Part shown: piece by piece, positions 1 to 64,000 of the stretch | Layout of the letters: each line of letters opens with the position of its first letter | Position numbering within the stretch: the stretch's first letter is position 1 | NCBI GenBank assembly: GCA_015061565.1 | Contig: SUWI01000001.1 | Coordinates: 21,505-85,504, forward strand | Direction: 5' to 3' | Length of the DNA stretch: 64,000 nt | Source: Lentisphaerota bacterium | GTDB taxonomy: Bacteria; Verrucomicrobiota; Lentisphaeria; Victivallales; UBA1829 | Notes under the pieces: generated by a model | Databases searched by the model: none | The model's input: the letters and a program-made list of their open reading frames with translations, nothing else | What the model was told of the DNA's origin: nothing | Program-made: the position numbers and the translations under genes

Positions 1-719
1 AACTCAACAAGAATCCGGTCCGCGGTCAATATAAGGAATGGTTTGCGCAAATCGCCGAATGGAAGAAAAAATATCCGTTCAAATACACCCCTGCCCGTCC
101 CGGACAGTCTCCCAAGCCGCAGTATGTGATCGAAACCCTTTATAAATTGACGAAAGGAAAAGCGGTCATCGTCCCGGGCGTCGGGCAGCATCAGATGTGG
201 GCGGCCCAGTTCTATCAGTTCAAATCGCCCCGTCATTTCCTGACGTCCGGCGGTCTCGGTTCCATGGGATTCGGTCTGCCCGCCGCCATGGGCGCCAAAA
301 TCGCCTGTCCCGACAAACTGGTCGTCAATATTGACGGCGACGGCTCGTTCCAGATGAACATCCAGGAACTCGGCACCCTGTTCGCCGAAGATATCCCCGT
401 CAAAATGATCATCCTGAACAACCAGCATCTCGGCATGGTGGCGCAGTGGGAAGACCGCTTCTACGGCTGCAACCACTGCAACACCGTCATGACGAATCCC
501 ACCGACGGACGTTCCTACTATCCGGATTTCGTGACGATCGCCAAAGGCTACAACATTCCCGGACGGACGGTGTTCCGCCGCGAAGATGTGGAAGACGCCA
601 TCCGCGAAATGCTCGAAACCGACGGTCCGTTCCTGCTGGATTGCCATACCGGCTATCAGGAACACGTCCTTCCGATGATCCCGCCCGGCGGCTGCTATAA
701 AGATATAATGACGGAATAA
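1..719 (+). CDS. ilvB: Acetolactate synthase large subunit, C-terminal part (5' end outside window)
   Basis: Frame is open from position 3 (LNKNPVRGQYKEWFAQIAEW...KPQYVIETLY). The M at 126 in the ORF track is an internal GTG. ThDP-binding motif GGLGSMGFGLPAAMGA...NIDGDGSFQMNIQELGT. Confidence 0.85.
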   Translation, partial: LNKNPVRGQYKEWFAQIAEWKKKYPFKYTPARPGQSPKPQYVIETLYKLTKGKAVIVPGVGQHQMWAAQFYQFKSPRHFLTSGGLGSMGFGLPAAMGAKIACPDKLVVNIDGDGSFQMNIQELGTLFAEDIPVKMIILNNQHLGMVAQWEDRFYGCNHCNTVMTNPTDGRSYYPDFVTIAKGYNIPGRTVFRREDVEDAIREMLETDGPFLLDCHTGYQEHVLPMIPPGGCYKDIMTE

Positions 720-737
720 TGACGGAACAGTGACGGA
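709..737 (+). repeat. Three TGACGGA heptamers with exact 11-bp period
   Basis: TGACGGA at 709, 720 and 731. The array spans the ilvB stop codon and ends 9 nt before the comEC ATG. Confidence 0.6.
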
Positions 738-745
738 AAACCGGA

Positions 746-2989
746 ATGGCGAATAAAGTCCTTGATTATAAGAAGTTTATTCAAAATTCTCTGATCCCTT
801 CCGTCAATAAAGAAATCCGCTCCTTGCGGGGACTGACGGTCCTGGCTGCCGTCCTGTCGGCGGTTCTGCCGACGGTTCTTTCCCCCGATTTGCGGGCACT
901 TTCCATCCTGCTGCCGGTTTTGCTGACCCTGCTGGTCTGGCGCTGTCACGGCGCCCGTACCGCTTTTTTCCTTTCGGCATTGCCTGGCCTGGCCAGTTTG
1001 GCAGGACTGTTATTTCAGTTGAATTTTCGTCAGACGGATCCGTTGTCGGCGCTGCTTCATTCGCGAATGACGGCGGCGGTCGAGGCTGAAATCACGGTTT
1101 CCGATCCGTCACTTGACAATGACGGGGGCCGATCGGAGGCCTACCGCCGGATCCTCTGCCGTGTAACGGCGGTGCGTTTCAGTCCATCGGACAGCTGGAT
1201 CAGAGTCAACGCCAAGGTTATCGGCAGTTTTGCGCCGGAAATCAGGGGACTGGCTTACGGAAACCGATGGCTGGTCAAGGGCATCCTGCAGCGTCCCGAG
1301 CCGCCGCTCCTGCCGGAAAGTTTTGATTATCAGGATTATCTGAATCGGCGGGGCATTCATTTCATTCTTCAGGTCCGGGAACTGTCCCGGAACGGGGAAG
1401 AGATCTCATTCACCCGTTTTCTGATCGGGATACGCAACCGTCTGCTTTCCGCGCTGAATTCCGGATTGAAAAATCCACAGGAACAGGCGCTGGCGGCCGG
1501 AATGCTGTTCGGCTGCCGCGGCGAGATCACCGGCGAAACACGGAACATCTTTGTCCAAAGCGGCGCGATCCACATTCTGACGGTCAGCGGACTGCATATC
1601 GGGATGTTTGCCGGCGCGGTTTTTCTGCTTCTGCTGTCGGTGCCGTTCCGTCTGCGGATGGTCCTGACGCCGCTGCTGACCTTGCTCTATGCCTTGTCCA
1701 CGGGAATGCAGATGCCGGCGCTGCGGGCGGTGGTGATGCTGTTCTGCTGGTGTATCCCCCGCGCCCTGCTGCTGCGGGGCAGTGCGCTCAATTCGGTCTT
1801 CCTGGCCGGATCGCTGCTGCTGATCTGGAATCCGTTTCAGCTGAAAGACGCCGGATTCCAGTATTCTTTTCTGTGTGTCACGACCCTGATCGCCTCGACT
1901 TTGCAGGTCAACAGCTGGCTGCAGCTGATGGTGGAAAAACAGCACTGGCTGCCCGATGCGGTGGTGGGAAAGTGGCGGCGTCTGCTGACGCGGCGGCTGA
2001 TCGGAGCTGCAGCCTGCGCGGCGGGCTGTCTGAATGCGTGGCTGTGTTCCTTCATCCTGACCGCATTCCATCAGGGACTGGCAGTGTCGTTCGCCATGGT
2101 CACCAATCTGCTGATCATTCCGGTGGTCTATCTGATTTTCCTGATTTTCACCGCAGGTGCGCTGCCGTGTCTGCTGTTTCCGCCGCTGGGGAAAGTGCTG
2201 GCGCTGCTGCTCGAACTGCCGCTGGCATGGATCGGTTCGACCTGCCGGTTTTTCGCGGAACTTTCGGACGGACGGATCCCGGTTCCGCCGCTGTGGAGCG
2301 TATATTTCGGAATCGCCGCACTCTGGACCCTGTTCGCCTGTCCCGGCAAAAAGCTTCGGGTCGCGGCGATCTGCGGCTTGAGCGCACTGTTCTTTTTCTG
2401 GTGCTCGGGCATCTTTCAGGACCGGTCGGGCGAACTGCTTCTGTTCTACGGCGGCAGGCAGAAAGTTCCGGCGCTGGTGTTCAGCCTGCCGGAGGATGAT
2501 TTTTCAATTGCGGCCAATGTGGCTGACTACCGGAATGCCGCCGCGGCCGCGGATTATTTAAGGCGGCGCGGCCATACCGGGCTGACGGTCCTGATCAGCA
2601 GCGGGACTTCCGGCGGATTCACTTTCGGCGCCCAATATCTGCCGGTCTGGCTGAAAACGGGTCATTATCTGGCCGAGCAGCCGTCCTCCCGCGCAAAGAC
2701 TGCGCATCAGGCAGCGCACAGAGTCGAACGGCAAGGCGGGATCCTCCATTGGCAGAGAGGAAAACATCTGCGCTGGAGTTCAGGCGGGAAAAAAATTGAA
2801 ACATTTGCAGAAAACGGCCGTTTTTCTTTTGACATTTCGAAAAATGAAAATAAATTACATATCTTAGCGGTTCCCGATGTCAATGCGGGGACGGAAGTCC
2901 GGCTTCTGATTCCCGGACAGCCGCCGCGGAAAGTTACTTTGCCGCGGGAGCGCGCTCCTGGGATCATCCGGATGAAGCTGAACTGGTGA
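746..2989 (+). CDS. comEC: ComEC/Rec2 family competence membrane protein
   Basis: Polytopic membrane protein with the competence-domain signature SGAIHILTVSGLHIGMFAG. No obvious C-terminal HxHxDH metallo-beta-lactamase motif. Confidence 0.8.
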   Translation: MANKVLDYKKFIQNSLIPSVNKEIRSLRGLTVLAAVLSAVLPTVLSPDLRALSILLPVLLTLLVWRCHGARTAFFLSALPGLASLAGLLFQLNFRQTDPLSALLHSRMTAAVEAEITVSDPSLDNDGGRSEAYRRILCRVTAVRFSPSDSWIRVNAKVIGSFAPEIRGLAYGNRWLVKGILQRPEPPLLPESFDYQDYLNRRGIHFILQVRELSRNGEEISFTRFLIGIRNRLLSALNSGLKNPQEQALAAGMLFGCRGEITGETRNIFVQSGAIHILTVSGLHIGMFAGAVFLLLLSVPFRLRMVLTPLLTLLYALSTGMQMPALRAVVMLFCWCIPRALLLRGSALNSVFLAGSLLLIWNPFQLKDAGFQYSFLCVTTLIASTLQVNSWLQLMVEKQHWLPDAVVGKWRRLLTRRLIGAAACAAGCLNAWLCSFILTAFHQGLAVSFAMVTNLLIIPVVYLIFLIFTAGALPCLLFPPLGKVLALLLELPLAWIGSTCRFFAELSDGRIPVPPLWSVYFGIAALWTLFACPGKKLRVAAICGLSALFFFWCSGIFQDRSGELLLFYGGRQKVPALVFSLPEDDFSIAANVADYRNAAAAADYLRRRGHTGLTVLISSGTSGGFTFGAQYLPVWLKTGHYLAEQPSSRAKTAHQAAHRVERQGGILHWQRGKHLRWSSGGKKIETFAENGRFSFDISKNENKLHILAVPDVNAGTEVRLLIPGQPPRKVTLPRERAPGIIRMKLNW

Positions 2990-3007
2990 AAGGCGGAAAA
3001 AGAGAAC

Positions 3008-4174
3008 ATGAAAGTATGTCATTTCATAACCCGCATGATCGTGGGCGGGGCGCAGGAAAATACTTTTCTTTCGGCGCGCGGACTGGTGGAGGCCGGACAC
3101 GAATGCGTACTGCTTTCGGGTCCGTCAGAGGGCAGGGAAGGCAGTCTGCTGGCGCGGATGGGAAATCCGGGTTTCGCCGTGGTGGAATCGCCGCTTTTCG
3201 TGCGTGAAATCTCGCCGTGGAAGGATTTGAATGCGATCTACTGGCTGGCGGATTATCTGAAAAAGGAAAAATTCGATGTGGTCCACACCCATTCCTCCAA
3301 AGCGGGGATCATCGGCCGGATCGCCGGGAGAATGGCTGACGTGCCGATGGTGGTGCATACGATCCACGGCCTGGCTTTCGGACCGTATGACGGTTTCCTG
3401 AAGAATCAGCTGTATATCCGGGCGGAACGGTATGCGGCGAAACGCTGCGACCGGATCTATGCGGTCGCCCAGGCGATGATCGACCAGTGCCTGGCGGTCA
3501 ATATCGGACGGCCGGAACAGTTCAAAGTGGTCTACAGCGGGATGGAGCTTGACCGTTTCCTGAATGCGAAACCGGATCCGGCGCTGCGTGCCGAGCTGGG
3601 AATTCCGGAAAACCGTCCCGTCGTCGGCGCCGTGGCCCGGCTGTTTCCCCGCAAGGGATATGAGGATTTCTTCCCCGTGGCAGCGAGGGTGGTTCAGGCG
3701 TGTCCCGATACCTGTTTTCTAATCATGGGCGACGGTCCCATGCGCTCGGAATATGAAAAAAAGGTCGCTGAGCTCGGATTGAAAGATCAGGTCTTTTTCG
3801 CCGGACTGGTCTCGCCGGACCGGATCGCCGAATATATCGCGCTGACCGATCTGGTGGCGCATTTTTCGCTGAAGGAAGGATTGCCGCGGGTGGCAGTCCA
3901 GGCATTGGCGGAAGGCAAACCGGTCGTGGCATATCCGCTGGACGGCACGCCCGAAGTGGTTCTGGACGGCAAGAGCGGTTTCCTGACTCCGCCGGGCGAC
4001 CATGAGGCGGCCGCGGCCGCGGTGGTCTCACTGCTGAAACAGCAGGAAAAACGGCAGGCTTTCGGGGAATTCGGACGCAATCTGGTCCGGGATAAGTTCC
4101 CGTGGCGGAAAATGTCCGATTTCCTGATCGAAGATTACCGGAATTTTCTGGCTGAAAAAAAACGTAAAGCTTAA
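3008..4174 (+). CDS. Glycosyltransferase, GT-B fold (GT4-like)
   Basis: N-terminus KVCHFITRMIVGGAQENT. C-terminal donor-binding region SLKEGLPRVAVQALAEGKPVVAYPLDGTPEVV. RBS GGAAAAAGAGAA precedes the ATG. Confidence 0.8.
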   Translation: MKVCHFITRMIVGGAQENTFLSARGLVEAGHECVLLSGPSEGREGSLLARMGNPGFAVVESPLFVREISPWKDLNAIYWLADYLKKEKFDVVHTHSSKAGIIGRIAGRMADVPMVVHTIHGLAFGPYDGFLKNQLYIRAERYAAKRCDRIYAVAQAMIDQCLAVNIGRPEQFKVVYSGMELDRFLNAKPDPALRAELGIPENRPVVGAVARLFPRKGYEDFFPVAARVVQACPDTCFLIMGDGPMRSEYEKKVAELGLKDQVFFAGLVSPDRIAEYIALTDLVAHFSLKEGLPRVAVQALAEGKPVVAYPLDGTPEVVLDGKSGFLTPPGDHEAAAAAVVSLLKQQEKRQAFGEFGRNLVRDKFPWRKMSDFLIEDYRNFLAEKKRKA

Positions 4175-4193
4175 TTTTCAAGGAGGATAAATT

Positions 4194-5258
4194 ATGTCGG
4201 AAGAACATGGAACCGTTAAAAAAGCAGGATGGGGATGTTTAGGCTGCGGGCTGGGACTGATGTTCAGCATGATGCTGGTGTGCGGACTGATCGTGCTGGG
4301 TCTGGTCTGGATCGGCAGCATGATCCCCGGAGAATCCGCCCATAGCAGTTCGTCTCCGGATGATCCGGACGGCCTCGAAGAGGAGTATGTGACGGGCAAG
4401 CACAATGAAAAATCGAAAATCGCAGTGGTCAACGTCCGTGGCGTCATTACTTCCGATGAGGATTCTTTTGACAACAATATAGCGCATTCGCGTCAGATCT
4501 GCCTCCGGATCCGCCGGGCGGCGTCCGATCCGGATGTGAAAGCTCTGATCGTCAACCTGAACACCCCGGGCGGCGAGGTGGTGGCATCCGATGAGATCTA
4601 TACGGAGATCAAACGGTTCCGGAAGACCGGAAAACCCGCGGTGGCCATGATGAACACCATGGCGGCCAGCGGCGGTTACTACGTGGCAGCGGCCTGCAGT
4701 CCGATCATCGCCAACAAGCTGACCCTGACCGGCAGTATCGGCGTCATCATGTCCACGATCAATTACCGCGGACTGTTCGAAAAGATCGGCCTCCTGGCCG
4801 AGGTCTATACTTCCGGCAAAATGAAAGACATGCTCAACGGCGCCCGCCAGCGCACGCCCGAAGAGGTCGGGATCGTCCGCGAACTGGTGAACAACACCTA
4901 TCTCGAATTCACCCGGATCGTGGCGGAATCCCGCAGGATCCCGGTGGAAAAGATCCGTTCGTCGGAAATCGGCGATGGCCGTATTTTCGATGGCGGCCAG
5001 GCTAAAAAGCTCGGTCTGGTGGATTCGCTGGGATATTTCCGCGATGCGGTCGAGGCAGCCGCGAAAAACGCAAAACTGAAACCCGATTCCTATACCGTGA
5101 TCCGTTACAAGGAATCGTTCAGTTTTGCCAAACTGTTCTCCCTGCTCTCAGCGCGAAGCGGCCTGAAGGGTGTGAACGTGCAGCTCAACGGAACTCCGTC
5201 CGCTCCGGTCTTTACGCCGCAGCCCGGCAGACTCTATTACCTGCCGGCACAGTATTGA
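4194..5258 (+). CDS. sppA: Signal peptide peptidase SppA (36K type)
   Basis: N-terminal TM anchor. ClpP/crotonase-fold motifs NLNTPGGEVVASDEIY, MAASGGYYVAAAC, GDGRIFDGGQAKKLGLVD. RBS AAGGAGG upstream. Confidence 0.85.
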   Translation: MSEEHGTVKKAGWGCLGCGLGLMFSMMLVCGLIVLGLVWIGSMIPGESAHSSSSPDDPDGLEEEYVTGKHNEKSKIAVVNVRGVITSDEDSFDNNIAHSRQICLRIRRAASDPDVKALIVNLNTPGGEVVASDEIYTEIKRFRKTGKPAVAMMNTMAASGGYYVAAACSPIIANKLTLTGSIGVIMSTINYRGLFEKIGLLAEVYTSGKMKDMLNGARQRTPEEVGIVRELVNNTYLEFTRIVAESRRIPVEKIRSSEIGDGRIFDGGQAKKLGLVDSLGYFRDAVEAAAKNAKLKPDSYTVIRYKESFSFAKLFSLLSARSGLKGVNVQLNGTPSAPVFTPQPGRLYYLPAQY

Positions 5259-5259
5259 A

Positions 5260-6294
5260 ATGCCGGATTTTTTCCGCTGGCTGCTGCATGGTGCCAAATC
5301 GGGCAAGCCGAGGCCGCCGGATGAATTCATCTGGTCTCCGGCCAAGCATTTCCTGTTCCGGAAGTGCCGGCGCGCCTGGTTTTTCCGTCATTATCTGGCG
5401 CAGGGCGGCTGGAATACACTGGCCGCCGATCCGGCCATGCATGCCTACCTGCTGAAATATCTGGACACGGCCGATTCCTGGATGAGTTCCGTTGCCGAGG
5501 ATTCGCTTTCCGGCGCTCTGCTGGATATTGCACGGTTTTCCGGCGAAGGCAGGACGCAAGCGCTGACCGAGGCGTTCCAGATCCGGGTGTCAACGCATCT
5601 GATCCACGCCCGCGACGACCTCAGGGAAAATGCGTATCTGGACGACCCCAAATTCACTTCTTTTCAGGAACTTTATTACCACACGGGCGAATATGGTTCC
5701 GCTTTGGAAATGCTTCAGGTGATCCAGAACCGGTTCCGGGATTTCTTCCTGCAGTGGGAAGAAATGCATCTGCCGCAGGAACTGGCTGCAGTCGATCCGC
5801 TGGACTGGCGGCTGCCGCCCGAATACCGGCTCTTCACCTATGCCGGACAGCAGATCTCGCTGCGCCCCTGGATCTATGCGGTCAGCCGGCGCACGGTTTC
5901 CGCTTGGACAGTGCGGTTCGTTTTTTCCTCGCCGGAAGACCGGACCGCGTTTCAGGCCGATGACGATGAATACGGTCTGCCGGAACGGGTGTTCGCGGTC
6001 TGGTGCCAGTACAAATATCCCGATTTCGAGCTGGAGGTCCACAAGATCTGGGTGACTCCGAAGGGATTGATCTGCCATACGGAGATCCCTGCTCCGGCCG
6101 GCGAGGATCTGATCGTCTGCAGTGCCGGCGATATGCTGGCGGTCGTCAATCAGCCGGACAGCCTGAGATCGGATAACTTTCCGAGGCTGGAAGATTCCGC
6201 GTACTGCGCATCCTGCCGTTTCCGCGAACTCTGCGATTCCGAGCCTGTACCACCCGTTTCTGAAGAGGAAACAACCGGGGCGGATTCCGACTGA
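5260..6294 (+). CDS. Hypothetical protein, possible Cas4/AddB-type Fe-S PD-(D/E)XK nuclease family
   Basis: Starts 1 nt after the sppA stop. Has an N-terminal Cys (FRKCRRAWFFRHYL) and a C-terminal C-X2-C-X5-C (YCASCRFRELC), the cysteine pattern of Cas4/AddB-like nucleases. The catalytic D/ExK was not confidently located. Confidence 0.45.
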   Translation: MPDFFRWLLHGAKSGKPRPPDEFIWSPAKHFLFRKCRRAWFFRHYLAQGGWNTLAADPAMHAYLLKYLDTADSWMSSVAEDSLSGALLDIARFSGEGRTQALTEAFQIRVSTHLIHARDDLRENAYLDDPKFTSFQELYYHTGEYGSALEMLQVIQNRFRDFFLQWEEMHLPQELAAVDPLDWRLPPEYRLFTYAGQQISLRPWIYAVSRRTVSAWTVRFVFSSPEDRTAFQADDDEYGLPERVFAVWCQYKYPDFELEVHKIWVTPKGLICHTEIPAPAGEDLIVCSAGDMLAVVNQPDSLRSDNFPRLEDSAYCASCRFRELCDSEPVPPVSEEETTGADSD

Positions 6295-6317
6295 AAATCC
6301 CGATTCCGGGATCCATT

Positions 6318-7217
6318 TCAACTGTCCTGTGAGAATCTTTTCTTCATGCGTTCCAGGAATTTTTCGGCGGCATCGGAAAAGATCCGGTTCTTTTTCCAGA
6401 CGATGTCCAATCCCACTTCCAGTTTCGGACTCAGCGGACGGAAGCACAAATCGCTCTGGCTGGTCGCGTTGATCAGACCGGCCAGCCCCAGCGCACACCC
6501 CATACCTGCCCGGATCAGCAGCGCAGCGTTGAAAATCAGATTGTAAGTCCCCGCGACCTTGACGGCACTGCCCCGTTCCCCGAACCAGTCGGCAATGATA
6601 CCGCTCAGTTTTTCATTGCGGAACGTCTGCCTGGACAGGAACAGCGGCATCTTGGCAAGATCCGCCGGACGAATCGTTTTTTTCTTCGCCAGTTCATGGT
6701 CTTTCCGAAGAATAAGTCCCCAAGTGTCCTTAAGGGGGAGCGACAGACTGTCATAGCGTGAAATATTCGTGGGCTGGATCAGTATTCCGAAGTCCAGTAT
6801 TCCCCGGTCAAGCCGCTCCATAACATCCTCCGCATTGCCGCTGTGCAGATGAAAGCGGACCTGCGGATGATCGGAATGGAAAATATTGATGGCCTCCGCC
6901 AGCAATGAGAGCGCCTGGCTTTCCCCGCAGCCGATGTAAATATCCCCGGCCACGGCACGGGAGCTGGCGTAAAATTCGGCTTCCGTCTGGTTGACGATCT
7001 CCATGATCTCTTCCGCACGCTGGCGGAGCAGCATTCCGTCCCGCGTCAGGGAAACGTGATGACTCCCGCGCACAAACAATTTTTTGCCGAGTTCGTATTC
7101 CAGATCCTGCAGCTGTCTCGACAGGGTCGGCTGGGTGACGTGCAGACTGTGCGCGGCCGCAGTCATGCTGCCCGTCCGCACCACGCTCAAAAAATATTTC
7201 AAGACTCTGAGTTCCAT
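6318..7217 (-). CDS. LysR family transcriptional regulator
   Basis: N-terminal wHTH MELRVLKYFLSVVRTGSMTAAAHSLHVTQPTLSRQLQDLEYELGKKLF plus a LysR substrate-binding domain. Divergent from the 7364-12841 operon. Confidence 0.9.
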   Translation of the reverse strand: MELRVLKYFLSVVRTGSMTAAAHSLHVTQPTLSRQLQDLEYELGKKLFVRGSHHVSLTRDGMLLRQRAEEIMEIVNQTEAEFYASSRAVAGDIYIGCGESQALSLLAEAINIFHSDHPQVRFHLHSGNAEDVMERLDRGILDFGILIQPTNISRYDSLSLPLKDTWGLILRKDHELAKKKTIRPADLAKMPLFLSRQTFRNEKLSGIIADWFGERGSAVKVAGTYNLIFNAALLIRAGMGCALGLAGLINATSQSDLCFRPLSPKLEVGLDIVWKKNRIFSDAAEKFLERMKKRFSQDS

Positions 7218-7262
7218 GTTTTCCTCTCTTCCGGTTTATGAGACAATATACTGTGCCTGTTC

Positions 7263-7277
7263 ATGCTTTTCAAGCAT
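7263..7277. promoter_or_regulatory. LysR-type box (T-N11-A palindrome ATGCTTTTCAAGCAT)
   Basis: Perfect 6-bp arms ATGCTT/AAGCAT in the divergent intergenic region between the LysR gene and the hydrolase operon. Confidence 0.5.
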
Positions 7278-7363
7278 ATCATCATATAAAAACAAAGTAT
7301 TTGCTATTTCACTGCTTCGCATTTATATTACACCCTGGACACTCAAAGAAAGGAAGACACGAA

Positions 7364-8452
7364 ATGAAAAAAATCGGAAGAATCATCGGTCTGGCCCTGC
7401 TGTCGGGAACCGCATTCACTTCTTACGGAAAGGAAATACAGAAAATGACGGACATGAAAAATCCCGGCGTGAAAGACGAGAAACTCCAACTCACAACGGA
7501 ATGGGACAAAATCTTCCCCAAGAGCGACAAGGTCGATCATTGCAAGGTCGTGTTCCACAACCGGTTCGGCATCACGCTTGCTGCCGACCTCTACAAGCCG
7601 AAGGGCGCCACCGGCAAGCTGCCCGCCATTGCGGTCTCCGGTCCGTTTGGCGCAGTCAAGGAACAGTCCAGCGGGATCTACGCCCAGCAGCTGGCGGAAC
7701 GCGGTTTCCTGACCATCGCGTTCGATCCCTCGTTCACCGGCGAATCCGGCGGCACGCCCCGTTTCGTGGCGTCGCCCGACATCAACACGGAGGATTTTTC
7801 CGCCGCGGTGGATTATCTGAGCAACCGCTCCGATGTCGACCCGGAACGGATCGGCATCATCGGCATCTGTGGCTGGGGCGGCATGGCAATCAACGCCGCC
7901 GCCATCGACACCCGCATCAAGGCGACGGCCGCCGTCACCATGTATGACATGACCCGCGTTACCGCCAACGGCTACAACGATGCGGACGACAACCCCCAGG
8001 CACGCCGCAAACTGCGCCAGGCGCTGAATGCCCAGCGCACGAAAGATTATGCCGCCGGGTATTATGAACTCGCGGGCGGAGTGATCGACCCGCTTCCCGC
8101 CGACGCTCCTCAGTTCGTCAAGGAATATTACGATCACTACAAGACCAAACGCGGCTATCATCCGCGGTCGCTCAACTCCAACCGGGGCTGGAACAAGACG
8201 TCTGCCATCTCGTTCCTGAATGCGAAACTGCTGGCCTATGCGGGCGAGATCGAATCGCCGGTCATGGTCGTCCACGGCGAAAAGGCGCACAGCCGCTATT
8301 TCGGCGAAACCGCATTCAAAATGCTGAAAGGCGACAACAAGGAACTGGTCATCGTGCCGGGCGCGGTCCACTGCGACCTCTACGACAATCTGAAGGTCAT
8401 TCCCTTTGACAGGATCGACGGATTTTTCCGGAAATATCTTGGAAAGAAGTAA
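7364..8452 (+). CDS. Alpha/beta hydrolase with signal peptide
   Basis: Start chosen at MKKIGRIIGLALLSGTAF (RBS AAGGAAG). Nucleophile-elbow-like IGICGWGG. C-terminal VVHGEKAHSRYF...VPGAVHCDLY. Confidence 0.75.
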   Translation: MKKIGRIIGLALLSGTAFTSYGKEIQKMTDMKNPGVKDEKLQLTTEWDKIFPKSDKVDHCKVVFHNRFGITLAADLYKPKGATGKLPAIAVSGPFGAVKEQSSGIYAQQLAERGFLTIAFDPSFTGESGGTPRFVASPDINTEDFSAAVDYLSNRSDVDPERIGIIGICGWGGMAINAAAIDTRIKATAAVTMYDMTRVTANGYNDADDNPQARRKLRQALNAQRTKDYAAGYYELAGGVIDPLPADAPQFVKEYYDHYKTKRGYHPRSLNSNRGWNKTSAISFLNAKLLAYAGEIESPVMVVHGEKAHSRYFGETAFKMLKGDNKELVIVPGAVHCDLYDNLKVIPFDRIDGFFRKYLGKK

Positions 8453-8458
8453 GAACAC

Positions 8459-8944
8459 ATGAAGCGCGGGATATTTCGCATAATGAGCAGGGCCGGAGTA
8501 TGCCTTTGCCTCCTCGCTGCGGCGGCATGGTTGTTCGCGGCCTGCTCAAAAAACGAAGGATCTCCGGTCACGGGAAGAAATATGTCTGAAATCAAAATCA
8601 CCATCGCGGGAAAAAATTTCACCGCAATTACGGCCGATACTACGGCTGCGGCAGAGTTTTCGAAGCGTCTTCCGCTGACGCTGCGGATGAACGAATTGAA
8701 CGGGAATGAGAAATATGCCGGACTGCCCGAAAAACTCCCCGCCGATCCCGTATGTCCCGGCAGGATTACCGGCGGGGAACTGATGCTTTACGGAAATTCC
8801 ACGCTGGTGCTGTTCTACGAGCCGTTCCCGACCTCATACAGCTACACCCGGATCGGAAAGATCACGGACATACGCGGTCTGAAAGAGGCGGTTGGACAGG
8901 AAAGCGTCACAGTGACATTTGAAACCATACAAAATAAACGGTAA
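8459..8944 (+). CDS. Cyclophilin-like fold lipoprotein
   Basis: Lipobox LFAACS. Core IKITIAGKNFTAITADTTAAAEF...LRMNELNGNEKYAGLPEKLP...GELMLYGNSTLVLFYEPFPTSYSYTRIGKI is typical of the cyclophilin-like small-protein family found in redox clusters. Confidence 0.7.
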   Translation: MKRGIFRIMSRAGVCLCLLAAAAWLFAACSKNEGSPVTGRNMSEIKITIAGKNFTAITADTTAAAEFSKRLPLTLRMNELNGNEKYAGLPEKLPADPVCPGRITGGELMLYGNSTLVLFYEPFPTSYSYTRIGKITDIRGLKEAVGQESVTVTFETIQNKR

Positions 8945-8959
8945 CCCCAGGAGAACTCT

Positions 8960-9505
8960 ATGAAGAAGGTGCTCATCATTTCCGCATCGCCGCGCAAAAA
9001 CGGCAATTCCGATCTGCTCTGCGATGAATTTGCCAAAGGTGCAATTGAGGTCGGTCACGAGGTGGAGAAGATCCGTCTTGCCGAGAAAAAGGTCGGCTAC
9101 TGCACCGGCTGCTATGCCTGTCAGAAACTCAACAAATGCGTCCAGGACGACGATGCCAATGCGGTCGTGGAAAAAATGCTTGCCGCCGATGTGATCGTGC
9201 TGGCGACGCCGGTCTATTTCTACTCGATGGATGCCCAGCTCAAGGCTTTGATCGACCGGACCGTTTCCCGCTGGAGCGACTTCGACCGCTTCAAGGGCAC
9301 GGAGTTCTGGCACATCATCACTGCCGCCGACACGAACAAGAAGATGATGTCCGCTACGCTGGAAGGCCTGCGCGGCTTCATGCGCGACTGCATGGAAGGT
9401 TCCATCGAGCGCGGCGTCCTCTACGGGACCGGCGCATACGAAAAGGGCGAAGTCCGTGATCTGCCGGTTTTCAAGGAAGCCTATGAAGCCGGAAAATCCT
9501 GCTGA
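8960..9505 (+). CDS. Flavodoxin-fold NAD(P)H-dependent FMN reductase / iron-sulfur flavoprotein-like
   Basis: MKKVLIISASPRKNGNSDLLCDEF...GYCTGCYACQK...VIVLATPVYFYSM. Confidence 0.75.
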   Translation: MKKVLIISASPRKNGNSDLLCDEFAKGAIEVGHEVEKIRLAEKKVGYCTGCYACQKLNKCVQDDDANAVVEKMLAADVIVLATPVYFYSMDAQLKALIDRTVSRWSDFDRFKGTEFWHIITAADTNKKMMSATLEGLRGFMRDCMEGSIERGVLYGTGAYEKGEVRDLPVFKEAYEAGKSC

Positions 9506-9513
9506 GGTCCAAA

Positions 9514-9954
9514 ATGAAAAAAAGAATATTTTATGCCGCAATGTTCGCCATTCTTGGAGTAACGGGACTTGCGGGATGTGTCAACTGCCCGGCAGAAGGA
9601 GACGGGAAGGTAAATATGAAAGCCATGTATGATGCCCGGATCGTCCGGCTCTCCATCGTGACGGTCGATCCGGACCGGCTTGAGGAATATATGAAGTTCG
9701 CAGCGGAATGCGGAAAGACCTCCATGCGGAAGGAGCCCGGCGTGCTGATGATGTATTCCATGCAGGACAAACTCCAGCCCAACAAGATTTCGATCCTGGA
9801 GATTTATGCGGACCGTGCTTCCTACGAACGCCATATCAGGACGGCGCATTTCCGGAAATACAAACAGGGGACCTTGTCGATGGTCCGGAAACTCGAGCTG
9901 CTGGACCAGACCGCGCTGATCCCCGAAATGATGATGAAGGAGCAAAAACAATGA
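9514..9954 (+). CDS. Antibiotic-biosynthesis-monooxygenase (ABM) domain lipoprotein
   Basis: Lipobox GLAGC. ABM-like ferredoxin fold IVRLSIVTVDPDRLEEYMKFAAE...ILEIYADRASYERHIRTAHFRKYK. Confidence 0.7.
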   Translation: MKKRIFYAAMFAILGVTGLAGCVNCPAEGDGKVNMKAMYDARIVRLSIVTVDPDRLEEYMKFAAECGKTSMRKEPGVLMMYSMQDKLQPNKISILEIYADRASYERHIRTAHFRKYKQGTLSMVRKLELLDQTALIPEMMMKEQKQ

Positions 9955-11012
9955 ATAAAATGATGCAGACAATGCTTGCCGCAGCGGTCATGCTGACAGC
10001 GGCAGCGGAAACTTTCGGAGGAGATAAAATGCAAAGTTCCATTCTGACAAAAAAAGAATGTGCCGTTGTGGACATCGGAGCCGCCGTTGCGCGCGGTGAC
10101 CAGACGGCTCTTGCCGGCGCACTGAACCGCGGGTTCGATGCCGGAATCACGCTGAACGAAGCGAAAGAATACATCGGACAGCTCTACGCTTACTGCGGCT
10201 TCCCCCGTGCGCTCAACGCCGCAGCCACGCTGATGAAGGTCGCCGCCGAAAAGAAGCCCGCCGAGGGGCGTGCGCCCAATCTGCCGCCCGCCGGAAAAGC
10301 GATCGATTTCGGGACCGCCAACCAAACGAAACTCTGCGGTGCGCCGGTCAAGGGACCGCTGTTCGATTTCCATCCGCAGCTGGATGAATATTTGAAAGCG
10401 CATCTTTTCGGCGACATTTTCGCCCGCGACAACGTGGACTGGCGCACCCGCGAACTGCTGACCGTAGCGGCATTGGCGGCACGTCCGGAAACGGAGCCTC
10501 AGATGAAGGCGCACATCGCCATCGGCAAGAACAACGGCATCACCGATGCGCAGGCGGCGGCGATCGTCGCAAGAGTCCGCCGTCCCGCCGAACCGGAACA
10601 GCTGCCCGCCGACTGGTCGGTGTTCCCGGTCGGCAAGCCGAACACCGCTTACGCGAAATATTTCATCGGGCGGAGTTTCCTTGCTCCCGTATCCACGGAA
10701 CAGGTCGGAGTTTTCGCCGTGACCTTCGAACCGGGCTGCCGCAACAACTGGCACATCCACCATGCGGCGAAGGGCGGCGGACAGATCCTGATCTGCACTG
10801 CCGGCGAAGGTTACTATCAGGAATGGGGCAAGCCCGCAGTCCGGATGAAACCCGGCGACCGGGTGAACATCCCGGCCGGGGTGAAACACTGGCACGGAGC
10901 CGCGCCCGATTCATGGTTCCAGCATCTCGCCGTGGAAGTTCCCGGAGAAGGAGGACGCAACGAATGGCTGGAGCCCGTGGACGATGCCGCTTATAGCAAG
11001 GTCACGAAATGA
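9951..11012 (+). CDS. Carboxymuconolactone decarboxylase (CMD)-family domain fused to a cupin domain, with signal peptide
   Basis: ATGA overlap with the upstream stop. CMD-like LYAYCGFPRALNA...HLFGDIFARDNVDWRTRELLTVAAL. C-terminal cupin NNWHIHHAAKGGGQILICTAGEGYYQEWG...GVKHWHGA. Confidence 0.75.
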   Translation: MNKMMQTMLAAAVMLTAAAETFGGDKMQSSILTKKECAVVDIGAAVARGDQTALAGALNRGFDAGITLNEAKEYIGQLYAYCGFPRALNAAATLMKVAAEKKPAEGRAPNLPPAGKAIDFGTANQTKLCGAPVKGPLFDFHPQLDEYLKAHLFGDIFARDNVDWRTRELLTVAALAARPETEPQMKAHIAIGKNNGITDAQAAAIVARVRRPAEPEQLPADWSVFPVGKPNTAYAKYFIGRSFLAPVSTEQVGVFAVTFEPGCRNNWHIHHAAKGGGQILICTAGEGYYQEWGKPAVRMKPGDRVNIPAGVKHWHGAAPDSWFQHLAVEVPGEGGRNEWLEPVDDAAYSKVTK

Positions 11013-11056
11013 CAGGGACAATGAAAGCATAACGAAAAATACAAGGAGGACACAAC

Positions 11057-12223
11057 ATGCTGGGAAATTTCCAATTCCACAATCCGACCAGACTTCATTT
11101 CGGAGAAAACGCGCTTGATTTTCTCGCGGACGAACTGAAGAACTACGGGCCGACCGTGCAGCTGTCATACGGCGGCGGCTCCATCCGGAAAAACGGCATC
11201 TACGATCAGGTTATAGCCATCCTGAAGGCGGCAGGCAAGACCGTCATCGATGACGGCGGCGTGATGCCGAATCCCACGCTCGAAAGGATGCTGGAAGGCG
11301 CGGCAAAAGCGAAGGCAGACAATGTCGACCTCATCCTCGCCGTGGGCGGCGGCTCCACCATCGACTACGCGAAAGGCGTCAGCGTTTCCGCCTGGTGCAC
11401 GGAAGATCCGTGGGAGAAATATTATGTCCGTTTCGAGGAACCGTCCTGCCGCATCATTCCCGTGGGAAGCGTCCTGACGATGGTCGGGACCGGCAGCGAG
11501 ATGAACGGCGGCAGCGTCATCAGCAACCACCAGGCCGGACTCAAGGTCGGCAAGGTCTTCGGTCCCGCCGTTTTTCCGAAATTCACCGTGCTCAATCCCC
11601 GCTTCACCTTCACCGTGCCGCGCCGTCAGATGGTCGCGGGCATCTTCGACATCATGAGTCACATCCTCGAACAGTATTTCAGCGGCGAGGACGACAACAC
11701 CAGCGACTATATCGCCGAGGGTCTGATGCACTCGCTCATCCGTTCCTCGCGCATCGCCGTGAAGAATCCGGAAGACTACGAGGCCCGGAGCAATATCATG
11801 TGGACCGCCACCTGGGCGCTCAACACCCTCATCGCGATGGGCAAGACGACTGACTGGGAAGTCCACATGCTCGGACACGCCGTCGGCACGCTGACGGATG
11901 CGACACACGGCATGACGCTTTCCGCCGTATCGCTGCCGTACTACCGCCGCATTCTGCCGTACGGACTGAAAAAGTTCGCGCGTTTTGCCGTCAACGTCTG
12001 GGGTATTGCGGCAGACGGAAAATCCGACCGGCAGCTGGCCGATGAGGGCCTTGCTGCGTTCGAGGCGTGGATGCGGGAGATCGGCGTTTCGATGAACATC
12101 TCGGAACTCGGCGCAACGGAGGAAATGCTCCCGAAGATCGCCGATGCGACGTTCCTGCTCGACGGCGGCTACAAACAACTCACCCGCGAGGACGTTCTGG
12201 AAATCCTCCGGCAGAGCCTTTGA
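11057..12223 (+). CDS. Iron-containing (group III) alcohol dehydrogenase, YqhD/butanol-dehydrogenase-like
   Basis: LAVGGGSTIDYAKG, metal-site histidines (DIMSHILEQYF, WEVHMLGHAVG...THG), full length 388 aa. Confidence 0.9.
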   Translation: MLGNFQFHNPTRLHFGENALDFLADELKNYGPTVQLSYGGGSIRKNGIYDQVIAILKAAGKTVIDDGGVMPNPTLERMLEGAAKAKADNVDLILAVGGGSTIDYAKGVSVSAWCTEDPWEKYYVRFEEPSCRIIPVGSVLTMVGTGSEMNGGSVISNHQAGLKVGKVFGPAVFPKFTVLNPRFTFTVPRRQMVAGIFDIMSHILEQYFSGEDDNTSDYIAEGLMHSLIRSSRIAVKNPEDYEARSNIMWTATWALNTLIAMGKTTDWEVHMLGHAVGTLTDATHGMTLSAVSLPYYRRILPYGLKKFARFAVNVWGIAADGKSDRQLADEGLAAFEAWMREIGVSMNISELGATEEMLPKIADATFLLDGGYKQLTREDVLEILRQSL

Positions 12224-12241
12224 CCACAGGAGACAGACACC

Positions 12242-12841
12242 ATGAAAAAGACCATTACTGCGCTCGTATTTGCACTGGCCGCGCTGCTGCCGTTCTGCGG
12301 CTGCGCGAAAGACGATGCATCGAACACCAAAACAGGAGGATCCGCCATGAACAACACCGGCAAAGCACTCGTAGTTTATTTTTCCGCCACGGGAACGACC
12401 AAAGGCGTAGCCCAGCGTCTCGCCGGAGCGATCGGAGCAGACATCTTCGAGATCGTCCCCGCCCGGCCTTACACTGATGCCGATCTCAACTGGAGGAACA
12501 AGCAGAGCCGCAGTTCCGTGGAAATGGCCGACCGCAAGAGCCGTCCCGCCATTGCGAAAGCCGCGCCCGAACTGGCAAAATACACTGCGGTCTACATCGG
12601 TTTCCCGATCTGGTGGTACCGCGAGCCGTCGATCATCGACACGTTCGTCGAATCGAATGCTGAGGCTCTCGCTGGAAAGACGATCGTGCCGTTCGCCACT
12701 TCGGGCGGCAGCGGCATGGGCGATTCCACCGCCAATCTCCAGGCACTGGCTCCGAAGGCCAAGGTCACCGAAGGCCGCCGCTTCAGAGCTTCCGTCGATG
12801 CCGACACGCTCAAAGCCTGGGCGGCCGCGGTCACGAAATAA
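12242..12841 (+). CDS. Flavodoxin with lipoprotein signal
   Basis: Lipobox LPFCGC followed by KALVVYFSATGTTKGVAQRLA (flavodoxin FMN-phosphate loop) and FPIWWYREP. Confidence 0.8.
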   Translation: MKKTITALVFALAALLPFCGCAKDDASNTKTGGSAMNNTGKALVVYFSATGTTKGVAQRLAGAIGADIFEIVPARPYTDADLNWRNKQSRSSVEMADRKSRPAIAKAAPELAKYTAVYIGFPIWWYREPSIIDTFVESNAEALAGKTIVPFATSGGSGMGDSTANLQALAPKAKVTEGRRFRASVDADTLKAWAAAVTK

Positions 12842-12867
12842 ACGCTGCCGTTTGCCGCGTTATACTT

Positions 12868-13914
12868 TCAGTAACGGCGGCGGTTTTCCGTTCTGCGTCC
12901 GCCTCGACGATAAGTGGACCGGTTTCCGTTATTCTCCTTGCTTTCGCGGACGACCCGGAATCCGACGTTGGCATAACCCTGATCGGGATCACGTCCGACT
13001 CCGCGCGCCTCGGTACGGCATTCCGTGCGGCGGCTGTCCCACGCGCCGCCCTTGACCGCACGCTGACTGCCAACGGCACTTGAGGTCCATTCCCAGACAT
13101 TGCCCCACATATCCACCGCACCGCAGGCGGAGATCGTTTTTGCATAGGCATTGACGGGAGTCGTGCCGTCGTTTTCGCCGCAGTTGAAATCGGCATCCTT
13201 CGGCATGTGTCCGGCCGCCGCTTCCCATTCCGCTTCGGTGGGCAGACGGTAGGCCGCGCGTCCGCCGTCCCGGTCGGTAAGGTATTTGCAGTAGGCAATT
13301 GCATCTTCGTAACTGATATTCACCACCGGATGTTTCGCCAGATCCTCCGGCATTCTGCCGTTTTTCCAGGTGCGCGGCGCTTTCCGGCCGGTCGCGGCGA
13401 TGAATTTGGCATAATCCTCGTTGGTCACGGGCGCATAACCGATGGAAACATTCTGCCCGGCGCCGAGCACCTGCTGATAGCCGTCGGCGCTGCGGTTGCG
13501 CAATCCGGGACGGAAACGCTGATCGGTGAAGCGGCGCATGGAATTATCGACTCGCTGATCACGGTCGCGGAGCATCTCATCGACGATGTTCTGCATTTCC
13601 TCGACTTTGTACTGGTCGCGGGCGGTGCGTTTCAGCTCTTCGAGTTTGGCTTTCTTGCGGGCGACCACGGCATCGTAATTGCGTTCGACCTGTTTTTTGA
13701 GCGCGGCATAATTCGCCTCGCCGGGATCGCGGCGGTAAGCAGCGATCAGACGCTGTGTTTCCTCATTGAGCTGGGGACGCTCTTTTTCGATGGTAGTGCT
13801 GTAGCGATGAAGTTTGGCGTCCGGATTGGCGCGCTGCGGCGCGGCCTCAATGCTTCCTGTGATCCCGATGAGAGTCACACCTGCGATGACAGCGGCAAAA
13901 TCGATTCTTTTCAT
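12868..13914 (-). CDS. FGE-sulfatase (SUMF1/formylglycine-generating enzyme family) domain protein, secreted
   Basis: Signal peptide, coiled-coil N-terminus, then YRLPTEAEWEAAAG, NVWEWTSS, RGGAWDS, VGFRVVRE. Confidence 0.8.
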   Translation of the reverse strand: MKRIDFAAVIAGVTLIGITGSIEAAPQRANPDAKLHRYSTTIEKERPQLNEETQRLIAAYRRDPGEANYAALKKQVERNYDAVVARKKAKLEELKRTARDQYKVEEMQNIVDEMLRDRDQRVDNSMRRFTDQRFRPGLRNRSADGYQQVLGAGQNVSIGYAPVTNEDYAKFIAATGRKAPRTWKNGRMPEDLAKHPVVNISYEDAIAYCKYLTDRDGGRAAYRLPTEAEWEAAAGHMPKDADFNCGENDGTTPVNAYAKTISACGAVDMWGNVWEWTSSAVGSQRAVKGGAWDSRRTECRTEARGVGRDPDQGYANVGFRVVRESKENNGNRSTYRRGGRRTENRRRY

Positions 13915-13966
13915 GTTTCCTCCGTAATCTTGAAGTTCGAGTTGGAACTATTGCATTCCGTCCTCA

Positions 13967-13994
13967 AGAATGCGGAGAAATCGATTTATCTACA
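13967..13994 (-). promoter_or_regulatory. Promoter-like motif copy A: TGTAGA-N16-CATTCT
   Basis: Minus-strand reading is CCATGTAGATAAATCGATTTCTCCGCATTCTTGAG. It lies about 50 nt upstream of the ATG at 13914. Confidence 0.6.
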
Positions 13995-14020
13995 TGGTAT
14001 TTTTCAAAAAACTGAAAAAT

Positions 14021-16252
14021 TCATTCCTTTTTATCAAACTGGCCGCGGAATTCCTGGAGTCTGGGGCCATGATATTGCTCCAGTTCGCGGGCGATCACGG
14101 CGGACAAAGCGTCCGCTTCTTCCTGAGCTCCCCGCCGGCGGAACATTTGATGCCGCCGCAGCTGGATCTGGATCAGTTCTTCCTTAACGGGATCGGAGAT
14201 CTCCGGATTGTGGAAGAGGATCTCCAGAATGGCCAGCAGCCGTTCGCTTTCTTTGCGGACCTTTTTGTCACCGCCGCGGCGGCGCAGGACATCCATGCAG
14301 CGCTGGTGCAGTTTGACCACGGCGGAAACGATCTGCGGGTCGTTGGGCCAGCGTCCGAGCATTTTTTCGGAAAGACGGAGGATATCGTCCATTGCATTCC
14401 CGCTGTTCTGGAAACTGCGTATCAGACGGAATTTCCGGGTCATCAGATCGATCAGAGCCAAGCCGTATTCCGGCTGTTCCGGATGTTCTTCCGCGAGTTT
14501 GGCGAGCAGTTTTGCCGCATTGGGTTCCACGCCGGGGATCCGGAGCGAATGATACAACCGCGGATTGCCGCCCAGCAGCACGGCGTACAGGAAACGGTAT
14601 TCCGGATTGGCCGGCTGATCCTTGAGCAGGGTTTCCAGGATCCGGAATGCGCGGCTGCGTTCTTCACTGTCCGGAGCCTTGGAAATCGCCAGCAAGGCCC
14701 GGACGGTTTCGAACCGGTCTTCCGCTTTTTCCGACTTTTCATATTTTTCGATGACCTGCCGATACAACCGGTCTGCCTCCGCGGTTTTTCCGCGTTTGCC
14801 CAACACTTCCGCCAGCCGGTTCACGGGACAGGCATCGGAGCGGTATTTCATCATGCTGCGGTATGCTTCCTCGGCAACCTCGTAACTGCCGGTCCGCATG
14901 GCGCATTCGCCGATCACCGCGTATGCTTCGCAGATTTTGGACGGCGGAATGTGGCGTTGACCCGCGATCATCCGGTAATAGGGCAGCAAGGCATTCAGCA
15001 GTTTGGCATTCTTCCGGGAGGGCGGCTGTTCCGAAATACGCTTGAAAATCTGCGAGATCGCCGAATCGGCGGCCTGCGCATTCTGCTCCGCCAGCTTCAA
15101 GGCGGCCCGGGTCTGAATGAAACCGACGATCAGCGAAATCACCAATGCCGCCGCGCATCCGGCGGAAGCAAAGGTCAAGGCGGCTACGGCCGGTTTCCTG
15201 CGGCACCAGAGGATCAGCCGATGCAATAGAGTGTATTTGCACGCTTTGACCGGTTCGCAGTTCAGAAAACGCTGCAGATCGGAAACCACTTCATCCATGC
15301 TGGAATACCGGTCGGCGGGGTCGAAACTGATGCACTTGTTGATGATGGCGGCGAATTCGGGTTCGGTGCAGGAAAGCGGTTCGATCGCTCCGGAGCAGAT
15401 CCGCTTCACCAGATCTTCATGAGAGTTGCTTTGAAGCAGGGGTTTCCCTGTTGCCAACTCATACAGTGTCACCCCGAAAGCATACTGATCGGTGGCGAAA
15501 GTGTTGATCCCTTCCGCCAGCCGTTCCGGAGCCATATAACGCAGCGTGCCGCTTCGGCTGCCTCGGGTTTCGACGACCGGCTCGTTTCCGGACAGGATGA
15601 AGGCGATCCCGAAATCGCTGAGATGGATGTTCCCCTCCGTATCCAGCAGCATATTGGCCGGTTTGATGTCCCGGTGGAGGATCCCGCAGCGGTGCGCGTA
15701 AGCCAGCGCCTGCGCCGCCTGCAGACCGATCCGCGCCAGCTCGCGCAGATCATCGAACTGACAGCGGTCCAGTCCCTTGCCGTCGATCAGTTCCATCGCG
15801 TAATAACAGCGTTCCTCACTGCATCCGGCACTGTAGATCTTGACGATATTCGGGTGGTGCAGCATGGCGATGACTTTCGCCTCGTTTTCAAACAGTGCCC
15901 GCTGATCGTCATTGGTGAGCAGAGAGGAATTCAGCAGTTTGACCGCCACGCGGCGGTTGAGCGAAACCTGAACGGACTCGAACACGACACCCATGCCGCC
16001 GCTGCCGATTTTGCGGACCAGGCGGTAATCCGAATCCGGCAGATTGGTGCGTTCCGGCTGCGTCGGAGCACTCTTCCGCGTCTGATCCGGACTGATTTTT
16101 TCCATATCCAGCATCAAAGCCAGAAGACCGCGCAATTCATCGGCATGTTCCGGATGTCCCGCGAGAAAATCCTCGGTTTTCAGGTCTTCCCCGGCCTGCC
16201 TGCGTTCCAGAAATTCTGCCGCGATCTCTTCGACGGAATGCTCATTGCTCAT
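14021..16252 (-). CDS. Membrane Ser/Thr protein kinase with C-terminal TPR-like repeat domain
   Basis: Hanks motifs GSGGMGVVF, VAVK, HRDIKPANMLLD, DFG, APE. TM segment AVAALTFASAGCAAALVISLIVGF. Long helical-repeat C-terminus. Start MSNEHS forms an ATGA overlap with the sigma gene stop. Confidence 0.9.
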   Translation of the reverse strand: MSNEHSVEEIAAEFLERRQAGEDLKTEDFLAGHPEHADELRGLLALMLDMEKISPDQTRKSAPTQPERTNLPDSDYRLVRKIGSGGMGVVFESVQVSLNRRVAVKLLNSSLLTNDDQRALFENEAKVIAMLHHPNIVKIYSAGCSEERCYYAMELIDGKGLDRCQFDDLRELARIGLQAAQALAYAHRCGILHRDIKPANMLLDTEGNIHLSDFGIAFILSGNEPVVETRGSRSGTLRYMAPERLAEGINTFATDQYAFGVTLYELATGKPLLQSNSHEDLVKRICSGAIEPLSCTEPEFAAIINKCISFDPADRYSSMDEVVSDLQRFLNCEPVKACKYTLLHRLILWCRRKPAVAALTFASAGCAAALVISLIVGFIQTRAALKLAEQNAQAADSAISQIFKRISEQPPSRKNAKLLNALLPYYRMIAGQRHIPPSKICEAYAVIGECAMRTGSYEVAEEAYRSMMKYRSDACPVNRLAEVLGKRGKTAEADRLYRQVIEKYEKSEKAEDRFETVRALLAISKAPDSEERSRAFRILETLLKDQPANPEYRFLYAVLLGGNPRLYHSLRIPGVEPNAAKLLAKLAEEHPEQPEYGLALIDLMTRKFRLIRSFQNSGNAMDDILRLSEKMLGRWPNDPQIVSAVVKLHQRCMDVLRRRGGDKKVRKESERLLAILEILFHNPEISDPVKEELIQIQLRRHQMFRRRGAQEEADALSAVIARELEQYHGPRLQEFRGQFDKKE

Positions 16253-16854
16253 GACTGGAACTCCGTATATTCGGCAAGTTTCTGTCTCAGCCGCTGCAGG
16301 GCCCGGACATAGCGGATGCTGGCGGCTTTCGGTTCGATCTTCAACGCTTCCGCACATTCCGCATTGCCCAGTCCGTCGAAGTGACGCATTTCCAGGATCT
16401 GACGGTCGTTTTCGGACAGATCGGCCAAGGCCTGCTTCAGTAGTTCGTAACGGTCTTTTCTGGCGATCCGGGTAAGCGGACCGGTCACCGTATCCGCAAA
16501 AAGATTCCAGTTCACTTTGCCGGCGGTCGCATTTTCCGACTCGGTGACCTCCATTTCCTTGTAGGCATCCCGTTTCTGGCTCTGCAGATGCTTCCGTTCC
16601 AGTCCGATAATGGTCTGAAACAGCAGGGTGCGCAGCTTGAAATAAAGCGGAATTTCGGGATTGTTCTCGAAAAAGTCGATCTTCTGGCAGGCGGAAGACA
16701 AAGTGTCCTGGACTACATCTTCAGCGGTGACGCGTCGGCGCAGCACCGGAATGAGGTTTCTTTCCGCCAAGGCAAGAAGACGGCCGCGGTGCTCGAGAAA
16801 CTGTTCCGCCCAGAAAGTCTGCCGTCCGGCCTGATCTTCAGTTGTCATTTTCAT
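16249..16854 (-). CDS. ECF-type sigma-70 family RNA polymerase sigma factor
   Basis: Region 2 (VTAEDVVQDTL) and region 4 (LSENDRQILEMRHFDGLGNAECAEALKIEPKAASIRYVRALQRLR). The second ATG (16848) has better RBS spacing. No anti-sigma gene; the kinase follows directly. Confidence 0.85.
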   Translation of the reverse strand: MKMTTEDQAGRQTFWAEQFLEHRGRLLALAERNLIPVLRRRVTAEDVVQDTLSSACQKIDFFENNPEIPLYFKLRTLLFQTIIGLERKHLQSQKRDAYKEMEVTESENATAGKVNWNLFADTVTGPLTRIARKDRYELLKQALADLSENDRQILEMRHFDGLGNAECAEALKIEPKAASIRYVRALQRLRQKLAEYTEFQS

Positions 16855-16954
16855 TCCCTCCTGCTAATGTGATTAATATAAACGTTCTATCGGAAAAAGT
16901 CAACCGGAAAACAGTCGGTTGTCGTATGGCGTCAGCGGAATTGAGAAACGCGAA

Positions 16955-17130
16955 CAGTAGGACCATTGGGACGATTAGGACCGGTAGGATGATGCGGAAG
17001 ACATGGTCAAATGCAATACCGGATATTTTGCGTTCCGTTCACATCGCTGATTCATTGATCACCGTATCGTTACTTCGCCATCCACGTCCGTCCTACCTGT
17101 CTTACTGGTCTTACTTGTCCTACTCTCTGT
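16955..17130. repeat. Two inverted blocks of four 9-bp TAGGAC-type units
   Basis: 16956-16991 reads AGTAGGACC ATTGGGACG ATTAGGACC GGTAGGATG. 17089-17124 reads CGTCCTACC TGTCTTACT GGTCTTACT TGTCCTACT, the reverse-complement type. The blocks are about 95 bp apart, inside the sigma leader. Confidence 0.6.
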
Positions 17131-17153
17131 CATCCCGTTGGGCTCCACTCTTG

Positions 17154-17181
17154 AGAATGCGGAAATTCCGGTTTTTCTACA
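17154..17181 (-). promoter_or_regulatory. Promoter-like motif copy B: TGTAGA-N16-CATTCT, facing the sigma/kinase operon
   Basis: Minus-strand reading is GCTGTAGAAAAACCGGAATTTCCGCATTCTCAAG. It lies about 300 nt upstream of the sigma start. Confidence 0.6.
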
Positions 17182-17220
17182 GCATTTTCCCAATAATCCG
17201 GGAAAAAAGCTGTTTTCCCC

Positions 17221-17248
17221 TGTAGATTCGGCAGGATTTCCGCATTCT
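17221..17248 (+). promoter_or_regulatory. Promoter-like motif copy C: TGTAGA-N16-CATTCT
   Basis: CCCTGTAGATTCGGCAGGATTTCCGCATTCTTAG, about 75 nt upstream of the ATG at 17323. Back-to-back with copy B. Confidence 0.6.
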
Positions 17249-17322
17249 TAGCCGGTAAGAAAGCGCCAGAGCGTTTATCCGGCGTTGGAGACTCTATGTT
17301 CAACAGGAGGAAGAAAACCATC

Positions 17323-18489
17323 ATGAAGAAAACCGTTTTGCTGACAATGCTGAGCCTGTGTGCCGCCGTCTTTGCCGGAAGTGATCCCGAAAATGATTTT
17401 GTTCGGATCCCGGCCAATCCCGATTTTACTTTCGCAAGGAGTCTGCAAAGCCATGGGCTGCGCAGTGGATCCGGTGAAAAATCGCCGATCGCCAAAGCAT
17501 ACCGCATAGCGAAATATCCGGTCACCAATGCCGAATATGCGGACTTCTGCAAAGAAACCGGACATCGTCCGCCCCGTTACTGGCGGAACGGAACTTTCCC
17601 TGACGGTAAAGCCAAACACCCGGTGCTGGAGGTCTCGGTGGAAGATGCGAATGCATACTGCCGCTATCTCGAAAAGAAACATCCCGGGTGGCGCTTCCGT
17701 CTGCCTACCGAGGCCGAATGGGAGAATGCGGCGGCCGGACCGAAGCATTTCGAGTTCCCGTGGGGAAATTCCGCACAAGTCAGGATGACGGGCGGGCTGA
17801 TCGAAGCTCCGTTCAATTTCAATGCGGTCGTTGCGTCCCATTATCTGAAAAAATCGCCAGACCGGAAGGTCGTCTTTTTTCATCAGCGTTCTGCCCGGCA
17901 GGGAGAATCGGCAACGCTGCGGGATTTGATCTCGGTGAACGAACGCGGACAGGTGCGCGGCTGGATCAATCATGACGATTATACCGGTTTCGTTTATACC
18001 GATCTGTTCCGGAATTTATCCGCCGAGGGAGGATTCACCACACCAGTGGACCAGTATCCGGAAGGAAAAAGTCCATACGGCTGCTTTGACATGGCCGGAA
18101 ATTCATGGGACTGGACCTGTTCCGAAATCACCGCATCCAATGGAGCGGAGCGAGGCAAGACCGTGAACGCGATCCGCGGGGGCTCCTGGTATGCGAACAA
18201 GAACTCCTGCCGCACGGATTTCCGCGGGGAAGGCCGTCGGGCGCAGGGAAGATATAACACGGTCGGATTCCGGCTCGTTGCCGGGCGCGAGGGCGATTTC
18301 ACACTGCCGGATCCCGTTCCGGCATTGGGTCACAGAGAAGATGCCCCTCCTCCTCGTCCGGATCATTCCGTCTCACCGCCGGAACGCGGGGAACGTGCAA
18401 AGCGGCCGGATTCCGATTCTTTGTCGGATCGACCCCCGCGCAGGAAAAAGGCCGGAAAGACATCCGGCAAAAGGAGAAAAAAGAAATAG
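17323..18489 (+). CDS. FGE-sulfatase (SUMF1 family) domain protein, secreted, basic Pro/Arg-rich C-terminal tail
   Basis: Start at MKKTVLLTMLSLCAAVFAG (RBS AGGAGG 17305-17310). FRLPTEAEWENAAAG, NSWDWTCSE, RGGSWY, VGFRLVAG. Confidence 0.8.
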   Translation: MKKTVLLTMLSLCAAVFAGSDPENDFVRIPANPDFTFARSLQSHGLRSGSGEKSPIAKAYRIAKYPVTNAEYADFCKETGHRPPRYWRNGTFPDGKAKHPVLEVSVEDANAYCRYLEKKHPGWRFRLPTEAEWENAAAGPKHFEFPWGNSAQVRMTGGLIEAPFNFNAVVASHYLKKSPDRKVVFFHQRSARQGESATLRDLISVNERGQVRGWINHDDYTGFVYTDLFRNLSAEGGFTTPVDQYPEGKSPYGCFDMAGNSWDWTCSEITASNGAERGKTVNAIRGGSWYANKNSCRTDFRGEGRRAQGRYNTVGFRLVAGREGDFTLPDPVPALGHREDAPPPRPDHSVSPPERGERAKRPDSDSLSDRPPRRKKAGKTSGKRRKKK

Positions 18490-18585
18490 ACTCAATTCCC
18501 CATATTGGTTGATGGACGGATCAATTTCATATTTCACACCAATATTCCCTGGACATTGCTTTATTTGAGATTATATTACTTTGGC

Positions 18586-18612
18586 ATCGGTAATTCGTGC
18601 TCAATTACCGAT
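18586..18612 (+). terminator. Perfect 10-bp hairpin ATCGGTAATT/AATTACCGAT
   Basis: 7-nt loop. Sits between the FGE-domain gene and motif copy D. The downstream T-tract is weak (GTTGTGGATTTG). Confidence 0.4.
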
Positions 18613-18646
18613 GTTGTGGATTTGATGAAAAAAATTCAAATTTCCC

Positions 18647-18674
18647 TGTAGATTCGGCGGGATTTCCGCGTTCT
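18647..18674 (+). promoter_or_regulatory. Promoter-like motif copy D: TGTAGA-N16-CGTTCT
   Basis: CCCTGTAGATTCGGCGGGATTTCCGCGTTCTTAAG, 30 nt upstream of the ATG at 18704, with RBS AGGAGG in between. Confidence 0.6.
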
Positions 18675-18703
18675 TAAGAACAGGATCATCAGGAGGTATA
18701 AAA

Positions 18704-20671
18704 ATGCGTAAATCTCAACTTTCTTTTCTGACCGCGATCGTTTTCTTCGGCATTGCCGCCATGGCCGCGGATGAATGCAATGACTCCGGCGTATGCAAAC
18801 TGCCGGGGAGCAGTGATGACACTCAAAAAAACGGAGTCCTTTCGCCGGTCGGTAAAAATTCCATAAAAATGATCAGGCAGGCGCCGCGGCTGTCCACGCT
18901 GAACGGAAAAAACATTGCCGTCGTGGGCGGCAGTTTCATGGCCTCGGTGACGCATCCGGAAATCAGGAGGTTGATCCTGCAGCACTATCCGGATGCGAAG
19001 GTTTATGTCCTGAGCGAGATCGGTTCGGCGGGACCGTGGCCCGGTCCGGGCGTGGTCCGGCGGCAGAAAGACGAATTCGTGCAGAATCTGAAGCGGCTGA
19101 AGATCGATGCCGTCATTTCCGGCAACGGCGGATGCGGATTGTGCACACCGAAGGAAATGGGCTCCTGCATCGCCGCGGAATACAGCGGTCTGCCGTCCGT
19201 GATGATCGCCGCGCCCGGCTTCACCGACCAGGCGAAACGGGCGGCTTTGACCGCCGGCGTTCCCGTTCCGCGGGTGGCGGAATATCCCGGCGCGTTTTCG
19301 GCCCATACCCGCGAAGAACTGCTGGAGAACACCCGCAAGATCCTCTGGCCGCAGATCGTCGCCGCCCTCACCAAGCCGTTCACGCAGGAAGAACTGGAAC
19401 GATCCGAAAAAACCGCTCCGCCGGACGGGATCATCTATTCAGGCAATCTGGATGAGGTCAATCTCTATTTTTCCCAGAACGGCTGGACGGACGGTCTGCC
19501 GGTCATACCGCCGACTCCGGCGCGGGTGAATGAATTTCTGAAATACACCGACCTCGAACCGGATGCCGTGATCGCCGCCATTCCGCCGTCTTACCGGCAG
19601 GCGACCGCACGGCTCGTTGCCGTGAACGGAGTGATGGCGGGATGTCCGCCCGAATTCATGCCGGTCCTGATCGCCTTCACCAAAGCGATGACGGACGGCG
19701 ATTTCCGCCGGACCCTGGCGAGCACCCATGCATGGACCCCCTACTGCTGGATCAACGGTCCCATTGCCCGGCAGCTGGAGCTGGACAGCGCACAGGGAGA
19801 GATCTCCAATATGCGCAATGCGAAGATCGGCCGTTTCATCAATCTGGCCATGCTGAACCTCGGCGGCTATCACATCAAGCAAAACCGGATGGGAACGTTC
19901 GGATATCTGATGCCGTGGTGTCTGGTGGAAGATGACGCCGCCGCAATCAAACTGAACTGGCGGCCGTATCACATGCAGCAGGGTTACAAACTGAACGACA
20001 ATGTTCTGACTGCGGCATCCTCACTGTCATGGGGCAACAATCTGGCGCCCGCGACCGCCGATCCGCAGAAGATCATGGAAATGATGGCATGGGACGCGGT
20101 GGAAAAACAGCAGTTCGCTGTCGGCAGCGGCACTCCGTTCGTTTATCGGACCATGCTGATAACGCCTTATGTTGCGCGCGATCTTGCCCGGAAATTCCGG
20201 AGCAAGGAAGATTTGGAGAAAGCGCTGATCGGTACTGCACGCCGTCCGGTCGAGGAACGGGCTTATGCCAATTACTGGGGAAATCCCGGCAGTGCGTTCA
20301 ATCCGGAAACTTATTCCGTGCGGCGGCACACATACCGGATCAACCGGCAGGAAGGCGGGGAAAATACCGCCGTCCCGCCGTGGCTGGCCTGGACCGGAAA
20401 AGACCGTGTGGAAACCGTCCCGGTCATGGCGGCGGGAAAAACCGCGATGATCATTACCGGCGACGCCAGCCGCAACAAGACCATGTGCGTTCCGGGCGGC
20501 GGATTTGCCTCGGTGAAAATCGAACTCCCGAAGAACTGGGACAAACTCATGGAGACGGCCGGATATCAGCCCCTGAGCAGTTTTTGTCTGCAGTCGGATC
20601 TGACTCCCGCCAGCCGGCCGCAGCAGTTCAAAAATTACCGTCAGCGCAGAGGCATGAACCGCGCGCGGTGA
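18704..20671 (+). CDS. Secreted protein of unknown function (655 aa) with CxxC-containing N-terminal module
   Basis: Sec signal ...GIAAMA/AD. KNIAVVGGSF strand-loop and GNGGCGLCTP motif. I could not place the large C-terminal domain. Confidence 0.6.
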   Translation: MRKSQLSFLTAIVFFGIAAMAADECNDSGVCKLPGSSDDTQKNGVLSPVGKNSIKMIRQAPRLSTLNGKNIAVVGGSFMASVTHPEIRRLILQHYPDAKVYVLSEIGSAGPWPGPGVVRRQKDEFVQNLKRLKIDAVISGNGGCGLCTPKEMGSCIAAEYSGLPSVMIAAPGFTDQAKRAALTAGVPVPRVAEYPGAFSAHTREELLENTRKILWPQIVAALTKPFTQEELERSEKTAPPDGIIYSGNLDEVNLYFSQNGWTDGLPVIPPTPARVNEFLKYTDLEPDAVIAAIPPSYRQATARLVAVNGVMAGCPPEFMPVLIAFTKAMTDGDFRRTLASTHAWTPYCWINGPIARQLELDSAQGEISNMRNAKIGRFINLAMLNLGGYHIKQNRMGTFGYLMPWCLVEDDAAAIKLNWRPYHMQQGYKLNDNVLTAASSLSWGNNLAPATADPQKIMEMMAWDAVEKQQFAVGSGTPFVYRTMLITPYVARDLARKFRSKEDLEKALIGTARRPVEERAYANYWGNPGSAFNPETYSVRRHTYRINRQEGGENTAVPPWLAWTGKDRVETVPVMAAGKTAMIITGDASRNKTMCVPGGGFASVKIELPKNWDKLMETAGYQPLSSFCLQSDLTPASRPQQFKNYRQRRGMNRAR

Positions 20672-20711
20672 GCGGAGATCCGGCCGGTGTTACAGGCCGT
20701 CATCAAATGGT

Positions 20712-21953
20712 TCACCGGTTCCGCGAGGCGAAAACTTCGACCGCCTTTTTCAGCTGCGCGGGGATGTCGATTTTCTGCGGACAGCGGGTCTTGCACAGGC
20801 CGCAGGCAACGCAGTTCGAGGCGCGTTCCGCTTCCGGCATGGCATCGTAGACCATCCCCGCCGATCCGGCGCTTCCCTGCGCTTTCGTCTGGTTATACAG
20901 GGCCAGGTTGCGGGGAATATCCACACCTCGGGGGCAGGGACGGCAGTAACGGCATCCGGTGCAGGGGACCGTGCCCGTCTTCCGGTATTCTTCCAACGCA
21001 TCCGCCACGGTTTCCCGTTCGACATCGGTCAGCGGCGTGAAGCCCGTGAACGTCCGGAGATTGTCTTCCAGCTGGTCCATCGCAGACATTCCGGAAAGGA
21101 CGATCTGGACATTCGGCAGGCTGGCGGCATAACGCAGGCCCCACGAGGCGATGCTGCGGTCGGGTTTTGCATCCGTGAAGATCTTCCGGGCCGAATCCGT
21201 CAGCTGCACCAAGGTGCCGCCTTTCAGCGGTTCCATGATGGCGACCGGGATCCCGAGTTTGGTCAGAATTTCATACATCTCGCGCGAACGGCAGATCTCC
21301 CAGTCCAGATAATTGAGCTGGATCTGGACCAGTTCCCAGGGATAAGCAGTGGCGATCTTTTCCAGCAGTTCGGGTTCGTCGTGAAACGAAAAACCGATGT
21401 GCCGGATACGTCCTTCGGCCTTCTGTTTTTCCAGGAAATCCCACACCTGGAATTCCTGCGCCATGGGCCAGTGCCGGGCATTCAGCCAGTGCATGAAATA
21501 GAAGTCGAAATAGCCCGCTTTGGTCCGGCGGAGCTGTTCCTGGAAGATCCGTTCGAGATCGTCTTCGCTTTTCAGGCAGCGGATCGGCATCTTGCTGGTC
21601 AGATAATAGCTGTCGCGGGGATATTTTGACAGCACCTGGCCGATGAATTCCTCGCTGCCGGGATAGACATAGGCGGTATCGAAATAATTGCAGCCGTGTT
21701 CCAGCGCCCTGGCGACCATTGCCGAGGCGGCGTCCAGGTCGATTTTGCCGTCTTTTCCCGGCAGCCGCATGGCTCCGAAACCGAGCAGGGGCAGCGTCAT
21801 TCCCGTCTGCCGGTAGGGCCGGCGGGTGATCTGCACCCCTTTGCCCGAACGCTTGTCCGCGTTGACGTCTTCCTGCAAAGTGTCGGCCAGTCCGGCGATC
21901 TGGCTGTAGGCCGCCACTTTGAACAGATTTTTCAGGAAATCACGCCGTTCCAT
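20712..21953 (-). CDS. Aldo/keto reductase fused to a 2x[4Fe-4S] ferredoxin domain, Tat signal
   Basis: MERRDFLK twin-arginine motif. AKR core (GCNYFDTAYVYPGSEEFIG, FYFMHWL). C-terminal CTGCRYCRPCP and CVACGLCKTRCP. Confidence 0.8.
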   Translation of the reverse strand: MERRDFLKNLFKVAAYSQIAGLADTLQEDVNADKRSGKGVQITRRPYRQTGMTLPLLGFGAMRLPGKDGKIDLDAASAMVARALEHGCNYFDTAYVYPGSEEFIGQVLSKYPRDSYYLTSKMPIRCLKSEDDLERIFQEQLRRTKAGYFDFYFMHWLNARHWPMAQEFQVWDFLEKQKAEGRIRHIGFSFHDEPELLEKIATAYPWELVQIQLNYLDWEICRSREMYEILTKLGIPVAIMEPLKGGTLVQLTDSARKIFTDAKPDRSIASWGLRYAASLPNVQIVLSGMSAMDQLEDNLRTFTGFTPLTDVERETVADALEEYRKTGTVPCTGCRYCRPCPRGVDIPRNLALYNQTKAQGSAGSAGMVYDAMPEAERASNCVACGLCKTRCPQKIDIPAQLKKAVEVFASRNR

Positions 21954-21956
21954 CGG

Positions 21957-23267
21957 TCAGACCAGTTCCTGTTCATCGGAAAAACAAGTCATGGCGGTCC
22001 TCCGGCGTCCGCGTCTGCCGGTTTTCTTCGCTTCGGCGGCGATCTTCTTCAGCTCGGCCGGGATATTGATCTTCTGCGGACATTTTTTCAGGCAGGCTCC
22101 GCAGTTGACGCATTCGGCCGCCCGCTGGTCTTCCGGAAGGCCGTTGTATTCGCCCATGAAGCGGTCGACCCGGTTGGACATCCGGAACTGGTTGTAGACT
22201 TTGAAATTGCGCGGGATGTTCACCCCGGCCGGACACGGCATGCAGTACTTGCAGTCCGTGCAGGGGACCAGATGGGTCTTCTGATAGACCGCCAGCGCTT
22301 CCGCCAGGACCTTGCGTTCCGCATCGGTCAGCGGCTTGAAATCGGTGAACGTCCTGATATTGTCTTCGAGATGCTCCATCAGCGTCATGCCGGAAAGGAT
22401 GCAGATCACATTCGGCAGGCTGCCGACATAGCGGAACGCCCAGGAGGCCGGGCTGGCCTTGGGATCGGCCTTGCGCAGGACCTCAATCGAATCCTTGTTC
22501 AGAGTTGCCAGCGCGCCGCCCTTCAGCGGTTCCATGATGACCGCAGGGATATTGTATTTCACCAGAATGTCATACTGTTCCCTGGAACGGTAAAACTCCC
22601 AGTCGAGGTAATTGAGCTGGATCTGCGCGAAATCCCAGGGATGCGCCTTGGCGATGGTCTCCAGCACTTCCGGTTTATCGTGGAAGGAAAAACCGAGCTT
22701 GCGGATCCGTCCTTTCTTCTTCTGTTCCAGCAGATATTCGTAAACCTTGAATCTGATCGTATCTTTCCAGCGGGCCGCATTCAGGTTGTGGACCAGATAG
22801 AAATCGAAATATTCGGTCTTGCATTTCTTCAGCTGTTCCTCGAAAATGCGGGGGACATCCGCCTCGCTGCGGACGGACCGGACCGGCATCTTGCTGGTCA
22901 GATAATACGAATCGCGGGGAAATTTGCTGAGCAGATCGCCCGCGCATTTTTCACTGCGTCCGCCATGATAGAAATAGGCGGTGTCGAAATAGTTCACACC
23001 CGCCTCGAGAGCACGGGCGATCTGTTTTTCGACCGTGGCGTAATCGATTTCCGGATTGCCGGGACCGAGGGTCGGCAGACGCATCATGCCGAATCCGAGC
23101 ATCGGCAGCGTCAGCTTGGTGTTCCGGTACTGCCGCCGGGTCACCTGCGGACCTTTGGCCAGATCCGAACTCTTATTGCCGTCCGCGCCCGCTTTCGCCG
23201 CCAGTTTCACGATCGGCGCCAGAGCCGCCGCGGTCAATGTCCCTTTCAGAAACTCTCTTCGGTTCAT
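21957..23267 (-). CDS. Aldo/keto reductase fused to a 2x[4Fe-4S] ferredoxin domain, Tat signal (tandem paralog)
   Basis: MNRREFLKGTLTAAALAP. GVNYFDTAYFYHGGRSE. CTDCKYCMPCP and CVNCGACLKKCP. Collinear with the downstream paralog. Confidence 0.8.
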   Translation of the reverse strand: MNRREFLKGTLTAAALAPIVKLAAKAGADGNKSSDLAKGPQVTRRQYRNTKLTLPMLGFGMMRLPTLGPGNPEIDYATVEKQIARALEAGVNYFDTAYFYHGGRSEKCAGDLLSKFPRDSYYLTSKMPVRSVRSEADVPRIFEEQLKKCKTEYFDFYLVHNLNAARWKDTIRFKVYEYLLEQKKKGRIRKLGFSFHDKPEVLETIAKAHPWDFAQIQLNYLDWEFYRSREQYDILVKYNIPAVIMEPLKGGALATLNKDSIEVLRKADPKASPASWAFRYVGSLPNVICILSGMTLMEHLEDNIRTFTDFKPLTDAERKVLAEALAVYQKTHLVPCTDCKYCMPCPAGVNIPRNFKVYNQFRMSNRVDRFMGEYNGLPEDQRAAECVNCGACLKKCPQKINIPAELKKIAAEAKKTGRRGRRRTAMTCFSDEQELV

Positions 23268-23292
23268 ACTCCCTTTCCTCCCTTTTATCGGT

Positions 23293-24531
23293 TCAGACGT
23301 TTTCGGCTGCGAGCTTTTTCGCCGCCGCGAAAACGGTCTGAAAATCCATTCCGGCCTGTTCGGCCAGTTGTTTTACGCTCTCGTATTCCGGATAGCAGCG
23401 CGTCACCGGGCCCCAGGTGCATTTTTTCGCCTGAAAACTGCCGAACGGCAGCTGCAGCGTGATCTCCCGGCGATCCATCACCGTGCGTTCCACCGGAGTC
23501 TTCCGCAAACCGATCGTTGTAGTGGACTCGAAAATGATCCGTTCCATGGTTTCCAGATGCGCGGCATCCGTGATGACGCGGAGCAGGTACGCCGGCCGGT
23601 TTTTCTTCATGAAACAAGGCAGGAAATGAGCGTCGCGCGCACCTGCCGCCATTAGCTGTTCCAGCGCCTGGCCCAGCTCTTCCCCGGTCGAATCGTCGAT
23701 GTTGGTTTCCAGCAGATAGATCCGGTCCGGATCGGGCACGGTTTCCAGCAGCATGGCGCGCAGGATGTTGGCATGGCCGAAATCCCGTTTCCCGAGGCCG
23801 ATCCCGACCTTGGCGACCGTATATTGCGGCGGCAGTTCCTTCGCGGTGCGCAAGGCCGCCGCAATGGCGATCCCGGTCGGCGTGACCATTTCCCCGCTGA
23901 CCTCGCACGTCCGCAGCGGAACGGCGTAAGCACTGGCGATATTGAGCACGGCGGGCACCGGCACCGGCAGATCGCCGTGCTGACAATGCACCGTGCCGTG
24001 TCCTTCGGTCAGTCCGGTCACTACGCATCCGGTGATCCCCAGGTCGTCGATCAGCACGGCGGCCGCCACGATATCCACGATCGAATCGATCGCGCCGACT
24101 TCGTGGAAATGCACCTCGCCGACCGGCTTGCCGTGCGCTTTGGATTCCGCCTCGGCCACGATCAGGAATATCTTTTTGGCCAGTTCGCGCGCCCGGTCCG
24201 TCATCGTCCCGCGGTCGATCACCGCATAAACATCCGACAGATTCCGGTGCTCGTGGTGATGCTCATGTCCGTGATGATGTTCATGATGTTCATGCTCATG
24301 ATGCTCATGTTCGTGATGATGTTCGTGCTCATGATGCAGAATCACATTGAAATCGCATCCTTCGATGCCGTGCGAGGCTTTCCGGGAAATTTCATAATCG
24401 AAACCTTCCAGCTGCAGACTTTTCAGGACCGCATCGAGTTTTCCGGCATCCGCGCCGAGGTCCAGCAGGGCCCCCACGGTCATATCGCCGGATATCCCCG
24501 ACGCCCCTTCCAGAAACAGCATTCTGCCCAT
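23293..24531 (-). CDS. larC: LarC-family nickel insertion protein (DUF111)
   Basis: N-terminus LFLEGASGISGDMTVGALLDLGAD. His/Glu-rich tract HHEHEHHHEHEHHEHEHHEHHHGHEHHHEH. C-terminal DUF111 core. Confidence 0.85.
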   Translation of the reverse strand: MGRMLFLEGASGISGDMTVGALLDLGADAGKLDAVLKSLQLEGFDYEISRKASHGIEGCDFNVILHHEHEHHHEHEHHEHEHHEHHHGHEHHHEHRNLSDVYAVIDRGTMTDRARELAKKIFLIVAEAESKAHGKPVGEVHFHEVGAIDSIVDIVAAAVLIDDLGITGCVVTGLTEGHGTVHCQHGDLPVPVPAVLNIASAYAVPLRTCEVSGEMVTPTGIAIAAALRTAKELPPQYTVAKVGIGLGKRDFGHANILRAMLLETVPDPDRIYLLETNIDDSTGEELGQALEQLMAAGARDAHFLPCFMKKNRPAYLLRVITDAAHLETMERIIFESTTTIGLRKTPVERTVMDRREITLQLPFGSFQAKKCTWGPVTRCYPEYESVKQLAEQAGMDFQTVFAAAKKLAAENV

Positions 24532-24539
24532 AATTTTAT

Positions 24540-25880
24540 TTATCCTTCCTTTTCGATCAAAGACTGTTTTTCGATTTCATGCACGGTCATGGCTTTTTCG
24601 GGCGCCGGACAGGCCGCCTGGCAGGCGCCGCAGCCGATGCAGAGAGCCGTTTTCACGGGACGCGGCGTGCCGTTTTTCCGCAGAGTGACCGCTTTGACCG
24701 GGCAGGCCGCCGCACATTTGCCGCACGGCGTCGAATTCTGAAACACCAGACATTTCTGCGGATCGAATTTCGCCTCGGCGATCTTCGTCCGGCGCTTGAT
24801 TTCCAGCGTCAGCGGCATGATCGCCCCGGTCGGACAGACCTGCGAACAGCGGTTGCAGTCATACCGGCACGCGCCTTTGCTCAGGTCGAGCGAAACCGGG
24901 CCGTCCCCGCCCGGCGCGGGCACGATGATTTTGGCCGGACAATTCGCCGTGCAGAGCTGGCACGCCGTGCATTTGGAGGCGAAGCGCGCCGCATTTCCCG
25001 CTCCCGGCGGCAGGATCTTGAACCGTCTGGCGAATTCGGCCAGCTTGCCCAGTCCGGTTTTCGCCAGCACGGCTCCAGCCGCCAGACCCGCGACCAGAAC
25101 ACCGCCGCCGATCAGGAATTTCCGGCGCGAAAGATCCTGTTTCATTTCCGCCTTTTTCGGCAGGACGAATCCGATGCTGCCCAGCGGACAGCGCGAAATG
25201 CAGTTCATGCACCGGATACACCGTTCATTGTCGATCACCCCTTTTTCGAGGTCGATGCAGCCTGCCGGACAGAATTTTTCGCAGGTCCGGCATTTGACGC
25301 ATTTTCCCTTGATCGCCAATTTGAACAGCCCGGTTTTCGCCAGCAGTCCGAGCAAAGTCCCGACCGGACAGACCGTGGTGCAGTAAAGCCGTTTTTTCCA
25401 GGCGGCGAGGATGACTATGACGATCAGCGGGACCAGTCCGCCGATGGAGAACACCGCAAAGATGCGGCCGAAATTGGAATAAGGATCGAACAGCAGGAAC
25501 CCCGCGCTCCAGCCGCAGATCAGCAGGATATACGAAAAGCCCGCGATAAAATACCGGATGGCATAGAAATCCGGCACCGGTTTCCCCTTTTGTCTGCCGA
25601 GGAACCCGATGATGTCCTGAAGGATCCCCAGCGGACAGAATACCGAGCAGTAAAACCGTCCGAACAGCAGTGTGACGAGTGCGATCCCGAGCACGATGCT
25701 CAATGCGCCGAGCGAAAATGCGGCGAAACAGCTCATCAAAGCCGGACCGAACTGGACATGCAGGATGGGCGCGACCGCGTGACCGGACCCGGAAAAGGCC
25801 AGTCCGGCCAGGATCAGAAAAATTCCCGCCGCCGCCAGCCGGATATACCGGATCCACATTTTTTTATTCTTAGCCATCAT
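24540..25880 (-). CDS. Membrane polyferredoxin: NapH-like N-terminal half fused to a NapG-like half
   Basis: N-terminal TM segments with CX3CP motifs (YCSVFCPLG, YCTTVCPVG) plus CVKCRTCEKFCP and CIRCMNCISRCP. Internal SRRKFLIGGGVLVAGLAAGAVLA, then four more Cys clusters (CTACQLCTANCP, CNRCSQVCP, CGKCAAACP, CIGCGACQAACP). Confidence 0.75.
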   Translation of the reverse strand: MMAKNKKMWIRYIRLAAAGIFLILAGLAFSGSGHAVAPILHVQFGPALMSCFAAFSLGALSIVLGIALVTLLFGRFYCSVFCPLGILQDIIGFLGRQKGKPVPDFYAIRYFIAGFSYILLICGWSAGFLLFDPYSNFGRIFAVFSIGGLVPLIVIVILAAWKKRLYCTTVCPVGTLLGLLAKTGLFKLAIKGKCVKCRTCEKFCPAGCIDLEKGVIDNERCIRCMNCISRCPLGSIGFVLPKKAEMKQDLSRRKFLIGGGVLVAGLAAGAVLAKTGLGKLAEFARRFKILPPGAGNAARFASKCTACQLCTANCPAKIIVPAPGGDGPVSLDLSKGACRYDCNRCSQVCPTGAIMPLTLEIKRRTKIAEAKFDPQKCLVFQNSTPCGKCAAACPVKAVTLRKNGTPRPVKTALCIGCGACQAACPAPEKAMTVHEIEKQSLIEKEG

Positions 25881-26040
25881 GAAACTCCTTGCTTCCGGGA
25901 AAGCAATTTACAGGCTAAAGCTACTGCAAGTCAAGCGCAGTTTGGAAAAAAAACAAATTTTTTTATACGGTCCGTATCCGATCAGCGCCATCGGTGGAGG
26001 CGCGAGCTTCCCATGAGACCGATAAGTCCTGCGCAATGGA

Positions 26041-29000
26041 TCATTCCGCGCCGGCAGGGACCATCAGCATGAAGTTATGTCCCTTCAGCTGATAGTTCTC
26101 CAGTTCCTGACTGGTATATTTTTTGCCAGTCCAGAGATCGGTCAATACCGCGGGTTCGGCAATGCCGATTTTTTCCCAGTTGAATTTCAAGCCGGTCCGA
26201 ACCGGTTTTCTGGAGGTATTGACAATGCAGAGCATCCGGGAATGAGGAGCATTTCCGGACCACGAATACCAGGACACCCGGATCGGCGGAGCGGATTCAA
26301 CGGTTATCGGATCGGTCCAGTAGCCGTGGAACCGGGCGGATGCCATCTTGATTTCTTTACGGAGAGTCACCAGTTTGAACAGCGGCGATTTCAGCGGATC
26401 GGCGCCGAAAGCACCGCAGCAGTAATCGTAAAGGATGGACGGCGCCAACGCGTGGACGAAGTATTCATCCGAACGCATTTTAGCAACTTCCTTCTTCGGC
26501 AGTTTCAAAATGCGAGGAATCCGGGTCAGCTGCGTGCAAGCGATAAATGCCATGCCCCGGATTTCGCTGTTCCAAGCTGACTGATAGGCTTCCGGTGAAA
26601 CGACCTCCAGATAACCCCATTCCGGATTGGCGGCAATGGCGGAAAAGAGCTCTTCCCCCGGCATCCAGTAATCGCCCAGATCGTGAACAAAAGGATAATA
26701 GGCATTGTGCGCATGAACCCCGAAAGTGCGATTGTATTTCTGGTGGATTTTCAGAATCCGGAGGGCATGAGCCCGGCGGTGAAAGATGTTGAGTGTTTGA
26801 AAGGGGTGTCCAAATGCGTCGGTTCCCGCGCACCCGTGCAGCGGGTTCTTACAGGTGAAATTGCTCATAATATCAAAATAACAGCCGTCCAGCTCCGGCA
26901 CCTCCCGGTAAAGCCGGTCCAGATTCCAGGCATGGAGATCACTGACCGGCGTATGGCCGCAGCAGGGTTCGATCAGATAACGTTCCTTGGTAAGGGGATC
27001 GCGTGCTTCCCAGGGGAAGCCGGGCAGAGTAGCGCACCCTTTGAACAACCAGTCATAAGCATCATCCGGCTTCCCCATGTGGGTCGGCATGCCGTACATC
27101 CTTGTTTTGAAACCCTTGCCATGGAGGTTCTGCATCGCCTTCCGGAATTTCGCCATATCCGCCGGTACCATGCCGACCACGCCGGTAATATGTTCATCGG
27201 TAAGCGGTCCGGACCAGGAATGACCGCCGATCTCCACATAATCGGACTTCGGCTGCCACCGCGCACCGAAACAGATTTCACGGAAGGAACTGTCCGGTCG
27301 TTTTGGCGGAGTCGCCTGGAAAACCATGGTGTAGGCCGCCGGCTTTTCCAGAACGGCGGATTTTGCCAGAATACTCACCTTGACATCCGCCTGCCGGTCA
27401 TTGCGGACGATTGAAATATTATGCCGATTCGGATCAATGATCCAGTTGGCATTGGAATCGCACGACCAGGCAAACCCGTTGACAAAACCGGTCAGCCAGA
27501 CCATCGTACATCCCTTTGCCTTGTTTCCGGAAAGTGTCCAGGTGCGTTTGATCGTATCCGTTTTCCATGGGACATAGCCCGGAACCAGCAGATAACGTGC
27601 CGCATCCCGGAATACCGACCAGGTCAGATGCATCGAATTCAGTTTCAGCGGTGCAGAAGGAGTCAGGGTGATCCGAAACTTGTACATTCCGTCGAACCAG
27701 AGTTCCCCTGCGGATTGCGCTTTCCCTCCGTCAAACGAACCGTCCGCAAAAATTTCCACATAATCCCCGTAATTTCTGCCGAACCGGACTGCATTCCACC
27801 GCAGTGGTTTCCCGTTCAATATCCATGCCGGCTGTGCGGCCAGCAGCTTCTGCCCCCGCGATACCGTCTGCACCGGCAGCGGCCCGGCTTCAAAGTGATA
27901 AGTCCGGTCCAATACCGAAACCGTATTGCCGGCCACCTTGACCGCATGCCAGGGACGCGGCACATCGTGATTGACCGCCACGCGCTGACGATACGGCGTC
28001 ATATCCGGATACCGGAACGGTTTGCGGATGCTGAACTTGCCGACTTTCGCCTCCACTGTATATGTCGATGCTTCCGGCAGATCCTTCGGAACGGGAAGAC
28101 TGATCTCGCATTCCCCCTTGTCCGAACGAAATTCCTTCCGGATATAGCACCGGCCGTCTTTCGACACGGTAATGAGTCCGTCCGCCTGCTTCATTCCGGA
28201 GGCTGAGAAATCCAGTCGGCAGTCAATCGTTCCCGCATAGCAATTTCCCATAACCGTCATCAGCAGAGGAGGATTCACCACGAAATCGCGGGAGAAGCGA
28301 TAAATTGTCTTGCCGGATGAATCTTTGACGGAAAATACGAGTTCCGCCTGTCCCGCCGACAAATTTTTCCGAAAGGTTTTGCTGATGTCTCCATTCGCGG
28401 TTTTGATAATACATTCCGCCGTCGTCCCCGGCGCTTTCAGATATTCCACCGCCAGATCGCCAGTGGTCAGATTCCCGAATCCGGTTACCCCGATCAGTCC
28501 GGTTTCCGGACCGTCCAGTTGAAGCGTTCCGAAAGACCGCCGGTCGGAAAATCCGGTAGTATCCGCCAATAACGGGCTCCAGGTATAGGGGTAGGCTTTG
28601 GATGACGGCGATGAAACGCCGAAGTTGGCCGGCAAAGTATTCCCCGCCTGCAAATCTTCCAGAGGAATTTCCAAATGGGCATACCATTTGTCTTTTTCAC
28701 GTCGTGCGGAAACCCGGGCACGTGAATTCCAGGACGCGTTTTTCTCCAGAGAATCGTAAAGAGATCCTGCGGGATTGACAATGAACTGACGTGCTTTTCC
28801 ATCTTTTCCCAAAGCGTGAAATTCCACCGCGTCATTCAGCCAGAGTTCGCCGTCGCGCCTGGTCAACGAACAAGACGCACCCGGATTGGGAACCATATAA
28901 TCCAGAATCAGCCGATCCTGTTTCCGGGTTACCGTCACGGTTGCAAGACGTTCCTCCCGCGGTTTTGCCGCGACCGGAATCTGATGACAAATCGGCAAAA

Positions 29001-29760
29001 CCGCCGGAATTCCTGCAAACGGCTTTTCTATCATTTTCCTGGAAGGATAATATTTTTCATAGTCGGCCAAAATCTCCGACGGGGAAAGAACCCGGTCATA
29101 AACCTTGAACTCGTCATACCCGGTTTTCCACTCCGGATTCACTAACCAGGTCATATTATCGTTCAGGTAAAGGACCGTCCCGTCCAGATTCGGAAACTTT
29201 GGCGTCTCCCGGAATATCTTCACCTGGCTGGAATCGTTTTTCGGAGTTTTTCCGTCAATGTACAGTTTCAGGCTGCTGGAATTCCAGGTAATGTCGATCT
29301 TATGCCATTCCCCGAGTTCCCATTTGGGCTTGGCATAGACTTTCCCGCCGGCATAATGCAGCGTAAGCATATTGCTGCTGCCTTCGCGCAGCAGCCGCAG
29401 CAGCAGTTTGTTTTTTCTTCTGACCGTGATCAGTTTATGAAAATATTTGCCGCCGTCATGCATCTTCCAGTTGACCGGTTTGACCCAGAAGGAAATGGTG
29501 CCGTGTTCGGGATTGATGATCCCCGTCCCCGTATAGGAAATGAATTCACGGTTGTTCAATTCCACTCCATTGTCTTTTCCCTTCGGACCTTTATACATGC
29601 GGAGCTGCAGCTCGGACGGGATCCCTTCGGTTTTCACTTGGCCGACGGAAAAGTCCGGAACGGTCGAGAATTTGTTGAAACTGCTGTAAAGCAGCAGTCC
29701 GGGTTCCGCTCCGGTCGCCGACAGGGAAAACAACAGAAAAAGATAAAAGATTTTTTTCAT
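26041..29760 (-). CDS. Large secreted LamG/concanavalin-like domain protein, putative glycan-active enzyme
   Basis: Signal peptide MKKIFYLFLLFSLSATGA. N-terminal LamG-like jelly roll (ISFWVKPVNW...EWHKIDITWNSSSLKLYIDGK). 1239 aa. The catalytic family was not assignable by eye. Confidence 0.65.
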   Translation of the reverse strand: MKKIFYLFLLFSLSATGAEPGLLLYSSFNKFSTVPDFSVGQVKTEGIPSELQLRMYKGPKGKDNGVELNNREFISYTGTGIINPEHGTISFWVKPVNWKMHDGGKYFHKLITVRRKNKLLLRLLREGSSNMLTLHYAGGKVYAKPKWELGEWHKIDITWNSSSLKLYIDGKTPKNDSSQVKIFRETPKFPNLDGTVLYLNDNMTWLVNPEWKTGYDEFKVYDRVLSPSEILADYEKYYPSRKMIEKPFAGIPAVLPICHQIPVAAKPREERLATVTVTRKQDRLILDYMVPNPGASCSLTRRDGELWLNDAVEFHALGKDGKARQFIVNPAGSLYDSLEKNASWNSRARVSARREKDKWYAHLEIPLEDLQAGNTLPANFGVSSPSSKAYPYTWSPLLADTTGFSDRRSFGTLQLDGPETGLIGVTGFGNLTTGDLAVEYLKAPGTTAECIIKTANGDISKTFRKNLSAGQAELVFSVKDSSGKTIYRFSRDFVVNPPLLMTVMGNCYAGTIDCRLDFSASGMKQADGLITVSKDGRCYIRKEFRSDKGECEISLPVPKDLPEASTYTVEAKVGKFSIRKPFRYPDMTPYRQRVAVNHDVPRPWHAVKVAGNTVSVLDRTYHFEAGPLPVQTVSRGQKLLAAQPAWILNGKPLRWNAVRFGRNYGDYVEIFADGSFDGGKAQSAGELWFDGMYKFRITLTPSAPLKLNSMHLTWSVFRDAARYLLVPGYVPWKTDTIKRTWTLSGNKAKGCTMVWLTGFVNGFAWSCDSNANWIIDPNRHNISIVRNDRQADVKVSILAKSAVLEKPAAYTMVFQATPPKRPDSSFREICFGARWQPKSDYVEIGGHSWSGPLTDEHITGVVGMVPADMAKFRKAMQNLHGKGFKTRMYGMPTHMGKPDDAYDWLFKGCATLPGFPWEARDPLTKERYLIEPCCGHTPVSDLHAWNLDRLYREVPELDGCYFDIMSNFTCKNPLHGCAGTDAFGHPFQTLNIFHRRAHALRILKIHQKYNRTFGVHAHNAYYPFVHDLGDYWMPGEELFSAIAANPEWGYLEVVSPEAYQSAWNSEIRGMAFIACTQLTRIPRILKLPKKEVAKMRSDEYFVHALAPSILYDYCCGAFGADPLKSPLFKLVTLRKEIKMASARFHGYWTDPITVESAPPIRVSWYSWSGNAPHSRMLCIVNTSRKPVRTGLKFNWEKIGIAEPAVLTDLWTGKKYTSQELENYQLKGHNFMLMVPAGAE

Positions 29761-29790
29761 AGCAGCATGCTTTTCTTGGTTTGAATGATT

Positions 29791-30588
29791 TTACTTGTAA
29801 AGGAACGGCCAGGTGGAACTTGTCCCCCGTCCGGGATGTTTGGTCGAAGTGACAATATCCGGCAAATTACGCATTTTCTGTGCTTCGGCGTGACCGTCTG
29901 CCATCAGAATATTCGTATAGCTGCCCGTATGACGGTATGCCACCGCGCCTTTCCCGCCGCCGGCCGTCAGTGTAATATACCAGGTGTTGAGAAGCCAGGT
30001 TTGCCCTTTCGAAACCGTCCCGTCTATCATCAGCAGATTCCTGGATGGAAATTTCAACTGTCCGTTCCGGATGCCGCACGTAAAACCTTCGTCCTTGGTA
30101 TTCATCCATAAGATGCAGCCGTTTGCCATGTAATTCGTAATGATCCGAGGAGTCCCGCTCCTGGTACAGAAAGACGTTTCCGATTCAGGACAATGGAACA
30201 TGGCAAATTTCCTGATCCCTTTTTTAAATTCGGGATCCTTGTTGTTAGAACCATAATAAGGAGAGTTCAGATTTTTATAAATTCCGGCACTGATCGCCAG
30301 ATACTGAATCAGGGTAAATGTGACGTTGCTTCCGTTGTATTTAGTATAATTGTTGCAGGGAGGATAATATTCCTGATAGTCTCCGACGTAAACGTTAAAT
30401 GCCAAACTATTCTGTTTGAGATTATTCGTACAGCCGATCCCTCTGGCTTTCTTCTTTGCCGAATTCAGCGCGGGCAGCAGCATTCCCGCCAGAATCGCAA
30501 TGATCGCAATAACCACAAGAAGCTCGATCAATGTAAATGCGGGATGCATAACGGCAGTTATGCAGTTCGGAGTTGACCGTTTTTTCAT
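29791..30588 (-). CDS. Prepilin-type N-terminal cleavage/methylation domain protein (DUF1559-like pseudopilin)
   Basis: [42 protein letters not shown]. The C-terminal segment [14 protein letters not shown] resembles the H-X9-DG signature. Confidence 0.85.
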
Positions 30589-30620
30589 GTTTTTTCCTTT
30601 CCTGTTGTTGGTATGGATTT

Positions 30621-31697
30621 TTATTTTTTCACCGGACCGACCGATTTGCGCATGAGATAAACCGCCGGGAGCGTCCTGGGCAAAACATCCTGGCCGGTTT
30701 TGATCTTTTCCATCAGGACCGCTACTGCAGCCCGACCGATTTCATAATATGGAACTTTCACCGTTGACAACGGAACCGGAGCCGACGCCGATTCTTCGAT
30801 GTCGTCGAATCCGATCACGGAAATGTCCTCCGGGACGACAAGACCGCGGTTCCGGAGCGCTTCCATGGCCCCGATCGCGATCCGGTCATTGACGCAGAAA
30901 ACCGCCGTCGGACGCTGTTTCTCCGGCAGCTGAAACAGACGGTCGATCAGCAACGCGCCGTCTTCATAAGTAACGGCCTGATCGTCCCGGATCACCAGTT
31001 CCGGAAACATTTCCTGCCGGTGGGTTTCCAGCGCGATCCGATAGGCGGCATAACGGTAGAGCGATTTGGCATTTCCGATATAGGCGATCCGGCGGTGTCC
31101 GAGATGGATCAGATGCGATACGGCATCGAACACGCCCATCATATAATCGGGCCTGACGCAATTCACCTGCGGACCGAAATTCGGCGGCAGCAGGATCTCG
31201 ACCGTATTGCCCGGACACCGTGACCGGTATTTTTCCGCGAAAAATTCGATCCGCTGCGGAAACAGGATCGTCAGCAGATTCGGATCCCGCTGTGCGGCAT
31301 CGAGGATCTCGTCCATGGGAAGGATTTTGACCATGCCCGGATAGGCGTTGATGATGCCGCGCCGGATCTCCTCCACCAGAAACCAGGAAAGCTCATGCCG
31401 TGCCGATTCTTCATGCCCGGCCTGATTGATATAGAGCGGACAGGTCATGACTTCTCCGCTCATGCCCGGGATCGTGCGGGTCCCGCGGACAAAAGTCCCG
31501 AGTTTGCGTTTCCGTTCGAAATAACCCTGGCGGGTCATTTCGCCGACGGCCCGCGCCACGGTAACGCTGCTGACCCGGTATTTGCTCATGATCTCTTTTT
31601 CGGTATAGAAACGGTCGCCGACCTGGAAATTGCCGCTCTGAAGCTCCTGTTTGAGTGCGTCCTGCAACTTCAGTTGTTTGGTGTTCGGGAATACCAT
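30621..31697 (-). CDS. Transcriptional regulator: GntR-type wHTH fused to a LacI/PBP1 sugar-binding domain
   Basis: [40 protein letters not shown], then a periplasmic-binding-protein-like core ([18 protein letters not shown]...ISVIGFDD). Confidence 0.8.
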
Positions 31698-31849
31698 TTT
31701 TTCAATTACCTTTATATTACATTGATTTAATTACGATTTAAATATATCACTCTGGAAATAAAAATCAAGCCGGAATTGTAAAAAAAAGAAAAAAACCCTG
31801 ATTGCCGGGTAATCGGGACGGCGTTGGGAGAGACTGGCGGTTTGGATGC

Positions 31850-31898
31850 CACGGACTTATTTTACGGATGGGTACGGATTTGTACGGAGATGCGCGGA
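31850..31898. repeat. 10-bp-phased array of (T)ACGGA hexamers
   Basis: CACGGA 31850, TACGGA 31863, 31873 and 31883, CGCGGA 31893. The last four have an exact 10-bp period. Confidence 0.6.
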
Positions 31899-31941
31899 AA
31901 CCGAAGGCATGGCGCGAAGATCACGGACGTGATGATCCGTA

Positions 31942-33156
31942 TCAGAAACCGGCTTCCGGGGCAGATGCAGCGGTTTGATATTTCTGAAAATTGACCGGCA
32001 TTCCTGTCTTTTTGGATTCCAGCAAAGCAAACCCCAGATCATTCGCCATTTTTCCGGCCATGCCGTCGGCGGTGGCGGGCTGCGTCTGATTCATAAAGGC
32101 TTCCGCAAAATGCCGGAATGCTCCGATCCAGCCTTTGTCGCATTCGAAATTGCGCTCCCGCCAATCCAATCCGGCATACGGAGCGGCAATTTGCTCGATT
32201 TCCTCGGAAAACGGCTGTTCTTCAGGCGCCAGCCGGATCGGCACCAGCCCCTTATTGACCGGAATGTCTTCCCACACCAGGCGGTTGCAGAGTCTCTGCC
32301 AGAAATCCAGGCCCCAGCGGAGGACTTCTTTCCCGAACGGACACCGCTGCGGTTCGAAGAGATGATCATGTTCTCCTTCGATGCCGCGGATCCGCAATTC
32401 CACAAAATCGCGCAAGGACATGGCGCCCCCCGGGGTGAAAACTTCCATCATCTCCTTTTCCAGGCCGATTCCACCCGCGCGGGTGGTGATCACCAGCACA
32501 AAACGGGAACCGTCCGGATATTCCATGGTCACAATGTCGTTTTCATCGTCCGTGCCGCTCATGAACACCCGCTCCGGCTGACTTTCCATCAGAAAAGCGG
32601 CCAGATCCAGAATATGGCAGCCTTCATAGATGATATGCGGCCGGCCATGGTAAAAACTGTTCCGGCTGCTTTTGTTGTAACTGTTCGCCGATTGAAGTCG
32701 GTAGCTGATGATCCAGGGACGGGGCAATTTCGTCAGGACCTGCCGGATTTTCAGGATCGCCGGGGCAAAACGGCGGTTGAAACCGATCGCCAGCCGGCCG
32801 GCGGCGTTTTTCTCTGCTTCCAGAATGGCCGCTTCCTCTTCCCTGGTTTCGCACATGGGTTTTTCGCACCATACCCATTTCCCCGCATTCAGCGATTCAA
32901 TGATCAGCCTGGCGTGAGTATCCTGCTTGGTCCCGATCACGATCAGATCGATTTCGGGATCGGCCAGCAGTTTCCGGTAATCGTCCGTAACATAGCCGAT
33001 CTGATATTTTTTCTGATGTTCCGCCAGCCGTTCGCGGTCCAGATCGGCAATGGCGCGGATCTCCATATACGGGGTTTCGCCGGCGGTTTTCAGATGACGC
33101 GCCGAAATGAATGCACCCGCTCCGATAAACCCAAGACGGATTTTTTTGCTGCTCAT
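31942..33156 (-). CDS. Gfo/Idh/MocA family oxidoreductase
   Basis: Start MSSKKIRLGFIGAGAFISARHL (Rossmann GxGxxG; RBS GGGAG). EKPMCET motif. Confidence 0.85.
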   Translation of the reverse strand: MSSKKIRLGFIGAGAFISARHLKTAGETPYMEIRAIADLDRERLAEHQKKYQIGYVTDDYRKLLADPEIDLIVIGTKQDTHARLIIESLNAGKWVWCEKPMCETREEEAAILEAEKNAAGRLAIGFNRRFAPAILKIRQVLTKLPRPWIISYRLQSANSYNKSSRNSFYHGRPHIIYEGCHILDLAAFLMESQPERVFMSGTDDENDIVTMEYPDGSRFVLVITTRAGGIGLEKEMMEVFTPGGAMSLRDFVELRIRGIEGEHDHLFEPQRCPFGKEVLRWGLDFWQRLCNRLVWEDIPVNKGLVPIRLAPEEQPFSEEIEQIAAPYAGLDWRERNFECDKGWIGAFRHFAEAFMNQTQPATADGMAGKMANDLGFALLESKKTGMPVNFQKYQTAASAPEAGF

Positions 33157-33292
33157 TTTTTCACTCCCGGTTCGAACCAATCCAATATCATTAAAATAAC
33201 CGAAAAAAAGACATATTTCAAGGTACTTTCATCTTGAAAAAGGGGTAATTTTCGCATATATTAGACAAAAAATAAAAGATTGGAAAGGGAAA

Positions 33293-34165
33293 ATGGCAGA
33301 TGCGATAAAACCGATGCATTCCCGCAGCCTGATCCTGCGGGTGGCCGGAAGGAATATCACGCCGGCGGGTCGGGCGCACAGCGATCCGCGGCACCGGCAT
33401 TCATTGTGGAGCCTGGATTTCTGCTACGGCGGCGAAAATACGGTCGAGGTCGAAGGACGCCACTATCTTTTCAAATGCGGAGATATCCTGCTGATCGCGC
33501 CGGGGCAGGAACACCGTTTCATCTATTCGGACAAACCGTTTTCCTGCTGCTCTTTCAAGTTCCGCCTCCCGCATCTGTCCGGATTGATGAAGATGCAGAC
33601 CATTTATGCCGGCGATCCCGAAGGATTCAGGAAACGGATGGCGGTCATTACAGCGGTCAGATCCTGTATGGAAGGCTTCTGTCCTCCCGAACTGCTGGCC
33701 CGGCCTTATGCTTTCACCATCATGGATTCGTATGAGGGCATTCACATTCTGGAAGAACTCCTATACGGCGTGACGTGTCATTACATTCGAGGCGAAGCCC
33801 GCCGGACCAGCGAGATCGCCTCGGACTCTCTGCTGGCAAAAATGTCTGAATTCGTTTATCTTCATGGCGGCGGTCCGGTCACCGTGGAAGAGCTGGCGGC
33901 GCATCTGGATTATTCCCCCGGTTATCTCCGGACTCTGGTCCGGCAGCATACGGGAAATTCGACCAAGAGGTTCATAGACCTCGAACGGATCAGAATCATG
34001 AAAGAGATGCTCCTCTATTCCGATATCCGGATCAAGGAGCTGGCGGACATCATGCAGTTCCGCGATGTCAAATATTTCACCCGGTTTTTCCGGAAATACA
34101 CAGGAAAAACCCCGCACGCCTGGCTGCGGCAGAATTATGGTTCGGCATCCTTGCCGGACGATTGA
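33293..34165 (+). CDS. AraC family transcriptional regulator (cupin sensor plus HTH)
   Basis: N-terminal cupin-like GDILLIAPGQEHRF. C-terminal AraC HTH LAAHLDYSPGYLRTLVRQHTG...FRDVKYFTRFFRKYTGKTPHAW. Confidence 0.85.
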   Translation: MADAIKPMHSRSLILRVAGRNITPAGRAHSDPRHRHSLWSLDFCYGGENTVEVEGRHYLFKCGDILLIAPGQEHRFIYSDKPFSCCSFKFRLPHLSGLMKMQTIYAGDPEGFRKRMAVITAVRSCMEGFCPPELLARPYAFTIMDSYEGIHILEELLYGVTCHYIRGEARRTSEIASDSLLAKMSEFVYLHGGGPVTVEELAAHLDYSPGYLRTLVRQHTGNSTKRFIDLERIRIMKEMLLYSDIRIKELADIMQFRDVKYFTRFFRKYTGKTPHAWLRQNYGSASLPDD

Positions 34166-34172
34166 TCCAGCC

Positions 34173-35774
34173 TCATTTTGACTGCAATGCGGCGGCGATC
34201 AGGCCGTCGAACAGCGGATGCGCATTCTGGGGCCGGGATTTGAATTCGGGATGGAACTGGCAGGCGATGAAATACGGATGGTCCTGCAGTTCCACGATCT
34301 CGACCAGGCCGCGCTGGGGATTGGTGCCGCTCACTTTCAGGCCGCCGTTTTCCAGCTCGGCGCGATAACGCGAATTGTATTCGTAACGGTGGCGGTGACG
34401 TTCGCGGACGGCGGAGACGCCGTAGCATTTTTCCGCCAGTGTGCCGGGAACGATCGCGCAGTCGTAAGCGCCCAGCCGCATGGTGCCGCCTTTGTCATGG
34501 ATCGTACGCTGCTCATCCATCAGGTCGATCACCGGATGGGCGGTGTTCTGATCGAACTCGGAGCTTTCCGCATCGGCCCACCCCAGCACATGCCGCGCGT
34601 ATTCGATGACCGCACACTGCATTCCGAGGCAGATCCCGAGGAACGGGATCCGGTTGGTCCGGGCGTATTCGGCCGCCTTGATCTTGCCCTCGATGCCCCG
34701 GGCGCCGAAACCGCCGGGAACCAGGATGCCGTCCACGCCCTTGAGCAGTTCCGCCGGATTTCCGGTCTCCAGTTCTTCCGATTCGATTTTTCTGACTTCG
34801 ACCTTGCAGGAATGTTTGATCCCGGCGTGGCTGAGCGCCTCGTAGATGCTCTTGTAGGCGTCCTGATGGCGGATGTATTTGCCGACGACCGCGATGGTGC
34901 AGCGGCAGGTGGGATTCAGCACGCCTTCGAGCCATTTCCGGTAGTCGTCCAGCTGGATCTCGCGCGGATCAAGCCGCAGCAGTTCCAGCACACGCAGATC
35001 CAGTCCCTGGCGTTCGAGTTCCAGCGGGACTTCGTAGATGGAGTTCTGCACATCGAGCTCTTCGATCACGCAGGAACGCGGCACGTTGCAGAACAGGGAG
35101 AGTTTTTTCAGGTGGTCGTCCTCCATCGGGATCTCGCTGCGGCAGACGAGGATGTCGGGCGTGACGCCGATGCCGCGCAAAGCCGCCACCGAATGCTGGC
35201 TGGGCTTGGTCTTCAGTTCCTTCGCCGCCCGGATGTACGGCACCAGGGTCAGATGCACGAAGATGGCATCGCCGGGGTCGGATTCGAGCTTGAACTGGCG
35301 CGCCGCCTCCAGGAACGGCAGACTTTCTATATCGCCGGTCGTGCCGCCGATTTCCGAAATGGCGATATCGATCCCATCCGCATGCAGAGACCGCATCGCG
35401 GTTTTGATCTCGTCGGTAATATGGGGAATGACCTGGACCGTGCCGCCGAGATAGCCGCCGGCGCGTTCCCGCGCGATCACATTGCTGTAGATTTTCCCGG
35501 ACGTGTAATTGCTGGCCTTGGAACAGGCCACGCCGGCGATCCGTTCATAGTGGCCGAGGTCGAGGTCGGTTTCCGCGCCGTCGTCGGTCACGAACACTTC
35601 GCCGTGCTGATACGGGCTCATGGTGCCGGGGTCCACGTTCAGATAAGGATCGAGTTTCTGCATGGCCACGCGGAAACCGCGTTTTTCCAGCAGGAAAGCG
35701 AGCGCCGCGCCCGTGATCCCTTTTCCCAGACTCGATACCACCCCGCCGGTGATGAAGATGTGTTTCGTTTTCAT
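34173..35774 (-). CDS. pyrG: CTP synthase
   Basis: Start MKTKHIFITGGVVSSLGKG (RBS AAGGGAGAA). GICLGMQ glutamine amidotransferase Cys. QFHPEFKSRP. Confidence 0.95.
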   Translation of the reverse strand: MKTKHIFITGGVVSSLGKGITGAALAFLLEKRGFRVAMQKLDPYLNVDPGTMSPYQHGEVFVTDDGAETDLDLGHYERIAGVACSKASNYTSGKIYSNVIARERAGGYLGGTVQVIPHITDEIKTAMRSLHADGIDIAISEIGGTTGDIESLPFLEAARQFKLESDPGDAIFVHLTLVPYIRAAKELKTKPSQHSVAALRGIGVTPDILVCRSEIPMEDDHLKKLSLFCNVPRSCVIEELDVQNSIYEVPLELERQGLDLRVLELLRLDPREIQLDDYRKWLEGVLNPTCRCTIAVVGKYIRHQDAYKSIYEALSHAGIKHSCKVEVRKIESEELETGNPAELLKGVDGILVPGGFGARGIEGKIKAAEYARTNRIPFLGICLGMQCAVIEYARHVLGWADAESSEFDQNTAHPVIDLMDEQRTIHDKGGTMRLGAYDCAIVPGTLAEKCYGVSAVRERHRHRYEYNSRYRAELENGGLKVSGTNPQRGLVEIVELQDHPYFIACQFHPEFKSRPQNAHPLFDGLIAAALQSK

Positions 35775-35790
35775 CGTCGTTTTCTCCCTT

Positions 35791-37509
35791 TCAATATGCC
35801 CGTTCGTTCTTGTCTTCCATGTAGTTGACCAATGCCCGGTTGACCATGCGGAAACCGCCGGGTGTCGGATAATCGCCGGTAAAATACCAGTCGCCCGGAT
35901 AATCCGGACAGCATTTGCGCAGAGCCTCCATCGACTGATAGACAATCTGGAGCTCGGCATGAAGTCCCGGCGGGGTCAGCAGCGCGGCGATATCCTTCAG
36001 CAGTTCCTCCTCGCCGACCGCATCGTAAATTTCCTTCATGCGGTTCCGGTTATTGCCGCTGGCGAGATCCTCCTTGGCGCGTTCGAAACTGCGGACCAGC
36101 ACCTCGGCCCGGCCCTGTTTGCGCAGAATGTCCGCCGCCGCCTGGAACGCGCACAGATCGCCGGCGCAGGCCATGTCGATCCCGTAGCAGTCGGGATACC
36201 GGATGATCGGCGCGGAACTCGCCACGATGATCTTTTTCGGATTCAGCCGGTTGAGCATCGGCAGGATGGCGTTGCGCATGGTGTTGCCCCGCACGATGGA
36301 ATCGTCGAGCACCACCAGCGTATCGGTCCCGGGATGGACCAGCCCGTAAGTGATGTCGTAGACGTGCATGCCGAGTTCATGCCGGATCTCCGCGTCCGCG
36401 ATGAAGGTGCGGAATTTGGCGTCCTTGATTGCGATCTGTCCGAAACGCACGGTTTTGCCCGCCGCGACGGCGATTTTCATGAGTTCTTCCAGCATCCCGT
36501 GGAAACTCACCTGCGCCGAGTTCGGAATGTAGCTGAAAAAAGTGTTTTCGAAATCGTGGTCCACCGCTTTCAGCAGCTCGGGCACCAGCGATTTCCCCAA
36601 CAGTTTCCGTTCCCGGTGGATATCCGCGTCGTTCGGACGGGAAAAATAGATCCGCTCGAAAACACAACTGCGGCGTTCCGCCGGCTCCAGACAATCCTGG
36701 ATCTGCAGCTCGCCGCCGGCCGGTATCACCAGCGCCTTGCCGGGCGGGATCTCCATGACTTCCGCCGTGGAACAGTTGAAGGCCGCCTGGATCGCCGGCC
36801 GTTCGCTGGCCGCGACAAACACTTCATCGTCAAAATAAAAATATCCCGGCCGGATCGCGTGCGGATCGCGGATCACGAACGCCTCCCCTTCCCCGTTCAC
36901 GCCGCAAAGCGTAAAAGCGCCGTCCAGCTCGCTCAGCGCCTGGTGCAGGATCTCCTGCCACGCCGGCGAACCCGCATGCAGATCCGCATCCTGTTCCAGA
37001 TAATGGGCGATCATCTGCGTGATCAGGTACCCGTCCGCCCGGCTCGCCGGATGATGCCCGGTCTGACGGAACCGCTCGAAGAGTTCACCGGTATTGGTCA
37101 GATTGAAATTGCCGGCCAGCAGCAGGGTCCGCCGCAGACAGCTGGATTCGTGCACGAACGGATGACAGGCGGAAACCGCATGGCGGCCGTAGGTGGCATA
37201 GCGCAGATGTCCCAGCAGGACTTCGCCGTTGAATTCACTCCGGCCAGCGCACCGTCCCAGCAGATCCGCCAGCGGGTCTTCCGCCGCCGCCGATTTCTGG
37301 ATATGATACGCCGGCAGGCCCGGTTCCGGATCCAGCCCCAGGGAAGCGATCCCCGCTCCATCCTGCCCCCGGTTGTGCTGTTTTTCCAGCAGCAGGGCCA
37401 TTTTCCCGAAGCCGTAATTGGCATTGCCGTATTTCCGGACATAATATTCGGGTTTCTTCCGCAGGCGCAGCAGCGCCACCGCACACTCATGTTTGACTGG
37501 ATCCGACAT
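35791..37509 (-). CDS. purF: Amidophosphoribosyltransferase (long, Bacteroidota/PVC-type class II GATase)
   Basis: Propeptide then catalytic Cys (MSDPVKHECAVA). EKQHNRGQDGAGIA. PRTase loop VLDDSIVRGNT. Confidence 0.8.
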   Translation of the reverse strand: MSDPVKHECAVALLRLRKKPEYYVRKYGNANYGFGKMALLLEKQHNRGQDGAGIASLGLDPEPGLPAYHIQKSAAAEDPLADLLGRCAGRSEFNGEVLLGHLRYATYGRHAVSACHPFVHESSCLRRTLLLAGNFNLTNTGELFERFRQTGHHPASRADGYLITQMIAHYLEQDADLHAGSPAWQEILHQALSELDGAFTLCGVNGEGEAFVIRDPHAIRPGYFYFDDEVFVAASERPAIQAAFNCSTAEVMEIPPGKALVIPAGGELQIQDCLEPAERRSCVFERIYFSRPNDADIHRERKLLGKSLVPELLKAVDHDFENTFFSYIPNSAQVSFHGMLEELMKIAVAAGKTVRFGQIAIKDAKFRTFIADAEIRHELGMHVYDITYGLVHPGTDTLVVLDDSIVRGNTMRNAILPMLNRLNPKKIIVASSAPIIRYPDCYGIDMACAGDLCAFQAAADILRKQGRAEVLVRSFERAKEDLASGNNRNRMKEIYDAVGEEELLKDIAALLTPPGLHAELQIVYQSMEALRKCCPDYPGDWYFTGDYPTPGGFRMVNRALVNYMEDKNERAY

Positions 37510-37596
37510 CTGGTTCCCTTTCTCCCTTATTTACCCCGCCTTTACAACAGCATTATTCATGCCAATTATTTACCGTATGTTTATCCTTCTTTTTCT

Positions 37597-37642
37597 TTAC
37601 AAATTTTGTAATTCTGATCCAATAGTTTACATTTTTTGTAAA
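37597..37642. promoter_or_regulatory. Two TTACA-N5-TGTAA palindromes 30 bp apart in the purF/gltB divergent region
   Basis: 37597-37611 TTACAAATTTTGTAA and 37627-37641 TTACATTTTTTGTAA (extendable to TTTACA/TGTAAA). Confidence 0.45.
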
Positions 37643-37832
37643 AAAGATTGGATGTTTTCCTGAAACGATTCCTCCAATACAGGTTGGATCACTGGCATGA
37701 TATTGATCCCAAAAAACCGGATTTTTTATCGGCCGGCATGAGGGACAGAGCTTTTTCTGAAAAGCGGTTGGCATGGATTTTGCTGTAAAGTCCTGAAAAA
37801 TGCGTGTGAAAACAACCAGAAAGGTCAGCACC

Positions 37833-40800
37833 ATGGAACAGATATTTCGACAGCAGCCTTACGCGCTCTACCGTCCGGAGCAGGAACACGATGCCTGCGG
37901 AGTCGGCATGGCGGCAAACCTCAGCGGCGAACCGAGCCATGACATTGTGGAAAAAGGGATCGCGATCCTGACGCGTCTGATGCACCGCGGCGCGGCGGGC
38001 AGCGATCCGGAAACCGGCGACGGAGCCGGTCTCCTGCTCAGTCTGCCCAACGAATTTTTCCGGAAACGGTCCGGTTTGAAACTGCCGGCGGCCGGTTCCT
38101 ATGCCGTCGCTATGATCTTCGGCGGTCTCGGCGCGGAAAAAGCCATCGAAAAAACCGTCAAATCGGAAGGCGGCGCCGTCATCGGCTGGCGGGAAGTCCC
38201 CGTAGTTCCTTCGGCGATCGGACGCAAGGCGCAGGGCAGCCGGCCGGCCATCCGGCAGCTGTTCATCGACGGCAGCGGATTCCCCGGCAACACCGAATTC
38301 GAACGCAAACTGTTCGTCATGCGGCGGCTGATCGAAAAACAGCATCTCGATCTCTATATCTGCAGCATGTCCTCGCGTACGGTCGTCTATAAAGGACTGC
38401 TGCTCGCCTCCCAGATCAAAGGATTTTATCCGGACCTATCCGACGAGCTCTTCCGCTCCCGTTTCGCGCTGGTGCATCAGCGCTACAGCACCAATACCTT
38501 CCCGACGTGGCAGCTGGCGCATCCCTACCGCTGTCTGGCCCATAACGGCGAGATCAACACCCTGCGCGGCAATCTGAACGCGCTGAAGGCCCGGGAACGC
38601 CTGCTTTCATCGCCCGTGCTCGGCGACGATCTGAAAAAGATCCTGCCGCTGATCGAACCCGGACAGAGCGATTCGGCCTGTCTGGACAACATGCTGGAAC
38701 TGCTGGTCGCCGCGGGCCGGCCCATCGAACACGCGATGCTGATGCTGGTCCCCCAGGCGTGGGGTGTCAATTATTATATGGGACGCGATGTCCGCGGCTT
38801 TTTCGAATATCATTCCGCACTGATGGAGCCGTGGGACGGTCCGGCCGCACTGGCGTTCACCGACGGCATCAATCTGGGCGCCATCCTGGACCGCAACGGC
38901 CTGCGGCCCGCACGTTACACATTATGTAAAAACGGCCTGTTCATTCTGGCCAGCGAGGCCGGGGTGCTGGACATCCCCGCGGAAGAGGTCAGGACCAAAG
39001 GACGGCTGAAACCCGGCGAGATCCTGTTCCTGGACCTCAACCAGCACCGTCTCATCCTTGATTCGGAGATCAAGACCCGCCTCGCCCGCAGCAAGCCATA
39101 CCGCCGCTGGGTCGAGGAAAACCGTCTGCCGGTCCACGGACTTTTCACCGACATCACGGCCGCGGAACCGGAAAAGGACCTGCCCGCCCGGCAGCAGTTC
39201 TTCGGTTACACCCGCGAGGATATCGAGATCATCCTGAAGCCGATGGCGGAACACGGCAAGGAACCGGTCGGCTCCATGGGCAACGATGCCGCCCTGGCGG
39301 TCCTTTCGGCCAAGCCGCAGCTGCTGTTCTCCTATTTCAAACAATTGTTCGCACAGGTGACCAATCCGCCGATCGACCCGATCCGGGAAGAGCTGGTGAT
39401 GAGCCTGATGACCTACATCGGCAATCACGGCAACATTCTGGAGGAAACGCCGGAACACGCCCGGCTGATCAAGCTGCGCCGTCCGATCCTGACCGACGAC
39501 GAGTTGAACCATCTGCAGAATTTCGGCGCGCACGGATTCCATTCGCGGGTCCTGCCCTGCGGATTCGATGCAGCCGGCGGCGAAACGGCGCTGCGGCAAG
39601 CCTTGCGCACGCTCGCCGAAAATGCGGTGGCTGCGGCCAAAGCCGATGAGCGTATCCTGATCCTTTCCGATCAGGATCTGCCGCCGGGCATGGCGGCGAT
39701 TCCCAGCCTGCTGGCCTGTTCCGCGGTGAACCGCGCCTTGATCGAGGCCGATCTGCGGCCGGAAACCGGCATCATCGTCCAGTCCGGCGAAGTGCGCGAA
39801 ATCATGCACTTTGCGCTCCTGCTCGGCTACGGCGCCACGGCAGTCAATCCGCATCTGGCCCTGGCAACCATCTCCGCACTATCGCGTTCCAAGGCGATCG
39901 CCGCCGATCCGGTCACGGCCGCCGGAAATTACATCAACGCAGTCGACAAAGGCCTCCTGAAGATCATGTCCAAGCTCGGGATCTCCACCTTGCGCAGCTA
40001 CCGTTCCGCACAGGCTTTCGAGGCGGTCGGACTGAGCCGCGCTTTTCTGGATGAATTCCTGCCCGGCACGGTTTCCCGCATCGGCGGGATCGGCCTGGCG
40101 GAAATCGCAAAAGATGCCTCGGCACGGGCCGGAAATGTGAAAGCGGATTCCTCACTGCTCCCGGCGGGCGGACAATACCGCTACCGGAAAGACGGTGAAG
40201 ACCATCTCTGGAATCCGCAGTCGCTGGCGGCCTTCCGTCAGGCGGTCCAGAAAGGCGATTACGCCAAGTTCAAGGAATATTCGAAACTGATCGATGACCA
40301 GGCGCACCATCTCTGCACTCTGCGGGGTCTTTTCCAGTTCAAAAAGACCGAAGCGATCCCGGTCGAAGAGGTCGAACCGGTGGAAAGTATCCTGAAACAT
40401 TTCGTTTCCGGCGCGATGAGCCTGGGCAGCCTCAGTCCCGAGGCGCACATGACGATCGCCAAAGCCATGAACCAGTGCGGCGCCATGAGCAACTGCGGCG
40501 AGGGCGGCGAAAACAAGGAACGCTTCGGAACCGAGTTCAACAGCGCGATCAAACAGGTCGCCAGCGGACGGTTCGGCGTCACGATCGGCTATCTGCGCAA
40601 TGCGAAAGACATCCAGATCAAAATGGCGCAGGGAGCCAAGCCCGGCGAGGGCGGCCAGCTGCCCGGCTACAAGGTCAATGATTTCGTGGCGAAGATCCGC
40701 CATTCGATGCCGGGCGTCACGCTGATCTCGCCACCGCCTCATCATGACATTTATTCCATTGAGGATCTGGCGCAGCTGATCTATGACTTGCACAACGCCA

Positions 40801-42242
40801 ATCCCAAAGCGAGGATCTCGGTCAAGCTGGTATCCGAACCGGGAGTCGGCACGGTGGCGGCAGGCGTGGCTAAAGCCAAGGCGGATGTGGTATTGATCTC
40901 CGGACACGACGGCGGCACCGGCGCTTCGCCGCTCACCAGCATCAAATACGCGGGTCTGCCTTGGGAACTGGGCATTGCCGAAGCGCAGCAGACCCTGGTG
41001 CTGAACGGCCTGCGCGAAAATATCAGAATCCAGGTGGACGGCCAGCTCAAAACCGGGCGCGATGTGGTGATCGGCGCCCTGCTCGGTGCGGAAGAATTCG
41101 GATTCGCCACCACGATCCTGGTCTGCCTCGGCTGCGTGATGATGCGCCAATGCCACAGCAACACCTGTCCGATGGGCGTGGCCACGCAGGATCCCGAGCT
41201 GCGGAAAAACTTCGCCGGCAAACCCGAATACATCATCAATTTCCTCAAGTTCATTGCCCAGGAAGTGCGCGAATATCTGGCCCAGCTCGGCTTGCGCTCG
41301 CTGGAGGAAGCCTGCGGCCGCAGCGAGCTGCTGGTCACCAACCACGCGATCGATTTCTACAAGACGGAACATCTGGATTTCAGCGAGCTGCTCAAACCCG
41401 CTCCGCAAGGTGCACGGCATTTCGATCCGGATCACGCTCGGACTCCGCTCGAAAATTTCGACCGCAGGGAGCTGCTGAACCAACTGAAACTGGACGGTTC
41501 CAGGGAATCGGTTTCCGTTTCGGTCTCCAACTCCGACCGCACGGTCGGGACCGAACTTTCAGGCGAGCTGATCGACCGTTACGGCACGGCCGGACTGCCG
41601 GAAGACACCGTCACGGTCAATTTGACCGGCACGGCCGGACAAAGCTTCGGCGCTTTCCTGGCGCCGGGCATCACGATGATCCTTTCGGGCGAGGCCAACG
41701 ATTTTGTCGGCAAAGGACTTTCAGGCGGCAAAATCGTGATAAGGAAACCGCCGGAAGCCGATTATCCGGCTGAAAACAACGTGATCGCCGGCAACGTGAT
41801 CGGCTACGGGGGCACTTCGGGAAAAATCTTCATCAACGGCATCGCGGGCGAACGGTTCGCCATCCGCAACAGCGGCATGACGCTGGTCGCCGAAGGGATC
41901 GGCGATCACGGCTGCGAATACATGACCGGCGGCCGGGTAGTGATCCTCGGCCGGGTCGGGGTCAATTTCGCCGCCGGCATGACCGGCGGACTCGCTTATG
42001 TCTATGATGAAAACGGACACTTCGACCTCTCCTGCAATTCGGATGGGATCGACCTGGAAAGCATCGAACCGGGCAGCGAGGGAGAAAGCGAGCTCAAAAA
42101 CCTGATCCAGGAGCATTATGCTGCGACCGGCAGCCGGAAAGCCGCCGACATGCTGGACGACTGGGAACAATACCGGGAAAAATTTGTCCGCGTCTTCCCG
42201 GTCGAATACCGCAACGCACTCAAAAACAAAGGAAACCGCTGA
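37833..42242 (+). CDS. gltB: Glutamate synthase large subunit
   Basis: Start MEQIF...EHDACGVG (Ntn amidotransferase Cys). FMN/Fe-S central domains. C-terminal GXGXG beta-helix domain. About 1470 aa. Confidence 0.95.
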   Translation: MEQIFRQQPYALYRPEQEHDACGVGMAANLSGEPSHDIVEKGIAILTRLMHRGAAGSDPETGDGAGLLLSLPNEFFRKRSGLKLPAAGSYAVAMIFGGLGAEKAIEKTVKSEGGAVIGWREVPVVPSAIGRKAQGSRPAIRQLFIDGSGFPGNTEFERKLFVMRRLIEKQHLDLYICSMSSRTVVYKGLLLASQIKGFYPDLSDELFRSRFALVHQRYSTNTFPTWQLAHPYRCLAHNGEINTLRGNLNALKARERLLSSPVLGDDLKKILPLIEPGQSDSACLDNMLELLVAAGRPIEHAMLMLVPQAWGVNYYMGRDVRGFFEYHSALMEPWDGPAALAFTDGINLGAILDRNGLRPARYTLCKNGLFILASEAGVLDIPAEEVRTKGRLKPGEILFLDLNQHRLILDSEIKTRLARSKPYRRWVEENRLPVHGLFTDITAAEPEKDLPARQQFFGYTREDIEIILKPMAEHGKEPVGSMGNDAALAVLSAKPQLLFSYFKQLFAQVTNPPIDPIREELVMSLMTYIGNHGNILEETPEHARLIKLRRPILTDDELNHLQNFGAHGFHSRVLPCGFDAAGGETALRQALRTLAENAVAAAKADERILILSDQDLPPGMAAIPSLLACSAVNRALIEADLRPETGIIVQSGEVREIMHFALLLGYGATAVNPHLALATISALSRSKAIAADPVTAAGNYINAVDKGLLKIMSKLGISTLRSYRSAQAFEAVGLSRAFLDEFLPGTVSRIGGIGLAEIAKDASARAGNVKADSSLLPAGGQYRYRKDGEDHLWNPQSLAAFRQAVQKGDYAKFKEYSKLIDDQAHHLCTLRGLFQFKKTEAIPVEEVEPVESILKHFVSGAMSLGSLSPEAHMTIAKAMNQCGAMSNCGEGGENKERFGTEFNSAIKQVASGRFGVTIGYLRNAKDIQIKMAQGAKPGEGGQLPGYKVNDFVAKIRHSMPGVTLISPPPHHDIYSIEDLAQLIYDLHNANPKARISVKLVSEPGVGTVAAGVAKAKADVVLISGHDGGTGASPLTSIKYAGLPWELGIAEAQQTLVLNGLRENIRIQVDGQLKTGRDVVIGALLGAEEFGFATTILVCLGCVMMRQCHSNTCPMGVATQDPELRKNFAGKPEYIINFLKFIAQEVREYLAQLGLRSLEEACGRSELLVTNHAIDFYKTEHLDFSELLKPAPQGARHFDPDHARTPLENFDRRELLNQLKLDGSRESVSVSVSNSDRTVGTELSGELIDRYGTAGLPEDTVTVNLTGTAGQSFGAFLAPGITMILSGEANDFVGKGLSGGKIVIRKPPEADYPAENNVIAGNVIGYGGTSGKIFINGIAGERFAIRNSGMTLVAEGIGDHGCEYMTGGRVVILGRVGVNFAAGMTGGLAYVYDENGHFDLSCNSDGIDLESIEPGSEGESELKNLIQEHYAATGSRKAADMLDDWEQYREKFVRVFPVEYRNALKNKGNR

Positions 42243-42243
42243 C

Positions 42244-43623
42244 ATGCAAACCAGAATACATGATCTTTACCGTCCGATCGAACAGCGCAAGCTCGATTTC
42301 AAGGAAGTGGAACGGATTATTTCCGAATCTGAAATACGTCAGCAGATGCAGCGCTGCCATAACTGCGGAATACCGTTCTGCCACGGTGCGGGATGTCCGC
42401 TTTTCAACCAGATCCCCGACTTCAATTCCGCAGCAGCCGAGGGCAATTGGAAAACCGCTTACGAAATTCTTTCTCAGACAAGTTTCTTCCCTGAGTTCAC
42501 CTGCCGCGTATGCCCTGCCCTTTGCGAAGGTTCCTGCTGCAATGGAGTCAGCGACGAGGCTGTTATGGTCCGTCAATGCGAAAAAATGATCATTGAAAAA
42601 GCTTTTGCGTCCGGTCTGGTCCAGCCGGTGATCCCAGTATCGCGGAACGGCAAAAAAATCGCCGTCGTCGGCAGCGGACCCTCGGGTCTGACTGCGGCGG
42701 AAGCGCTCAACCGCAGCGGCTTTTCCGTGACCGTTTTCGAGGCTAACCACCGGCCGGGCGGACTGCTCCGTTTCGGCATACCGGATTTCAAACTGGACAA
42801 ATCCGTGATAGACCGCCGGATCGCCGTTATGGAACTGGCGGGGATCGAGTTCATAACGGATACGCGGATCGGCAAGGATATTTCCGCAGCTTATCTGCTG
42901 CGTACCTATGATGCCGTGGTGCTGGCGATCGGTACTCCGCAGGCAAGAGATCTGGCTATTCCCGGACGCGAGCTGAACGGCATTCATTTTGCACTGGAAT
43001 TCCTGCAGGGACAAAACCGCTTGAATTCAGGTGAAACAGCCTCGCTTCCAGTCAATGCAGCGGGAAAAGATGTGCTCATCATCGGCGGCGGCGACACCGG
43101 GAGCGACTGTGCTGGAACAGCCATCCGCCAGGGAGCGAAAAGCGTCCGGCAGATCGAGATCATGCCGCAGCCGCCGGAAAAACGTTCCGATTCGACGCCG
43201 TGGCCGAACTGGCCGTGGATGCTCCGCACCAGTTCCAGCCATCAGGAAGGCTGTGCGCGGGAATGGAATATCGCCAGTGACCGTTTTATCGGCAAAAACG
43301 GCAAAGTTTCCGGGGTGGAAATACATGAAGTGAAGTGGACTTTTTCACCGGAAGGAAAACCGATCAAGCCGCAGGAAGTTCCGGACAGTTCCAAAGTCAT
43401 CAAAGCAAATCTGATCCTGCTGGCAATGGGTTTCACCGGAGTTCCGAAAAACGGCATTGTCGAAGAACTGGATCTGCAGCTTTCACCTCGAAACGGCATC
43501 CTTGCAGACCCTGAAAAACGCATTTATGCGGTCGGAGACTGTGTAACGGGAGCCTCGTTGGTAGTGCGTTCCATGGCCAATGCAAAACAGACTGCGGAAG
43601 TAATCTGCAAACAGTTAATTTAA
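42244..43623 (+). CDS. gltD: Glutamate synthase small subunit (NADPH)
   Basis: Start MQTRIHDLYRP, 1 nt after the gltB stop. Cys clusters CHNCGIPFCH...CPLFN. VAVVGSGPSGLTAAEAL dinucleotide fold. Confidence 0.9.
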   Translation: MQTRIHDLYRPIEQRKLDFKEVERIISESEIRQQMQRCHNCGIPFCHGAGCPLFNQIPDFNSAAAEGNWKTAYEILSQTSFFPEFTCRVCPALCEGSCCNGVSDEAVMVRQCEKMIIEKAFASGLVQPVIPVSRNGKKIAVVGSGPSGLTAAEALNRSGFSVTVFEANHRPGGLLRFGIPDFKLDKSVIDRRIAVMELAGIEFITDTRIGKDISAAYLLRTYDAVVLAIGTPQARDLAIPGRELNGIHFALEFLQGQNRLNSGETASLPVNAAGKDVLIIGGGDTGSDCAGTAIRQGAKSVRQIEIMPQPPEKRSDSTPWPNWPWMLRTSSSHQEGCAREWNIASDRFIGKNGKVSGVEIHEVKWTFSPEGKPIKPQEVPDSSKVIKANLILLAMGFTGVPKNGIVEELDLQLSPRNGILADPEKRIYAVGDCVTGASLVVRSMANAKQTAEVICKQLI

Positions 43624-44700
43624 TCTTGCAGTTTCACCGGCTTTGACCTGAAAATGATCGCATTTTTCCAGTCTGAATTCCGGCGGAATTTCGGTGAAGG
43701 CAAAGAAAACCTGTCCGGCAGTGCGGATTTTTTCCAGAAAAGCCTGTCTGGCGTGCAGATCGAGGTCGGCGGTGGCATCGTCGACCAGCACGACCGTATC
43801 ATTCAGCGCGCCGCTGACCTCGCGGACCGCATCCAGTTCCGCGAGTTTCAGGATCAATGAGGTCATCCGGCATTGTCCGCGGGAACCGAAGGACCGCATC
43901 GGTTTGCCGTCGAACATAAATTCGAAATCATCCAGATGCGGTCCGAACGTGGTGAATCCGCGCTGCAGGTCGCGTTTCAGGTCGTTTTCGGCTTTTTTCA
44001 GGTAAGAATCCGGATCGGCTGTCTCTTTCGTAAAATCCATCTGAATAGTGAAATCGGACAGGGAGGGATACAATTCTTCGAAAAGCTGTTTCATCAGCCT
44101 GGAAATGAGCTCGACGTATTTTTCCCTTTTCCGCACGATTTCCGATCCGGACGAAGCCAGCACGGTCGAATAGGAACGCAGAATATCCAGATTGCAGTTA
44201 TGGGTTTTCAGCAGCATATTACGAGAACGCAATGCCTGAAGATAATTCTGCAGAGCCATGAAATAACTCCGGTCCAGCAGGGAAATGAACATATCGAAAA
44301 AACGGCGGCGCAGCGGTGACGGACCGCTGATGATCAGGGGATCGTCAGGCAGAAAAGCAACTGTTTTGATCTTGCCGGTGAAATCACTGGCTTTACTGAC
44401 CGGAACACGGTCAGACTGCAAGGTGCGCACCAGTCCGCAATCGACCTCAAGAAGCGATTTCCAGCCCTGCATTTTCCGGAACAGAAGTGACAGATGAAAA
44501 GAGGAAGATCCCAGCTTTTTCAGCTCGTTGATTTTGACCGTCCGGAACGAACGCAGATTGGCCACGTAAAAGACAGCTTCGAGCAGGGAAGTTTTCCCCT
44601 GGCCGTTGCCGCCTTCGAAAAAAACCGCATCGGAATCGAACTGCAGTTCGGAACGGCTGATATTCCTGAAATTTTCGAGCTTGAGGGACTCTATGATCAT
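43615..44700 (-). CDS. recF: DNA replication/repair protein RecF
   Basis: Start MIIESLKLENFRN. Walker A GGNGQGKTSLLEA. Signature and Walker B VVLVDDATADLD. Confidence 0.9.
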   Translation of the reverse strand: MIIESLKLENFRNISRSELQFDSDAVFFEGGNGQGKTSLLEAVFYVANLRSFRTVKINELKKLGSSSFHLSLLFRKMQGWKSLLEVDCGLVRTLQSDRVPVSKASDFTGKIKTVAFLPDDPLIISGPSPLRRRFFDMFISLLDRSYFMALQNYLQALRSRNMLLKTHNCNLDILRSYSTVLASSGSEIVRKREKYVELISRLMKQLFEELYPSLSDFTIQMDFTKETADPDSYLKKAENDLKRDLQRGFTTFGPHLDDFEFMFDGKPMRSFGSRGQCRMTSLILKLAELDAVREVSGALNDTVVLVDDATADLDLHARQAFLEKIRTAGQVFFAFTEIPPEFRLEKCDHFQVKAGETARLN

Positions 44701-44780
44701 AAGCAGCCGTCCTCGGAAAAAAAAGCTTCTGCCGGATCCGAAAACCCGGCAGAACGGCACTTGAAAACAGTCTCTGGGAC

Positions 44781-45881
44781 TTATTTGTTTCTCATGGGCA
44801 TGATGACATACAGGAAACCGTCGCCGCTTTCCAGAGCAATCGGACTGAAGGCATCATTGATCTTGACGATCACACTGTCTACGCCGATGTGTTTGAAAGG
44901 ATCGGCCAGCAGCTGCGGATTGAAAGACAGCGAAATATCTTCCTGATCCGCATATTCGATATTGATGTACTCCTTACCTTCACCGATATTGCTGTTCGCT
45001 TCGAAGACCAGCTTGTTGTCCGTGAAAGTGATCTTGACGAAGGAGGAAGAAGCATCGCTGAGCGGAATGCTGACGATTTCCAGCGCATCCACAAAATCGC
45101 CGGTCGGAACGGAGATATTCTTGTTGAAACCGGCCGGAATGACCTGACGGTAATTCGGATAATTGCCTTCGATCAGCTTCGAATAAATCACAGTCTCGTT
45201 CAGACGGAACACGACCTGTTTTTCGCCGATCTCCATCTCCACTTCGCCTTCCTTTTCCAGGATGCGCTTGACTTCATTGGCGACTTTAATGGTGATGATC
45301 ACATCGCCGTCGGCGCCTTCAGCAGTGCCTTCGAGAAGTTTTTCGACCAGAGCCAGACGTTTTCCATCGGTGGCGACCGCGGTCATATTGCCTTCTTTGA
45401 CCGAAAGCAGAATGCCCTGAAGCACTTTTCTGGAATCATCGATGCTGACTGCATAGGAGATCCGGTCGAGAACACGGGCAAAATCAGGCTGTTTGAGCTT
45501 GATGCTGCGCAGGGGCTGGAAATCCACCGGCACCGGGAAATCTTCCGGAGTCAGACCCAGGATCATGAAATTCGCCGTGCCGCAGCAGATCTGGGTATGA
45601 TGTTTGTCGTTGGATTCCATCATCAGATTCTCGCCTTTGAACTTGGAGACCAGGCCAAGCAGACGTTTTGCCGGCAAAGTCGTCACACCCGGAACCTCCA
45701 CTTCGGCATCTATCGTGGTGGTGATCCGCAGTTCCAAATCGGTCGTCGTAAGAGTAAGTTTTCCGTTTTCAGCTTCGAGCAGCACATTGGCAAGGACCGG
45801 AAGGGTAGTCCGGTTCGGAATGATGTTGCTCACCTTCATCAGCGCTTTCTGCAATGCGTCTTTCTTCAAATTGACTTTCAT
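44781..45881 (-). CDS. dnaN: DNA polymerase III beta sliding clamp
   Basis: Start MKVNLKKDALQKALMKVSNIIPNRTTLPVLANVLLEA (RBS AAAGAGG). Three-domain length. C-terminus YVIMPMR. Confidence 0.9.
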   Translation of the reverse strand: MKVNLKKDALQKALMKVSNIIPNRTTLPVLANVLLEAENGKLTLTTTDLELRITTTIDAEVEVPGVTTLPAKRLLGLVSKFKGENLMMESNDKHHTQICCGTANFMILGLTPEDFPVPVDFQPLRSIKLKQPDFARVLDRISYAVSIDDSRKVLQGILLSVKEGNMTAVATDGKRLALVEKLLEGTAEGADGDVIITIKVANEVKRILEKEGEVEMEIGEKQVVFRLNETVIYSKLIEGNYPNYRQVIPAGFNKNISVPTGDFVDALEIVSIPLSDASSSFVKITFTDNKLVFEANSNIGEGKEYINIEYADQEDISLSFNPQLLADPFKHIGVDSVIVKINDAFSPIALESGDGFLYVIMPMRNK

Positions 45882-46110
45882 GTTGACCTCTTTCCCCAAT
45901 TCGATACTGGTTATTGATTAATCTCTTTCTAAGGTAATATATCATCATTATTATGGATGTCAATATTGTCAACAAACTCTTTTTTCAAGTTCATTTCTTT
46001 TTTTTCGATTTTGTTGATTTTTTGTTTTGCATTTTTCGATAAACCATGCTCTATTGATAGACAAATCAATTGAGAACAAGTTTCGAACAGCATTTAACAA
46101 GGTTATCAAC

Positions 46111-46758
46111 ATGTTTACTGACATCACAGCTGAACGATATATCAAAGAGCTTGTGTCCCGGTATCCGGTTCTGGAATCCGCCGCCGAAAGCCTGGACAAG
46201 GTATATGTAGCACTGAAAAGGTGTTTTGTCAATGACAAAACGTTATTTTGTGCCGGAAATGGCGGCAGTGCGGCCGATGCCGAGCATATCGTCGGCGAAA
46301 TGATGAAGGGATTCCTGCTGCCGCGTCCTTTGAATGACGCAATGAAGGCGGCTTTCCGTCAGAGCACCGGGGATGATTCTCTGGCCGGTCGCCTGCAAAT
46401 GGGGCTGCGCTGTATTTCACTGATATCACATCCTGCTCTGAATACGGCATTTATGAATGATGTTGATCCCCTGATGATCTATGCACAGCAGCTCTTTGTG
46501 CTGGGACGTCCCGGTGATGCCGTGATCGGGATAACCACTTCCGGCAATGCGGAGAATATATGCAATATGTTTAAAGTAGCGCGTGCGCGAAGCATAACGA
46601 CGATCCTGCTGACCGGCTGCCGTCAGGGAAAATGCGAACCTTTTGCCGATTTTGTTATTCATGCGCCGGAGTCTGAGACCTACAAGGTCCAGGAACTCCA
46701 TCTGCCGATCTATCATTGTCTTTGTGCCATGCTGGAGGAAAATTTCTATGGAAAATGA
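46111..46758 (+). CDS. gmhA: SIS-domain phosphoheptose isomerase
   Basis: Start MFTDITAERYIKE. LFCAGNGGSAADAEHIVGEMMKGF. ITTSGNAENI. Confidence 0.8.
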   Translation: MFTDITAERYIKELVSRYPVLESAAESLDKVYVALKRCFVNDKTLFCAGNGGSAADAEHIVGEMMKGFLLPRPLNDAMKAAFRQSTGDDSLAGRLQMGLRCISLISHPALNTAFMNDVDPLMIYAQQLFVLGRPGDAVIGITTSGNAENICNMFKVARARSITTILLTGCRQGKCEPFADFVIHAPESETYKVQELHLPIYHCLCAMLEENFYGK

Positions 46759-47458
46759 AAGGATCATTCCCCGGCATGTGGCCATTATCATGGACGGCAA
46801 CGGACGCTGGGCCAAACAGCACGGTCTGGAACGGGTGGAAGGACATCGTGCCGGCGCAATTGCGGTAAAAAATCTGGTTGAGTCTTTGAAACATACTGGT
46901 ATCCAATATCTTACACTGTATGCTTTCAGCACGGAAAACTGGAAACGTTCCAAAGAGGAAGTGGACGCCCTGATGGAACTGCTGGCAGAATTTATAGATG
47001 CCAATTTGCCTCTTCTGATGGAAAACGATGTCCGGCTGCTGGTTTCCGGCCGGATCGAAGGTCTTCCGGAAAAAGCCCGCGAAAAATTGAAGGACGCTAT
47101 CCGGAAAAGTTCCGCCAATACCGGCGGGACCGTCATTTTTGCCTTGAATTACGGTGGACGCGCCGAAATTGCCGATGCGGCAAAAAAAATTGCCGACCAG
47201 GTGTTGAAAGGGGAAATTTCCCCGGAACAGATTGATGAGAAGCTGTTTGCGCAGAATCTTTATCTTCCGGATGTTCCCGATCCCGATCTGCTGATCCGCA
47301 CCAGCGGTGAACTGCGGCTGAGCAATTTTCTGCTCTGGGAACTTTCCTATGCGGAAATTTATGTGACGGATACTTATTGGCCCGATTTCGATTTGGCCGA
47401 ACTGGATAAAGCTATCGATGCGTTCCAAAAAAGAAACCGCCGTTTTGGAGGTAGATAA
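46748..47458 (+). CDS. uppS: Undecaprenyl diphosphate synthase
   Basis: PRHVAIIMDGNGRWAKQHG...LTLYAFSTENWKR...RTSGELRLSNFLLWE. Confidence 0.9.
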   Translation: MENERIIPRHVAIIMDGNGRWAKQHGLERVEGHRAGAIAVKNLVESLKHTGIQYLTLYAFSTENWKRSKEEVDALMELLAEFIDANLPLLMENDVRLLVSGRIEGLPEKAREKLKDAIRKSSANTGGTVIFALNYGGRAEIADAAKKIADQVLKGEISPEQIDEKLFAQNLYLPDVPDPDLLIRTSGELRLSNFLLWELSYAEIYVTDTYWPDFDLAELDKAIDAFQKRNRRFGGR

Positions 47459-47459
47459 T

Positions 47460-48368
47460 ATGTTCATAAAACGTTTGTTCAGCACAATTGTTCTGCTTGC
47501 TCTGTTCGGTGCGGCCATATTTGCGCCCGATCCACTGAATAAAATTGTTTTTCTGCTGTTGAGCTCTCTGCTGACTTTCGGTCTGGTCCGGGAAATCTGC
47601 TATATTGTCAAGCATCTCGGTATGGAAACCTTTGAAAACATCACCGCCTGGTTCTGCACGTTGCTGATATTGCTGATAAATGTAACTTTTTTGGAATTAC
47701 TGCCTGCTTACAGCCATTACAAGAGAACAATATCAAATATACTGTCATATATCTTATTGTATGGTGTTGCCCTTGGCGGACCTCTGTTCATTCTTTTCTC
47801 CAGAAATTCCGGAGAAAAAATCAAAAAACTGTTCAATTCTATGGGAATTGCAGTTTTTACTCTGCTGCCGATATTGTTCATTTTTGGAATTTATTTCATC
47901 GGATATGGTTGGAGTTTAAGAGGCCGGATATTCAACTATTATTTTCTGATTTTTGTGCTGTTGACCAAGATCGGCGACATCGGCGCATATGTGGTCGGTA
48001 CCGTAAGCAATAAATTGATGAAAGGCGGCAATCACAAGATGGTTCCTTCGATCAGTCCGGGTAAATCCTGGGAAGGTGCCGCGGGCGGATTGATCATAAC
48101 CATCCTGCTGGCAATTGGTTTTCATTACCTTTTCCCGCAGGCAAAAGTTGTAGGCAGTATTCCGATTGCAATTATTACGGGCATCTTGATGTTTTTCGGC
48201 AGCATGGCGGGCGATCTGATGGAATCGGTGCTGAAACGGGCAGCCGGAGTAAAAGATTCCGGCACGACCATTCCCGGTATCGGCGGTGTGTTCGACCTGG
48301 TGGACAGTTTGTTCGTAACTGCCCCAGTCGCGTCTCTGATTTTTCTTTTTCTCATATTTTTCCATTGA
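47460..48368 (+). CDS. cdsA: Phosphatidate cytidylyltransferase
   Basis: Start MFIKRLFS (RBS GGAGG). Polytopic. Signature SPGKSWEG...KRAAGVKDSGTTIPGIGGVFD. Confidence 0.85.
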   Translation: MFIKRLFSTIVLLALFGAAIFAPDPLNKIVFLLLSSLLTFGLVREICYIVKHLGMETFENITAWFCTLLILLINVTFLELLPAYSHYKRTISNILSYILLYGVALGGPLFILFSRNSGEKIKKLFNSMGIAVFTLLPILFIFGIYFIGYGWSLRGRIFNYYFLIFVLLTKIGDIGAYVVGTVSNKLMKGGNHKMVPSISPGKSWEGAAGGLIITILLAIGFHYLFPQAKVVGSIPIAIITGILMFFGSMAGDLMESVLKRAAGVKDSGTTIPGIGGVFDLVDSLFVTAPVASLIFLFLIFFH

Positions 48369-48435
48369 GAGATCATTGTTTTTTTGTAAAAATGCTGTAT
48401 ATTGACAACTCCATCCAACAACTGGAGTTATTGAC

Positions 48436-48933
48436 ATGCAGAAAGCAGAATTGAGAAGAAACATCTTGCGTCTTCTCGGCGAAAACGGACGTCTTACGGC
48501 AGAAGAGATCGCCGAAAGAATCGACGCGGCCGCCGCGGAAGTCGAAAAAGAAATTCGAATTCTGGAAAAAGACAACATCATCATCGGTTATCAGGCCATT
48601 TTCAATGAATCGGAACTGCCTGAAAACGCCGTGAAGGCCATTATCGAGGTCAAAGTAAAGCCAGAACGGGAAGGCGGTTTCGACAAGATCGCCCGCCGCC
48701 TCAGCCGTTTCCCGCAGGTTTCGTCCCTCTATCTGATGTCCGGATCCTACGATCTTCAGCTCGAAATCAAGGGTCGGACCCTCAATGAAGTGGCTTATTT
48801 TGTCTCCAGCAAGTTGTCCACAATCGACGGCGTGTTGTCGACATCCACCCATTTTCTCCTGAAAAAATACAAGGAAGCGGGTAAACTGATGGAGGAGGAG
48901 GACGATCATGAACGGCTCCAAGTCACACCCTGA
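48436..48933 (+). CDS. Lrp/AsnC family transcriptional regulator
   Basis: HTH ILRLLGENGRLTAEEIAERI plus a RAM domain (YDLQLEIKGRTLNEVAYFV). Confidence 0.85.
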   Translation: MQKAELRRNILRLLGENGRLTAEEIAERIDAAAAEVEKEIRILEKDNIIIGYQAIFNESELPENAVKAIIEVKVKPEREGGFDKIARRLSRFPQVSSLYLMSGSYDLQLEIKGRTLNEVAYFVSSKLSTIDGVLSTSTHFLLKKYKEAGKLMEEEDDHERLQVTP

Positions 48934-50101
48934 AAAACGCCCGCTGGTGGCGCCTCATATCGCTTCGCTTCCCAAGAGCGGCATCCGCGATTTCTTCGAC
49001 TTGGTCAGCACCATGAAGGACGTGATCTCGCTCGGTATCGGTGAACCGGATTTCGTCACCCCGTGGAATATCCGCGAAAATGCTCTTTATTCCATCGAAC
49101 GCGGCCATACCCATTACACTTCCAACCTCGGAATGCTGCCGCTGCGCAAGGAGATCTGCAATTATCTCGCCTCGGATTTCCAAGTCAATTACGACCCGGT
49201 CAGCGAATGTATCGTCACGGTCGGCGTGAGTGAGGCGCTGGACCTGGTCATCCGCGCCATCACCAGTCCCGGCGATGAAATCGTCTACCACGAACCCTGC
49301 TATGTTTCCTACAATGCCGAGGTGAAAATGGCGCACGGCGTGCCTGTGGCGGTCGAAACCCGCGAGGAGAATGATTTTTCGCTCGATCCGGACGATCTGG
49401 AAAAAGCCATTACCTCAAAAACCCGCGCGATCCTGCTGAATTTTCCGTGCAATCCCACGGGCGCCACGCTGACCATGGAACAGACCAAACGCATCGCCGA
49501 CATTGCCGTCAAACATGATCTGATCGTGCTTGCGGACCATATTTATTCCGAGCTCACTTACGGTGACATGACGCCTCCGATCGCCTCCCTGCCCGGCATG
49601 AAGGAACGGACCGTCTTCCTGCACGGATTTTCCAAAGCGTTCGCCATGACCGGATTCCGCATCGGCTACGCCTGCGGCCCGGCGGCGATCATCGATGCCA
49701 TGATGAAGATCCATCAGTATTCCATGCTCTGCGCTCCGATCACCGCCCAGGAAGCCGCGCTCGAAGCTTTGCGGTCCGGACGGCCCGATATGGAAGCGAT
49801 GTGCCTCGAATACCGTGACCGCCGCAATGTGATCGTCGACGGTTTCAATTCAATGGGACTGCATTGTTTCAAGCCCGAAGGCGCGTTTTATGTCTTCCCG
49901 AACATCACTTCCACTGGTTTGAGCTCAATGGAGTTTGCTAAAAAACTCCTGATGAGCAGGAAAGTGGCGGTGGTTCCGGGTTCCGCTTTCGGTCCCTGCG
50001 GCGAAGGTTTCGTCCGCTGTTCATACGCCACTTCCATGGAAGGGATCAAGGAAGCTCTGCAGAAAATCGGCGAATTCATTAAAGAGTTGCCGAAAGCTTG
50101 A
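48908..50101 (+). CDS. Class I/II PLP-dependent aminotransferase
   Basis: SLGIGEPDF, NPTGATL, PLP-lysine region FSKAFAMTGFRIGY. Overlaps the Lrp/AsnC gene by 26 nt. Confidence 0.85.
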   Translation: MNGSKSHPEKRPLVAPHIASLPKSGIRDFFDLVSTMKDVISLGIGEPDFVTPWNIRENALYSIERGHTHYTSNLGMLPLRKEICNYLASDFQVNYDPVSECIVTVGVSEALDLVIRAITSPGDEIVYHEPCYVSYNAEVKMAHGVPVAVETREENDFSLDPDDLEKAITSKTRAILLNFPCNPTGATLTMEQTKRIADIAVKHDLIVLADHIYSELTYGDMTPPIASLPGMKERTVFLHGFSKAFAMTGFRIGYACGPAAIIDAMMKIHQYSMLCAPITAQEAALEALRSGRPDMEAMCLEYRDRRNVIVDGFNSMGLHCFKPEGAFYVFPNITSTGLSSMEFAKKLLMSRKVAVVPGSAFGPCGEGFVRCSYATSMEGIKEALQKIGEFIKELPKA

Positions 50102-50139
50102 ATTCTGACGGATTTCATTCATAAAAAAGGGGGTAATTT

Positions 50140-51672
50140 ATGAAAAAAAACGTCCTGCTGGTTCTGTTCTGTTTGACCGGAATGCTTTCCGCATCCGTTC
50201 CGGAATGGAAATACACGCTCAGTAAAAACGAAATCAGAATTACCGCATCAGTTCCGGCCAACGAGTACCTTTACCGGAAAGAAACTGACGCCGAACTGAC
50301 GGCTGACGGGATGGCTGTCAAGCCCGTCACTTTTCCGTCAACTGTGACGCATGAGGATGAATTTTCCGGCAAAACGGAAATTTATCCGGGCGGCAAGCTC
50401 CTGACCTGGGTTTTCCGTTCGGAGAAATGGAATTTTCCGTTGAAATTCAAGGTGAAATGGCAGGGCTGTTCCAAGGGAACTCCCAACGAACCTGGGGTGT
50501 GTTTCATGCCGGGTTCCGGCGAAATGACGCTCCGGAATTTCCAAGCTGTTTCCGCTCCGAAAGTCATGACTTTCGAACCGACGGAAGAACCGCTTTCCTC
50601 CCCTGCCCCGAATGCGGATTTTCCCAAGTTCGAAATCATCAGGGCCGAATCGGGATTTATCGGAGCGCCGCAGTTCGTCCAGTTTCTCAAGGGGGAAAAA
50701 CGGGAATTGTTTCTGAGTTTTGCCGGCAAAAATTTCTGGCTGATCCTGCTGCTGACCTTTCTCGGCGGCATCGCTCTGAACCTGACTCCGTGCGTGCTGC
50801 CGATGATCCCTATCAATCTGGCGATCATAGGGGCGAGGGACGGTTCCCGCTGGAACTGCATGTTCCGCGGTCTGGTTTACGGTGCGGGCATCGCGTTGGC
50901 CTACGGCATCCTCGGAATAGTGGTCGTGGTGACGGGCAGCAGTTTCGGCGTGATCGATTCCGCCTGGTGGTTCAATGCGCTGGTTGCGCTGCTCTTTATC
51001 GGGCTGGGATTGTCCATGTTCGATGTCTTCATATTGGATTTTTCCCGTTTCAGTTCCTCCCTGCCGGGCATATCCGGTGCGCGTTATGCGGGTATTTTCC
51101 TGATGGGAGTGATAGCCGCCCTGCTGGCGGGAGCCTGCGTTGCGCCTGTGGTAGTGGCCGCCCTGCTGCAGTCGGGCAAGATGTATAATTCCGGAGAAAC
51201 GGCCGGTCTTTTCCTGCCGCTGGTTCTGGGATTGGGCATGGCCCTTCCCTGGCCGGTCCTGGCCGGCGGTTTTGCCGTCATGCCCAGGCCCGGAAACTGG
51301 ATGAAATGGGTAAAATATATATTTGGCGTAATAATTATCGGTCTCGGATTGTATTACGCGTTCCTGTCCTATGAAATCGTCACTTCCAAATCCGATGATT
51401 CCGGGAAAAGCATCGATTTATTGAAAGAGTCACTCGGTCGATCGGCCAGGGAAAAGAAGCCGGTGCTGCTGGATTTCCGGGCCGAATGGTGCAAGAACTG
51501 CAAAGCCATGGAACAGACCACTTTCAAGGATCCGGCAGTGATTGACGAACTTAAAAACTTCATTTTCGTCAAATTTGACGCCACGGAAATCTCCGATCCG
51601 GCAATCAGTTCCGTCCTGAAAAGATTCCAGGTCTCCGGCCTTCCCGCCTACCTGATCGTTCAGGGAAAATAA
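50140..51672 (+). CDS. DsbD-like thiol:disulfide interchange protein (CcdA-type TM core plus C-terminal thioredoxin)
   Basis: Signal peptide and N-terminal periplasmic domain. TM core LNLTPCVLPMIPI. C-terminal thioredoxin fold with WCKNCK. Confidence 0.8.
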   Translation: MKKNVLLVLFCLTGMLSASVPEWKYTLSKNEIRITASVPANEYLYRKETDAELTADGMAVKPVTFPSTVTHEDEFSGKTEIYPGGKLLTWVFRSEKWNFPLKFKVKWQGCSKGTPNEPGVCFMPGSGEMTLRNFQAVSAPKVMTFEPTEEPLSSPAPNADFPKFEIIRAESGFIGAPQFVQFLKGEKRELFLSFAGKNFWLILLLTFLGGIALNLTPCVLPMIPINLAIIGARDGSRWNCMFRGLVYGAGIALAYGILGIVVVVTGSSFGVIDSAWWFNALVALLFIGLGLSMFDVFILDFSRFSSSLPGISGARYAGIFLMGVIAALLAGACVAPVVVAALLQSGKMYNSGETAGLFLPLVLGLGMALPWPVLAGGFAVMPRPGNWMKWVKYIFGVIIIGLGLYYAFLSYEIVTSKSDDSGKSIDLLKESLGRSAREKKPVLLDFRAEWCKNCKAMEQTTFKDPAVIDELKNFIFVKFDATEISDPAISSVLKRFQVSGLPAYLIVQGK

Positions 51673-51679
51673 ACACCGA

Positions 51680-51745
51680 TGACGGATAATTGACGGAACG
51701 ATGACGGGCCTTGATTTTCCAGATTGACGGTCTTTCGATCCGTCA
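51680..51745 (+). repeat. TGACGG(A/G) x3 with 11-bp period, plus a TGACGG/CCGTCA inverted pair
   Basis: TGACGGA 51680 and 51691, TGACGGG 51702, then TGACGG 51725 / CCGTCA 51740. Nearly collinear with the 709-737 array. Confidence 0.6.
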
Positions 51746-52310
51746 TTGAAGATCTATAAAAATAATGAATGTAATATTTCATTTCAGAAAAGATCGTATC
51801 CGCCATAAAATCTCAGAGTTGCCGCTGGCAGCCTGCCGGATTACAGTCCGTTTATCTAAACCGATCCGATGAAAAAACGCTCTTATGTCTCTTTGTCGAA
51901 AGATGTGGAAAATCAACCGGACAACGGGAGAAAAAAACCATATCCTTTCACCCTCTGACAAAAAATGACAGACCCTTTGGTGTATATTATTTGACAACAG
52001 AAAATTCGTAATGAGCCGGAACGGGTCCGGTTCGACGGTCCTCTGTGCCGAAAAAGGATCGCCCTCGTTTGAACTCGGCGAATTTTTAACGAAAGGAACT
52101 GACGGCGATGATTGATTTCATTTGGTCGTGCATTGTTGAGGTTGTCCGTAATGGCGACCAGCACTAGTTGCGGTTAATATTTCGAGTCGGTAACCGACTC
52201 ACTCTATGAGTAAGCACGTTCCGTACTCTGTCGAAGAACGGAACTATTTGAACTGCGGAAGACGCGGAAGCGTCATTTTGATTATTTGTTTTACTGAATT
52301 TGATGACAGA

Positions 52311-52349
52311 GCCGCATCCGCCGGATGCGGGTGCGGCGTATTTTTATTT
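52311..52349 (+). terminator. Rho-independent terminator-like hairpin plus T-tract
   Basis: GCCGCATCCGCCGGATGCGGGTGCGGC has nested stems CCGCATCC/GGATGCGG and GCCGCA/TGCGGC. It is followed by GTATTTTTATTT and lies 35 nt upstream of the ATG at 52385. Confidence 0.55.
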
Positions 52350-52384
52350 CGGTCAAAAAGTCCAACAACAAAATGGAGAAAAAA

Positions 52385-53206
52385 ATGCTAACAGAGTATA
52401 TCAAAACCGCCCTGACAAAGAATAATATCCAATACACGAAGGATGAAGACTCCTTCAATTTCAAACACCCGCTGTGTCCGAAGTTCGTGGACTGCCTCAT
52501 CACCTGGGAGGAAACGCGCAAACAGATACAGCTCGTTGCCGATTACGAGATCAAGATGCCGGCGACTCTGAGTAATGAGGAATTTGCAGCAATGCTCAAT
52601 GACCTGAATTACGACAGCAGCTGGGGAAATCTCGAAACGGATCGGCACGGACTTCTTGTCTACCGTCTTGAGACCTTCCTGCCGGACGGGCGTGATGCCG
52701 CCGTGGAAATCTGTTCCAGGGCGCTGGAGTATTTCCGGATGGCACCCATATTACAGTTCAGGAAAGTGGAAATACGGCTGAATCAGATCCACGAAAATGA
52801 ATCGAGCAGGAATATGTGCCGCGCCATGCCGGAATCGCTGAGAAGCGGCGTTATCGAACTGGAATGCATGCACCACCGTATTATGCAAATGGCGGAAACC
52901 GCCGACATCCTCTTCGATGAATTCCAGCTCGTCAACCAGGACGCCATGACGCAAACCCGTCTCGGCGACGCAGGAAAAGAGCGGGTGAAACGGGATGCCC
53001 GGGTTCTGCGGCAGGAGGAAGAGAAACTTCACGCTGATATCCGGGCTTTCGCGACCCGTTATCGTCTCCCGCTGAACTTGAAGGAATTGCCCGGCGGCTG
53101 GACTCTGCACGGATTCCGAAAGGATTTCGCGCTCACCGGTTTCCTCAATACGGCGCTGACGGACCTTTTTATTGCTCTCTGCGGAGGAAATCACCATGCC
53201 GCATGA
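52385..53206 (+). CDS. Hypothetical protein; N-terminal half weakly resembles the YbjN/T3SS-chaperone-like fold, C-terminal half is helical
   Basis: RBS GGAGA 5-6 nt before MLTEYIKTAL. N-terminal pattern IQYTKDEDSFNFKH...LITWEE...IQLVADYEIKMPA...LVYRLETFL. Fold assignment is by eye only. Confidence 0.5.
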   Translation: MLTEYIKTALTKNNIQYTKDEDSFNFKHPLCPKFVDCLITWEETRKQIQLVADYEIKMPATLSNEEFAAMLNDLNYDSSWGNLETDRHGLLVYRLETFLPDGRDAAVEICSRALEYFRMAPILQFRKVEIRLNQIHENESSRNMCRAMPESLRSGVIELECMHHRIMQMAETADILFDEFQLVNQDAMTQTRLGDAGKERVKRDARVLRQEEEKLHADIRAFATRYRLPLNLKELPGGWTLHGFRKDFALTGFLNTALTDLFIALCGGNHHAA

Positions 53207-53810
53207 CGATCGATTCTGGAAGTGGCCGCTCAGCCGCGAGATTTTTTTCGCTCCGGCCACGGCGGTCGGCGTGCGATGGACTTTTCTCGGACACCGCGAA
53301 TGGGGCTTTTCGCTGGACCGCAGATGGATCGTCTATCGTGACGGCGTGATCGGATGGGAGATGCTCCGGCGATGCCGCAATATTTCGATTCTGGCGCTGG
53401 AAAACAAGCCTCGCGGATTTCGCGGCATCGTCCCGAAACTCCGCGGGCTGGCAGAAGAAGCGAAAACTTTCGACCGGACATGGGACTTCCTGAAGGCGGT
53501 TTTCGACATCCCGGAAAACGAGATGCCGTATCTGCCCGAACTGCTGATCCGCCGTTATGGTGAAATCGCCTGGCATCCCTATGCACCCAGCCTGAATCCG
53601 AAGCGACGGTTCGTCGGCGACAGCATGATCGAAACCAGCGAACTGGAAGGCGACCTTCCGCTCACGACCCGCTGGGAGATCCATCACTGGAAATGCGAAT
53701 GTGACAGGAAGCTGGTCAGTTTTCAGAAAATACCGCACTGGGTATATCATTCCAGCGTGTGTCATCCTCGCTGTATCTGCGGAAAAATCGTGCAAAATCG
53801 GGAATCGTAA
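53196..53810 (+). CDS. Hypothetical protein with C-terminal Cys/His cluster
   Basis: RBS GGAGGA before MPHDDRFWKW. 11-nt overlap with the upstream gene. C-terminus HHWKCECDRK...HSSVCHPRCICGK suggests a zinc-binding module. Confidence 0.5.
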   Translation: MPHDDRFWKWPLSREIFFAPATAVGVRWTFLGHREWGFSLDRRWIVYRDGVIGWEMLRRCRNISILALENKPRGFRGIVPKLRGLAEEAKTFDRTWDFLKAVFDIPENEMPYLPELLIRRYGEIAWHPYAPSLNPKRRFVGDSMIETSELEGDLPLTTRWEIHHWKCECDRKLVSFQKIPHWVYHSSVCHPRCICGKIVQNRES

Positions 53811-53822
53811 CTTGTAACCAAC

Positions 53823-53865
53823 CCTCCGCCGGAGTAAATTAAGGAAATCCGGCGGAGGAAATTTT
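53823..53865 (+). terminator. 11-bp perfect hairpin CCTCCGCCGGA/TCCGGCGGAGG followed by AAATTTT
   Basis: 14-nt loop. Located between the stop at 53810 and the ATG at 53877. Confidence 0.45.
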
Positions 53866-53876
53866 GGAGAAAGAAA

Positions 53877-54608
53877 ATGACAAAAGAAGAATCGTTTTGG
53901 AACATTGCAGAAAATGTATTGAAAGACATGCTTCAAAAATTACCTGGACTTTGCCCGGACCAGTATGTTCTTCAAATATTCAAATTAAAAGGACAACCGC
54001 AAAACCCGGAAAGTGTTTTCCCAAAAAGCAAAAGAATAGATATATTTGAACAAGATACGCTGGACCTTACGGATGTTTTTGGAAATATTCTCACGTCTCC
54101 AAAAGTCAAATCTCCTTTCATGATTTTTATCCTTGAATCTCCGCACAAAAAGGAATTTGATAAGAATGGAAAACCCATTGGTCCTGCAATGGGAAATACA
54201 GGAATAAACATCAGAGAACACATTCGGGAAAATTTCAGAAAGCACATTAAACACTTTCAAAACTATCACTTGATATTAATGAATGCCATCCCGTTTCAAT
54301 GTTCACTTGGGGTAGAACCTCCAGGTTCTATTCGAGATGCGGTCTTTGACGCTGCTTGGGAAGATGAAAAAGTTGGAAAGTCTTTTTTCGAGGATAGATT
54401 AGACTCTCTGCTGAAAGCGTTACAAAAAAAGACTGTTGTCATTGTTAATGCCTGTACAGCGAGCAAAAGCAGAAAATCCAATGTTACAAAAGCAATACTA
54501 AAAAAACTGAATAAGTGGGTAAAAGAAGTTTGGGAAGTTCCGCATCCATCTTCACCTCATTGGTGCAAAGGGAAGAACTTTAAGAAGATATATACATCAA
54601 AGAGTTAG
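53877..54608 (+). CDS. Uracil-DNA-glycosylase-superfamily-fold protein (divergent), visibly AT-rich gene
   Basis: ILESPHKKEFDKNGKPIGPAMGNTG aligns by eye with the family-4 UDG motif GE.PG..E...G.PF.G.AG. LMNAIPFQC resembles N..KCRP. VPHPSSPHW resembles the HPS motif. About 80 aa of unique N-terminal extension. Confidence 0.5.
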   Translation: MTKEESFWNIAENVLKDMLQKLPGLCPDQYVLQIFKLKGQPQNPESVFPKSKRIDIFEQDTLDLTDVFGNILTSPKVKSPFMIFILESPHKKEFDKNGKPIGPAMGNTGINIREHIRENFRKHIKHFQNYHLILMNAIPFQCSLGVEPPGSIRDAVFDAAWEDEKVGKSFFEDRLDSLLKALQKKTVVIVNACTASKSRKSNVTKAILKKLNKWVKEVWEVPHPSSPHWCKGKNFKKIYTSKS

Positions 54609-54619
54609 ACTCAACGTTG

Positions 54620-54653
54620 TTCCCCGGTTTTGCAAGCATACAAAACCGGGGAG
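54620..54653. terminator. Bidirectional terminator hairpin between convergent genes
   Basis: TTCCCCGGTTTTG-caagcata-CAAAACCGGGGAG, 12-13 bp stem, followed by TTTTGCTT on the plus strand. Confidence 0.65.
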
Positions 54654-54660
54654 TTTTGCT

Positions 54661-55098
54661 TCATTCCTTTCCCGTGCTTCCGAAGCCGCCGGAGCCCCGG
54701 TCGGTTTCGGTCAGTTCGGCGACTTCCGTCAGCGTGACTTCCGGGAGTTTGCAGATCACCATCTGCGCGATGCGGTCACCTGTGCGGATGGGGAAGACAT
54801 CACTCCCGAGGTTGAAGAGGATCACTTTGACCTCGCCGCGATAGTTCGCATCGACCGTGCCGGGCGAATTGGTCACGGTGATATGGTGTTTCGCCGCCCA
54901 GCCGCTGCGGGGGCGGATCTGCGCCTCGTATCCGGGCGGCAGTTCCATCGCGAATCCGGCGGGGACGACCGCGCCGGAAAGCGGTTCGAGTTCGATATCC
55001 ACGCGGGAACGCAGATCGTATCCCGCATCATCATGATGTGCTTTGACCGGGAGGAAATCTTCGCATCCCGGCATGAGTTTGATCTTGATTTCTGTCAT
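54661..55098 (-). CDS. dut: dUTP diphosphatase
   Basis: HDDAGYDL, PRSG, GTVDANYRGEV, DRIAQ, C-terminal RGSGGFGSTG. Confidence 0.95.
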   Translation of the reverse strand: MTEIKIKLMPGCEDFLPVKAHHDDAGYDLRSRVDIELEPLSGAVVPAGFAMELPPGYEAQIRPRSGWAAKHHITVTNSPGTVDANYRGEVKVILFNLGSDVFPIRTGDRIAQMVICKLPEVTLTEVAELTETDRGSGGFGSTGKE

Positions 55099-55138
55099 GG
55101 TTTCCTCCGTTTTTCAAAGTTCTTTTTCAAAAGCATAG

Positions 55139-55954
55139 TCAGTCAGCAAAATGGGAAATGGATTCCGCCCGGTTTTTTTCTTCGAAATTCGTGTTGGAAA
55201 AAATGGCAATGCTGCGGTCATCATTGCCGCGGGGGTCTTTTGCCCAGCAGCCTCGGGTCAGATAATCCAGCAGGTTCTGTCGCGTCAGGTGCCCGGCAGA
55301 GCAGTCATCGAACATTTTGTTGAAGATCGGACCGGGGGTCATTTCCGCAAGGTTGAACATCAGGAATTCGGGGCCGTCGCTGGTAATCGCAATGCTGTTG
55401 ATGTCTTCTGACGCGACCATACAGGCATGATAATTACGGCGGATCGCCGCCTCGGGACGCAGGAAACGGGTTTCATTGTCGTATTCCCCTTTGTCCGGCG
55501 GAAAAAGCGAGTAACAGCATTCTTCACCCTCGCGGATGACGATGGCGCCGTCGCCGACCTGGAAGAAACCGCAGCGGGCTTTGCCCCAGACTGCAAACGC
55601 GATGGTGAAATCGAATTCGGATTCCGGACATTGATACTGCTCGACCAGTTCGATCTTCTGCTGGCAGACCGTGCGGATCATGATATTGCAGAAACGGAAC
55701 CAGCGGCGGTCGTTCCAGCGCTCGCAGTCCAGGATGGAATAAAGCAGACCATCCATCACGGCACACTGGCTGCGGAAGGCTTTCACCGCGGCCTGAGCGC
55801 CGAAATGGGAATAACGGGCGCTGCCGCGTCCGTCGCACACGATCAGGCATGGACGCGGTGCAAGCCACACGCCGGACGCATCCTGACAGGGGATCTCCCT
55901 GCGGATGTGTCCGTTGCCGGGAACCGAAACAGCGAATCCCCGGAAATCACTCAT
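55139..55954 (-). CDS. PP2C-family (PP2C_2-like) protein phosphatase, TerY-P-type
   Basis: VSVPGNGHIRREIPCQDASGVW...LIVCDGRGSARYSHFGAQAAV matches the G.sH...CQD...DG.GS pattern. ATGA overlap with the vWA gene. Confidence 0.8.
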   Translation of the reverse strand: MSDFRGFAVSVPGNGHIRREIPCQDASGVWLAPRPCLIVCDGRGSARYSHFGAQAAVKAFRSQCAVMDGLLYSILDCERWNDRRWFRFCNIMIRTVCQQKIELVEQYQCPESEFDFTIAFAVWGKARCGFFQVGDGAIVIREGEECCYSLFPPDKGEYDNETRFLRPEAAIRRNYHACMVASEDINSIAITSDGPEFLMFNLAEMTPGPIFNKMFDDCSAGHLTRQNLLDYLTRGCWAKDPRGNDDRSIAIFSNTNFEEKNRAESISHFAD

Positions 55955-56661
55955 TTTCCTTCCTCCAGCGCCGGGGTTCCGGCGAGGTCGGCCCAGGAAT
56001 TCACGTTGCCGAGCACGACGGCATCCTGCTGCGCCACGGAACTGGCGGAAACACTCTTAAGCGAATCGGTCAGCCATTTGAAGAACTCCTTGAAGCAGAG
56101 GCCTTTGAGTTTGACCGGTCCGGGATGTTCGGGCAGGATCTGACGCAGAGTGTCGAAATCGGCCTCGTCGCCGATGCCGATACCGATGTACTGCAGGCGC
56201 TTTTCCTCGCCGAGCTGTTTCATGGAAGCGGCGGCGTTTCTCCAGTCGTCGTTGGGACAGCCGTCGGTCATCAGAATGATCCACGGCTTGTAACTGGAGA
56301 TGCCTTTCTGTTTGTAGAGACGGCGGCGCGCCTTGAGTTCGGAATCTGCGAGTCTGAGGGCTTCGCCGAGCGGGGTGGAGCCGTTGGCTTCGAGGGCAGG
56401 CGGATTGTCGTTGACCACGTTGACCGGAGCGAACGGGGCCGCGATTTCGGCATTGCCGCCGAAGGTGATGACTTCGAGTTCCACGCTCATGCTGGCGGTC
56501 TCGTCGTCGCTGGTCTCACGCAGGAATTGAGAGAGACCTTCTTTGAGTTCGCGCAAGGGCGCGCCGGACATGCTGCCGGAGACGTCCAGCATCAGGATGA
56601 CGGGGCAGCGGGGCGCGGGATTGGTGACGTCGAGGGAGGTTTCTTCTGCGTAGTCGTTCAT
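55951..56661 (-). CDS. von Willebrand factor A (TerY-like) protein
   Basis: MIDAS DVSGSMSG, TPLGEAL, LMTDGCP. About 236 aa, like TerY. ATGA overlaps on both sides. Confidence 0.85.
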   Translation of the reverse strand: MNDYAEETSLDVTNPAPRCPVILMLDVSGSMSGAPLRELKEGLSQFLRETSDDETASMSVELEVITFGGNAEIAAPFAPVNVVNDNPPALEANGSTPLGEALRLADSELKARRRLYKQKGISSYKPWIILMTDGCPNDDWRNAAASMKQLGEEKRLQYIGIGIGDEADFDTLRQILPEHPGPVKLKGLCFKEFFKWLTDSLKSVSASSVAQQDAVVLGNVNSWADLAGTPALEEGK

Positions 56662-57779
56662 ACTACTTTTTCCTTTCTTTTGACTTTTTCGGGCAGGATC
56701 GCCCTTTGGTTGGGGTTTTTACTTGAACGCATTACGTTGATAAAGTTTTCGAGTTCGTTTTTGAGTTCGCCGAGCATGGGACGCTTCAGCGGCTCGTGGT
56801 GACCGTCCACAAACATCCGGATGAAGAGATGCTTCAATCCGGGCGTCAGCCAGCTCACCGATTTGTACCATCCGACGGGCAGGCGGACTCCGTCACGGCG
56901 GGCGAGGGGACATTTGCCGGATTTAAGGTTTTCGACCGGATCACCGCCGCCGCACTGGGCATAGGGATGCAGTCCGCTCATGAGGATCATGTAGACCACG
57001 ACTGCGAGGCTGAACCGCACCTGTTCGGGAGTCCGTTCCCGGTTGAAGAGTTCCGGATGGAACAGCAGTTCGGGTGCGGTGTATTCCGGCGTGAAGGTGC
57101 GGGTGAGAAACGTGTTCTGATTGTCGCCCGCGCCGGGGATCTGAAAACTGTCACAGTCAATGAGGCGGATACGGCCGAGTGGATCGACCAGGAAGTTGTC
57201 CGGATTGAAATCGTTGACGAGCACGCGGTGGCGTGCGAGCATCTGGACGGCGTTGACGAGATTGAGTGCGACCTTGGTCACGCTCAGGCGGTCCCAGCCG
57301 GGGAAGAAGCGTCTGACCTGGCAGGGAGCATAAAGTGCACGCAGAGTCCGTCCGGAATTTTTGCGCATGACGAAACCGATGACATTTTTATTCTGATCGA
57401 AAACGGGCATCAGAGGCCAGGCGAGGAACGGGGCGTTGCGGCATTCCACCAGTGCCAGCATCGCATTGAGACGGTCGCGGAAAGCGGCCAGTTTCCGGCT
57501 GTCGCGCAGTGTATCGTCCTTGCAGACTTTGATCAGGAAGGCGGGATTTTTCGCAAAACTGAAAATCACGCCTTCTCCGCCGTGCGCCAGGACATCCGAT
57601 TTCCGCAGCGACAGAGCCGCACCCATCGGATCATAGACGGTGCGGGAACGGTCCGGGGGAGCCTGAGCAAGAGCCAGCCAGTCGGCGCCGACGGGCGGGG
57701 CCTGTTGCTTCCTGCGCGCCGCCGGGCGGACAATCCGTCTCGGTGAAGAGGAAAACAGATGTGACCAGATGAAGTTCAT
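56658..57779 (-). CDS. Atypical Ser/Thr protein kinase-like protein
   Basis: Start MNFIWSHLF (ATGA overlap with the upstream stop). G-loop HGGEGVIF, lysine LIKV, catalytic loop VNDFNPDNFLV, LIDCDSF (DFG-like), TPEYTAPE. Confidence 0.75.
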   Translation of the reverse strand: MNFIWSHLFSSSPRRIVRPAARRKQQAPPVGADWLALAQAPPDRSRTVYDPMGAALSLRKSDVLAHGGEGVIFSFAKNPAFLIKVCKDDTLRDSRKLAAFRDRLNAMLALVECRNAPFLAWPLMPVFDQNKNVIGFVMRKNSGRTLRALYAPCQVRRFFPGWDRLSVTKVALNLVNAVQMLARHRVLVNDFNPDNFLVDPLGRIRLIDCDSFQIPGAGDNQNTFLTRTFTPEYTAPELLFHPELFNRERTPEQVRFSLAVVVYMILMSGLHPYAQCGGGDPVENLKSGKCPLARRDGVRLPVGWYKSVSWLTPGLKHLFIRMFVDGHHEPLKRPMLGELKNELENFINVMRSSKNPNQRAILPEKVKRKEKVV

Positions 57780-58300
57780 TCGGCAGCTTCTTCCTGTTCT
57801 TCTTCCGAGTCTTCGGCAGTTTCTTCCGGCAGATCGTAAGTCAGCCATTCGAACGAACCGAATTTCTTTTCGAGCGCATCATCGACTTTCGCAGCATCTT
57901 CCACGCCGAGACATTTCAGGACGAAGGTTTTCGTGGAGGGAAAACGTTCCTCTTCGACCGCGTTCCGGGCGGCAAAATCCACCTCATGGGAACCGACGGC
58001 GATACGTTTTTTTCCTGCGACCTTGAGCGTATCCGCGCTGTGCAGCGAGAGGAAATCTTCCAGGTCCATGTATTCGGGTTCTTTTTCGGCGTTCAGGGAG
58101 ATGATCTGCGTGCCGGTGAGAATGCCGTAATACTTTTTGCCGTCCGCCCGGCAATATGCCGTTGCGCCGGGACGCAGATATTTGACCGTTACGGTTTCGC
58201 GCAGATCCTCTTTGAGTTCATTCCATGCGTCTTCGATATCGCTGAACAGCTGTTTGGTCGCGTCCGAAAGACAATCCACAAATTCTTCAAAATCACTCAT
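57776..58300 (-). CDS. Hypothetical protein (174 aa) with acidic C-terminal tail
   Basis: RBS AAAGGAAG before MSDFEEFVD. Ends ...LPEETAEDSEEEQEEAAE. No domain recognised. Translationally coupled to the kinase. Confidence 0.55.
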   Translation of the reverse strand: MSDFEEFVDCLSDATKQLFSDIEDAWNELKEDLRETVTVKYLRPGATAYCRADGKKYYGILTGTQIISLNAEKEPEYMDLEDFLSLHSADTLKVAGKKRIAVGSHEVDFAARNAVEEERFPSTKTFVLKCLGVEDAAKVDDALEKKFGSFEWLTYDLPEETAEDSEEEQEEAAE

Positions 58301-58321
58301 TTTGCTTCCTTTCATTTTTTG

Positions 58322-58339
58322 CTGCCATACTCAATAATT
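58322..58339 (-). promoter_or_regulatory. Putative internal promoter/leader element (AATTATTGA-GTATGGCAG)
   Basis: Minus-strand ATTATTGAGTATGGCAGCAAAAAATGAAAGGAAGCAAAATG parallels the element at 59013-59031. Confidence 0.35.
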
Positions 58340-58394
58340 TCTGAATTACCATTTCACGAGTATAAGTGCTGTAATTCCGGGCAGGATATGCAAG

Positions 58395-58589
58395 TCACAC
58401 ATTCCAGACCGAGTTTTTGACCATTTTGACCTTGCATTTGGGGCAAACCGGCGGCCGGGAGGACCCGGAAAACAGCGGCAGGCAGGTATGGATCAGCGGA
58501 TTCGGCCGTTCCGTGGTGGCAGTTACCTTCCCGCATTTCGGGCATTTCCAGTGAACAGTCCGGATCGGCATTCGAACAAACGAACTCAT
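58395..58589 (-). CDS. Small zinc-ribbon protein (~64 aa)
   Basis: Two CxxC pairs, CPKCGK ... CPKCKVKM. ATG at 58589 forms an ATGA overlap with the upstream stop (a GTG at 58595 is also possible). Confidence 0.5.
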   Translation of the reverse strand: MSSFVRMPIRTVHWKCPKCGKVTATTERPNPLIHTCLPLFSGSSRPPVCPKCKVKMVKNSVWNV

Positions 58590-58990
58590 GCGCACATCTC
58601 CTGAAGTTGAAAAGCGCAGTCCTGAAGAGCAGACTGAAAATCCCCGATTTTGTCGCTGGTTTCGTAAAGCGCATCCGAGGTGCCGGATTTGCCGACTTTC
58701 CAGAGCTCATCGCTGATGTTCAAATCGGGAACGGCAGGGACGATTTCACTTTTTCCGAGCTGGGCGGCGATTGCGGCGAGGTCTTCGTGAATGGATTTCA
58801 GGAACCGCCACTCCAGCTGAAGTTCCTCAACGACCTTGCGTTTGTACGGAGTCATTTCTCCGGAATCTTCCTTCGAGACGCATCTGATTATTTTTTCCAT
58901 GATCTCGAAATCATGTTTCGTGGCGTCAAATCCCAGCGAGACCAGCGCCCACAGTTCCTGAGTGAGGATGTTTTTTTCTTTTTCCGTCAT
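58586..58990 (-). CDS. Hypothetical helical protein (134 aa)
   Basis: RBS AAGGAGA before MTEKEKNILTQELW. First gene of the minus-strand operon. No domain recognised. Confidence 0.55.
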   Translation of the reverse strand: MTEKEKNILTQELWALVSLGFDATKHDFEIMEKIIRCVSKEDSGEMTPYKRKVVEELQLEWRFLKSIHEDLAAIAAQLGKSEIVPAVPDLNISDELWKVGKSGTSDALYETSDKIGDFQSALQDCAFQLQEMCA

Positions 58991-59012
58991 GAGACCTTTC
59001 TCCTTTTTGATT

Positions 59013-59031
59013 CTGCCATACACCTATTATA
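59013..59031 (-). promoter_or_regulatory. Putative promoter of the six-gene operon (TATAAT -10 plus GTATGGCAG)
   Basis: Minus-strand ...CCGTATAATAGGTGTATGGCAGAATCAAAAAGGAGAAAGGTCTCATG. The -35 is weak. Confidence 0.45.
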
Positions 59032-59131
59032 CGGTGCACGGACTGGTTATTTATCGTGCGGGACGAAAAAATTTTCATTTTTCTTTAAGGGAATATAATT
59101 TCGAGCCTCTGCCATTTTGTGTCATCCGGGT

Positions 59132-59160
59132 TTGACATTATGAAATATTTGCAATATATT
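59132..59160 (+). promoter_or_regulatory. Sigma-70-type promoter of the WYL regulator gene
   Basis: TTGACA (59132-59137), 17-nt spacer, TATATT (59155-59160). ATG at 59185 preceded by AAAGGA. Confidence 0.55.
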
Positions 59161-59184
59161 ATCAAAAACGAAAGGATAAAAACA

Positions 59185-60177
59185 ATGCCGCTCAACAAAA
59201 AACAACTGATGCGTATGATCCGGTTCGTGGCGGAAATGCGGAAAAACAACTATCCCAACGCTGCCTCCTTTACGCGCATGCTCCGGGAAATGGATCTGAT
59301 CGAAAATCTCAATATTTCCTGTTCGGAACGCACCATCATGCGCGATCTGGATACGCTCCGGAAGGATTTCGAAGCACCCATTGCCTTTTCGCCGGAATAC
59401 AACGGATATTATCTCACCAATACCAGCTGGGAACTGAAAGTCCCGTTTATGGACGATGAAATGGTGATGTCCGCCATGCTGGGAGCTCAACTGGCGGAAA
59501 AGATCATGCCGTCGCCGGTCAAGGAACAGATCCGGGACGCGGTGGACAATTCCATTGCGGACAACAATTCCGAACTGCTGGACCGGACGTACATCGAAAC
59601 CTTGCTGATCGCCTCCTGCGGCAAGACGACCATCCCGCCGGAAATCTTCGGCACGGTTTTCCAGGCATGGCGGGAACGGCACGTGCTGCATCTGACCTAC
59701 CGGAAAGGCAATACCGGCGAGGTCTCCGAACGCGATTTCGAACCGCATATCGTGGCGTATCACAAAGGCAACTGGTATCTCAAGGGAGTGAACCTTGCCG
59801 ATGACAAAGTGATCGTGCTGGCGATCTTCCGGATCCAGAAGGCGGAAATCACCCGTTTCGAGTTCAAAATCCGCAAAGACATTCTGAAACAGACGGAGAA
59901 AGAAGGTCTGTTCAATTATCCGAAAATCGAAAACATCCGCGTGAAATGCGCGCCTGAAATCGCCTATTATCTTTACGAGCAGCAGAAGGCGAAGAAACTC
60001 GCCATTACTCCGCAGGAGGACGGTTCGCTGATCGTGGTTCTGCCGCCGTCGACGGAAGCGGATGCGCTCCACTGGATTCTGGGTGAAGCCGGCAATGTCG
60101 AGGTGCTGGAACCGCAATGGCTGCGGGAAAAAATCTATGCTCTGGCACAAAAAACTGCGGAGCTCAACCGGGTCTGA
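59185..60177 (+). CDS. WYL-domain transcriptional regulator (wHTH-WYL-WCX architecture)
   Basis: N-terminal HTH LMRMIRFVAEMRKNNYPNAASFTRML...SERTIMRDLDTLR. Central WYL region LTYRKGNTGEVSERDFEPHIVAYHKGNWYLKG. C-terminal extension. Confidence 0.85.
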   Translation: MPLNKKQLMRMIRFVAEMRKNNYPNAASFTRMLREMDLIENLNISCSERTIMRDLDTLRKDFEAPIAFSPEYNGYYLTNTSWELKVPFMDDEMVMSAMLGAQLAEKIMPSPVKEQIRDAVDNSIADNNSELLDRTYIETLLIASCGKTTIPPEIFGTVFQAWRERHVLHLTYRKGNTGEVSERDFEPHIVAYHKGNWYLKGVNLADDKVIVLAIFRIQKAEITRFEFKIRKDILKQTEKEGLFNYPKIENIRVKCAPEIAYYLYEQQKAKKLAITPQEDGSLIVVLPPSTEADALHWILGEAGNVEVLEPQWLREKIYALAQKTAELNRV

Positions 60178-60585
60178 ATAAAAAGACCGACTCCTGCCGA
60201 TAATATTACCGGAAATTTATATTATCCGGAAACCTGCCATATCCATTTATCATGCGGCAAAATCCAACGGAACACCGCTCTGCGGGAAAGCGCATCTGCT
60301 TTGCTGTGACATCATTTTTATCGTAAGCAGGAACCGTTTCGGGTTGTGCGCGACTTGCCGGATGAATTTCATCCCGCAGACGATGCGCAGGAACGTTTTG
60401 ACAGCTGCCGGCCGAAGTGGCGCAGAGCCGATGAACCGGATACGTCCGATCGGAAAGAGATCCGTGTTTTCCGGGAAGGGGGATTATATGTCATCCAAGT
60501 GAAGACCGGGATGTTTCCGATGCCGCCGTTGTGGTTTGCGAAAAGAACCTGAGGCCGGATCAGATCGGCTATCTGGAAGACGCCG

Positions 60586-61278
60586 TCAAGTGAGCAGCTG
60601 ATATTCTGCGGGGGTGAGTTCGCGCATTTCGCCGGGCGTGAGGGATTCATCCAGGGACAGCGGCCCGATTTTCACCCGTTTGAGATAAATCACCTCTTTG
60701 CCGATCTGTTGGCACATCCTTTTGACCTGATGGAATTTGCCTTCGGCGATTTCGATGAAGACTTTTTTCGGATCGCCGGGGATTTCCAGAACTGCGGGCT
60801 GGGCGGTAAAATCCTGAAATTTCATTCCGGCGCGGAATTTTTCGATATCTCCGGGTTCCGCCGGACGGTCCAGTTCGGCATAATAGCGTTTCATGATTTT
60901 TTTCTTCGGGGACATCAGAGCATGATCGAACTGTCCGTCGTTGGTGAGCAGGAGCAGCCCTTCGGTATCCTTGTCCAGTCGTCCGACGGGAAACACTTTG
61001 AAATGTTTCCATTCTTCGGGGATCAGGTCAATGACCACGGGATCATGTTTATCTTCGGTGGCGCTCAGGTATCCGGCGGGTTTGTTGAGCATGAGATAAA
61101 TGAATTTCCGATATGGGATGAGTTTGCCGTTGAGTTTGACTTCATCGGTTTCACGGACCTGAAAATCGGCCGACGGCGCTACGGTGCCGTTCACCGTGAC
61201 CGCGCGGTAACGGATCAGTTTCCTGATTTCGCTGCGGCTGAGGGCCGCGGAATCCGAAATGAATTTGTCCAGTCTCAT
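60586..61278 (-). CDS. rsuA: Pseudouridine synthase, RsuA/RluB family (S4 domain plus catalytic domain)
   Basis: Start MRLDKFISDSAALSRSEIRKLI (S4). Catalytic PVGRLDKDTEGLLLLTNDG. Confidence 0.85.
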   Translation of the reverse strand: MRLDKFISDSAALSRSEIRKLIRYRAVTVNGTVAPSADFQVRETDEVKLNGKLIPYRKFIYLMLNKPAGYLSATEDKHDPVVIDLIPEEWKHFKVFPVGRLDKDTEGLLLLTNDGQFDHALMSPKKKIMKRYYAELDRPAEPGDIEKFRAGMKFQDFTAQPAVLEIPGDPKKVFIEIAEGKFHQVKRMCQQIGKEVIYLKRVKIGPLSLDESLTPGEMRELTPAEYQLLT

Positions 61279-61537
61279 ACAGCTCCCTGATGTTCGGATA
61301 CAGGAAAAATATATCCGGGAAAGACGAAAAAGCAAGTGAAAAATCAAAAAAGAATGTACGGGAAAAAAACCGGACAGAACAGTCTGATGTTTTTCCATGA
61401 TTCATCAGCGGGATGCCGGACTGTTTCTATAAAATATAATAGAATATTTGATTTTCTCCTTGAAAACAGAACGAAACTGTGATAAATTATTGCTTATAAA
61501 AAAGTATTTGAAAATCTATCCGGTAATCAGGTGCAGA

Positions 61538-64000
61538 GTGTTTTTTTCTAAACGGAAGACAACCATCAAATCAATGCTGACGCTTCTGGCGGCTGGTGGG
61601 TTATTGTTGTCTCTGCATGGCGGACCGATCGGGGGTTCGGGCGGCATATCGGGTCTTGGCGGCATAAACAACCTGAAAGATTCTTTTCAACTGCCTCAGA
61701 TCGGCTCTTTGAACCAGGAAGACATCGATATGAGTGCGGACACCTATGAATACATCGGGTCCAATCTGGTTGCACGAGGTCATGCGGTGATCAAAGTGAA
61801 AAATCTTCAGGTTACCGCGGATGCGATCACGGTCAATCTGCTGACCAAAGACTTGGAGGCTGCGGGGAATGTGACCTTTGCGACGCAGGTGTTCGAAAAA
61901 CGGAATCTGACGCCGGAACAGTATGAGAAACTGATGGAGCAGCCGGCATACAAGGTCATAGCCGAGGGAATCAGTACCAAACCGGACGGGAATCAGACGA
62001 TCCTGGCGACAGTGATTTCGAACTGTGCGTACCTGTCGGCGGAACGTGCTTCGGGGAGCATGGAAACGGGAGCGTTCCAGTTCCGGAATTTCTTCATCAA
62101 AGCTGGGTACATGTATTTTCGTGGATTTCTGGCTGAACGTTATCCGAACGGGACGGTCAAGATGTTTGATTCACGGATGACGACATGCGAATATGAAATG
62201 GATTCGAATGCCCATTACGGGATCAAGTCTTCGGTGATGACGCTGAAACCGAGGGAATCGAACCGGAGCATTCATAACTACAATCCGGATATGGGTGAGC
62301 ACAGTCTGCTGATGCTGAGTGATTTCATCAATGTATGGAATGTGCCGGTTTTCTGGCTGCCGGCGTTGTATAAACCGGCAGATTCCAATTCTTTCGGCAT
62401 ACGGTTTGAATTCGGCGACGCTTCGGGCTGGGGATATTATCTGAGGACCCTGAAGGAATTTGACATCATAGAAGAACCTGCCGTGATCCGAGCGGGGCTG
62501 ATGGTGGATTATTATTCAAATCGCGGACTGGGGATGGGCACCTCGGTCGATATTCTGACGGCCAATTCGAAAACGGAACTGTTCGCCTATTATCTGCATG
62601 ACCGCAATCCCTACAATTACTGGGATAAAGCACGGAACAAAGTGGAAGACGGCTGGACCGATAAGGAATGGTTTGCGCAATACGGCCGCTATGAATTGCC
62701 GAATGACCGGTATGAATTCCGGCTGGCGAATCTGACCCATCTGACGCCGCGACTGGATTTTCGCGGAGTAGTTGACGTCATCAGCGATTTCAATTTTCTG
62801 GAAGATTTTTTTGAATCCCGTTATAATGAGAATGAACAGCCTCCGTCTTATGCGGCAGTGGAATATCAGGGTGAACATTTTTCCGCCACGCTGCAGACGA
62901 CCTTCCGGGTAAACGACTTTTACACCACGATGGAACGGCTGCCGGAACTGCGGATCGATATCTTCCGGCAGGAACTTTTCAAAAATATCTATTACCAGGG
63001 TGAAACCTCGGCCGGATTCTACCGTACCAAGTGGCAGAAATATGATTTTCCGCGCGGAATGAATCCCAATCTGAACATTCCCGCTCTGCTGATCAAAGAA
63101 AATAAGACCTATCTATGGAGCGAAATTGTCAAGCGGTATGGCATAACCAATAAATACGGCGCTTCAAAATACCTGGCGGCGGAGGATCCGGAAGCCTTTG
63201 CGGGATATTTTGAGGATCCGAAAGATTATTCATCCTATCGGTTTGATACCCTTCACGCTCTGTATTACCCGATTCAGCTCTTCGGATTCCTGAATTTGAT
63301 CCCTCGCGCGGTCGGCCGATTCACTGCTTATTCCGATTCCTCGAAAAAAGCGATGGATGTGGAAGATCTCTATACCATGTATGCGCTGGATGAAAAATAC
63401 AAATGGCCCAATTATGAGATCAAAGCGGTGAATTATGATGACAAGGGCGGGGCACGCTACCGTTTCGCTGTTGAGCTGGGATTGGAGGGAAATGTCAAAC
63501 TTTCCCGAGCCTGGCAGACCCCGCGCAACGCTTACTGGGAGATCGACGGACTCCGGCATGTCGCAGTTCCGTATTTCAACCTGATCTATATTCCGAAACC
63601 CACGGAGGATTATCAGCATCTTTATTATTTTGATGAAGTTGACCAGATCGAAGAAACCGCATTTGTCCGGCTCGGCATCCAGAATCGTCTGCAGACCCGT
63701 CGGAATAATCGCCTGTATCAGTGGATATCCATGGAAAATTATTGGGATTTCCATTTCAACAAGTCCAAAGATTTCAATCATATCGGTGATCTCGGAACGA
63801 TTTTCAGGTTTACCCCGACTAGCAAACTGTCATTTTTCACGGAATTCCTTCTGGATGTCGGCAACAACAACGATCACGATTTTGAGGTTTACCGCAAAGG
63901 CGAAAGTGTCGGCCGGCCGGGCTTAAGCTGGAAACTGATCAACAAATTCAACGCCGGTTTCAGTTATCAATTCGCTACGGACTGGCGTTTAACTCTCAAT
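61538..64000 (+). CDS. lptD: LPS-assembly outer-membrane protein LptD/OstA-like (3' end outside window)
   Basis: Open frame with no stop before the window end, so it is absent from the ORF track. GTG 61538 or ATG 61574 gives signal peptide ...KSMLTLLAAGGLLLSLHG. OstA-N-like ADTYEYIGSNLVARGHAVIKVKNLQVTADAITVNL...AAGNVTF. Beta-barrel-like sequence through the end. Confidence 0.7.
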   Translation, partial: MFFSKRKTTIKSMLTLLAAGGLLLSLHGGPIGGSGGISGLGGINNLKDSFQLPQIGSLNQEDIDMSADTYEYIGSNLVARGHAVIKVKNLQVTADAITVNLLTKDLEAAGNVTFATQVFEKRNLTPEQYEKLMEQPAYKVIAEGISTKPDGNQTILATVISNCAYLSAERASGSMETGAFQFRNFFIKAGYMYFRGFLAERYPNGTVKMFDSRMTTCEYEMDSNAHYGIKSSVMTLKPRESNRSIHNYNPDMGEHSLLMLSDFINVWNVPVFWLPALYKPADSNSFGIRFEFGDASGWGYYLRTLKEFDIIEEPAVIRAGLMVDYYSNRGLGMGTSVDILTANSKTELFAYYLHDRNPYNYWDKARNKVEDGWTDKEWFAQYGRYELPNDRYEFRLANLTHLTPRLDFRGVVDVISDFNFLEDFFESRYNENEQPPSYAAVEYQGEHFSATLQTTFRVNDFYTTMERLPELRIDIFRQELFKNIYYQGETSAGFYRTKWQKYDFPRGMNPNLNIPALLIKENKTYLWSEIVKRYGITNKYGASKYLAAEDPEAFAGYFEDPKDYSSYRFDTLHALYYPIQLFGFLNLIPRAVGRFTAYSDSSKKAMDVEDLYTMYALDEKYKWPNYEIKAVNYDDKGGARYRFAVELGLEGNVKLSRAWQTPRNAYWEIDGLRHVAVPYFNLIYIPKPTEDYQHLYYFDEVDQIEETAFVRLGIQNRLQTRRNNRLYQWISMENYWDFHFNKSKDFNHIGDLGTIFRFTPTSKLSFFTEFLLDVGNNNDHDFEVYRKGESVGRPGLSWKLINKFNAGFSYQFATDWRLTLN

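Follow-up and report, generated by a model that had tools for sequence, protein, structure and literature searches.

Four copies of a bipartite motif as likely promoters of a kinase-linked ECF sigma factor in a Lentisphaeria bacterium

Which regulator reads the four copies of TGTAGA-N16-CRTTCT that lie around a sigma factor gene and a kinase gene in the 64 kb stretch of DNA analysed here (the window), and what would it control? The initial annotation presented these copies as the promoters of a compact ECF regulon. Judging from sequence and its conservation, the four sites are most likely promoters read by the neighbouring ECF sigma factor. We give a probability of about 80% to the explanation as a whole, in which the adjacent sigma factor would use the four promoters, be activated by the kinase and have a secreted output; motif, geometry, conservation between species and gene content are observed, and promoter activity, transcription start, phosphorylation and signal are what we infer. 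The host of the window is a gut or rumen Lentisphaeria bacterium.

All four sites were recovered at the positions and on the strands first annotated (Table 1), each with a spacer of exactly 16 nt, and these four exact matches compare with 0.01 expected in the window. None of 100 dinucleotide shuffles of the window reached four copies. Allowing two mismatches added only four sites, which is chance level, and when the window was scanned with a PWM derived from 42 related sites, sites A to D alone scored at least 14 bits. Every site is intergenic and, as had been proposed, directed at a start codon. Site A starts 27 nt past the kinase stop codon; sites B and C stand back to back, with 39 nt separating their TGTAGA boxes. 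The promoter-like geometry described for site D also holds, an AGGAGG lying between its downstream hexamer and the ATG.

Table 1. Features of the locus, with positions in the window.
Feature	Position	Strand	Description
FGE1, 348 aa	12868..13914	-	signal peptide, coiled coil, FGE-sulfatase domain PF03781 (6.7e-30)
Site A	13967..13994	-	TGTAGATAAATCGATTTCTCCGCATTCT; PWM 29.8 bits; ends 52 nt 5' of FGE1 start (13914)
Hanks-type Ser/Thr kinase, 743 aa	14021..16252	-	Pfam Pkinase (1.4e-47) and TPR matches
ECF sigma factor, 201 aa	16249..16854	-	TIGR02937, Pfam; T-A-E-D at sigma-2.2
Leader between site B and sigma, 299 nt	16855..17153	-	no credible ORF
Terminator-like hairpin and sigma-70-like promoter	16875..16917	-	hairpin 16917-16901, promoter 16903-16875
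Site B	17154..17181	-	TGTAGAAAAACCGGAATTTCCGCATTCT; PWM 32.5 bits; faces sigma-kinase operon, ends 299 nt from sigma start (16854)
Site C	17221..17248	+	TGTAGATTCGGCAGGATTTCCGCATTCT; PWM 40.5 bits; ends 74 nt 5' of FGE2 start (17323)
FGE2, 388 aa	17323..18489	+	secreted; FGE-sulfatase domain PF03781 (7.2e-40)
Perfect 11-bp hairpin, 7-nt loop	18585..18613	+	CATCGGTAATT / AATTACCGATG; between FGE2 and site D
Site D	18647..18674	+	TGTAGATTCGGCGGGATTTCCGCGTTCT; PWM 40.7 bits; ends 29 nt 5' of 655-aa protein start (18704)
Secreted 655-aa protein	18704..20671	+	UGSC-like domain at residues 45-223, PF24696 (2.3e-13)

The gene that site B faces encodes an ECF sigma factor, as annotated. Its product reaches 61.5 bits with TIGR02937 (cutoff 42.9), 38.9 with Pfam Sigma70_r4_2 (cutoff 25.7) and 22.7 with Sigma70_ECF (cutoff 21.1), and falls under the cutoff of 24 for Sigma70_r2 (19.7). 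The best subfamily model, the planctomycete TIGR02984, aligns over the full length at 132.9 bits but misses its cutoff of 183.75; the host here is a member of the Lentisphaeria and not a planctomycete. In sigma-2.2, T-A-E-D takes the place of the canonical DAED, and [ST]-[PA]-E-D replaces it in 117 of 118 homologues, so that the first Asp has become Ser or Thr; the same holds in sigma paralogues and in Kiritimatiellia. The linker between sigma2 and sigma4 contains a conserved T-G-P (T-G/S-P). The window encodes no second sigma factor, and none of the five proteins of the cluster carries a Pfam anti-sigma domain, in agreement with the claim that no anti-sigma gene is adjacent. The kinase consists of a cytoplasmic kinase domain (residues 76-320), one TM helix (~354-388) and an extracytoplasmic TPR region, as delimited by Pfam and hydropathy, and VAVK, HRD, DFG and APE motifs can be read from its translation. 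Its start overlaps the sigma stop codon as ATGA (TCATGA at 16249-16254), which bears out the coupling noted initially, and the order sigma then kinase recurs in 50 of 50 related loci. With no anti-sigma domain present, the kinase-linked ECF arrangement stands.

As described in the literature, kinase-linked ECFs have no anti-sigma factors, and in ECF43 RNAP binding is restored by a phosphorylated Thr at the DAED position (PMC7826278, PMC8999054, PMC8103513, PMC13147305). The sigma-2.2 DxxD is there replaced by uncharged QTTA/STTA (consensus QTTA), with the phospho-Thr at position 3 (PMC13147305). The ECF43 pairs EcfP/PknT of Vibrio parahaemolyticus and EcfK/PknS of Xanthomonas citri likewise comprise an ECF sigma beside a single-pass Hanks kinase with no anti-sigma, have a hydroxyl residue in the sigma-2.2 RNAP-contact motif and control a small, mostly local regulon; EcfK T106 parallels the candidate phosphosite in the linker. 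In the present family, by contrast, the hydroxyl residue comes first, in [ST]-[AP]-E-D, and both acidic residues at positions 3 and 4 are kept, for which reason membership of ECF43 was rejected. ECF43 also belongs to Proteobacteria rather than to the PVC superphylum, uses different promoters and targets T6SS or polymyxin resistance instead of secreted FGE-like and UGSC-like proteins.

Closer parallels come from the PVC superphylum itself, where planctomycetal ECF groups have a kinase in their conserved neighbourhood and no anti-sigma (PMC7826278), and where a Ser in the DAED motif of ECF59/60 has been proposed as phosphosite (PMC8103513). Groups ECF59-62 and ECF217 (TIGR02984, 'Sig-70_plancto1') share these features with the sigma factor of the window, and the Ser of ECF59/60, compared by description only, is similar to the Ser/Thr at the first DAED position here. 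By its sequence, the sigma factor resembles the planctomycetal Ser-in-DAED groups, for which a literature search found no experimentally characterised member or promoter among ECF59-62/ECF217.

These parallels suggest how the system may operate. The kinase would sense an envelope or extracellular cue and then phosphorylate and activate the sigma factor, no anti-sigma being involved. The likeliest phosphosite would be Ser/Thr43, which stands in for the first Asp of DAED, a motif that contacts RNAP; a hydroxyl residue in that place is consistent with the sigma being activated by the Hanks kinase coupled to it through ATGA. The conserved T-G/S-P of the linker (T124) would be a second candidate. 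The Glu and Asp of DAED are kept in this family, unlike the uncharged motif of ECF43 (PMC13147305), and the sigma factor is therefore possibly not strictly dependent on phosphorylation. This retention would suit an alternative in which the four sites are promoters of the adjacent sigma but the kinase does not phosphorylate it, either because a constitutive sigma is under transcriptional control or because the kinase has another partner. A sigma-70-like promoter directly 5' of the sigma gene points the same way, as does the view of a review that kinase-linked groups other than ECF43 may work differently (PMC8999054). We regard this alternative as unlikely in light of the ATGA coupling, the adjacency of the pair in every related locus, the near-invariant Ser/Thr at the first DAED position (in more than 118 homologues and in paralogues) and the absence of an anti-sigma. 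Activation of the sigma by its neighbouring kinase is the reading retained below.

The region between site B and the sigma gene qualifies a further claim, that the sigma factor is autoregulated. Site B does lie upstream and co-oriented, but it is 299 nt away, and a hairpin and the sigma-70-like promoter intervene, so that autoregulation may be partial or weak here. This promoter, TTGACT-N17-TATATT, overlaps the hairpin, lies ~20 nt before the sigma ATG and is a possible basal promoter of the sigma gene. Promoter and hairpin also occur in the nearest relatives (L172, L173), and family-wide in only 7 of 73 loci. A 34-nt imperfect inverted repeat in the leader (16956-16989 / 17091-17124) folds no better than shuffles (z = 0.18). 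In relatives, the position of the leader is occupied by a gene for a small secreted repeat protein.

Classical autoregulated ECF promoters, such as those of sigma-W (TGAAAC-N16-CGTA) and sigma-E (GGAACTT-N16-TCTGA), are bipartite. The sites described here share with them the -35/-10 architecture, a spacer of ~16 nt, a -10 core of the CGT type, a copy 5' of the sigma's own operon and targets clustered nearby. They differ in the distance of that copy, which is distal here and in relatives is usually separated from sigma by 1-3 other genes, and in their extended -10 (GCRTTCTTA). Of the ECF hallmark (PMC8103513), the CGT of the -10 is fitted by CRTT (CGTT/CATT); the AAC of the -35 does not occur in TGTAGA. 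The -35 element would correspond to TGTAGA(WT) and the -10 to (G)CRTTCT(TA), with its ECF-typical CGT/CAT core at a fixed spacing of 16 nt, and transcription would probably start at a purine ~7-10 nt past the -10. Site B would serve the sigma-kinase operon, site A FGE1, site C FGE2 and site D the 655-aa protein, FGE1 being reachable also by read-through from the kinase gene.

Conservation of the motif was assessed in 50 loci from distinct Lentisphaeria and Kiritimatiellia species, all of which contain the same sigma-kinase pair. These loci hold 43 sites against 0.43 expected, and none of 30 simulations gave more than 2. The spacer measures 16 nt in nearly all of them (17 nt in 4 of the 43); neither hexamer varies, but the letters of the spacer drift, a pattern that indicates promoter-type conservation. 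Beside the hexamers, W-T after TGTAGA, G before CRTTCT and TTA after it are conserved, giving the cross-species consensus TGTAGAWT-N13-GCRTTCTTA. The GATTTC(T)CCG block that the initial annotation listed as additionally conserved survives only in part: the G, and mostly the CC/TC, before CRTTCT are kept across species, the remaining spacer positions vary, and the GATTTCC stretch is lineage-specific. The distance from motif to start codon in relatives is mostly 30-70 nt, in some cases ~150-290 nt.

The genes downstream are conserved as well. In a metagenome-wide scan, 49 of 124 motif sites are followed on their own strand, at no more than 450 nt, by the start of a gene for FGE1, FGE2, the 655-aa protein with its UGSC-like domain or a small secreted repeat protein, (GLKNG)n in sequence; a methyltransferase-like protein also recurs downstream of the motif in relatives. 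In at least 10 species the motif precedes an FGE1 orthologue by 48-65 nt, in L001 and L013 it precedes the FGE2 orthologue by 33-45 nt, and homologues of the 655-aa protein follow it directly in at least 10 metagenome contigs. Back-to-back pairs are likewise found in other loci (L003, L004, L013, L018, L102, L172). This recurrence of motif and gene arrangement in dozens of related species shows that the motif is real, and its conservation 5' of the orthologous operon and orthologous targets supports the promoter reading.

The same comparison bears on whether the motif could be read by another regulator, for instance a transcription factor that binds DNA or the product of a paralogous ECF sigma gene elsewhere in the genome, with the adjacent sigma and kinase being mere targets. 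Other Lentisphaeria possess a paralogous pair (sigma 44-50% identical, kinase ~37%), which in L055, L104, L124, L145 and L153 lies beside motif-bearing homologues of the 655-aa protein; as this pair is tied to the same motif, adjacency does not uniquely identify the reader. The motif was also not found in orthologous loci of Kiritimatiellia or in a few of Lentisphaeria, and in L001, the closest locus of the genome collection, no site precedes sigma on its own strand. Against this, the motif accompanies this sigma family in ~30 of ~40 Lentisphaeria loci, clustered within a few kb, with a same-strand copy 5' of sigma in ~30 related loci, and the neighbourhood contains no other conserved sigma or transcription factor. 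An asymmetric, bipartite motif with fixed spacer and strict orientation and distance is moreover expected of a sigma and not of a dimeric transcription factor, which makes another reader less probable still than a kinase that leaves the sigma unphosphorylated. It is very improbable that the four sites are copies of a dispersed short repeat, or of a locally and recently duplicated segment, that play no part in regulation: sites C and D are near-identical over ~36 nt, compatible with recent promoter duplication, but A and B share little with them outside the hexamers, only both boxes and their spacing are kept across species, and the sites always lie 5' of genes and face them, with no others in the window.

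If the adjacent sigma factor reads the sites, its output would act in the periplasm or envelope, as the target products are all secreted. FGE1, predicted to be secreted, has a hydrophobic N-terminus by hydropathy, and FGE2 ends in a basic, low-complexity tail. Both share the FGE-sulfatase fold domain with FGE/SUMF1 and the non-catalytic pFGE/SUMF2. Of the two catalytic Cys of FGE/SUMF1 (human C336 and C341), the first is replaced in each: by Ser in FGE1 (GGAWD-S-RRTE-C, by eye from the translation) and by Ala in FGE2, whose GGSWY-A-NKNS-C aligns to GGSYM-(C336S)-HRSY-C of human FGE (2aft) and retains the Cys341 equivalent. The nearest solved structures are ToxD and SUMF2/pFGE, not active FGEs, and both proteins are probably binding or other-function modules instead of sulfatase maturases.

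The hairpin that follows FGE2 was not called in a terminator scan, which its weak T-run explains; it is likely the FGE2 terminator, in which case site D would be an independent promoter. The 655-aa protein matches PF24696 at 51.1 bits (cutoff 25) and stays under the cutoff of NCBIfam NF041046 (36.5, cutoff 125). It carries C-G-L-C rather than the redox motif U/C-G-S-C, and C144 and C147 are invariant in 30 homologues. Its C-terminal ~420 aa matched no recognised family or solved structure, and an AF2 model (pLDDT 78) gave no PDB fold match at E<1e-3. All of its 2864 homologues are unnamed.

Sigma, kinase, motif and targets can all be read locally, as first annotated, but calling the regulon complete exceeds the reach of 64 kb. 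Relatives have more targets, namely the GLKNG repeat proteins (small, secreted and encoded just before sigma), the methyltransferase-like protein, an esterase and an MBL hydrolase, none of which is encoded in the window.

We take the locus for a real kinase-linked ECF regulon with clear limits; its kind of switch is already known, and it reveals no new principle. Outside ECF43, however, kinase-linked ECFs have no characterised member, and reviews have called for their characterisation (PMC8999054). One region offers a compact, uncommonly clean test case with sigma, sensor kinase, sharp predicted promoter, short list of conserved targets and candidate phosphosite. Cultured Victivallis vadensis DSM 14823 (L015) has this system too, so that the predictions are open to direct tests as well as to tests in a heterologous reporter. 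For three abundant, unnamed families of secreted proteins in gut and rumen Lentisphaeria, the regulon is also a first point of entry to their regulation. A broader joint reading, tentative and somewhat short of even odds, is that of a PVC-wide ECF family in which a Hanks-kinase switch at the first-Asp Ser/Thr of DAED controls an undescribed, entirely secreted module. If true, the family would span Lentisphaeria and Kiritimatiellia and be related to planctomycetal groups, and its switch, perhaps also using T-G/S-P of the linker, would differ from the characterised ECF43 in position and charge context. The module would then consist of Cys-deficient FGE-like proteins, a highly conserved UGSC-domain protein with a CxxC and a C-terminal fold that has no match, and lysine-rich (GLKNG)n peptides, and could form a pathway, restricted to anaerobic PVC bacteria of gut and rumen, that senses or remodels the envelope.

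Across the 64 kb window, TGTAGA-N16-CRTTCT is matched at exactly four places (sites A to D), whereas dinucleotide-preserving shuffles give an expectation of 0.01 and none of 100 shuffles reaches four. Region 12700-20900 was read directly. All four sites are intergenic, and each faces a start codon with a Shine-Dalgarno sequence before it, so the four-site motif holds as the initial annotation described it. The targets are two proteins with FGE-sulfatase domains (FGE1 and FGE2), an ECF sigma factor and a 655-aa protein. Weaker copies do not rise above chance in the window, a two-mismatch scan returning four extra sites against 4.7 expected, and with a 30-nt weight matrix built from related sites only A to D reach at least 14 bits. 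Site A starts 27 nt past the kinase stop codon, so that FGE1 is reachable also by read-through, and a perfect 11-bp hairpin lies between FGE2 and site D.

Features of the window and of related loci (L numbers denote related loci in genomes or metagenome contigs; distances run from motif end to ATG)
Feature	Position or locus	Strand	Remarks
FGE1	12868..13914	-	348 aa
Site A	13967-13994	-	52 nt to FGE1
Kinase	14021..16252	-	743 aa
Sigma factor	16249..16854	-	201 aa
Sigma-70-like promoter with overlapping terminator-like hairpin	16875-16917	-	
Imperfect inverted repeat	16956-16989 / 17091-17124		34 nt
Site B	17154-17181	-	299 nt to sigma
Site C	17221-17248	+	74 nt to FGE2
FGE2	17323..18489	+	388 aa
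FGE2 C-terminal tail	18280-18489	+	residues ~320-388
Site D	18647-18674	+	29 nt to 655-aa protein
655-aa protein	18704..20671	+	
Victivallis vadensis DSM 14823 arrangement	L015, NZ_QEKH01000034.1: 3889-8795		
Divergent motif pairs like B/C	L003, L004, L013, L018, L102, L172		
(GLKNG)n genes	L001:5086-5370; L006:5603-5875; L018:4461-4748; L049, L034, L039, L040		
(GLKNG)n genes, metagenome	L068, L075, L105, L118, L126, L131		
Gly/Gln/Arg/Pro-rich repeat genes	L021-L028, L033, L047 (e.g. L024:4941-5804); L119, L139, L167, L171		degenerate second motif copy in the same loci
Motif sites, methyltransferase-like target	L001:3361-3388, L004:3999-4027, L013:5748-5776, L018:3238-3265, L040:1944-1971	-	
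Motif site, methyltransferase-like target	L129:1584-1613	+	
Paralogous sigma/kinase pairs	L055, L104, L124, L145, L153		

The sigma factor is assigned to the ECF family by NCBIfam (TIGR02937, 61.5 bits; cutoff 42.9); its best subfamily, the planctomycete TIGR02984, scores 132.9 bits, under its cutoff of 183.75. Its homologues carry the source names Lentisphaeria or Victivallis. The adjoining gene encodes a Hanks kinase whose C-terminal half gives weak TPR matches (Pfam/NCBIfam); hydropathy places one transmembrane helix at residues ~354-388. The kinase start overlaps the sigma stop (TCATGA). Pfam and NCBIfam also support the FGE-sulfatase domains of FGE1 and FGE2 and an N-terminal UGSC-family domain in the 655-aa protein, which shares 97% identity with a Lentisphaeria MAG protein. 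The rest of the window holds no further sigma, kinase or FGE paralogue, and there is no tRNA or Rfam element.

Conservation across species greatly strengthens the case for the motif. Scanning a single genome for each species gave 50 loci, belonging to Lentisphaeria/Victivallales and Kiritimatiellia (510 kb), in all 50 of which the sigma gene is followed by a directly adjoining kinase. These loci hold 43 motif occurrences (spacer 15-17), while first-order Markov simulations average 0.43 and never exceed 2. Alignment of the 42 unique sites with a 16-nt spacer yields the consensus TGTAGAWT-N13-GCRTTCTTA, with conservation of both boxes, the W-T after box 1, the G before box 2 and the TTA after it. 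A weaker, purine-rich GGTGGAGC-like patch follows ~5-12 nt downstream, at the expected place of a transcription start site. Spacer positions are mostly weakly constrained across species, so the GATTTC(T)CCG block, presented in the initial annotation as a conserved element, is mostly lineage-specific and its significance was overstated. Back-to-back divergent pairs like B/C recur in six other loci. In the Kiritimatiellia loci the motif is absent, and a search there for a variant motif revealed none.

With the window alone covered from the source genome, an independent metagenome-wide pattern scan with the consensus served as a stand-in for enrichment across that genome. It recovered 124 sites, spread over 120 contigs. 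For 49 of the sites, a gene of one of the target types (FGE1, FGE2, 655-aa, GLKNG, GQR-rich, methyltransferase-like or esterase) starts on the same strand no more than 450 nt downstream; 655-aa homologues are among the commonest direct targets. The other sites, mostly on low-GC contigs, are consistent with chance matches in a very large collection. Judged from sequence, this is a pattern to be predicted for a sigma-factor promoter but not for a dispersed repeat or for the operator of a symmetric transcription factor.

The genes downstream of the motif in other species extend the target set. FGE1 orthologues lie 48-65 nt downstream in at least ten loci, frequently in the order motif, FGE1, MBL-fold hydrolase, sigma, kinase, and FGE2 orthologues lie 33-45 nt downstream. 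A further target in relatives is a divergently transcribed methyltransferase-like protein of ~450 aa, which has no homologue within the window. This protein opens ...PASFRDP(S/T)GFV..., has a weak SAM-methyltransferase match and starts ~170-190 nt downstream of the motif. Small secreted repeat proteins, either lysine-rich (GLKNG)n or Gly/Gln/Arg/Pro-rich, directly precede sigma in relatives. The (GLKNG)n proteins (75-170 aa, no meaningful Pfam match) are encoded by the first gene after the motif in many relatives; this gene appears to have been lost from the window. In another sublineage, a secreted Gly/Gln/Arg/Pro-rich protein of 190-360 aa is encoded between motif and sigma, and a degenerate second motif copy, CGTTGAATCGGCGGGAAAGACGCGTTCTTG, follows the canonical copy at a distance of ~83 nt. 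In some loci, motif-bearing 655-aa homologues stand next to a paralogous sigma and kinase, which share 44-50% (sigma) and ~37% (kinase) identity with those of the window. The motif there is the same, in the form TGTAGA-N16-CGTTCT, which implies that two related sigma/kinase systems share one promoter type in some Lentisphaeria. The earlier claim that the local regulon is complete is overstated or unverifiable.

The stretch from site B to the sigma gene complicates the proposed autoregulation. Site B lies upstream of sigma and is co-oriented with it, but 299 nt, a hairpin and a sigma-70-like promoter intervene, and the simplicity of the loop was overstated. The intervening promoter, TTGACT-N17-TATATT, is placed ~20 nt ahead of the sigma ATG and is overlapped by the terminator-like hairpin. 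Both elements are kept in L172 and L173, the nearest of the retrieved relatives (sigma identity 91% and 77%), and are not family-wide (7/73 loci). Their presence in these relatives suggests that sigma in this lineage probably has its own basal promoter and that site B may exert attenuated feedback. The 299-nt stretch looks like the leader that remained after loss of a small repeat-protein gene. A hidden small secreted (GLKNG)n gene within it was rejected, since the stretch offers no credible open reading frame and no tblastn match to the small repeat proteins of relatives. Within the genome collection the closest locus is L001, where the small repeat-protein gene is present and no same-strand motif precedes it. 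A structured RNA or riboswitch was likewise rejected (fold z = 0.18 against shuffled sequence; no Rfam match in the window). The leader also contains an imperfect inverted repeat, only 76% complementary, with an internal 9-nt periodicity of GTAGGAC-like units and no thermodynamic signal (z = 0.18).

The products of the regulon carry predicted signal peptides, which would make its output extracytoplasmic. FGE1 and the 655-aa protein have hydrophobic N-termini consistent with such peptides; the FGE2 N-terminus, MKKTVLLTMLSLCAAVFAGS, reads as one, yet falls below the hydropathy threshold. Among solved structures, FGE1 and FGE2 are nearest to ToxD, SUMF2/pFGE and CalU17. Neither has a counterpart of human FGE Cys336, the position being Ala in FGE2 and, as read from the translation, Ser in FGE1; the Cys341 equivalent is retained in FGE2. 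These substitutions make it unlikely that either is a canonical formylglycine-generating enzyme. The C-terminus of FGE2 is a low-complexity tail rich in proline and arginine/lysine (...RPPRRKKAGKTSGKRRKKK), which recalls the basic tails found on small repeat proteins of this regulon in relatives. The 655-aa family comprises 2864 homologues; the best 120, unnamed without exception, share at least 63% identity, and the C-G-L-C of its UGSC domain is invariant. The 655-aa protein has no PDB sequence match. Foldseek comparison of its AlphaFold2 model (pLDDT 78, pTM 0.76) with the PDB produced nothing at E<1e-3; the sole matches were weak, flavodoxin-like and confined to the N-terminal domain. Although the model is confident, the C-terminal ~420 residues match neither a Pfam family nor a PDB fold.

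The sigma factor itself offers a possible link to the kinase. In ECF43 factors (EcfP/PknT, EcfK/PknS), uncharged residues replace DxxD (consensus QTTA), and phosphorylation of a Thr in this motif brings back the negative charge on which RNAP binding depends; in EcfK, the linker holds another functional site (PMC13147305; PMC8999054). In planctomycetal ECF59/60, Ser is proposed to play the role of the ECF43 Thr (PMC8103513). Kinase-associated groups (ECF43, 59-62, 217, 267, 283) typically lack anti-sigma factors (PMC7826278). An alignment of 17 homologues of the window sigma gives R-V-[TS]-[AP]-E-D-V-V-Q for the sigma-2.2 segment. Ser/Thr replaces the canonical first Asp of DAED in 117 of 118 homologues (those with a locatable segment among 120 retrieved), and also in Kiritimatiellia orthologues and a paralogous sigma. 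A T-[GST]-P in the sigma2-sigma4 linker is kept in nearly all homologues, the most divergent Kiritimatiellia orthologues deviating. The window sigma does not carry the ECF43 signature; it resembles the planctomycetal kinase-linked type.

The initial observation and its core interpretation, as a probable promoter motif of a kinase-linked sigma factor, stand. The locus is a kinase-linked ECF system of a sort already predicted for PVC bacteria; a literature search on this motif, or on ECF/kinase systems in Lentisphaerae or Victivallis, found nothing relevant. New here are the particular promoter, its set of targets and the Ser/Thr that occupies the first DAED position throughout the family in Lentisphaeria and Kiritimatiellia. 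The locus is chiefly useful as a compact, testable model of non-ECF43 sigma phosphorylation, for which the cultured type strain Victivallis vadensis DSM 14823, bearing the full arrangement of motif, FGE1, MBL-fold hydrolase, sigma and kinase, provides an experimental system.

Follow-up and report, generated by a model that had tools for sequence, protein, structure and literature searches.

Brig1, Brig2, and Brig3 are single-gene antiphage glycosylases of the uracil-DNA glycosylase (UDG) superfamily (PMC11078745; bioRxiv 10.1101/2025.10.29.685425; PMC13160076). Brig2 homologues have been reported from A/T-rich regions tied to mobile elements, and the same preprint describes UDG-like defense genes in integron cassettes (bioRxiv 10.1101/2025.10.29.685425). 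Here, we analyze a region of three genes (g1, g2, and g3) in a Lentisphaerota bacterium, located within a stretch of 64,000 nt (one strand; GCA_015061565.1 SUWI01000001.1:21505-85504), hereafter referred to as the window. The last of these genes, g3, is likened to Brig2 by published description, not by sequence. As is the case for Brig1, Brig2, and Brig3, g3 is a single gene in the range of ~200 to 300 aa (243 aa), has a predicted UDG-like alpha/beta core missed by sequence models, and is patchily distributed across phyla, in A/T-rich, variable, defense-rich, or mobile regions; by analogy, excision of non-canonical bases from phage DNA is its candidate mechanism. Unlike the Brig proteins, g3 matches no solved glycosylase by sequence, nor by structure at a significant level, has an active-site loop of the form ESPHxxE instead of GxxPG, and contains three invariant cysteines and an N-terminal CPDQY motif. 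Neither the profile search of PDB sequences nor the Foldseek search of the PDB, a set that may not include Brig structures, returned Brig entries for g3.

We favor, with moderate confidence, a reading in which the region consists of two juxtaposed units on one co-oriented stretch, namely, a Brig-like single-gene defense glycosylase cassette beside a separate g1-g2 pair. Unit 1 (~52010-53858) would comprise a leader ORF, a terminator-like hairpin, g1, g2, and a closing sequence-conserved hairpin, and unit 2 (53859-54654) would be an exchangeable cassette slot between that junction hairpin and a terminator shared with dut.

Layout and surroundings of the three genes

An earlier reading of this DNA from sequence alone (the sequence-only reading) had described three plus-strand genes without confident family assignment. 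All three ORFs are present and are listed below with the elements that accompany them.

50140-51672: DsbD, the left-hand neighbor of the region
52108-52167, plus strand: micro-ORF of 19 codons encoding MIDFIWSCIVEVVRNGDQH, then stop; candidate leader peptide of the g1-g2 unit
52311-52347, plus strand: terminator-like hairpin (52311-52337) and T-run; candidate attenuator, ending ~38 nt before the g1 start codon
52385-53206, plus strand: g1, ORF of 273 aa
53196-53810, plus strand: g2, ORF of 204 aa
53811-53858, plus strand: junction element, CTTGTAA right after the g2 stop codon and then a hairpin; left boundary of the slot
53877-54608, plus strand: g3, ORF of 243 aa
54619-54654: hairpin between the convergent g3 and dut, 14 pairs and then a T-run; probable right boundary of the slot
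54661-55098, minus strand: dut (dUTPase; Pfam dUTPase, 3e-31), the right flank of the slot

These are real genes rather than chance ORFs: the dN/dS values are 0.12 to 0.19 for g1 and 0.15 to 0.22 for g2, and g3 belongs to a family of 414 homologous clusters with 16 invariant residues. The searches recovered no homology to housekeeping families for g1, g2, or g3, and left g1 and g2 without a family assignment and g3 in an unannotated family, as the sequence-only reading had anticipated. Among the compared loci (L numbers), all of which were retrieved through g1, g2, or g3 homology, 10 distinct ones share the g1-g2-slot order, with defense genes associated.

The neighborhood of the three genes is defense-like. 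A defense-island setting had been proposed, and the surroundings in the window indeed include a TerY-P triad (vWA, PP2C, and Ser/Thr kinase) and a WYL regulator, with GmrSD and WYL genes also found in the loci of relatives. The triad adjoins the cassette, separated from it only by dut, as had been noted; dut, PP2C, vWA, and the kinase all lie on the minus strand, starting at 54661, and dut is the last gene of a minus-strand block with the order Z-Y-kinase-vWA-PP2C-dut. The triad nevertheless belongs to a separate minus-strand operon ending in dut. It has been deleted in L008-L010 (with PP2C and kinase remnants), and the g1-g2-slot arrangement is intact there; the two are therefore not the same functional unit, and we rejected the assignment of g1-g2-g3 to the TerY-P system, given that they do not covary with the triad. 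The dut gene itself is 93% to 96% identical among the high-GC relatives (dN/dS 0.05 to 0.08) and adjoins the slot in every one of the 10 loci extending to it.

The overlapping g1-g2 pair and its leader

The g1 and g2 genes form a coupled, conserved orphan pair under purifying selection. Their reading frames share the 11 nt (53196-53206) already pointed out in the sequence-only reading, and g2 is translationally coupled to g1; the same overlap is kept in L001, L069, and L071, and measures 17 nt in L005. As judged from homology searches, the pair is restricted to one lineage of gut Lentisphaeria: the 20 clusters of g1 homologues all come from this lineage, g2 homologues form 26 clusters, and a g2 profile compared with 1.84 billion protein representatives gave 3 matches only, all from the same lineage.

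The product of g1 combines an N-terminal YbjN-like (type III secretion chaperone-like) domain (~residues 1-135, pI 5.1) with a C-terminal helical domain. The Pfam YbjN model (PF10722) matches g1 with an E-value of 7.9e-4 and 20.1 bits, below the gathering cutoff of 22, and this weak match, which corresponds to the YbjN/T3SS-chaperone pattern remarked on previously, recurs in 17 of the 19 g1 homologues (best E-value, 2.5e-4). By its sequence, the domain resembles the YbjN family without being demonstrably a member. Features shared with YbjN and the class I type III secretion chaperones are the length of ~135 aa, the acidic character, and the consistency of the weak YbjN matches. In a sister lineage (L005-L011 and L089), g1 is divided exactly between its domains into two genes (142 and 132 aa), and the N-domain is accordingly encoded by a separate 142-aa gene just upstream of its presumed partner, a further point of likeness. 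Unlike in those families, the g1 N-domain stays under the Pfam threshold and comes fused with a further, helical domain, and the window shows no secretion apparatus. In L069, a paralogue of the N-domain (38% identity) is located upstream.

The g2 protein, an orphan, is basic (pI 9.1) and rich in Trp and ends in a zinc-ribbon-like tail of the form H-x2-CxC...CxCG, which reads ...HHWKCECDRK...HSSVCHPRCICGK. The Cys/His cluster recognized there from the sequence of the window is retained among homologues, with H164, C167, and C169 being invariant and C193 and C195 nearly invariant. Searches of Pfam, NCBIfam, PADLOC, PHROGs, and PDB gave no match to g2, and the fold search was uninformative because the AlphaFold2 model is poor (pLDDT 49.8).

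The g1 product may be a binding partner of g2, either chaperone- or antitoxin-like. A possible, though rather doubtful, reading is that the pair stands as a two-gene module of its own without any relation to g3, the slot gene having merely landed alongside. The module would be either toxin-antitoxin-like, with the acidic g1 neutralizing the basic g2, or one of the chaperone-effector pairs whose genes lie beside type III secretion substrates. Consistent with such a module are the overlapping reading frames with the acidic product first and the basic product second, the YbjN/chaperone-like N-domain of g1, the paralogue of which lies upstream of LRAT genes in L069, the YbjN-like gene that precedes an LRAT gene in L012, and the arrays of LRAT, Sel1, Ank, and LRR genes in the left flank of the relatives. 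However, the likeness to type II toxin-antitoxin pairs lies only in the organization (the overlap and the acidic-then-basic order). Neither product resembles a known toxin, antitoxin, or effector, and no type II toxin-antitoxin homology of g1 or g2 was found in Pfam, NCBIfam, PADLOC, PHROGs, or PDB. Furthermore, strong purifying selection and vertical inheritance within a single lineage are unusual for mobile toxin-antitoxin pairs, and the window shows no secretion system.

The sequence-only reading had placed ~700 bp of non-coding, structured sequence before g1. The upstream gap (51673-52384) indeed comprises 712 nt without a long ORF, and the leader (51990-52390) is more stably folded than shuffled sequences (z = -2.9), yet the gap contains a conserved 19-codon ORF in addition to the terminator-like hairpin. 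The micro-ORF peptide, with the consensus M[IL]DFIW[DSN]CIVEV[FV]RN[GR]D[EQ][QH], precedes g1 in all lineage loci of sufficient length (L001-3, L005-10, and L069-72), in each case with a Shine-Dalgarno-like motif ahead of it, and the nucleotide differences fall mostly at third positions. Between the high-GC and low-GC lineages, ~16 of the 19 residues are conserved, versus only about 50% in g1 or g2. In the low-GC lineage, an LRAT-Sel1 gene sits between the micro-ORF and g1. The leader hairpin, kept in L001, L003, and L069, consists of 11 pairs, 9 of which are G-C, followed by TATTTTTAT; the leaders of the window and L069 are 96% identical.

This arrangement resembles the leader-peptide attenuators of the tnaC and erm type, in which a short ORF, highly conserved and equipped with its own ribosome-binding site, is followed by alternative hairpins, and a terminator lies immediately before the first structural gene. 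By this likeness, expression of g1-g2 may be gated by attenuation dependent on the leader peptide. In contrast to the described attenuators, the g1-g2 leader matches no known family, an Rfam search of the leader and its terminator-like hairpin having returned no match, and the micro-ORF product may instead be a functional micro-protein.

Gene replacement in the slot between g2 and dut

The junction element, present as a single copy in the window, follows g2 in all lineage loci, including those of the low-GC lineage. It contains the 11-bp perfect inverted repeat that had been reported ahead of g3, with the arms CCTCCGCCGGA (53823-53833) and TCCGGCGGAGG (53848-53858). Across loci, the sequence itself is conserved in a 10-bp stem and in the first part of the loop (GTAWAWTAAG), and covariation is almost absent. 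On the opposite side, the hairpin between g3 and dut is probably a bidirectional terminator and the right boundary of the slot; an equivalent CCCCGG...CCGGGG hairpin separates the slot gene from dut in L001, L005, L069, and L071, whereas the hairpin of L008 is different.

The gene between these boundaries has been replaced. Members of the g3 family occupy the slot in 8 of the 10 distinct loci, and these alleles are mutually only 30% to 55% identical, with saturated synonymous sites, whereas the g2 proteins of related loci are 50% to 91% identical. In the other 2 loci (L008 and L071), g1 and g2 are in place and the slot holds a gene without significant similarity to g3; the two slot-gene types do not follow the g2 tree. 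Comparison of the window with L069 gave identities of 91% to 95% for g1, g2, and dut (dS 0.28 to 0.41) versus 45% to 49% for the slot genes (dS 1.30). The dS of g3 (1.3 to 1.8) is far above that of its flanks (0.28 to 0.55), and we therefore conclude that the gene was replaced and did not diverge in place. Composition agrees with the earlier suggestion that g3 is AT-rich and acquired: its GC content is 36.7%, the lowest of all long ORFs, compared with 54.8% for the window, and in 9 of the 10 cases, the slot gene lies 9 to 17 GC points under its own locus.

The slot recalls integron-type cassette arrays in that a conserved imperfect-palindrome element precedes each cassette gene and is duplicated together with an extra cassette, and in that the cassettes occur in differing combinations. 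The duplications are found in L071 and L088, where two copies of the junction hairpin flank an extra zinc-ribbon ORF of 66 to 68 aa ahead of different slot types. Unlike in integrons, the junction element is linked to the 3' end of g2, and g3 homologues from outside the lineage lack it upstream. The called genes of L001, L005, L008, L069, and L071 include no integrase, and none was seen in the annotated part of the window. Both duplications are without sign of site-specific recombination, and homologous recombination in the conserved flanks would explain the slot exchange equally well.

Slot replacement also bears on the proposal, made in the sequence-only reading, that the three genes constitute one system. 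In its fullest form, g1-g2-g3 would be a three-component defense or DNA-modification-sensing system, with g1-g2 serving as sensor, regulator, or self-protection and g3 as the exchangeable effector on the same leader-controlled transcript; we consider this unlikely. The three genes run in the same direction, g2 and g3 being 66 nt apart, and the junction hairpin has no T-run in L069 and other loci, so that read-through is likely and co-transcription as well as a functional link are conceivable. The g1-g2-slot order shared by the 10 loci points in the same direction, as do the invariable presence in the slot of a protein with UDG-like motifs, never a gene of another kind, and the sequence conservation of the junction hairpin, as expected of a protein-binding site. 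In L012, from a more distant member of the Lentisphaeria, a YbjN-like gene and an LRAT gene lie directly before a g3 homologue, which is also compatible with a three-component system. However, in at least 8 phyla, members of the g3 family are found in the absence of g1, g2, and dut. Among 57 genome loci with g3 homologues, from Lentisphaeria, Myxococcota, Gamma-, Beta-, and Alphaproteobacteria, Cloacimonadota, Clostridia, Mollicutes, and others, these three genes accompany g3 only in the query lineage. Conversely, g1-g2 have no detectable relatives beyond that lineage, persist unchanged where an unrelated gene replaces g3 (L008 and L071), and show the evolution of ordinary conserved genes next to a slot gene that turns over. 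What stands of the one-system proposal is the coupling of g1 and g2, the foreign composition of g3, and the defense-like context; the independent occurrence of g3 and of g1-g2 speaks against an obligate three-gene unit.

The g3 family and its candidate activity

In UDGs, the catalytic loop after strand 1 (GQDPYH, GEAPG, or GINPG type) carries the water-activating acid, and HPS and (L/M)N motifs are characteristic of these enzymes. The g3 product is a basic protein (pI 9.5) with a confident AlphaFold2 model (pLDDT 86.6, pTM 0.87), in which strands are formed by residues 81-86, 131-136, 187-191, and 215-220, each followed by an invariant motif. The invariant residues of the family are E87, S88, H90, and E93; N136, Q141, C142, S143, and G145; F157; R174; N191, C193, and T194; and H223 and P224. 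The loop after strand 81-86 has the invariant form L-E87-S-P-H90-x-x-E93, the consensus of which differs from those of the UDG loops, whereas its position and acid fit. N136 stands at the end of strand 131-136, and H223-P224, followed by Ser, come after strand 215-220. On this model, g3 would adopt a UDG-like fold, in which E87 takes the position of the catalytic acid after strand 1, N136 that of the base-recognizing Asn at the end of strand 2, and H223 that of the HPS histidine after strand 4. The predicted four-strand beta-alpha-beta core and the placement of the acid, the Asn, and the His-Pro-Ser would be shared with family 1 Ung, the family 4 Fe-S UDGs, and poxvirus D4, whereas an extra N-terminal region of ~75 residues sets g3 apart.

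In the Foldseek search of the PDB with the g3 model, vaccinia D4 UDG was the only recurrent nucleic-acid enzyme among the top ranks (prob 0.77 to 0.84, E-value 0.04), and in BFVD, large phage DNA polymerases were among the best matches (prob up to 0.93), with a crAss-like phage UDG also listed; at E-values of 0.01 to 0.04 and TM of ~0.33, these matches are not statistically significant. Similarly, hhalign aligned the g3 HPS motif with HPSPLS of E. coli Ung, with an overall score that is not significant. The Pfam UDG model (PF03167) matched 0 of 101 g3-family members at E ≤ 1, g3 had no match in PHROGs, PADLOC, or NCBIfam, and no Pfam domains were present among the 120 homologues listed. The earlier claim of UDG-fold motifs in g3 accordingly holds for the motif placement and for the confident model that fits it, but not at the level of a statistically significant search. 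On balance, g3 is best read as a DNA-glycosylase-like effector, a candidate activity predicted from the model. The first-ranked PDB match is an unrelated Arf1 complex, and the weak structural matches extend to cutinase and SGNH esterases.

A very unlikely alternative is that g3 is a Ser/His hydrolase (an esterase or deacylase of the SGNH or cutinase type) or some other alpha/beta enzyme, in which S88 and H223 would be catalytic. The invariant S88 comes right after strand 1, N136 and N191 come after strands 2 and 3, and H223 is near the C-terminus, a layout resembling SGNH blocks I, III, and V; the weak Foldseek matches, moreover, include cutinases, CE2 esterases, and an SGNH phage protein. However, the Foldseek probabilities for esterases are mostly 0.14 to 0.4, compared with 0.77 to 0.93 for the UDG and phage polymerases, none of the 101 family members matches Pfam lipase or SGNH models, and g3 is strongly basic and has no DxxH block, while its HPS and (L/M)N motifs are typical of UDGs.

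As a stand-alone Brig-like defense effector, g3 would flip out and excise a non-canonical base, such as uracil or a hypermodified pyrimidine or purine, from invading DNA, and the abasic sites left behind would block replication. Allele swapping between strains might then alter the target base or evade phage-encoded inhibitors. In favor of an effector role, members of the g3 family adjoin known defense genes in other phyla as well: genes within two positions of g3 homologues include those for RtcR-CARF (3), WYL (3), PycTM, PycC, MADS mad2/3/8, type I restriction-modification methyltransferases, PARIS AriA, and PDC-S48, in a raw tally over 150 proteins in which several of the PADLOC models are generic regulators. 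The same role is favored by 12 homologues on IMG/VR viral contigs and by a fusion in L050, where an entire g3 domain that retains every invariant residue makes up the C-terminal part of a kinase-STAND NTPase-TPR protein of 1263 aa. Against it, a search of 50,697 phage genomes revealed no g3 homologues.

Instead of being an immune gene, the slot gene might be the working base-excision enzyme of the lineage, acting on uracil or a related lesion and paired with the dUTPase, with non-orthologous displacement between two analogous families, a reading we regard as quite unlikely. The slot is filled in all 10 loci, always beside dut, and every occupant either has UDG-like motifs or belongs to the g3 family; constant occupancy, UDG-like occupants, and dut adjacency fit a required function better than a defense hotspot. 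In addition, both slot families share a layout of hydrophobic strand - (G/E)xxP(G/H)xxE ... (L/M)N, and the only outside relative found for the second family, from Azospirillum (on a chromid, in 7 strains), adjoins dcd, a gene of the dUTPase superfamily. Nevertheless, the two slot families are not significantly similar to each other, and the hhalign registers are inconsistent. Saturated dS beside flanks with dS of ~0.3 and a GC content 9 to 17 points lower are unexpected for housekeeping genes, and g3-family genes elsewhere are spread patchily across phyla and have no dut or dcd neighbor. Presence on viral contigs would be equally unexpected for a housekeeping gene, as would the fusion to a STAND NTPase found in L050.

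Gene order around g1-g2 and replacement of the gene beside dut

The three plus-strand genes g1, g2, and g3, which the sequence-only reading had described as an orphan cassette, have a DsbD gene as their left neighbor in the window. Their ORFs, the 11-nt overlap of g1 and g2, the Cys/His tail of g2, and an 11-bp perfect hairpin ahead of g3 were all confirmed in place.

52385-53206, plus strand: g1, ORF
53196-53810, plus strand: g2, ORF, overlapping g1 by 11 nt
53877-54608, plus strand: g3, ORF

To the right of g3, the minus strand carries dut, then PP2C, vWA, and Ser/Thr kinase genes forming a TerY-P-type triad (the adjoining TerY-P-like locus, separated from the cassette by dut, had been recognized correctly), followed by two genes without family assignment; beyond this block lies a WYL-WCX regulator on the plus strand and, after it, a pseudouridine synthase. 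Ordinary core genome, comprising glutamate synthase, recF, dnaN, cdsA, and an aminotransferase, occupies the window further left. The recF and dnaN genes (43615-45899) are ~7 kb left of the cassette, and the island is therefore probably close to the replication origin region. The window contains no tRNAs, and a scan of it against Rfam returned no match.

A neighborhood survey recovered the expected conservation of the arrangement elsewhere: all contigs with g1 and g2 share the order micro-ORF - (LRAT genes) - g1 - g2 - slot gene, where the slot is the position between the g2 junction hairpin and dut that g3 occupies in the window, and this faces a block of dut - (X) - (PP2C-vWA-kinase) - Y - Z, then WYL. 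The left flank varies by locus, with DsbD in the window and, elsewhere, WYL plus a DUF7379 hydrolase, LRAT/Sel1/Ank/LRR arrays, or GmrSD plus a sigma-54 ATPase. Three related loci (L008-L010) have lost the triad except for PP2C and kinase remnants but still carry g1-g2 and the slot gene, which makes the triad a separable neighbor. Genes X, Y, and Z are conserved in the block and lack family assignment. The kinase probably starts further downstream than its longest ORF implies, since that ORF runs into Y. In relatives (L001 12706-15556; L009 7058-11069), the genes after WYL are RtcB and a PrfH-like member of the RF-1 family, which form an RNA repair/ribosome rescue pair; a DnaB fragment lies beyond them in L001.

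L008 11235-11551 (also L009 and L010): triad remnants between genes X and Y; dut, X, Y, Z, and WYL retained
Window 57776-58315, minus strand: gene Y, 179 aa, pI 4.5
Window 58586-59023, minus strand: gene Z, 145 aa
L001 7293-7655: gene X, about 120-135 aa, absent from the window

The slot has repeatedly changed its occupant. Between the window and its close high-GC relative L069, g1, g2, and dut are 91-95% identical (dS 0.28-0.41), whereas the slot genes are about 45-49% identical (dS 1.30). Eight of the 10 distinct loci carry g3-family alleles, among which identity is only 30-55%; the other 2 (L008 and L071) encode a second protein, type B, with about 50% mutual identity and no significant similarity to g3. 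The distribution of the two types does not track the g2 phylogeny, and in 9 of the 10 loci the slot gene lies 9-17 GC points below its own locus (g3, rightly singled out as AT-rich, has 36.7% GC against 54.8% for the window). Because the slot gene diverges, changes type, and drops in GC between conserved flanks, its history is one of xenologous replacement at a fixed position. Horizontal replacement, as had been suggested for g3, is thus upheld, though not as a single recent acquisition; nor is the pattern mere fast evolution in place.

Two findings speak against the proposal that g1, g2, and g3 constitute one obligate system: type B replaces g3 in L008 and L071 with g1-g2 kept, and g3 homologues occur elsewhere without g1 and g2. 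A functional link between g1-g2 and whatever gene fills the slot is one of the main rivals to reading them as separable, and the order g1-g2-slot common to all g1/g2 contigs is consistent with it. The locus, with the same flanks around very different alleles, would be a natural experiment on the residues that set base specificity and could show the turnover rate of such genes in gut bacteria.

Fold, family, and genomic setting of g3

The g3 family comprises 414 clusters at 90% identity from many phyla, and none of the 120 matches listed carries a Pfam domain. Its alignment contains 16 invariant residues, grouped in LESPHxxE (E87, S88, H90, and E93), NAxxxQCSxG (N136, Q141, C142, S143, and G145), NxCT (N191, C193, and T194), and HP (H223 and P224), together with F157 and R174; an N-terminal CPDQY motif is nearly invariant. 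In the AlphaFold2 model of g3, which is confident (pLDDT 86.6, pTM 0.87), the invariant groups directly follow strands 81-86, 131-136, 187-191, and 215-220. In uracil-DNA glycosylases (UDGs), the catalytic acid follows strand 1, strand 2 ends in the base-recognizing Asn, and strand 4 leads into the HPS histidine. The UDG-fold motifs claimed for g3 are therefore plausible from their placement in the model, but not established statistically: Pfam UDG matches 0 of 101 family members, and hhalign of the family against E. coli Ung aligned the HPS region only, without significance.

Foldseek comparison of the model with the PDB placed several vaccinia D4 UDG chains near the top (probability up to 0.84, E about 0.04, TM 0.33). 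The best BFVD matches were unnamed proteins and phage DNA polymerases of about 1050 aa (probability up to 0.93, E about 0.01), with a crAss-like phage UDG lower in the list. Among solved-structure sequences, the g3 profile had a single weak match, the poxvirus VITF-3 small subunit (E 0.011), which was judged spurious. One of the main rival readings is a non-glycosylase hydrolase, and esterase folds are among the weak structural matches of g3. Since the fold and motif placement fit, yet sequence methods are unsupportive and esterase folds appear among the weak matches, we consider g3 UDG-fold-like and, somewhat more likely than not, a glycosylase. If so, it represents a large clade without annotation, with an unusual active-site loop, that joins the newly recognized antiviral DNA glycosylases.

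Homologues of g3 were found at 57 species-level genome loci in Lentisphaeria, Myxococcus, Methylococcales, Beta- and Gammaproteobacteria, Azospirillum, Cloacimonadota, Ignavibacteria, Clostridia, Mollicutes, and Fusobacteria, as well as on 12 IMG/VR viral contigs and 2 plasmids; among 50,697 phage genomes searched, both g3 and type B were absent. Neighborhoods of g3 homologues are highly variable, with three recurrent arrangements directly upstream: an RtcR-like CARF/sigma-54 activator (L029, L041, and L048), a WYL-WCX regulator (L034, L047, and L063), and a Pycsar PycTM effector with an integrase (L037, L043, and L044). In a raw tally of 150 proteins no more than 2 genes from g3 homologues, the PADLOC models matched were RtcR-CARF, WYL, PycC/PycTM, MADS mad2/3/8, type I methyltransferases, PARIS AriA, PDC-S48, and DEDDh. 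In one Oscillospiraceae MAG (L050 4773-8564), a complete g3 domain that keeps every invariant residue forms the C-terminus of a single 1263-aa ORF, which also encodes protein kinase, STAND/NB-ARC NTPase, and TPR-repeat regions. By analogy, this is the architecture of an immune sensor with a putative effector domain; were g3 a glycosylase, the fusion would link base excision to NTPase-type immune sensors.

Brig1, Brig2, and Brig3 are single UDG-superfamily genes that act against phages via modified-base excision, and Brig2 homologues have been reported in A/T-rich, mobile regions (PMC11078745; bioRxiv 10.1101/2025.10.29.685425; PMC13160076). By description, g3 fits this pattern. The locus would join a putative defense glycosylase gene to an orphan pair, a micro-ORF, and a junction element. 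What stands of the suggested defense module is a gene of defense type, glycosylase-like and horizontally replaced, in a defense-rich setting, and not three genes forming one obligate system.

Type B proteins contain GDNPGxxE after a hydrophobic strand, plus VLNK, which looks like a UDG motif; homology to g3 is an idea from motif inspection only, as two hhalign runs against the g3 family were both non-significant with mutually inconsistent registers, and type B profiles found nothing in the PDB. Two reading frames are needed to align the L071 type B gene (8066-8700) with the L008 protein, one for residues 1-163 and one for 163-217, suggesting a frameshift or assembly error in the contig. Outside Lentisphaeria, relatives of type B were limited to 7 Azospirillum records (35-44% identity over residues 35-107). 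These adjoin, in divergent orientation, a dCTP deaminase gene of the dUTPase superfamily (dcd), echoing the slot-dut adjacency; on chromid p1 of Azospirillum brasilense Sp7 (L097 3053-4654), the region has no annotation in the plasmid table. That the slot gene is a dut-partnered repair enzyme, another of the main rival readings, is hinted at by this neighbor and by its own constant adjacency to dut; outside the query lineage, g1, g2, and dut were beside g3 homologues at 0 of the loci.

The g1-g2 pair and its leader

Unlike the slot families, g1 and g2 form a lineage-restricted bicistron, with 20 homologous clusters for g1 (63-92% identity) and 26 for g2 (49-93% identity), the named relatives being animal-gut Lentisphaeria MAGs. 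A profile search for g2 among 1.84 billion representatives found only three, all of this lineage, a metagenome scan found only 3 short loci, and g2 matched nothing in viral contigs. Both genes are under purifying selection (dN/dS 0.12-0.22).

As the sequence-only reading had it, confident family assignments are missing: no library places g2 or g3, and a sub-threshold YbjN match of g1 was the sole result for g1-g3 in Pfam, NCBIfam, PADLOC, and PHROGs scans. This weak match, which lies in the N-domain of g1 (pI 5.1), recurs in 17 of 19 homologues, and the g1 profile matched solved-structure sequences only as a coiled coil. Pfam scans of every member of the g1, g2, and g3 alignments gave no barstar match. 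In the low-GC sister lineage (L005-L011 and L089), g1 is two overlapping genes (142 + 132 aa) that correspond exactly to the YbjN-like and helical domains.

L005 9197-10017: split g1
L008 8256-9076: split g1
L089 730-1550: split g1

The g2 protein is basic (pI 9.1), with 5.4% Trp and a CxC...CxC tail in which H164, C167, and C169 are invariant among 26 homologues and C193 and C195 nearly so. Its predicted structure is poor (pLDDT 49.8), so a fold search with it is meaningless, and similarity of residues 68-124 to 5f4c (E 1.8) was not usable. We take g1 as the putative binding partner of g2.

In relatives, one or two LRAT (NlpC/P60-like) genes lie directly upstream of g1, often with a YbjN-like paralogue or Sel1 repeats; a paralogue of the g1 N-domain (38% identity) lies upstream of the LRAT genes in L069, and the g3 homologue of L012 has a YbjN-like gene and an LRAT gene immediately ahead of it. 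The LRAT genes are missing from the window, whose 712-nt gap showed no remnants of them; L069 becomes homologous to the window from about 51956-52010.

L069 5087-6969: upstream LRAT region
L071 3915-5804: upstream LRAT region
L005 7065-9008: upstream LRAT region
L012 6709-7915: upstream LRAT region

The ~700 bp ahead of g1 had been called structured and non-coding. The first holds, the leader being more structured than shuffled controls (z = -2.9) with no Rfam family matched; the second holds for long ORFs only, given a conserved 19-codon ORF.

Window 52108-52167, plus strand: micro-ORF of 19 codons, MIDFIWSCIVEVVRNGDQH
L001 4164; L005 8016; L008 7077; L069 7075; L071 5912: micro-ORF in relatives
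52311-52337: terminator-like hairpin plus T-run, ending about 38 nt before the g1 start

The micro-ORF (consensus M[IL]DFIW[DSN]CIVEV[FV]RN[GR]D[EQ][QH]*) is kept in every lineage locus long enough to show the region; no coding element of the locus is better conserved, g1 and g2 included, and its substitutions are of synonymous type. It may encode either a leader peptide or a micro-protein with a function of its own. We infer leader-peptide attenuation of g1-g2, possibly extending to the slot gene via read-through. In the low-GC lineage, the micro-ORF precedes an LRAT-Sel1 gene and not g1.

Slot boundaries and the junction hairpin

In every lineage locus, the g2 stop codon is followed directly by CTTGTAA and then by the junction hairpin, a conserved 10-bp stem (CTCCGCCGGAG / CTCCGGCGGAG) with the loop start GTAWAWTAAG, both kept in sequence even where the g2 proteins of two lineages share 50% identity; covariation is almost nil. 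The hairpin is absent upstream of g3 homologues outside the lineage, and a role as a regulon-wide operator was rejected, as it occurs in a single copy in the window. At the right edge of the slot, a hairpin rich in G+C separates the slot gene from dut and looks like a bidirectional terminator.

53823-53833 / 53848-53858: junction hairpin, 11-bp perfect inverted repeat in the window
L071 7722-8046; L088 1712-2059: extra zinc-ribbon ORF between two hairpin copies, with two CxxC pairs (WKCPKCG...CPQCQ)

In L071 and L088, a second hairpin copy follows this extra ORF of 66-68 aa, so that the next gene after this small cassette is of type B in L071 and of the g3 family in L088. No integrase is listed among the called genes of L001, L005, L008, L069, or L071, and exchange may therefore go by homologous recombination, either at the hairpin or within the conserved flanks. 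A far-reaching and quite unlikely reading is that the micro-ORF, g1, g2, and the hairpin make up a fixed platform on which exchangeable DNA-glycosylase cassettes dock and are controlled, an integrase-less mini-cassette system. Each cassette (zinc-ribbon gene, g3-family allele, or type B gene) would have its own hairpin copy ahead of it; g1/g2 would recognize the hairpin as an RNA or DNA operator, or the hairpin would be a recombination site; and the lineage would swap base-specificity modules under common, signal-dependent control. If true, this would be a new regulated defense architecture for antiviral glycosylases. The g1-g2 pair, the ultra-conserved 19-residue leader ORF, and the conserved junction hairpin are without a described counterpart, and all are small enough for direct testing. 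The WKCxxC motif of the zinc-ribbon ORF resembles the g2 tail (HHWKCEC).

Follow-up and report, generated by a model that had tools for sequence, protein, structure and literature searches.

Gene sets that combine a vWA protein, a PP2C phosphatase and a kinase are known as TerY-P, an architecture that PMC11090510 and PMC4978471 cite from Anantharaman et al. 2012. TerY-P has been proposed to be a phosphorylation switch, and TerY-P-like modules also occur as stand-alone anti-phage systems (PMC11090510, PMC7699616). In CoCoNuT systems of types II and III-A, which are related to McrBC, the same three components are accompanied by a zinc ribbon that is fused to the C-terminus of the kinase, and the triad lies inside CnuH/CnuE/McrBC operons (PMC11090510). 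In Actinobacteria, a kinase, a PP2C and a stand-alone vWA form an accessory signalling set in GTPase-linked systems of the GAP1-N2 type (Kaur et al. 2020, PMC7159879). A biochemically characterized example is YegL-PphC-YegI of E. coli. In vitro, YegI autophosphorylates and phosphorylates PphC, PphC dephosphorylates YegI, and residues K39 and D141 and the DSD motif of YegI are essential (bioRxiv 10.1101/819920, 10.1101/303594). No phenotype is known in the literature for YegI, PphC or YegL. The three proteins are encoded in 5415 of 5426 complete E. coli genomes (99.8%), and the triad therefore belongs to the core genome of this species.

Here, a triad of this type from a Lentisphaerota bacterium was analyzed, which is encoded on a 64,000-nt stretch of contig SUWI01000001.1 (assembly GCA_015061565.1), referred to as the window. 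The original prediction had placed three minus-strand genes there, joined by ATGA start/stop overlaps at 56658-56661 and 55951-55954, and the open reading frames as well as both overlaps were present as described. The first gene (56658..57779) encodes a YegI-type (COG4248-like) Ser/Thr kinase of 373 aa, the second (55951..56661) a stand-alone TerY/YegL-type vWA protein of 236 aa with an intact MIDAS, and the third (55139..55954), the last gene of the operon, a PP2C_2-family Ser/Thr phosphatase of 271 aa that is homologous to PphC/YegK. At the first overlap the kinase ends with KVV and the vWA protein starts with MNDY, and at the second the vWA protein ends with EGK and the PP2C starts with MSDF. 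The sequence motifs that had been quoted for the kinase (GGEGVIF, VNDFNPDN, DCDSF, TAPE), the vWA protein (DVSGSMSG, TPLGEAL, LMTDG) and the PP2C (GHIRREIPCQDA, CDGRGSA) were all found in the translations.

A start of the kinase gene at 57779, and not at the ORF maximum of 57848, agrees with homologues of 372–377 aa, which cover 100% of the query. With this start, a third ATGA overlap (57776-57779) connects the kinase gene with the gene for a 174-aa protein (57776..58300, minus strand, with a possible ORF start at 58315). A fourth one (58586-58589) connects the genes for a 134-aa protein (58586..58990, minus strand) and a 64-aa zinc ribbon (58395..58589, minus strand). The order of the operon is thus 134-aa protein, zinc ribbon, 174-aa protein, kinase, vWA and PP2C, and all six ORFs are intact, as is the gene for an HTH-WYL-WCX regulator of 330 aa on the plus strand (59185..60177, start MPLNKK). 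At the sequence level, the four ATGA overlaps indicate translational coupling of the operon genes. Overlaps of 4 bp are commonplace in operons and by themselves unremarkable, and it is the repeated adjacency of the kinase, vWA and PP2C families, rather than the overlaps, that is above chance. The gene order and the presence of extra genes had been said to differ from the minimal triad; the extra genes are not incidental, and the unit is a six-gene operon together with its WYL regulator.

The family assignments of the three core proteins agreed with those expected: a kinase, a PP2C_2 phosphatase and a TerY-like vWA protein in which the MIDAS is intact. For the PP2C, the Pfam family PP2C_2 (PF13672) was assigned with an E value of 9.9e-32, the identity to E. 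coli PphC was 27% (BLASTP, E = 4e-18), and the metal-binding residues D25, D41 and D135 were kept in 65 of 65 related loci. The vWA protein matched VWA (3.4e-11) and VWA_2 (6.3e-10), was 45% identical to E. coli YegL (BLASTP, E = 7e-49), which is the 'TerY-type vWA' of the COG nomenclature, and its MIDAS residues D26/S28/S30/T96/D133 were invariant in 75 of 75 loci. The kinase exceeded the gathering score of Pfam Pkinase (6.7e-9) and was 30% identical to the kinase domain of YegI (BLASTP, E = 3e-25); close homologues carry a JGI name that equals the COG4248-type description. Its residues K84, D190 and D208-x-D210 align with K39, D141 and the DSD motif of YegI, and the catalytic residues were kept in 77 of 78 and 80 of 80 loci. 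NCBIfam yielded only generic kinase and vWA matches for the core proteins, far under the cut-offs. Taken together, the alignments showed that all three core proteins are homologous to PphC, YegL and YegI of E. coli, and that they have retained the residues for catalysis and metal binding.

Both YegI and the window kinase are atypical Hanks kinases in which D-x-D replaces DFG, and 4-bp gene overlaps occur in both triads. Nevertheless, the two loci differ in several respects. YegI is a protein of 648 aa that crosses the membrane with a two-pass segment and carries an HhH region at its C-terminus, whereas the window kinase is a soluble kinase domain of 373 aa. The alignment spans only residues 7-224 of YegI, plus weak segments, and a counterpart to YegI residues ~300-648 is missing. 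According to Pfam and the family alignment, the window kinase has no TM, HhH, OB or zinc-ribbon extension; it ends with the C-lobe followed by a short basic tail. In E. coli the genes are arranged as vWA-PP2C-kinase, as against kinase-vWA-PP2C in the window. The E. coli locus, which is part of the core genome, contains neither a WYL regulator nor genes for an LRAT-fold protein or a zinc ribbon.

The relation to TerY-P proper was less uniform. The architecture is that of TerY-P, with a MIDAS-containing vWA protein next to a PP2C and a kinase in a neighbourhood that is conserved across distant lineages. The assignment to TerY-P thus holds for the architecture of the triad, but neither the PADLOC TerY-P models nor the kinase-OB fusion of the validated type was recovered. 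PADLOC did not recognize TerY-P; the TerY model matched only a part of the vWA protein with E = 0.042. At E <= 10, PADLOC-DB v2 gave no match for the PP2C, and the kinase matched only weakly to mad6, PD-T4-6 and MkoA. E. coli YegL/PphC/YegI are likewise missed by the PADLOC TerY-P models. The stand-alone anti-phage TerY-P of Gao et al. 2020 has the same TerY-like vWA, PP2C and Ser/Thr kinase (PMC11090510, PMC7699616). In this validated type, however, the kinase is fused to a C-terminal OB fold (PMC11090510), and the window operon differs further by three additional coupled genes and the WYL regulator. Because the PADLOC models fail and the kinase is fused to neither an OB fold nor a zinc ribbon, the window triad is not a member of the Gao-type TerY-P; judged by homology, it belongs with E. 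coli YegL/PphC/YegI. Unlike in CoCoNuT, the zinc ribbon of the window has its own 64-aa gene, which is optional and lies two genes upstream of the kinase, and Pfam analysis of the flanking genes revealed no McrBC-like, HEPN-like or CoCoNuT genes. The GAP1-N2-linked sets differ in lineage and kinase architecture as well as by their GTPase, which the window lacks, but a double GTPase is encoded directly upstream of the kinase in one related locus (L019).

The name TerY might also imply that the triad is a metal- or tellurite-stress sensor of a Ter system. The vWA protein indeed belongs to the TerY/YegL type and has a metal-binding MIDAS, and TerY-P was first described amid ter clusters (cited in PMC11090510). 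Yet TerB, TerC, TerD, TelA and the associated biosynthetic genes were found neither in the window region examined nor in the related loci inspected. Therefore, the tellurite-resistance reading was rejected, and we regard it as very improbable.

The conservation of the triad was analyzed with a scan that included one genome per species and that yielded at least 568 related loci. In a tblastn map of 86 loci, kinase, vWA and PP2C were adjacent in practically every sufficiently long locus, albeit in four different gene orders. The triad is adjacent in about 80 loci, which stem from Lentisphaerota, Kiritimatiellae, Gammaproteobacteria, Melainabacteria, Bacteroidota and Acidobacteriota. At the level of gene neighbourhoods, the comparison showed that the three core genes form an evolutionarily conserved unit. 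The position upstream of the kinase differs among relatives, which have there a double GTPase, a vWA protein that weakly matches NYN, or an unknown 200-aa protein. The latter (L002-type loci) was considered as a homologue of the 174-aa protein and was rejected, as the identity was 24% with large gaps.

For the 134-aa protein, which is encoded by the first gene of the operon, an alignment with orthologues from 8 loci starts at MTEKEK, and the ATG at 58990 (MTEKEKN), which is preceded by AGGAG, was therefore taken as the true start. The protein is helical and has no matches in Pfam, NCBIfam, PADLOC or PHROGs. The 64-aa protein contains two CxxC pairs and has weak Zn-ribbon matches in Pfam and NCBIfam. 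Its presence in the operon varies: it is conserved in six related loci (L001, L007, L009, L013, L091, L093) and absent from four others (L008, L010, L011, L018).

The 174-aa protein consists of an N-terminal helix, a domain with an LRAT/NlpC-P60 fold, and an acidic tail. Its family is small, with 24 representatives among 1.84 billion proteins, and its only invariant positions are R48, G50, F88, V99, G108, A116, C135 and W157. When 20 members were scanned against Pfam, no LRAT match appeared at E <= 10, and the link to LRAT thus rests on profile-profile and fold evidence. The hhalign comparison with a 178-aa family that is LRAT-positive in Pfam gave a probability of 95.6% and E = 1.1e-8. An AF2 model based on a deeper alignment had a pLDDT of 83, and its best Foldseek matches were YiiX, H-REV107, AdPLA and HRASLS3, with probabilities of 0.98–1.0, though with E >= 4e-3. 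This model replaced one from a shallow alignment (pLDDT 54), the fold matches of which were not significant. A search of PDB sequences with the family profile gave only chance matches to MurA. The protein therefore has the permuted papain-like fold of the LRAT/PLAAT/YiiX branch of NlpC-P60 and a profile homologous to it, as found with hhalign and Foldseek. In contrast to this branch, it has an extra N-terminal helix and an acidic tail, and Y62, S73 and T128 stand in the positions of the catalytic His, His and Cys. It is best read as an LRAT-fold pseudoenzyme.

WYL regulators control defence operons such as BREX (BrxR) and CBASS (CapW). The regulator in the window has the same HTH-WYL-WCX architecture and also divergently adjoins its presumed target operon, but no close sequence relation to any characterized member was found. 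It matched Pfam WYL (3.4e-14) and WCX (1.8e-15), weakly HTH_11, and the PADLOC WYL model with 2.3e-29, and its sole PDB sequence relative was PafBC (E = 3e-5). It co-occurs with the operon in most of the window-type loci. An alignment of the divergent intergenic region from 7 loci contains about 25 invariant columns. In the conserved block at 59095..59165, ATGTCA/TGACAT motifs recur and overlap with divergent sigma-70-like promoters, with promoter-like matches at 59132-59160 (plus strand, 11/12) and 59165-59137 (minus strand, 10/12). A palindromic operator was sought in this region, but only short repeats were found. The block is a candidate operator of the WYL regulator. Thus, an adjacent HTH-WYL-WCX protein and a conserved promoter/operator region, as in WYL-regulated defence operons, were both found, as far as the nucleotide and protein sequences tell.

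The operon lies between dsbD and rsuA in a segment of 8,872 bp (51698..60569), which was delimited by blastn against the related loci L087/L088. The flanks are about 90% identical to these loci on both sides, but the segment is replaced there by only 360 bp with remnants of the PP2C gene. It had been considered that the triad might be part of a conserved core genome with housekeeping synteny; this is not the case, because the empty site in a 90%-identical relative identifies the segment as accessory. Another relative (L091/L092) contains a 14.7-kb version at the same site, with a kinase that is 91% identical to that of the window. At the nucleotide level, the operon is about 82% identical, compared with about 90% for the flanks. 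At the borders, no direct repeats of at least 9 bp, tRNA, integrase or Rfam element were found. The comparison of these versions showed that the operon resides on an island that is evidently dispensable and fast-changing. The further cargo of the island comprises dut (54661-55098), a gene for an unknown 243-aa protein (53877-54608), and a gene for a YbjN-like protein (52325-53206). A large downstream protein was considered as LptD-like, but this had no Pfam support.

In L091/L092, the operon is surrounded by three LRAT-like genes, two of which encode the full His/His/Cys triad, and one of the three directly follows the PP2C gene. In relatives, LRAT-like genes were found repeatedly at no more than 5 kb from the operon, but none was detected in the window by tblastn. 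Moreover, the similarity to L091 breaks off shortly before the stop codon of the PP2C gene, at the start of the dut block. The window copy could therefore be a decaying relic without effector, in which the switch genes are intact but the active LRAT-like output genes have been lost and the locus is no longer useful, and the deletion of the entire operon in one relative would fit such a decay. However, the six ORFs and the regulator gene are intact, the start/stop overlaps are preserved, and all catalytic residues are retained. In addition, L093/L094 and L001-type loci also have no LRAT gene directly after the PP2C gene, and the LRAT genes may thus be optional neighbours and not an obligate output. 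A relic is therefore an improbable explanation.

The triad had been taken to mark a defence island, and this label is only partly supported for the window. The accessory nature of the segment and the neighbours of the operon in relatives are in favour of it. These neighbours include an IetA-like AAA+ cassette, a TIR protein, PglZ/BrxL of BREX, a protein similar to Cas13b, a methyltransferase of type I RM, and Cmr6, CARF and Cas1 of type III CRISPR. In the window itself, however, Pfam analysis of the flanking genes revealed no second defence system, and apart from the cargo of the island the genes within about 15 kb have housekeeping functions. A recognizable effector was also not found in the window copy, neither an active LRAT protein nor a nuclease or pore-forming protein.

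These results raise the question whether the operon performs ordinary physiological Ser/Thr signalling, e.g., in response to the envelope, metals or the growth state, with the island and the defence neighbours being incidental and without any role against phages. The near-universal chromosomal presence of the closest characterized homologues in E. coli would be expected in this case, as would the position of the Halomonas/Billgrantia triad at a similar distance from the contig end in many species. The failure of PADLOC to recognize the triad and its location next to dut and other housekeeping genes point in the same direction. On the other hand, a near relative lost the operon and retained only a PP2C pseudogene remnant, another relative has a differently composed island, and the defence genes described above accompany the operon in relatives. 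Furthermore, some genomes contain several copies (L019 and L024 in one MAG, L025 and L036 in another), the accessory slot is variable, and the attached WYL regulator is typical of defence operons. A purely physiological role thus seems unlikely, although it deserves to be taken seriously.

In our view, a six-gene accessory operon under WYL/WCX control, the core of which is a reversible Ser/Thr switch of the TerY-P or YegL-PphC-YegI type and which is likely to serve an inducible defence or stress response, is a reasonably probable interpretation. The phosphorylation-switch type is known; at this locus it is accompanied by three extra genes and a regulator of its own on a dispensable island. The most likely role is that of an anti-phage defence or stress module that is controlled by WYL and gated by phosphorylation. 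In such a module, the WYL protein would repress the operon until a ligand arrives, which, by analogy with other WYL regulators, might be a nucleic acid or nucleotide that signals damage or infection. After that, the kinase would autophosphorylate and phosphorylate its partners, for which the vWA protein, the PP2C and the dead LRAT-fold protein are candidates, and the PP2C would reset the switch, as PphC does with YegI in vitro. vWA MIDAS sites bind extended peptides (PMC7159879), and the metal site of the window vWA may do so with an acidic or phosphorylated peptide from a partner or target, for which the acidic tail of the 174-aa protein is a candidate. For close relatives, an active hydrolase or acyltransferase of the LRAT/NlpC-P60 type, encoded beside the operon, is the probable output. 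The window copy would have lost the active LRAT genes or never had them, and the inactive paralogue, the only one that it keeps, would serve as adaptor or decoy.

A more far-reaching reading is that the triad in this lineage of Lentisphaeria controls an undescribed defence system with a lipid or peptide hydrolase of the LRAT/NlpC-P60 type as output. The coupled dead LRAT protein would then be a phospho-regulated sensor, decoy or inhibitor, and the MIDAS would read its phosphorylated or acidic tail. We consider this reading doubtful; if it is true, it would be the first concrete input-output wiring for any triad of the TerY-P or YegLKI type.

In summary, the triad of kinase, vWA and PP2C is widespread, belongs to the E. 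coli core genome and is listed as an anti-phage system, and a large branch of its family escapes the current defence-finder HMMs. The variant described here may offer handles on what the triad senses, phosphorylates and switches on. These are a WYL regulator of its own, the candidate operator of which is conserved, a kinase reduced to its catalytic domain, three coupled accessory proteins, one of which has a dead LRAT fold and is a paralogue of enzymes encoded on the flanks of the operon in sister genomes, and natural alleles 'with', 'without' and 'expanded' at a single chromosomal site. Together, the regulator, the bare kinase, the accessory proteins and the natural alleles make hypotheses about the input and the output of the triad testable.

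As the original prediction had claimed, three consecutive ORFs on the minus strand of the window are joined by ATGA start/stop overlaps, which were seen at 55951-55954 and 56658-56661. They encode a PP2C phosphatase (55139-55954, 271 aa; Pfam PP2C_2, E = 9.9e-32), a vWA protein (55951-56661, 236 aa; VWA, E = 3.4e-11, and VWA_2, E = 6.3e-10), and a protein kinase (56658-57779; Pkinase, E = 6.7e-9, above the gathering score). All motifs quoted in the prediction were found in the translations of these ORFs. The kinase ORF could extend to 57848 at most, but the start proposed at 57779 (MNFIW...) turned out to be right, because close homologues are 372-377 aa long and span 100% of the query. This start creates an additional ATGA overlap between the kinase gene and its upstream gene. 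According to Pfam and the family alignment, the kinase consists of a bare kinase domain and a short basic tail. Three plus-strand ORFs of 238-317 aa (55849-56802, 56796-57746, and 55427-56143) overlap the triad genes in antisense; they are probably not genes, and the high G+C content of this stretch (57-58%) most likely accounts for them.

The unit exceeds the triad, as three more genes on the same strand are located upstream of the kinase gene. The nearest one, coding for 174 or 179 aa (57776-58300 or 58315), is ATGA-coupled to the kinase gene. It is preceded by genes for a zinc ribbon of 64 aa (58395-58589) and a 134-aa protein (58586-58990), which is ATGA-coupled to the zinc ribbon gene and whose start (MTEKEKN) was set by eight orthologues. 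A divergent gene (59185-60177) encodes an HTH-WYL-WCX regulator (Pfam WYL, 3.4e-14, and WCX, 1.8e-15; PADLOC WYL, 2.3e-29). The divergent intergenic region of 194 bp contains promoter-like matches on both strands, and a block with repeated ATGTCA motifs was kept in seven loci with kinases that are just 54-72% identical. This block is read as a shared promoter and candidate operator.

The nearest matches to the triad proteins were found in MAGs of rumen or gut Lentisphaeria (Victivallales). Homologues are also present in E. coli K-12: the vWA protein is 45% identical to YegL (E = 7e-49), the kinase 30% to the YegI kinase domain (E = 3e-25), and the PP2C 27% to PphC/YegK (E = 4e-18). Close homologues of the kinase bear a COG4248-type name in the JGI annotation. 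YegI is a Mn-preferring, autophosphorylating Ser/Thr kinase, for which K39, D141, and a D-S-D motif are essential; it is dephosphorylated by PphC, which it phosphorylates in turn, transcription of the yegI locus was not seen in E. coli, and the module has no assigned physiological role (bioRxiv 10.1101/819920, 10.1101/303594). The counterparts in the window kinase, K84, D190, and D208-C-D210, are invariant in the kinase family alignment and were kept in 77 of 78 to 80 of 80 related loci. The MIDAS residues of the vWA protein (D26, S28, S30, T96, and D133) were retained in 75 of 75 loci, and the PP2C aspartates D25, D41, and D135 in 65 of 65. With this conservation of catalytic and MIDAS residues, all three proteins, including the MIDAS site of the vWA protein, look active and competent. 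When solved structures were searched by sequence, none proved closely related to any triad protein.

A scan with one genome per species revealed at least 568 relatives of the kinase. In the best 80 of these loci and in other related loci, vWA and PP2C genes adjoin the kinase gene wherever the contig is long enough. Four gene orders were seen. The window type, kinase-vWA-PP2C, occurs in Lentisphaerota, vWA2-kinase-vWA-PP2C in Lentisphaerota and Kiritimatiellae, vWA-kinase-PP2C in Halomonas/Billgrantia and other Gammaproteobacteria, and vWA-PP2C-kinase in Melainabacteria, Bacteroidota, Acidobacteriota, and E. coli. The first gene of the vWA2 variant encodes a 399-aa protein with a divergent vWA domain (L004:1111-2310, with equivalents in the related loci L023-L040); its C-terminal region weakly matches the Zc3h12a/NYN RNase (E = 0.001, which is under the gathering score), and the protein might be a fusion of an effector with a second vWA. 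In another related locus (L019:4901-7957), a 154-aa protein and an 841-aa double P-loop GTPase are encoded directly upstream of the kinase. The GTPase matches septin, dynamin, MMR_HSR1, and DUF697 as well as PADLOC mad8, LeoA, and LeoBC-like models, and the arrangement is reminiscent of the kinase-PP2C-vWA sets with linked GTPases that Kaur et al. described (PMC7159879). Past its WYL gene, the related locus L002 carries a gene for a septin-like protein of 491 aa.

The classification of the genes as a TerY-P triad held for the architecture as the literature defines it (PMC4978471, PMC11090510), but not for the validated anti-phage subtype. The PADLOC TerY model matched only part of the window vWA protein (E = 0.042), the PP2C had no PADLOC match even at E <= 10, and the kinase matched only the generic kinase models mad6, PD-T4-6, and MkoA. 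The same outcome was obtained with YegL, PphC, and YegI. The kinase is fused to an OB domain in stand-alone anti-phage TerY-P and to a zinc ribbon in CoCoNuT-linked TerY-P (PMC11090510), whereas the window kinase has neither fusion. The locus is thus a member of the broader architectural class, outside the validated subtype, and appears to work like a TerY-P triad. It is in the YegLKI branch, which defence-finder HMMs miss. That the triad serves Ter or metal sensing is regarded as highly improbable.

The family of the 174-aa protein is very small, with 24 representatives (50% identity) in a set of 1.84 billion proteins, and no match was found in Pfam, NCBIfam, PADLOC, or PHROGs. A 178-aa family encoded directly after the PP2C in L002-type loci matches Pfam LRAT (5.6e-6), and with a diverse alignment, hhalign related the two families with a probability of 95.6% (E = 1.1e-8, 118 columns). 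The AlphaFold model based on the diverse alignment has a pLDDT of 83, and of at least 95 for residues 45-160. The top Foldseek matches in the PDB were all LRAT or permuted NlpC-P60 proteins (YiiX, H-REV107, AdPLA, HRASLS3, and PLAAT3), with probabilities of 0.89-1.0, TM-scores of up to 0.63, and E-values of only 4e-3 or weaker. Since the catalytic His, His, and Cys of LRAT align with Y62, S73, and T128, none of which is conserved in the family, the protein is predicted to be a catalytically dead paralogue of LRAT fold, to which an N-terminal helix and an acidic tail have been added. A metagenomic member of the dead-LRAT family (P0248, 584 aa) contains BspA-type leucine-rich repeats, then Sel1/TPR repeats, and then the 174-aa-type domain.

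LRAT-like genes lie within 5 kb of the operon in several related loci (L001, L002, L008-L011, L015-L018, and L091). Two of the three in L091 encode the full His/His/Cys triad, and the third retains the first His and the Cys. The active LRAT-like protein beside WYL in L011 also has C-terminal Sel1 repeats. No LRAT-like gene was detectable in the window by tblastn, and the window copy might function without active LRAT enzymes or be partly disabled. That it is an effector-less relic would account for this result, but is improbable, and the three core proteins look competent.

The operon resides in an 8,872-bp island between housekeeping genes: DsbD, an aminotransferase, AsnC, CdsA, a SIS protein, RecF, GltD, and GltB are encoded on one side, and an rRNA pseudouridine synthase, then a large protein without family match on the other. 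The ORF of the latter (61574-64000, plus strand, >808 aa) reaches past the window end; its N-terminus resembles a signal peptide, Pfam gave no match at 1e-5, and it is conserved beside rsuA in L087 and L091 (932-970 aa). Two related loci, L087 (GCA_965125445.1) and L088, are about 90% identical to the window over 42077-51697 and 60570-63985, but have 360 bp in place of the island. This spacer (L087:10709-11070, L088:1040-1401) contains frameshifted PP2C fragments (residues 126-153 and 199-253, E = 1e-19), showing that the island was once there and was then deleted; the spacer is the scar that loss of the entire operon left behind. In L091 and L092, with kinases 91% identical to that of the window, the same dsbD/rsuA site is occupied by a 14.7-kb version that has three extra LRAT-like genes, an RtcR-type activator, and further genes, and that lacks dut. 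Their flanks are about 90% identical to the window, whereas identity drops to about 82% in the operon. In other relatives, the genomic surroundings of the operon are unrelated. Taken together, the empty site, the expanded site, the lower operon identity, and the other contexts show that the operon is accessory, is mobile or recombines, and changes faster than the DNA around it. The outcome that would have refuted the original prediction, a triad conserved in the core genome of every relative in housekeeping synteny, was not observed. The island borders contain no att-like repeats, tRNA, or integrase.

The designation of the locus as a defence island was not borne out within the window itself, as the other cargo of the island comprises dut (54661-55098, same strand, 40 bp downstream of the PP2C gene), a 243-aa protein (53877-54608) without match in Pfam, NCBIfam, PADLOC, or PHROGs, and a YbjN-like gene (52325-53206), and no second defence system was found with Pfam and PADLOC. 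In L011 and L018, too, the operon is followed by dut, the 243-aa gene, and the YbjN-like gene, but these three are absent at the site in L087 and L091. In contrast, defence neighbours are present in relatives, and the link of the operon to defence genes is strong there. In L093 and L094 (kinase 88% identical; L093:745-8475, the same in L094 and at L007:769-6412), the regulator side of the operon holds a gene for a TIR-domain protein and, beside it, a cassette with an IetA-like AAA+ ATPase (PADLOC, 7e-27). This cassette, which neighbours the triad operon, consists of six minus-strand genes for proteins of 146, 173, 427, and 244 aa, the IetA-like ATPase, and WYL as the last; it may be a defence cassette that has not been described before. 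A repeated N-terminal domain is common to the 427- and 244-aa proteins, neither of which matched any family. In a Victivallaceae MAG (L022:1399-14194), the triad is located between BREX PglZ/BrxL (E = 0 and 3e-285) and a 994-aa Cas13b-like protein, which matches the N-terminal third of PADLOC Cas13b models (E = 2e-28). L010 has a type I RM methyltransferase near the triad, and 149 neighbouring ORFs of relatives include Cmr6, CARF, Cas1, LeoBC-like, and PDC candidate genes.

In E. coli, 5415 of 5426 complete genomes contain the module, which counts against a defence role. Non-defence physiological signalling by the triad would fit this distribution, but is rather unlikely in view of the defence neighbours in relatives. 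Of 5416 E. coli yegL-pphC records, 1777 are only 90-95% identical to K-12 (L006; K-12 positions 2151711-2153128); this divergence is unusual for a core locus (99.8% presence) and fits the reported PphC allelic differences between B and K strains.

The genes are translationally coupled by their overlaps, a WYL regulator with a conserved control region is associated with them, and the locus is dispensable. In homologues, the kinase autophosphorylates and the PP2C undoes this modification (bioRxiv 10.1101/819920, 10.1101/303594), and MIDAS sites bind extended peptides (PMC7159879). The operon would be repressed by the WYL regulator, which would answer an infection or damage signal. Kinase substrates might be the vWA protein, the PP2C, or the dead LRAT-fold protein, and an acidic or phosphorylated peptide could be read by the vWA protein. 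Active LRAT-type enzymes may be the output route in sister loci. In summary, we have little doubt about the identity of the module, and the operon is probably a defence or stress module of the TerY-P/YegLKI class that is inducible and gated by phosphorylation, while the chances of an anti-phage role are about even. The architectural class was already known, and its function is what we infer. This variant is marked by the minimal kinase, three extra coupled genes including an apparent LRAT-fold pseudoenzyme, the WYL regulator, and an island that occurs naturally in present, absent, and expanded forms. The locus gives unusually concrete access to a system that is still unsolved.
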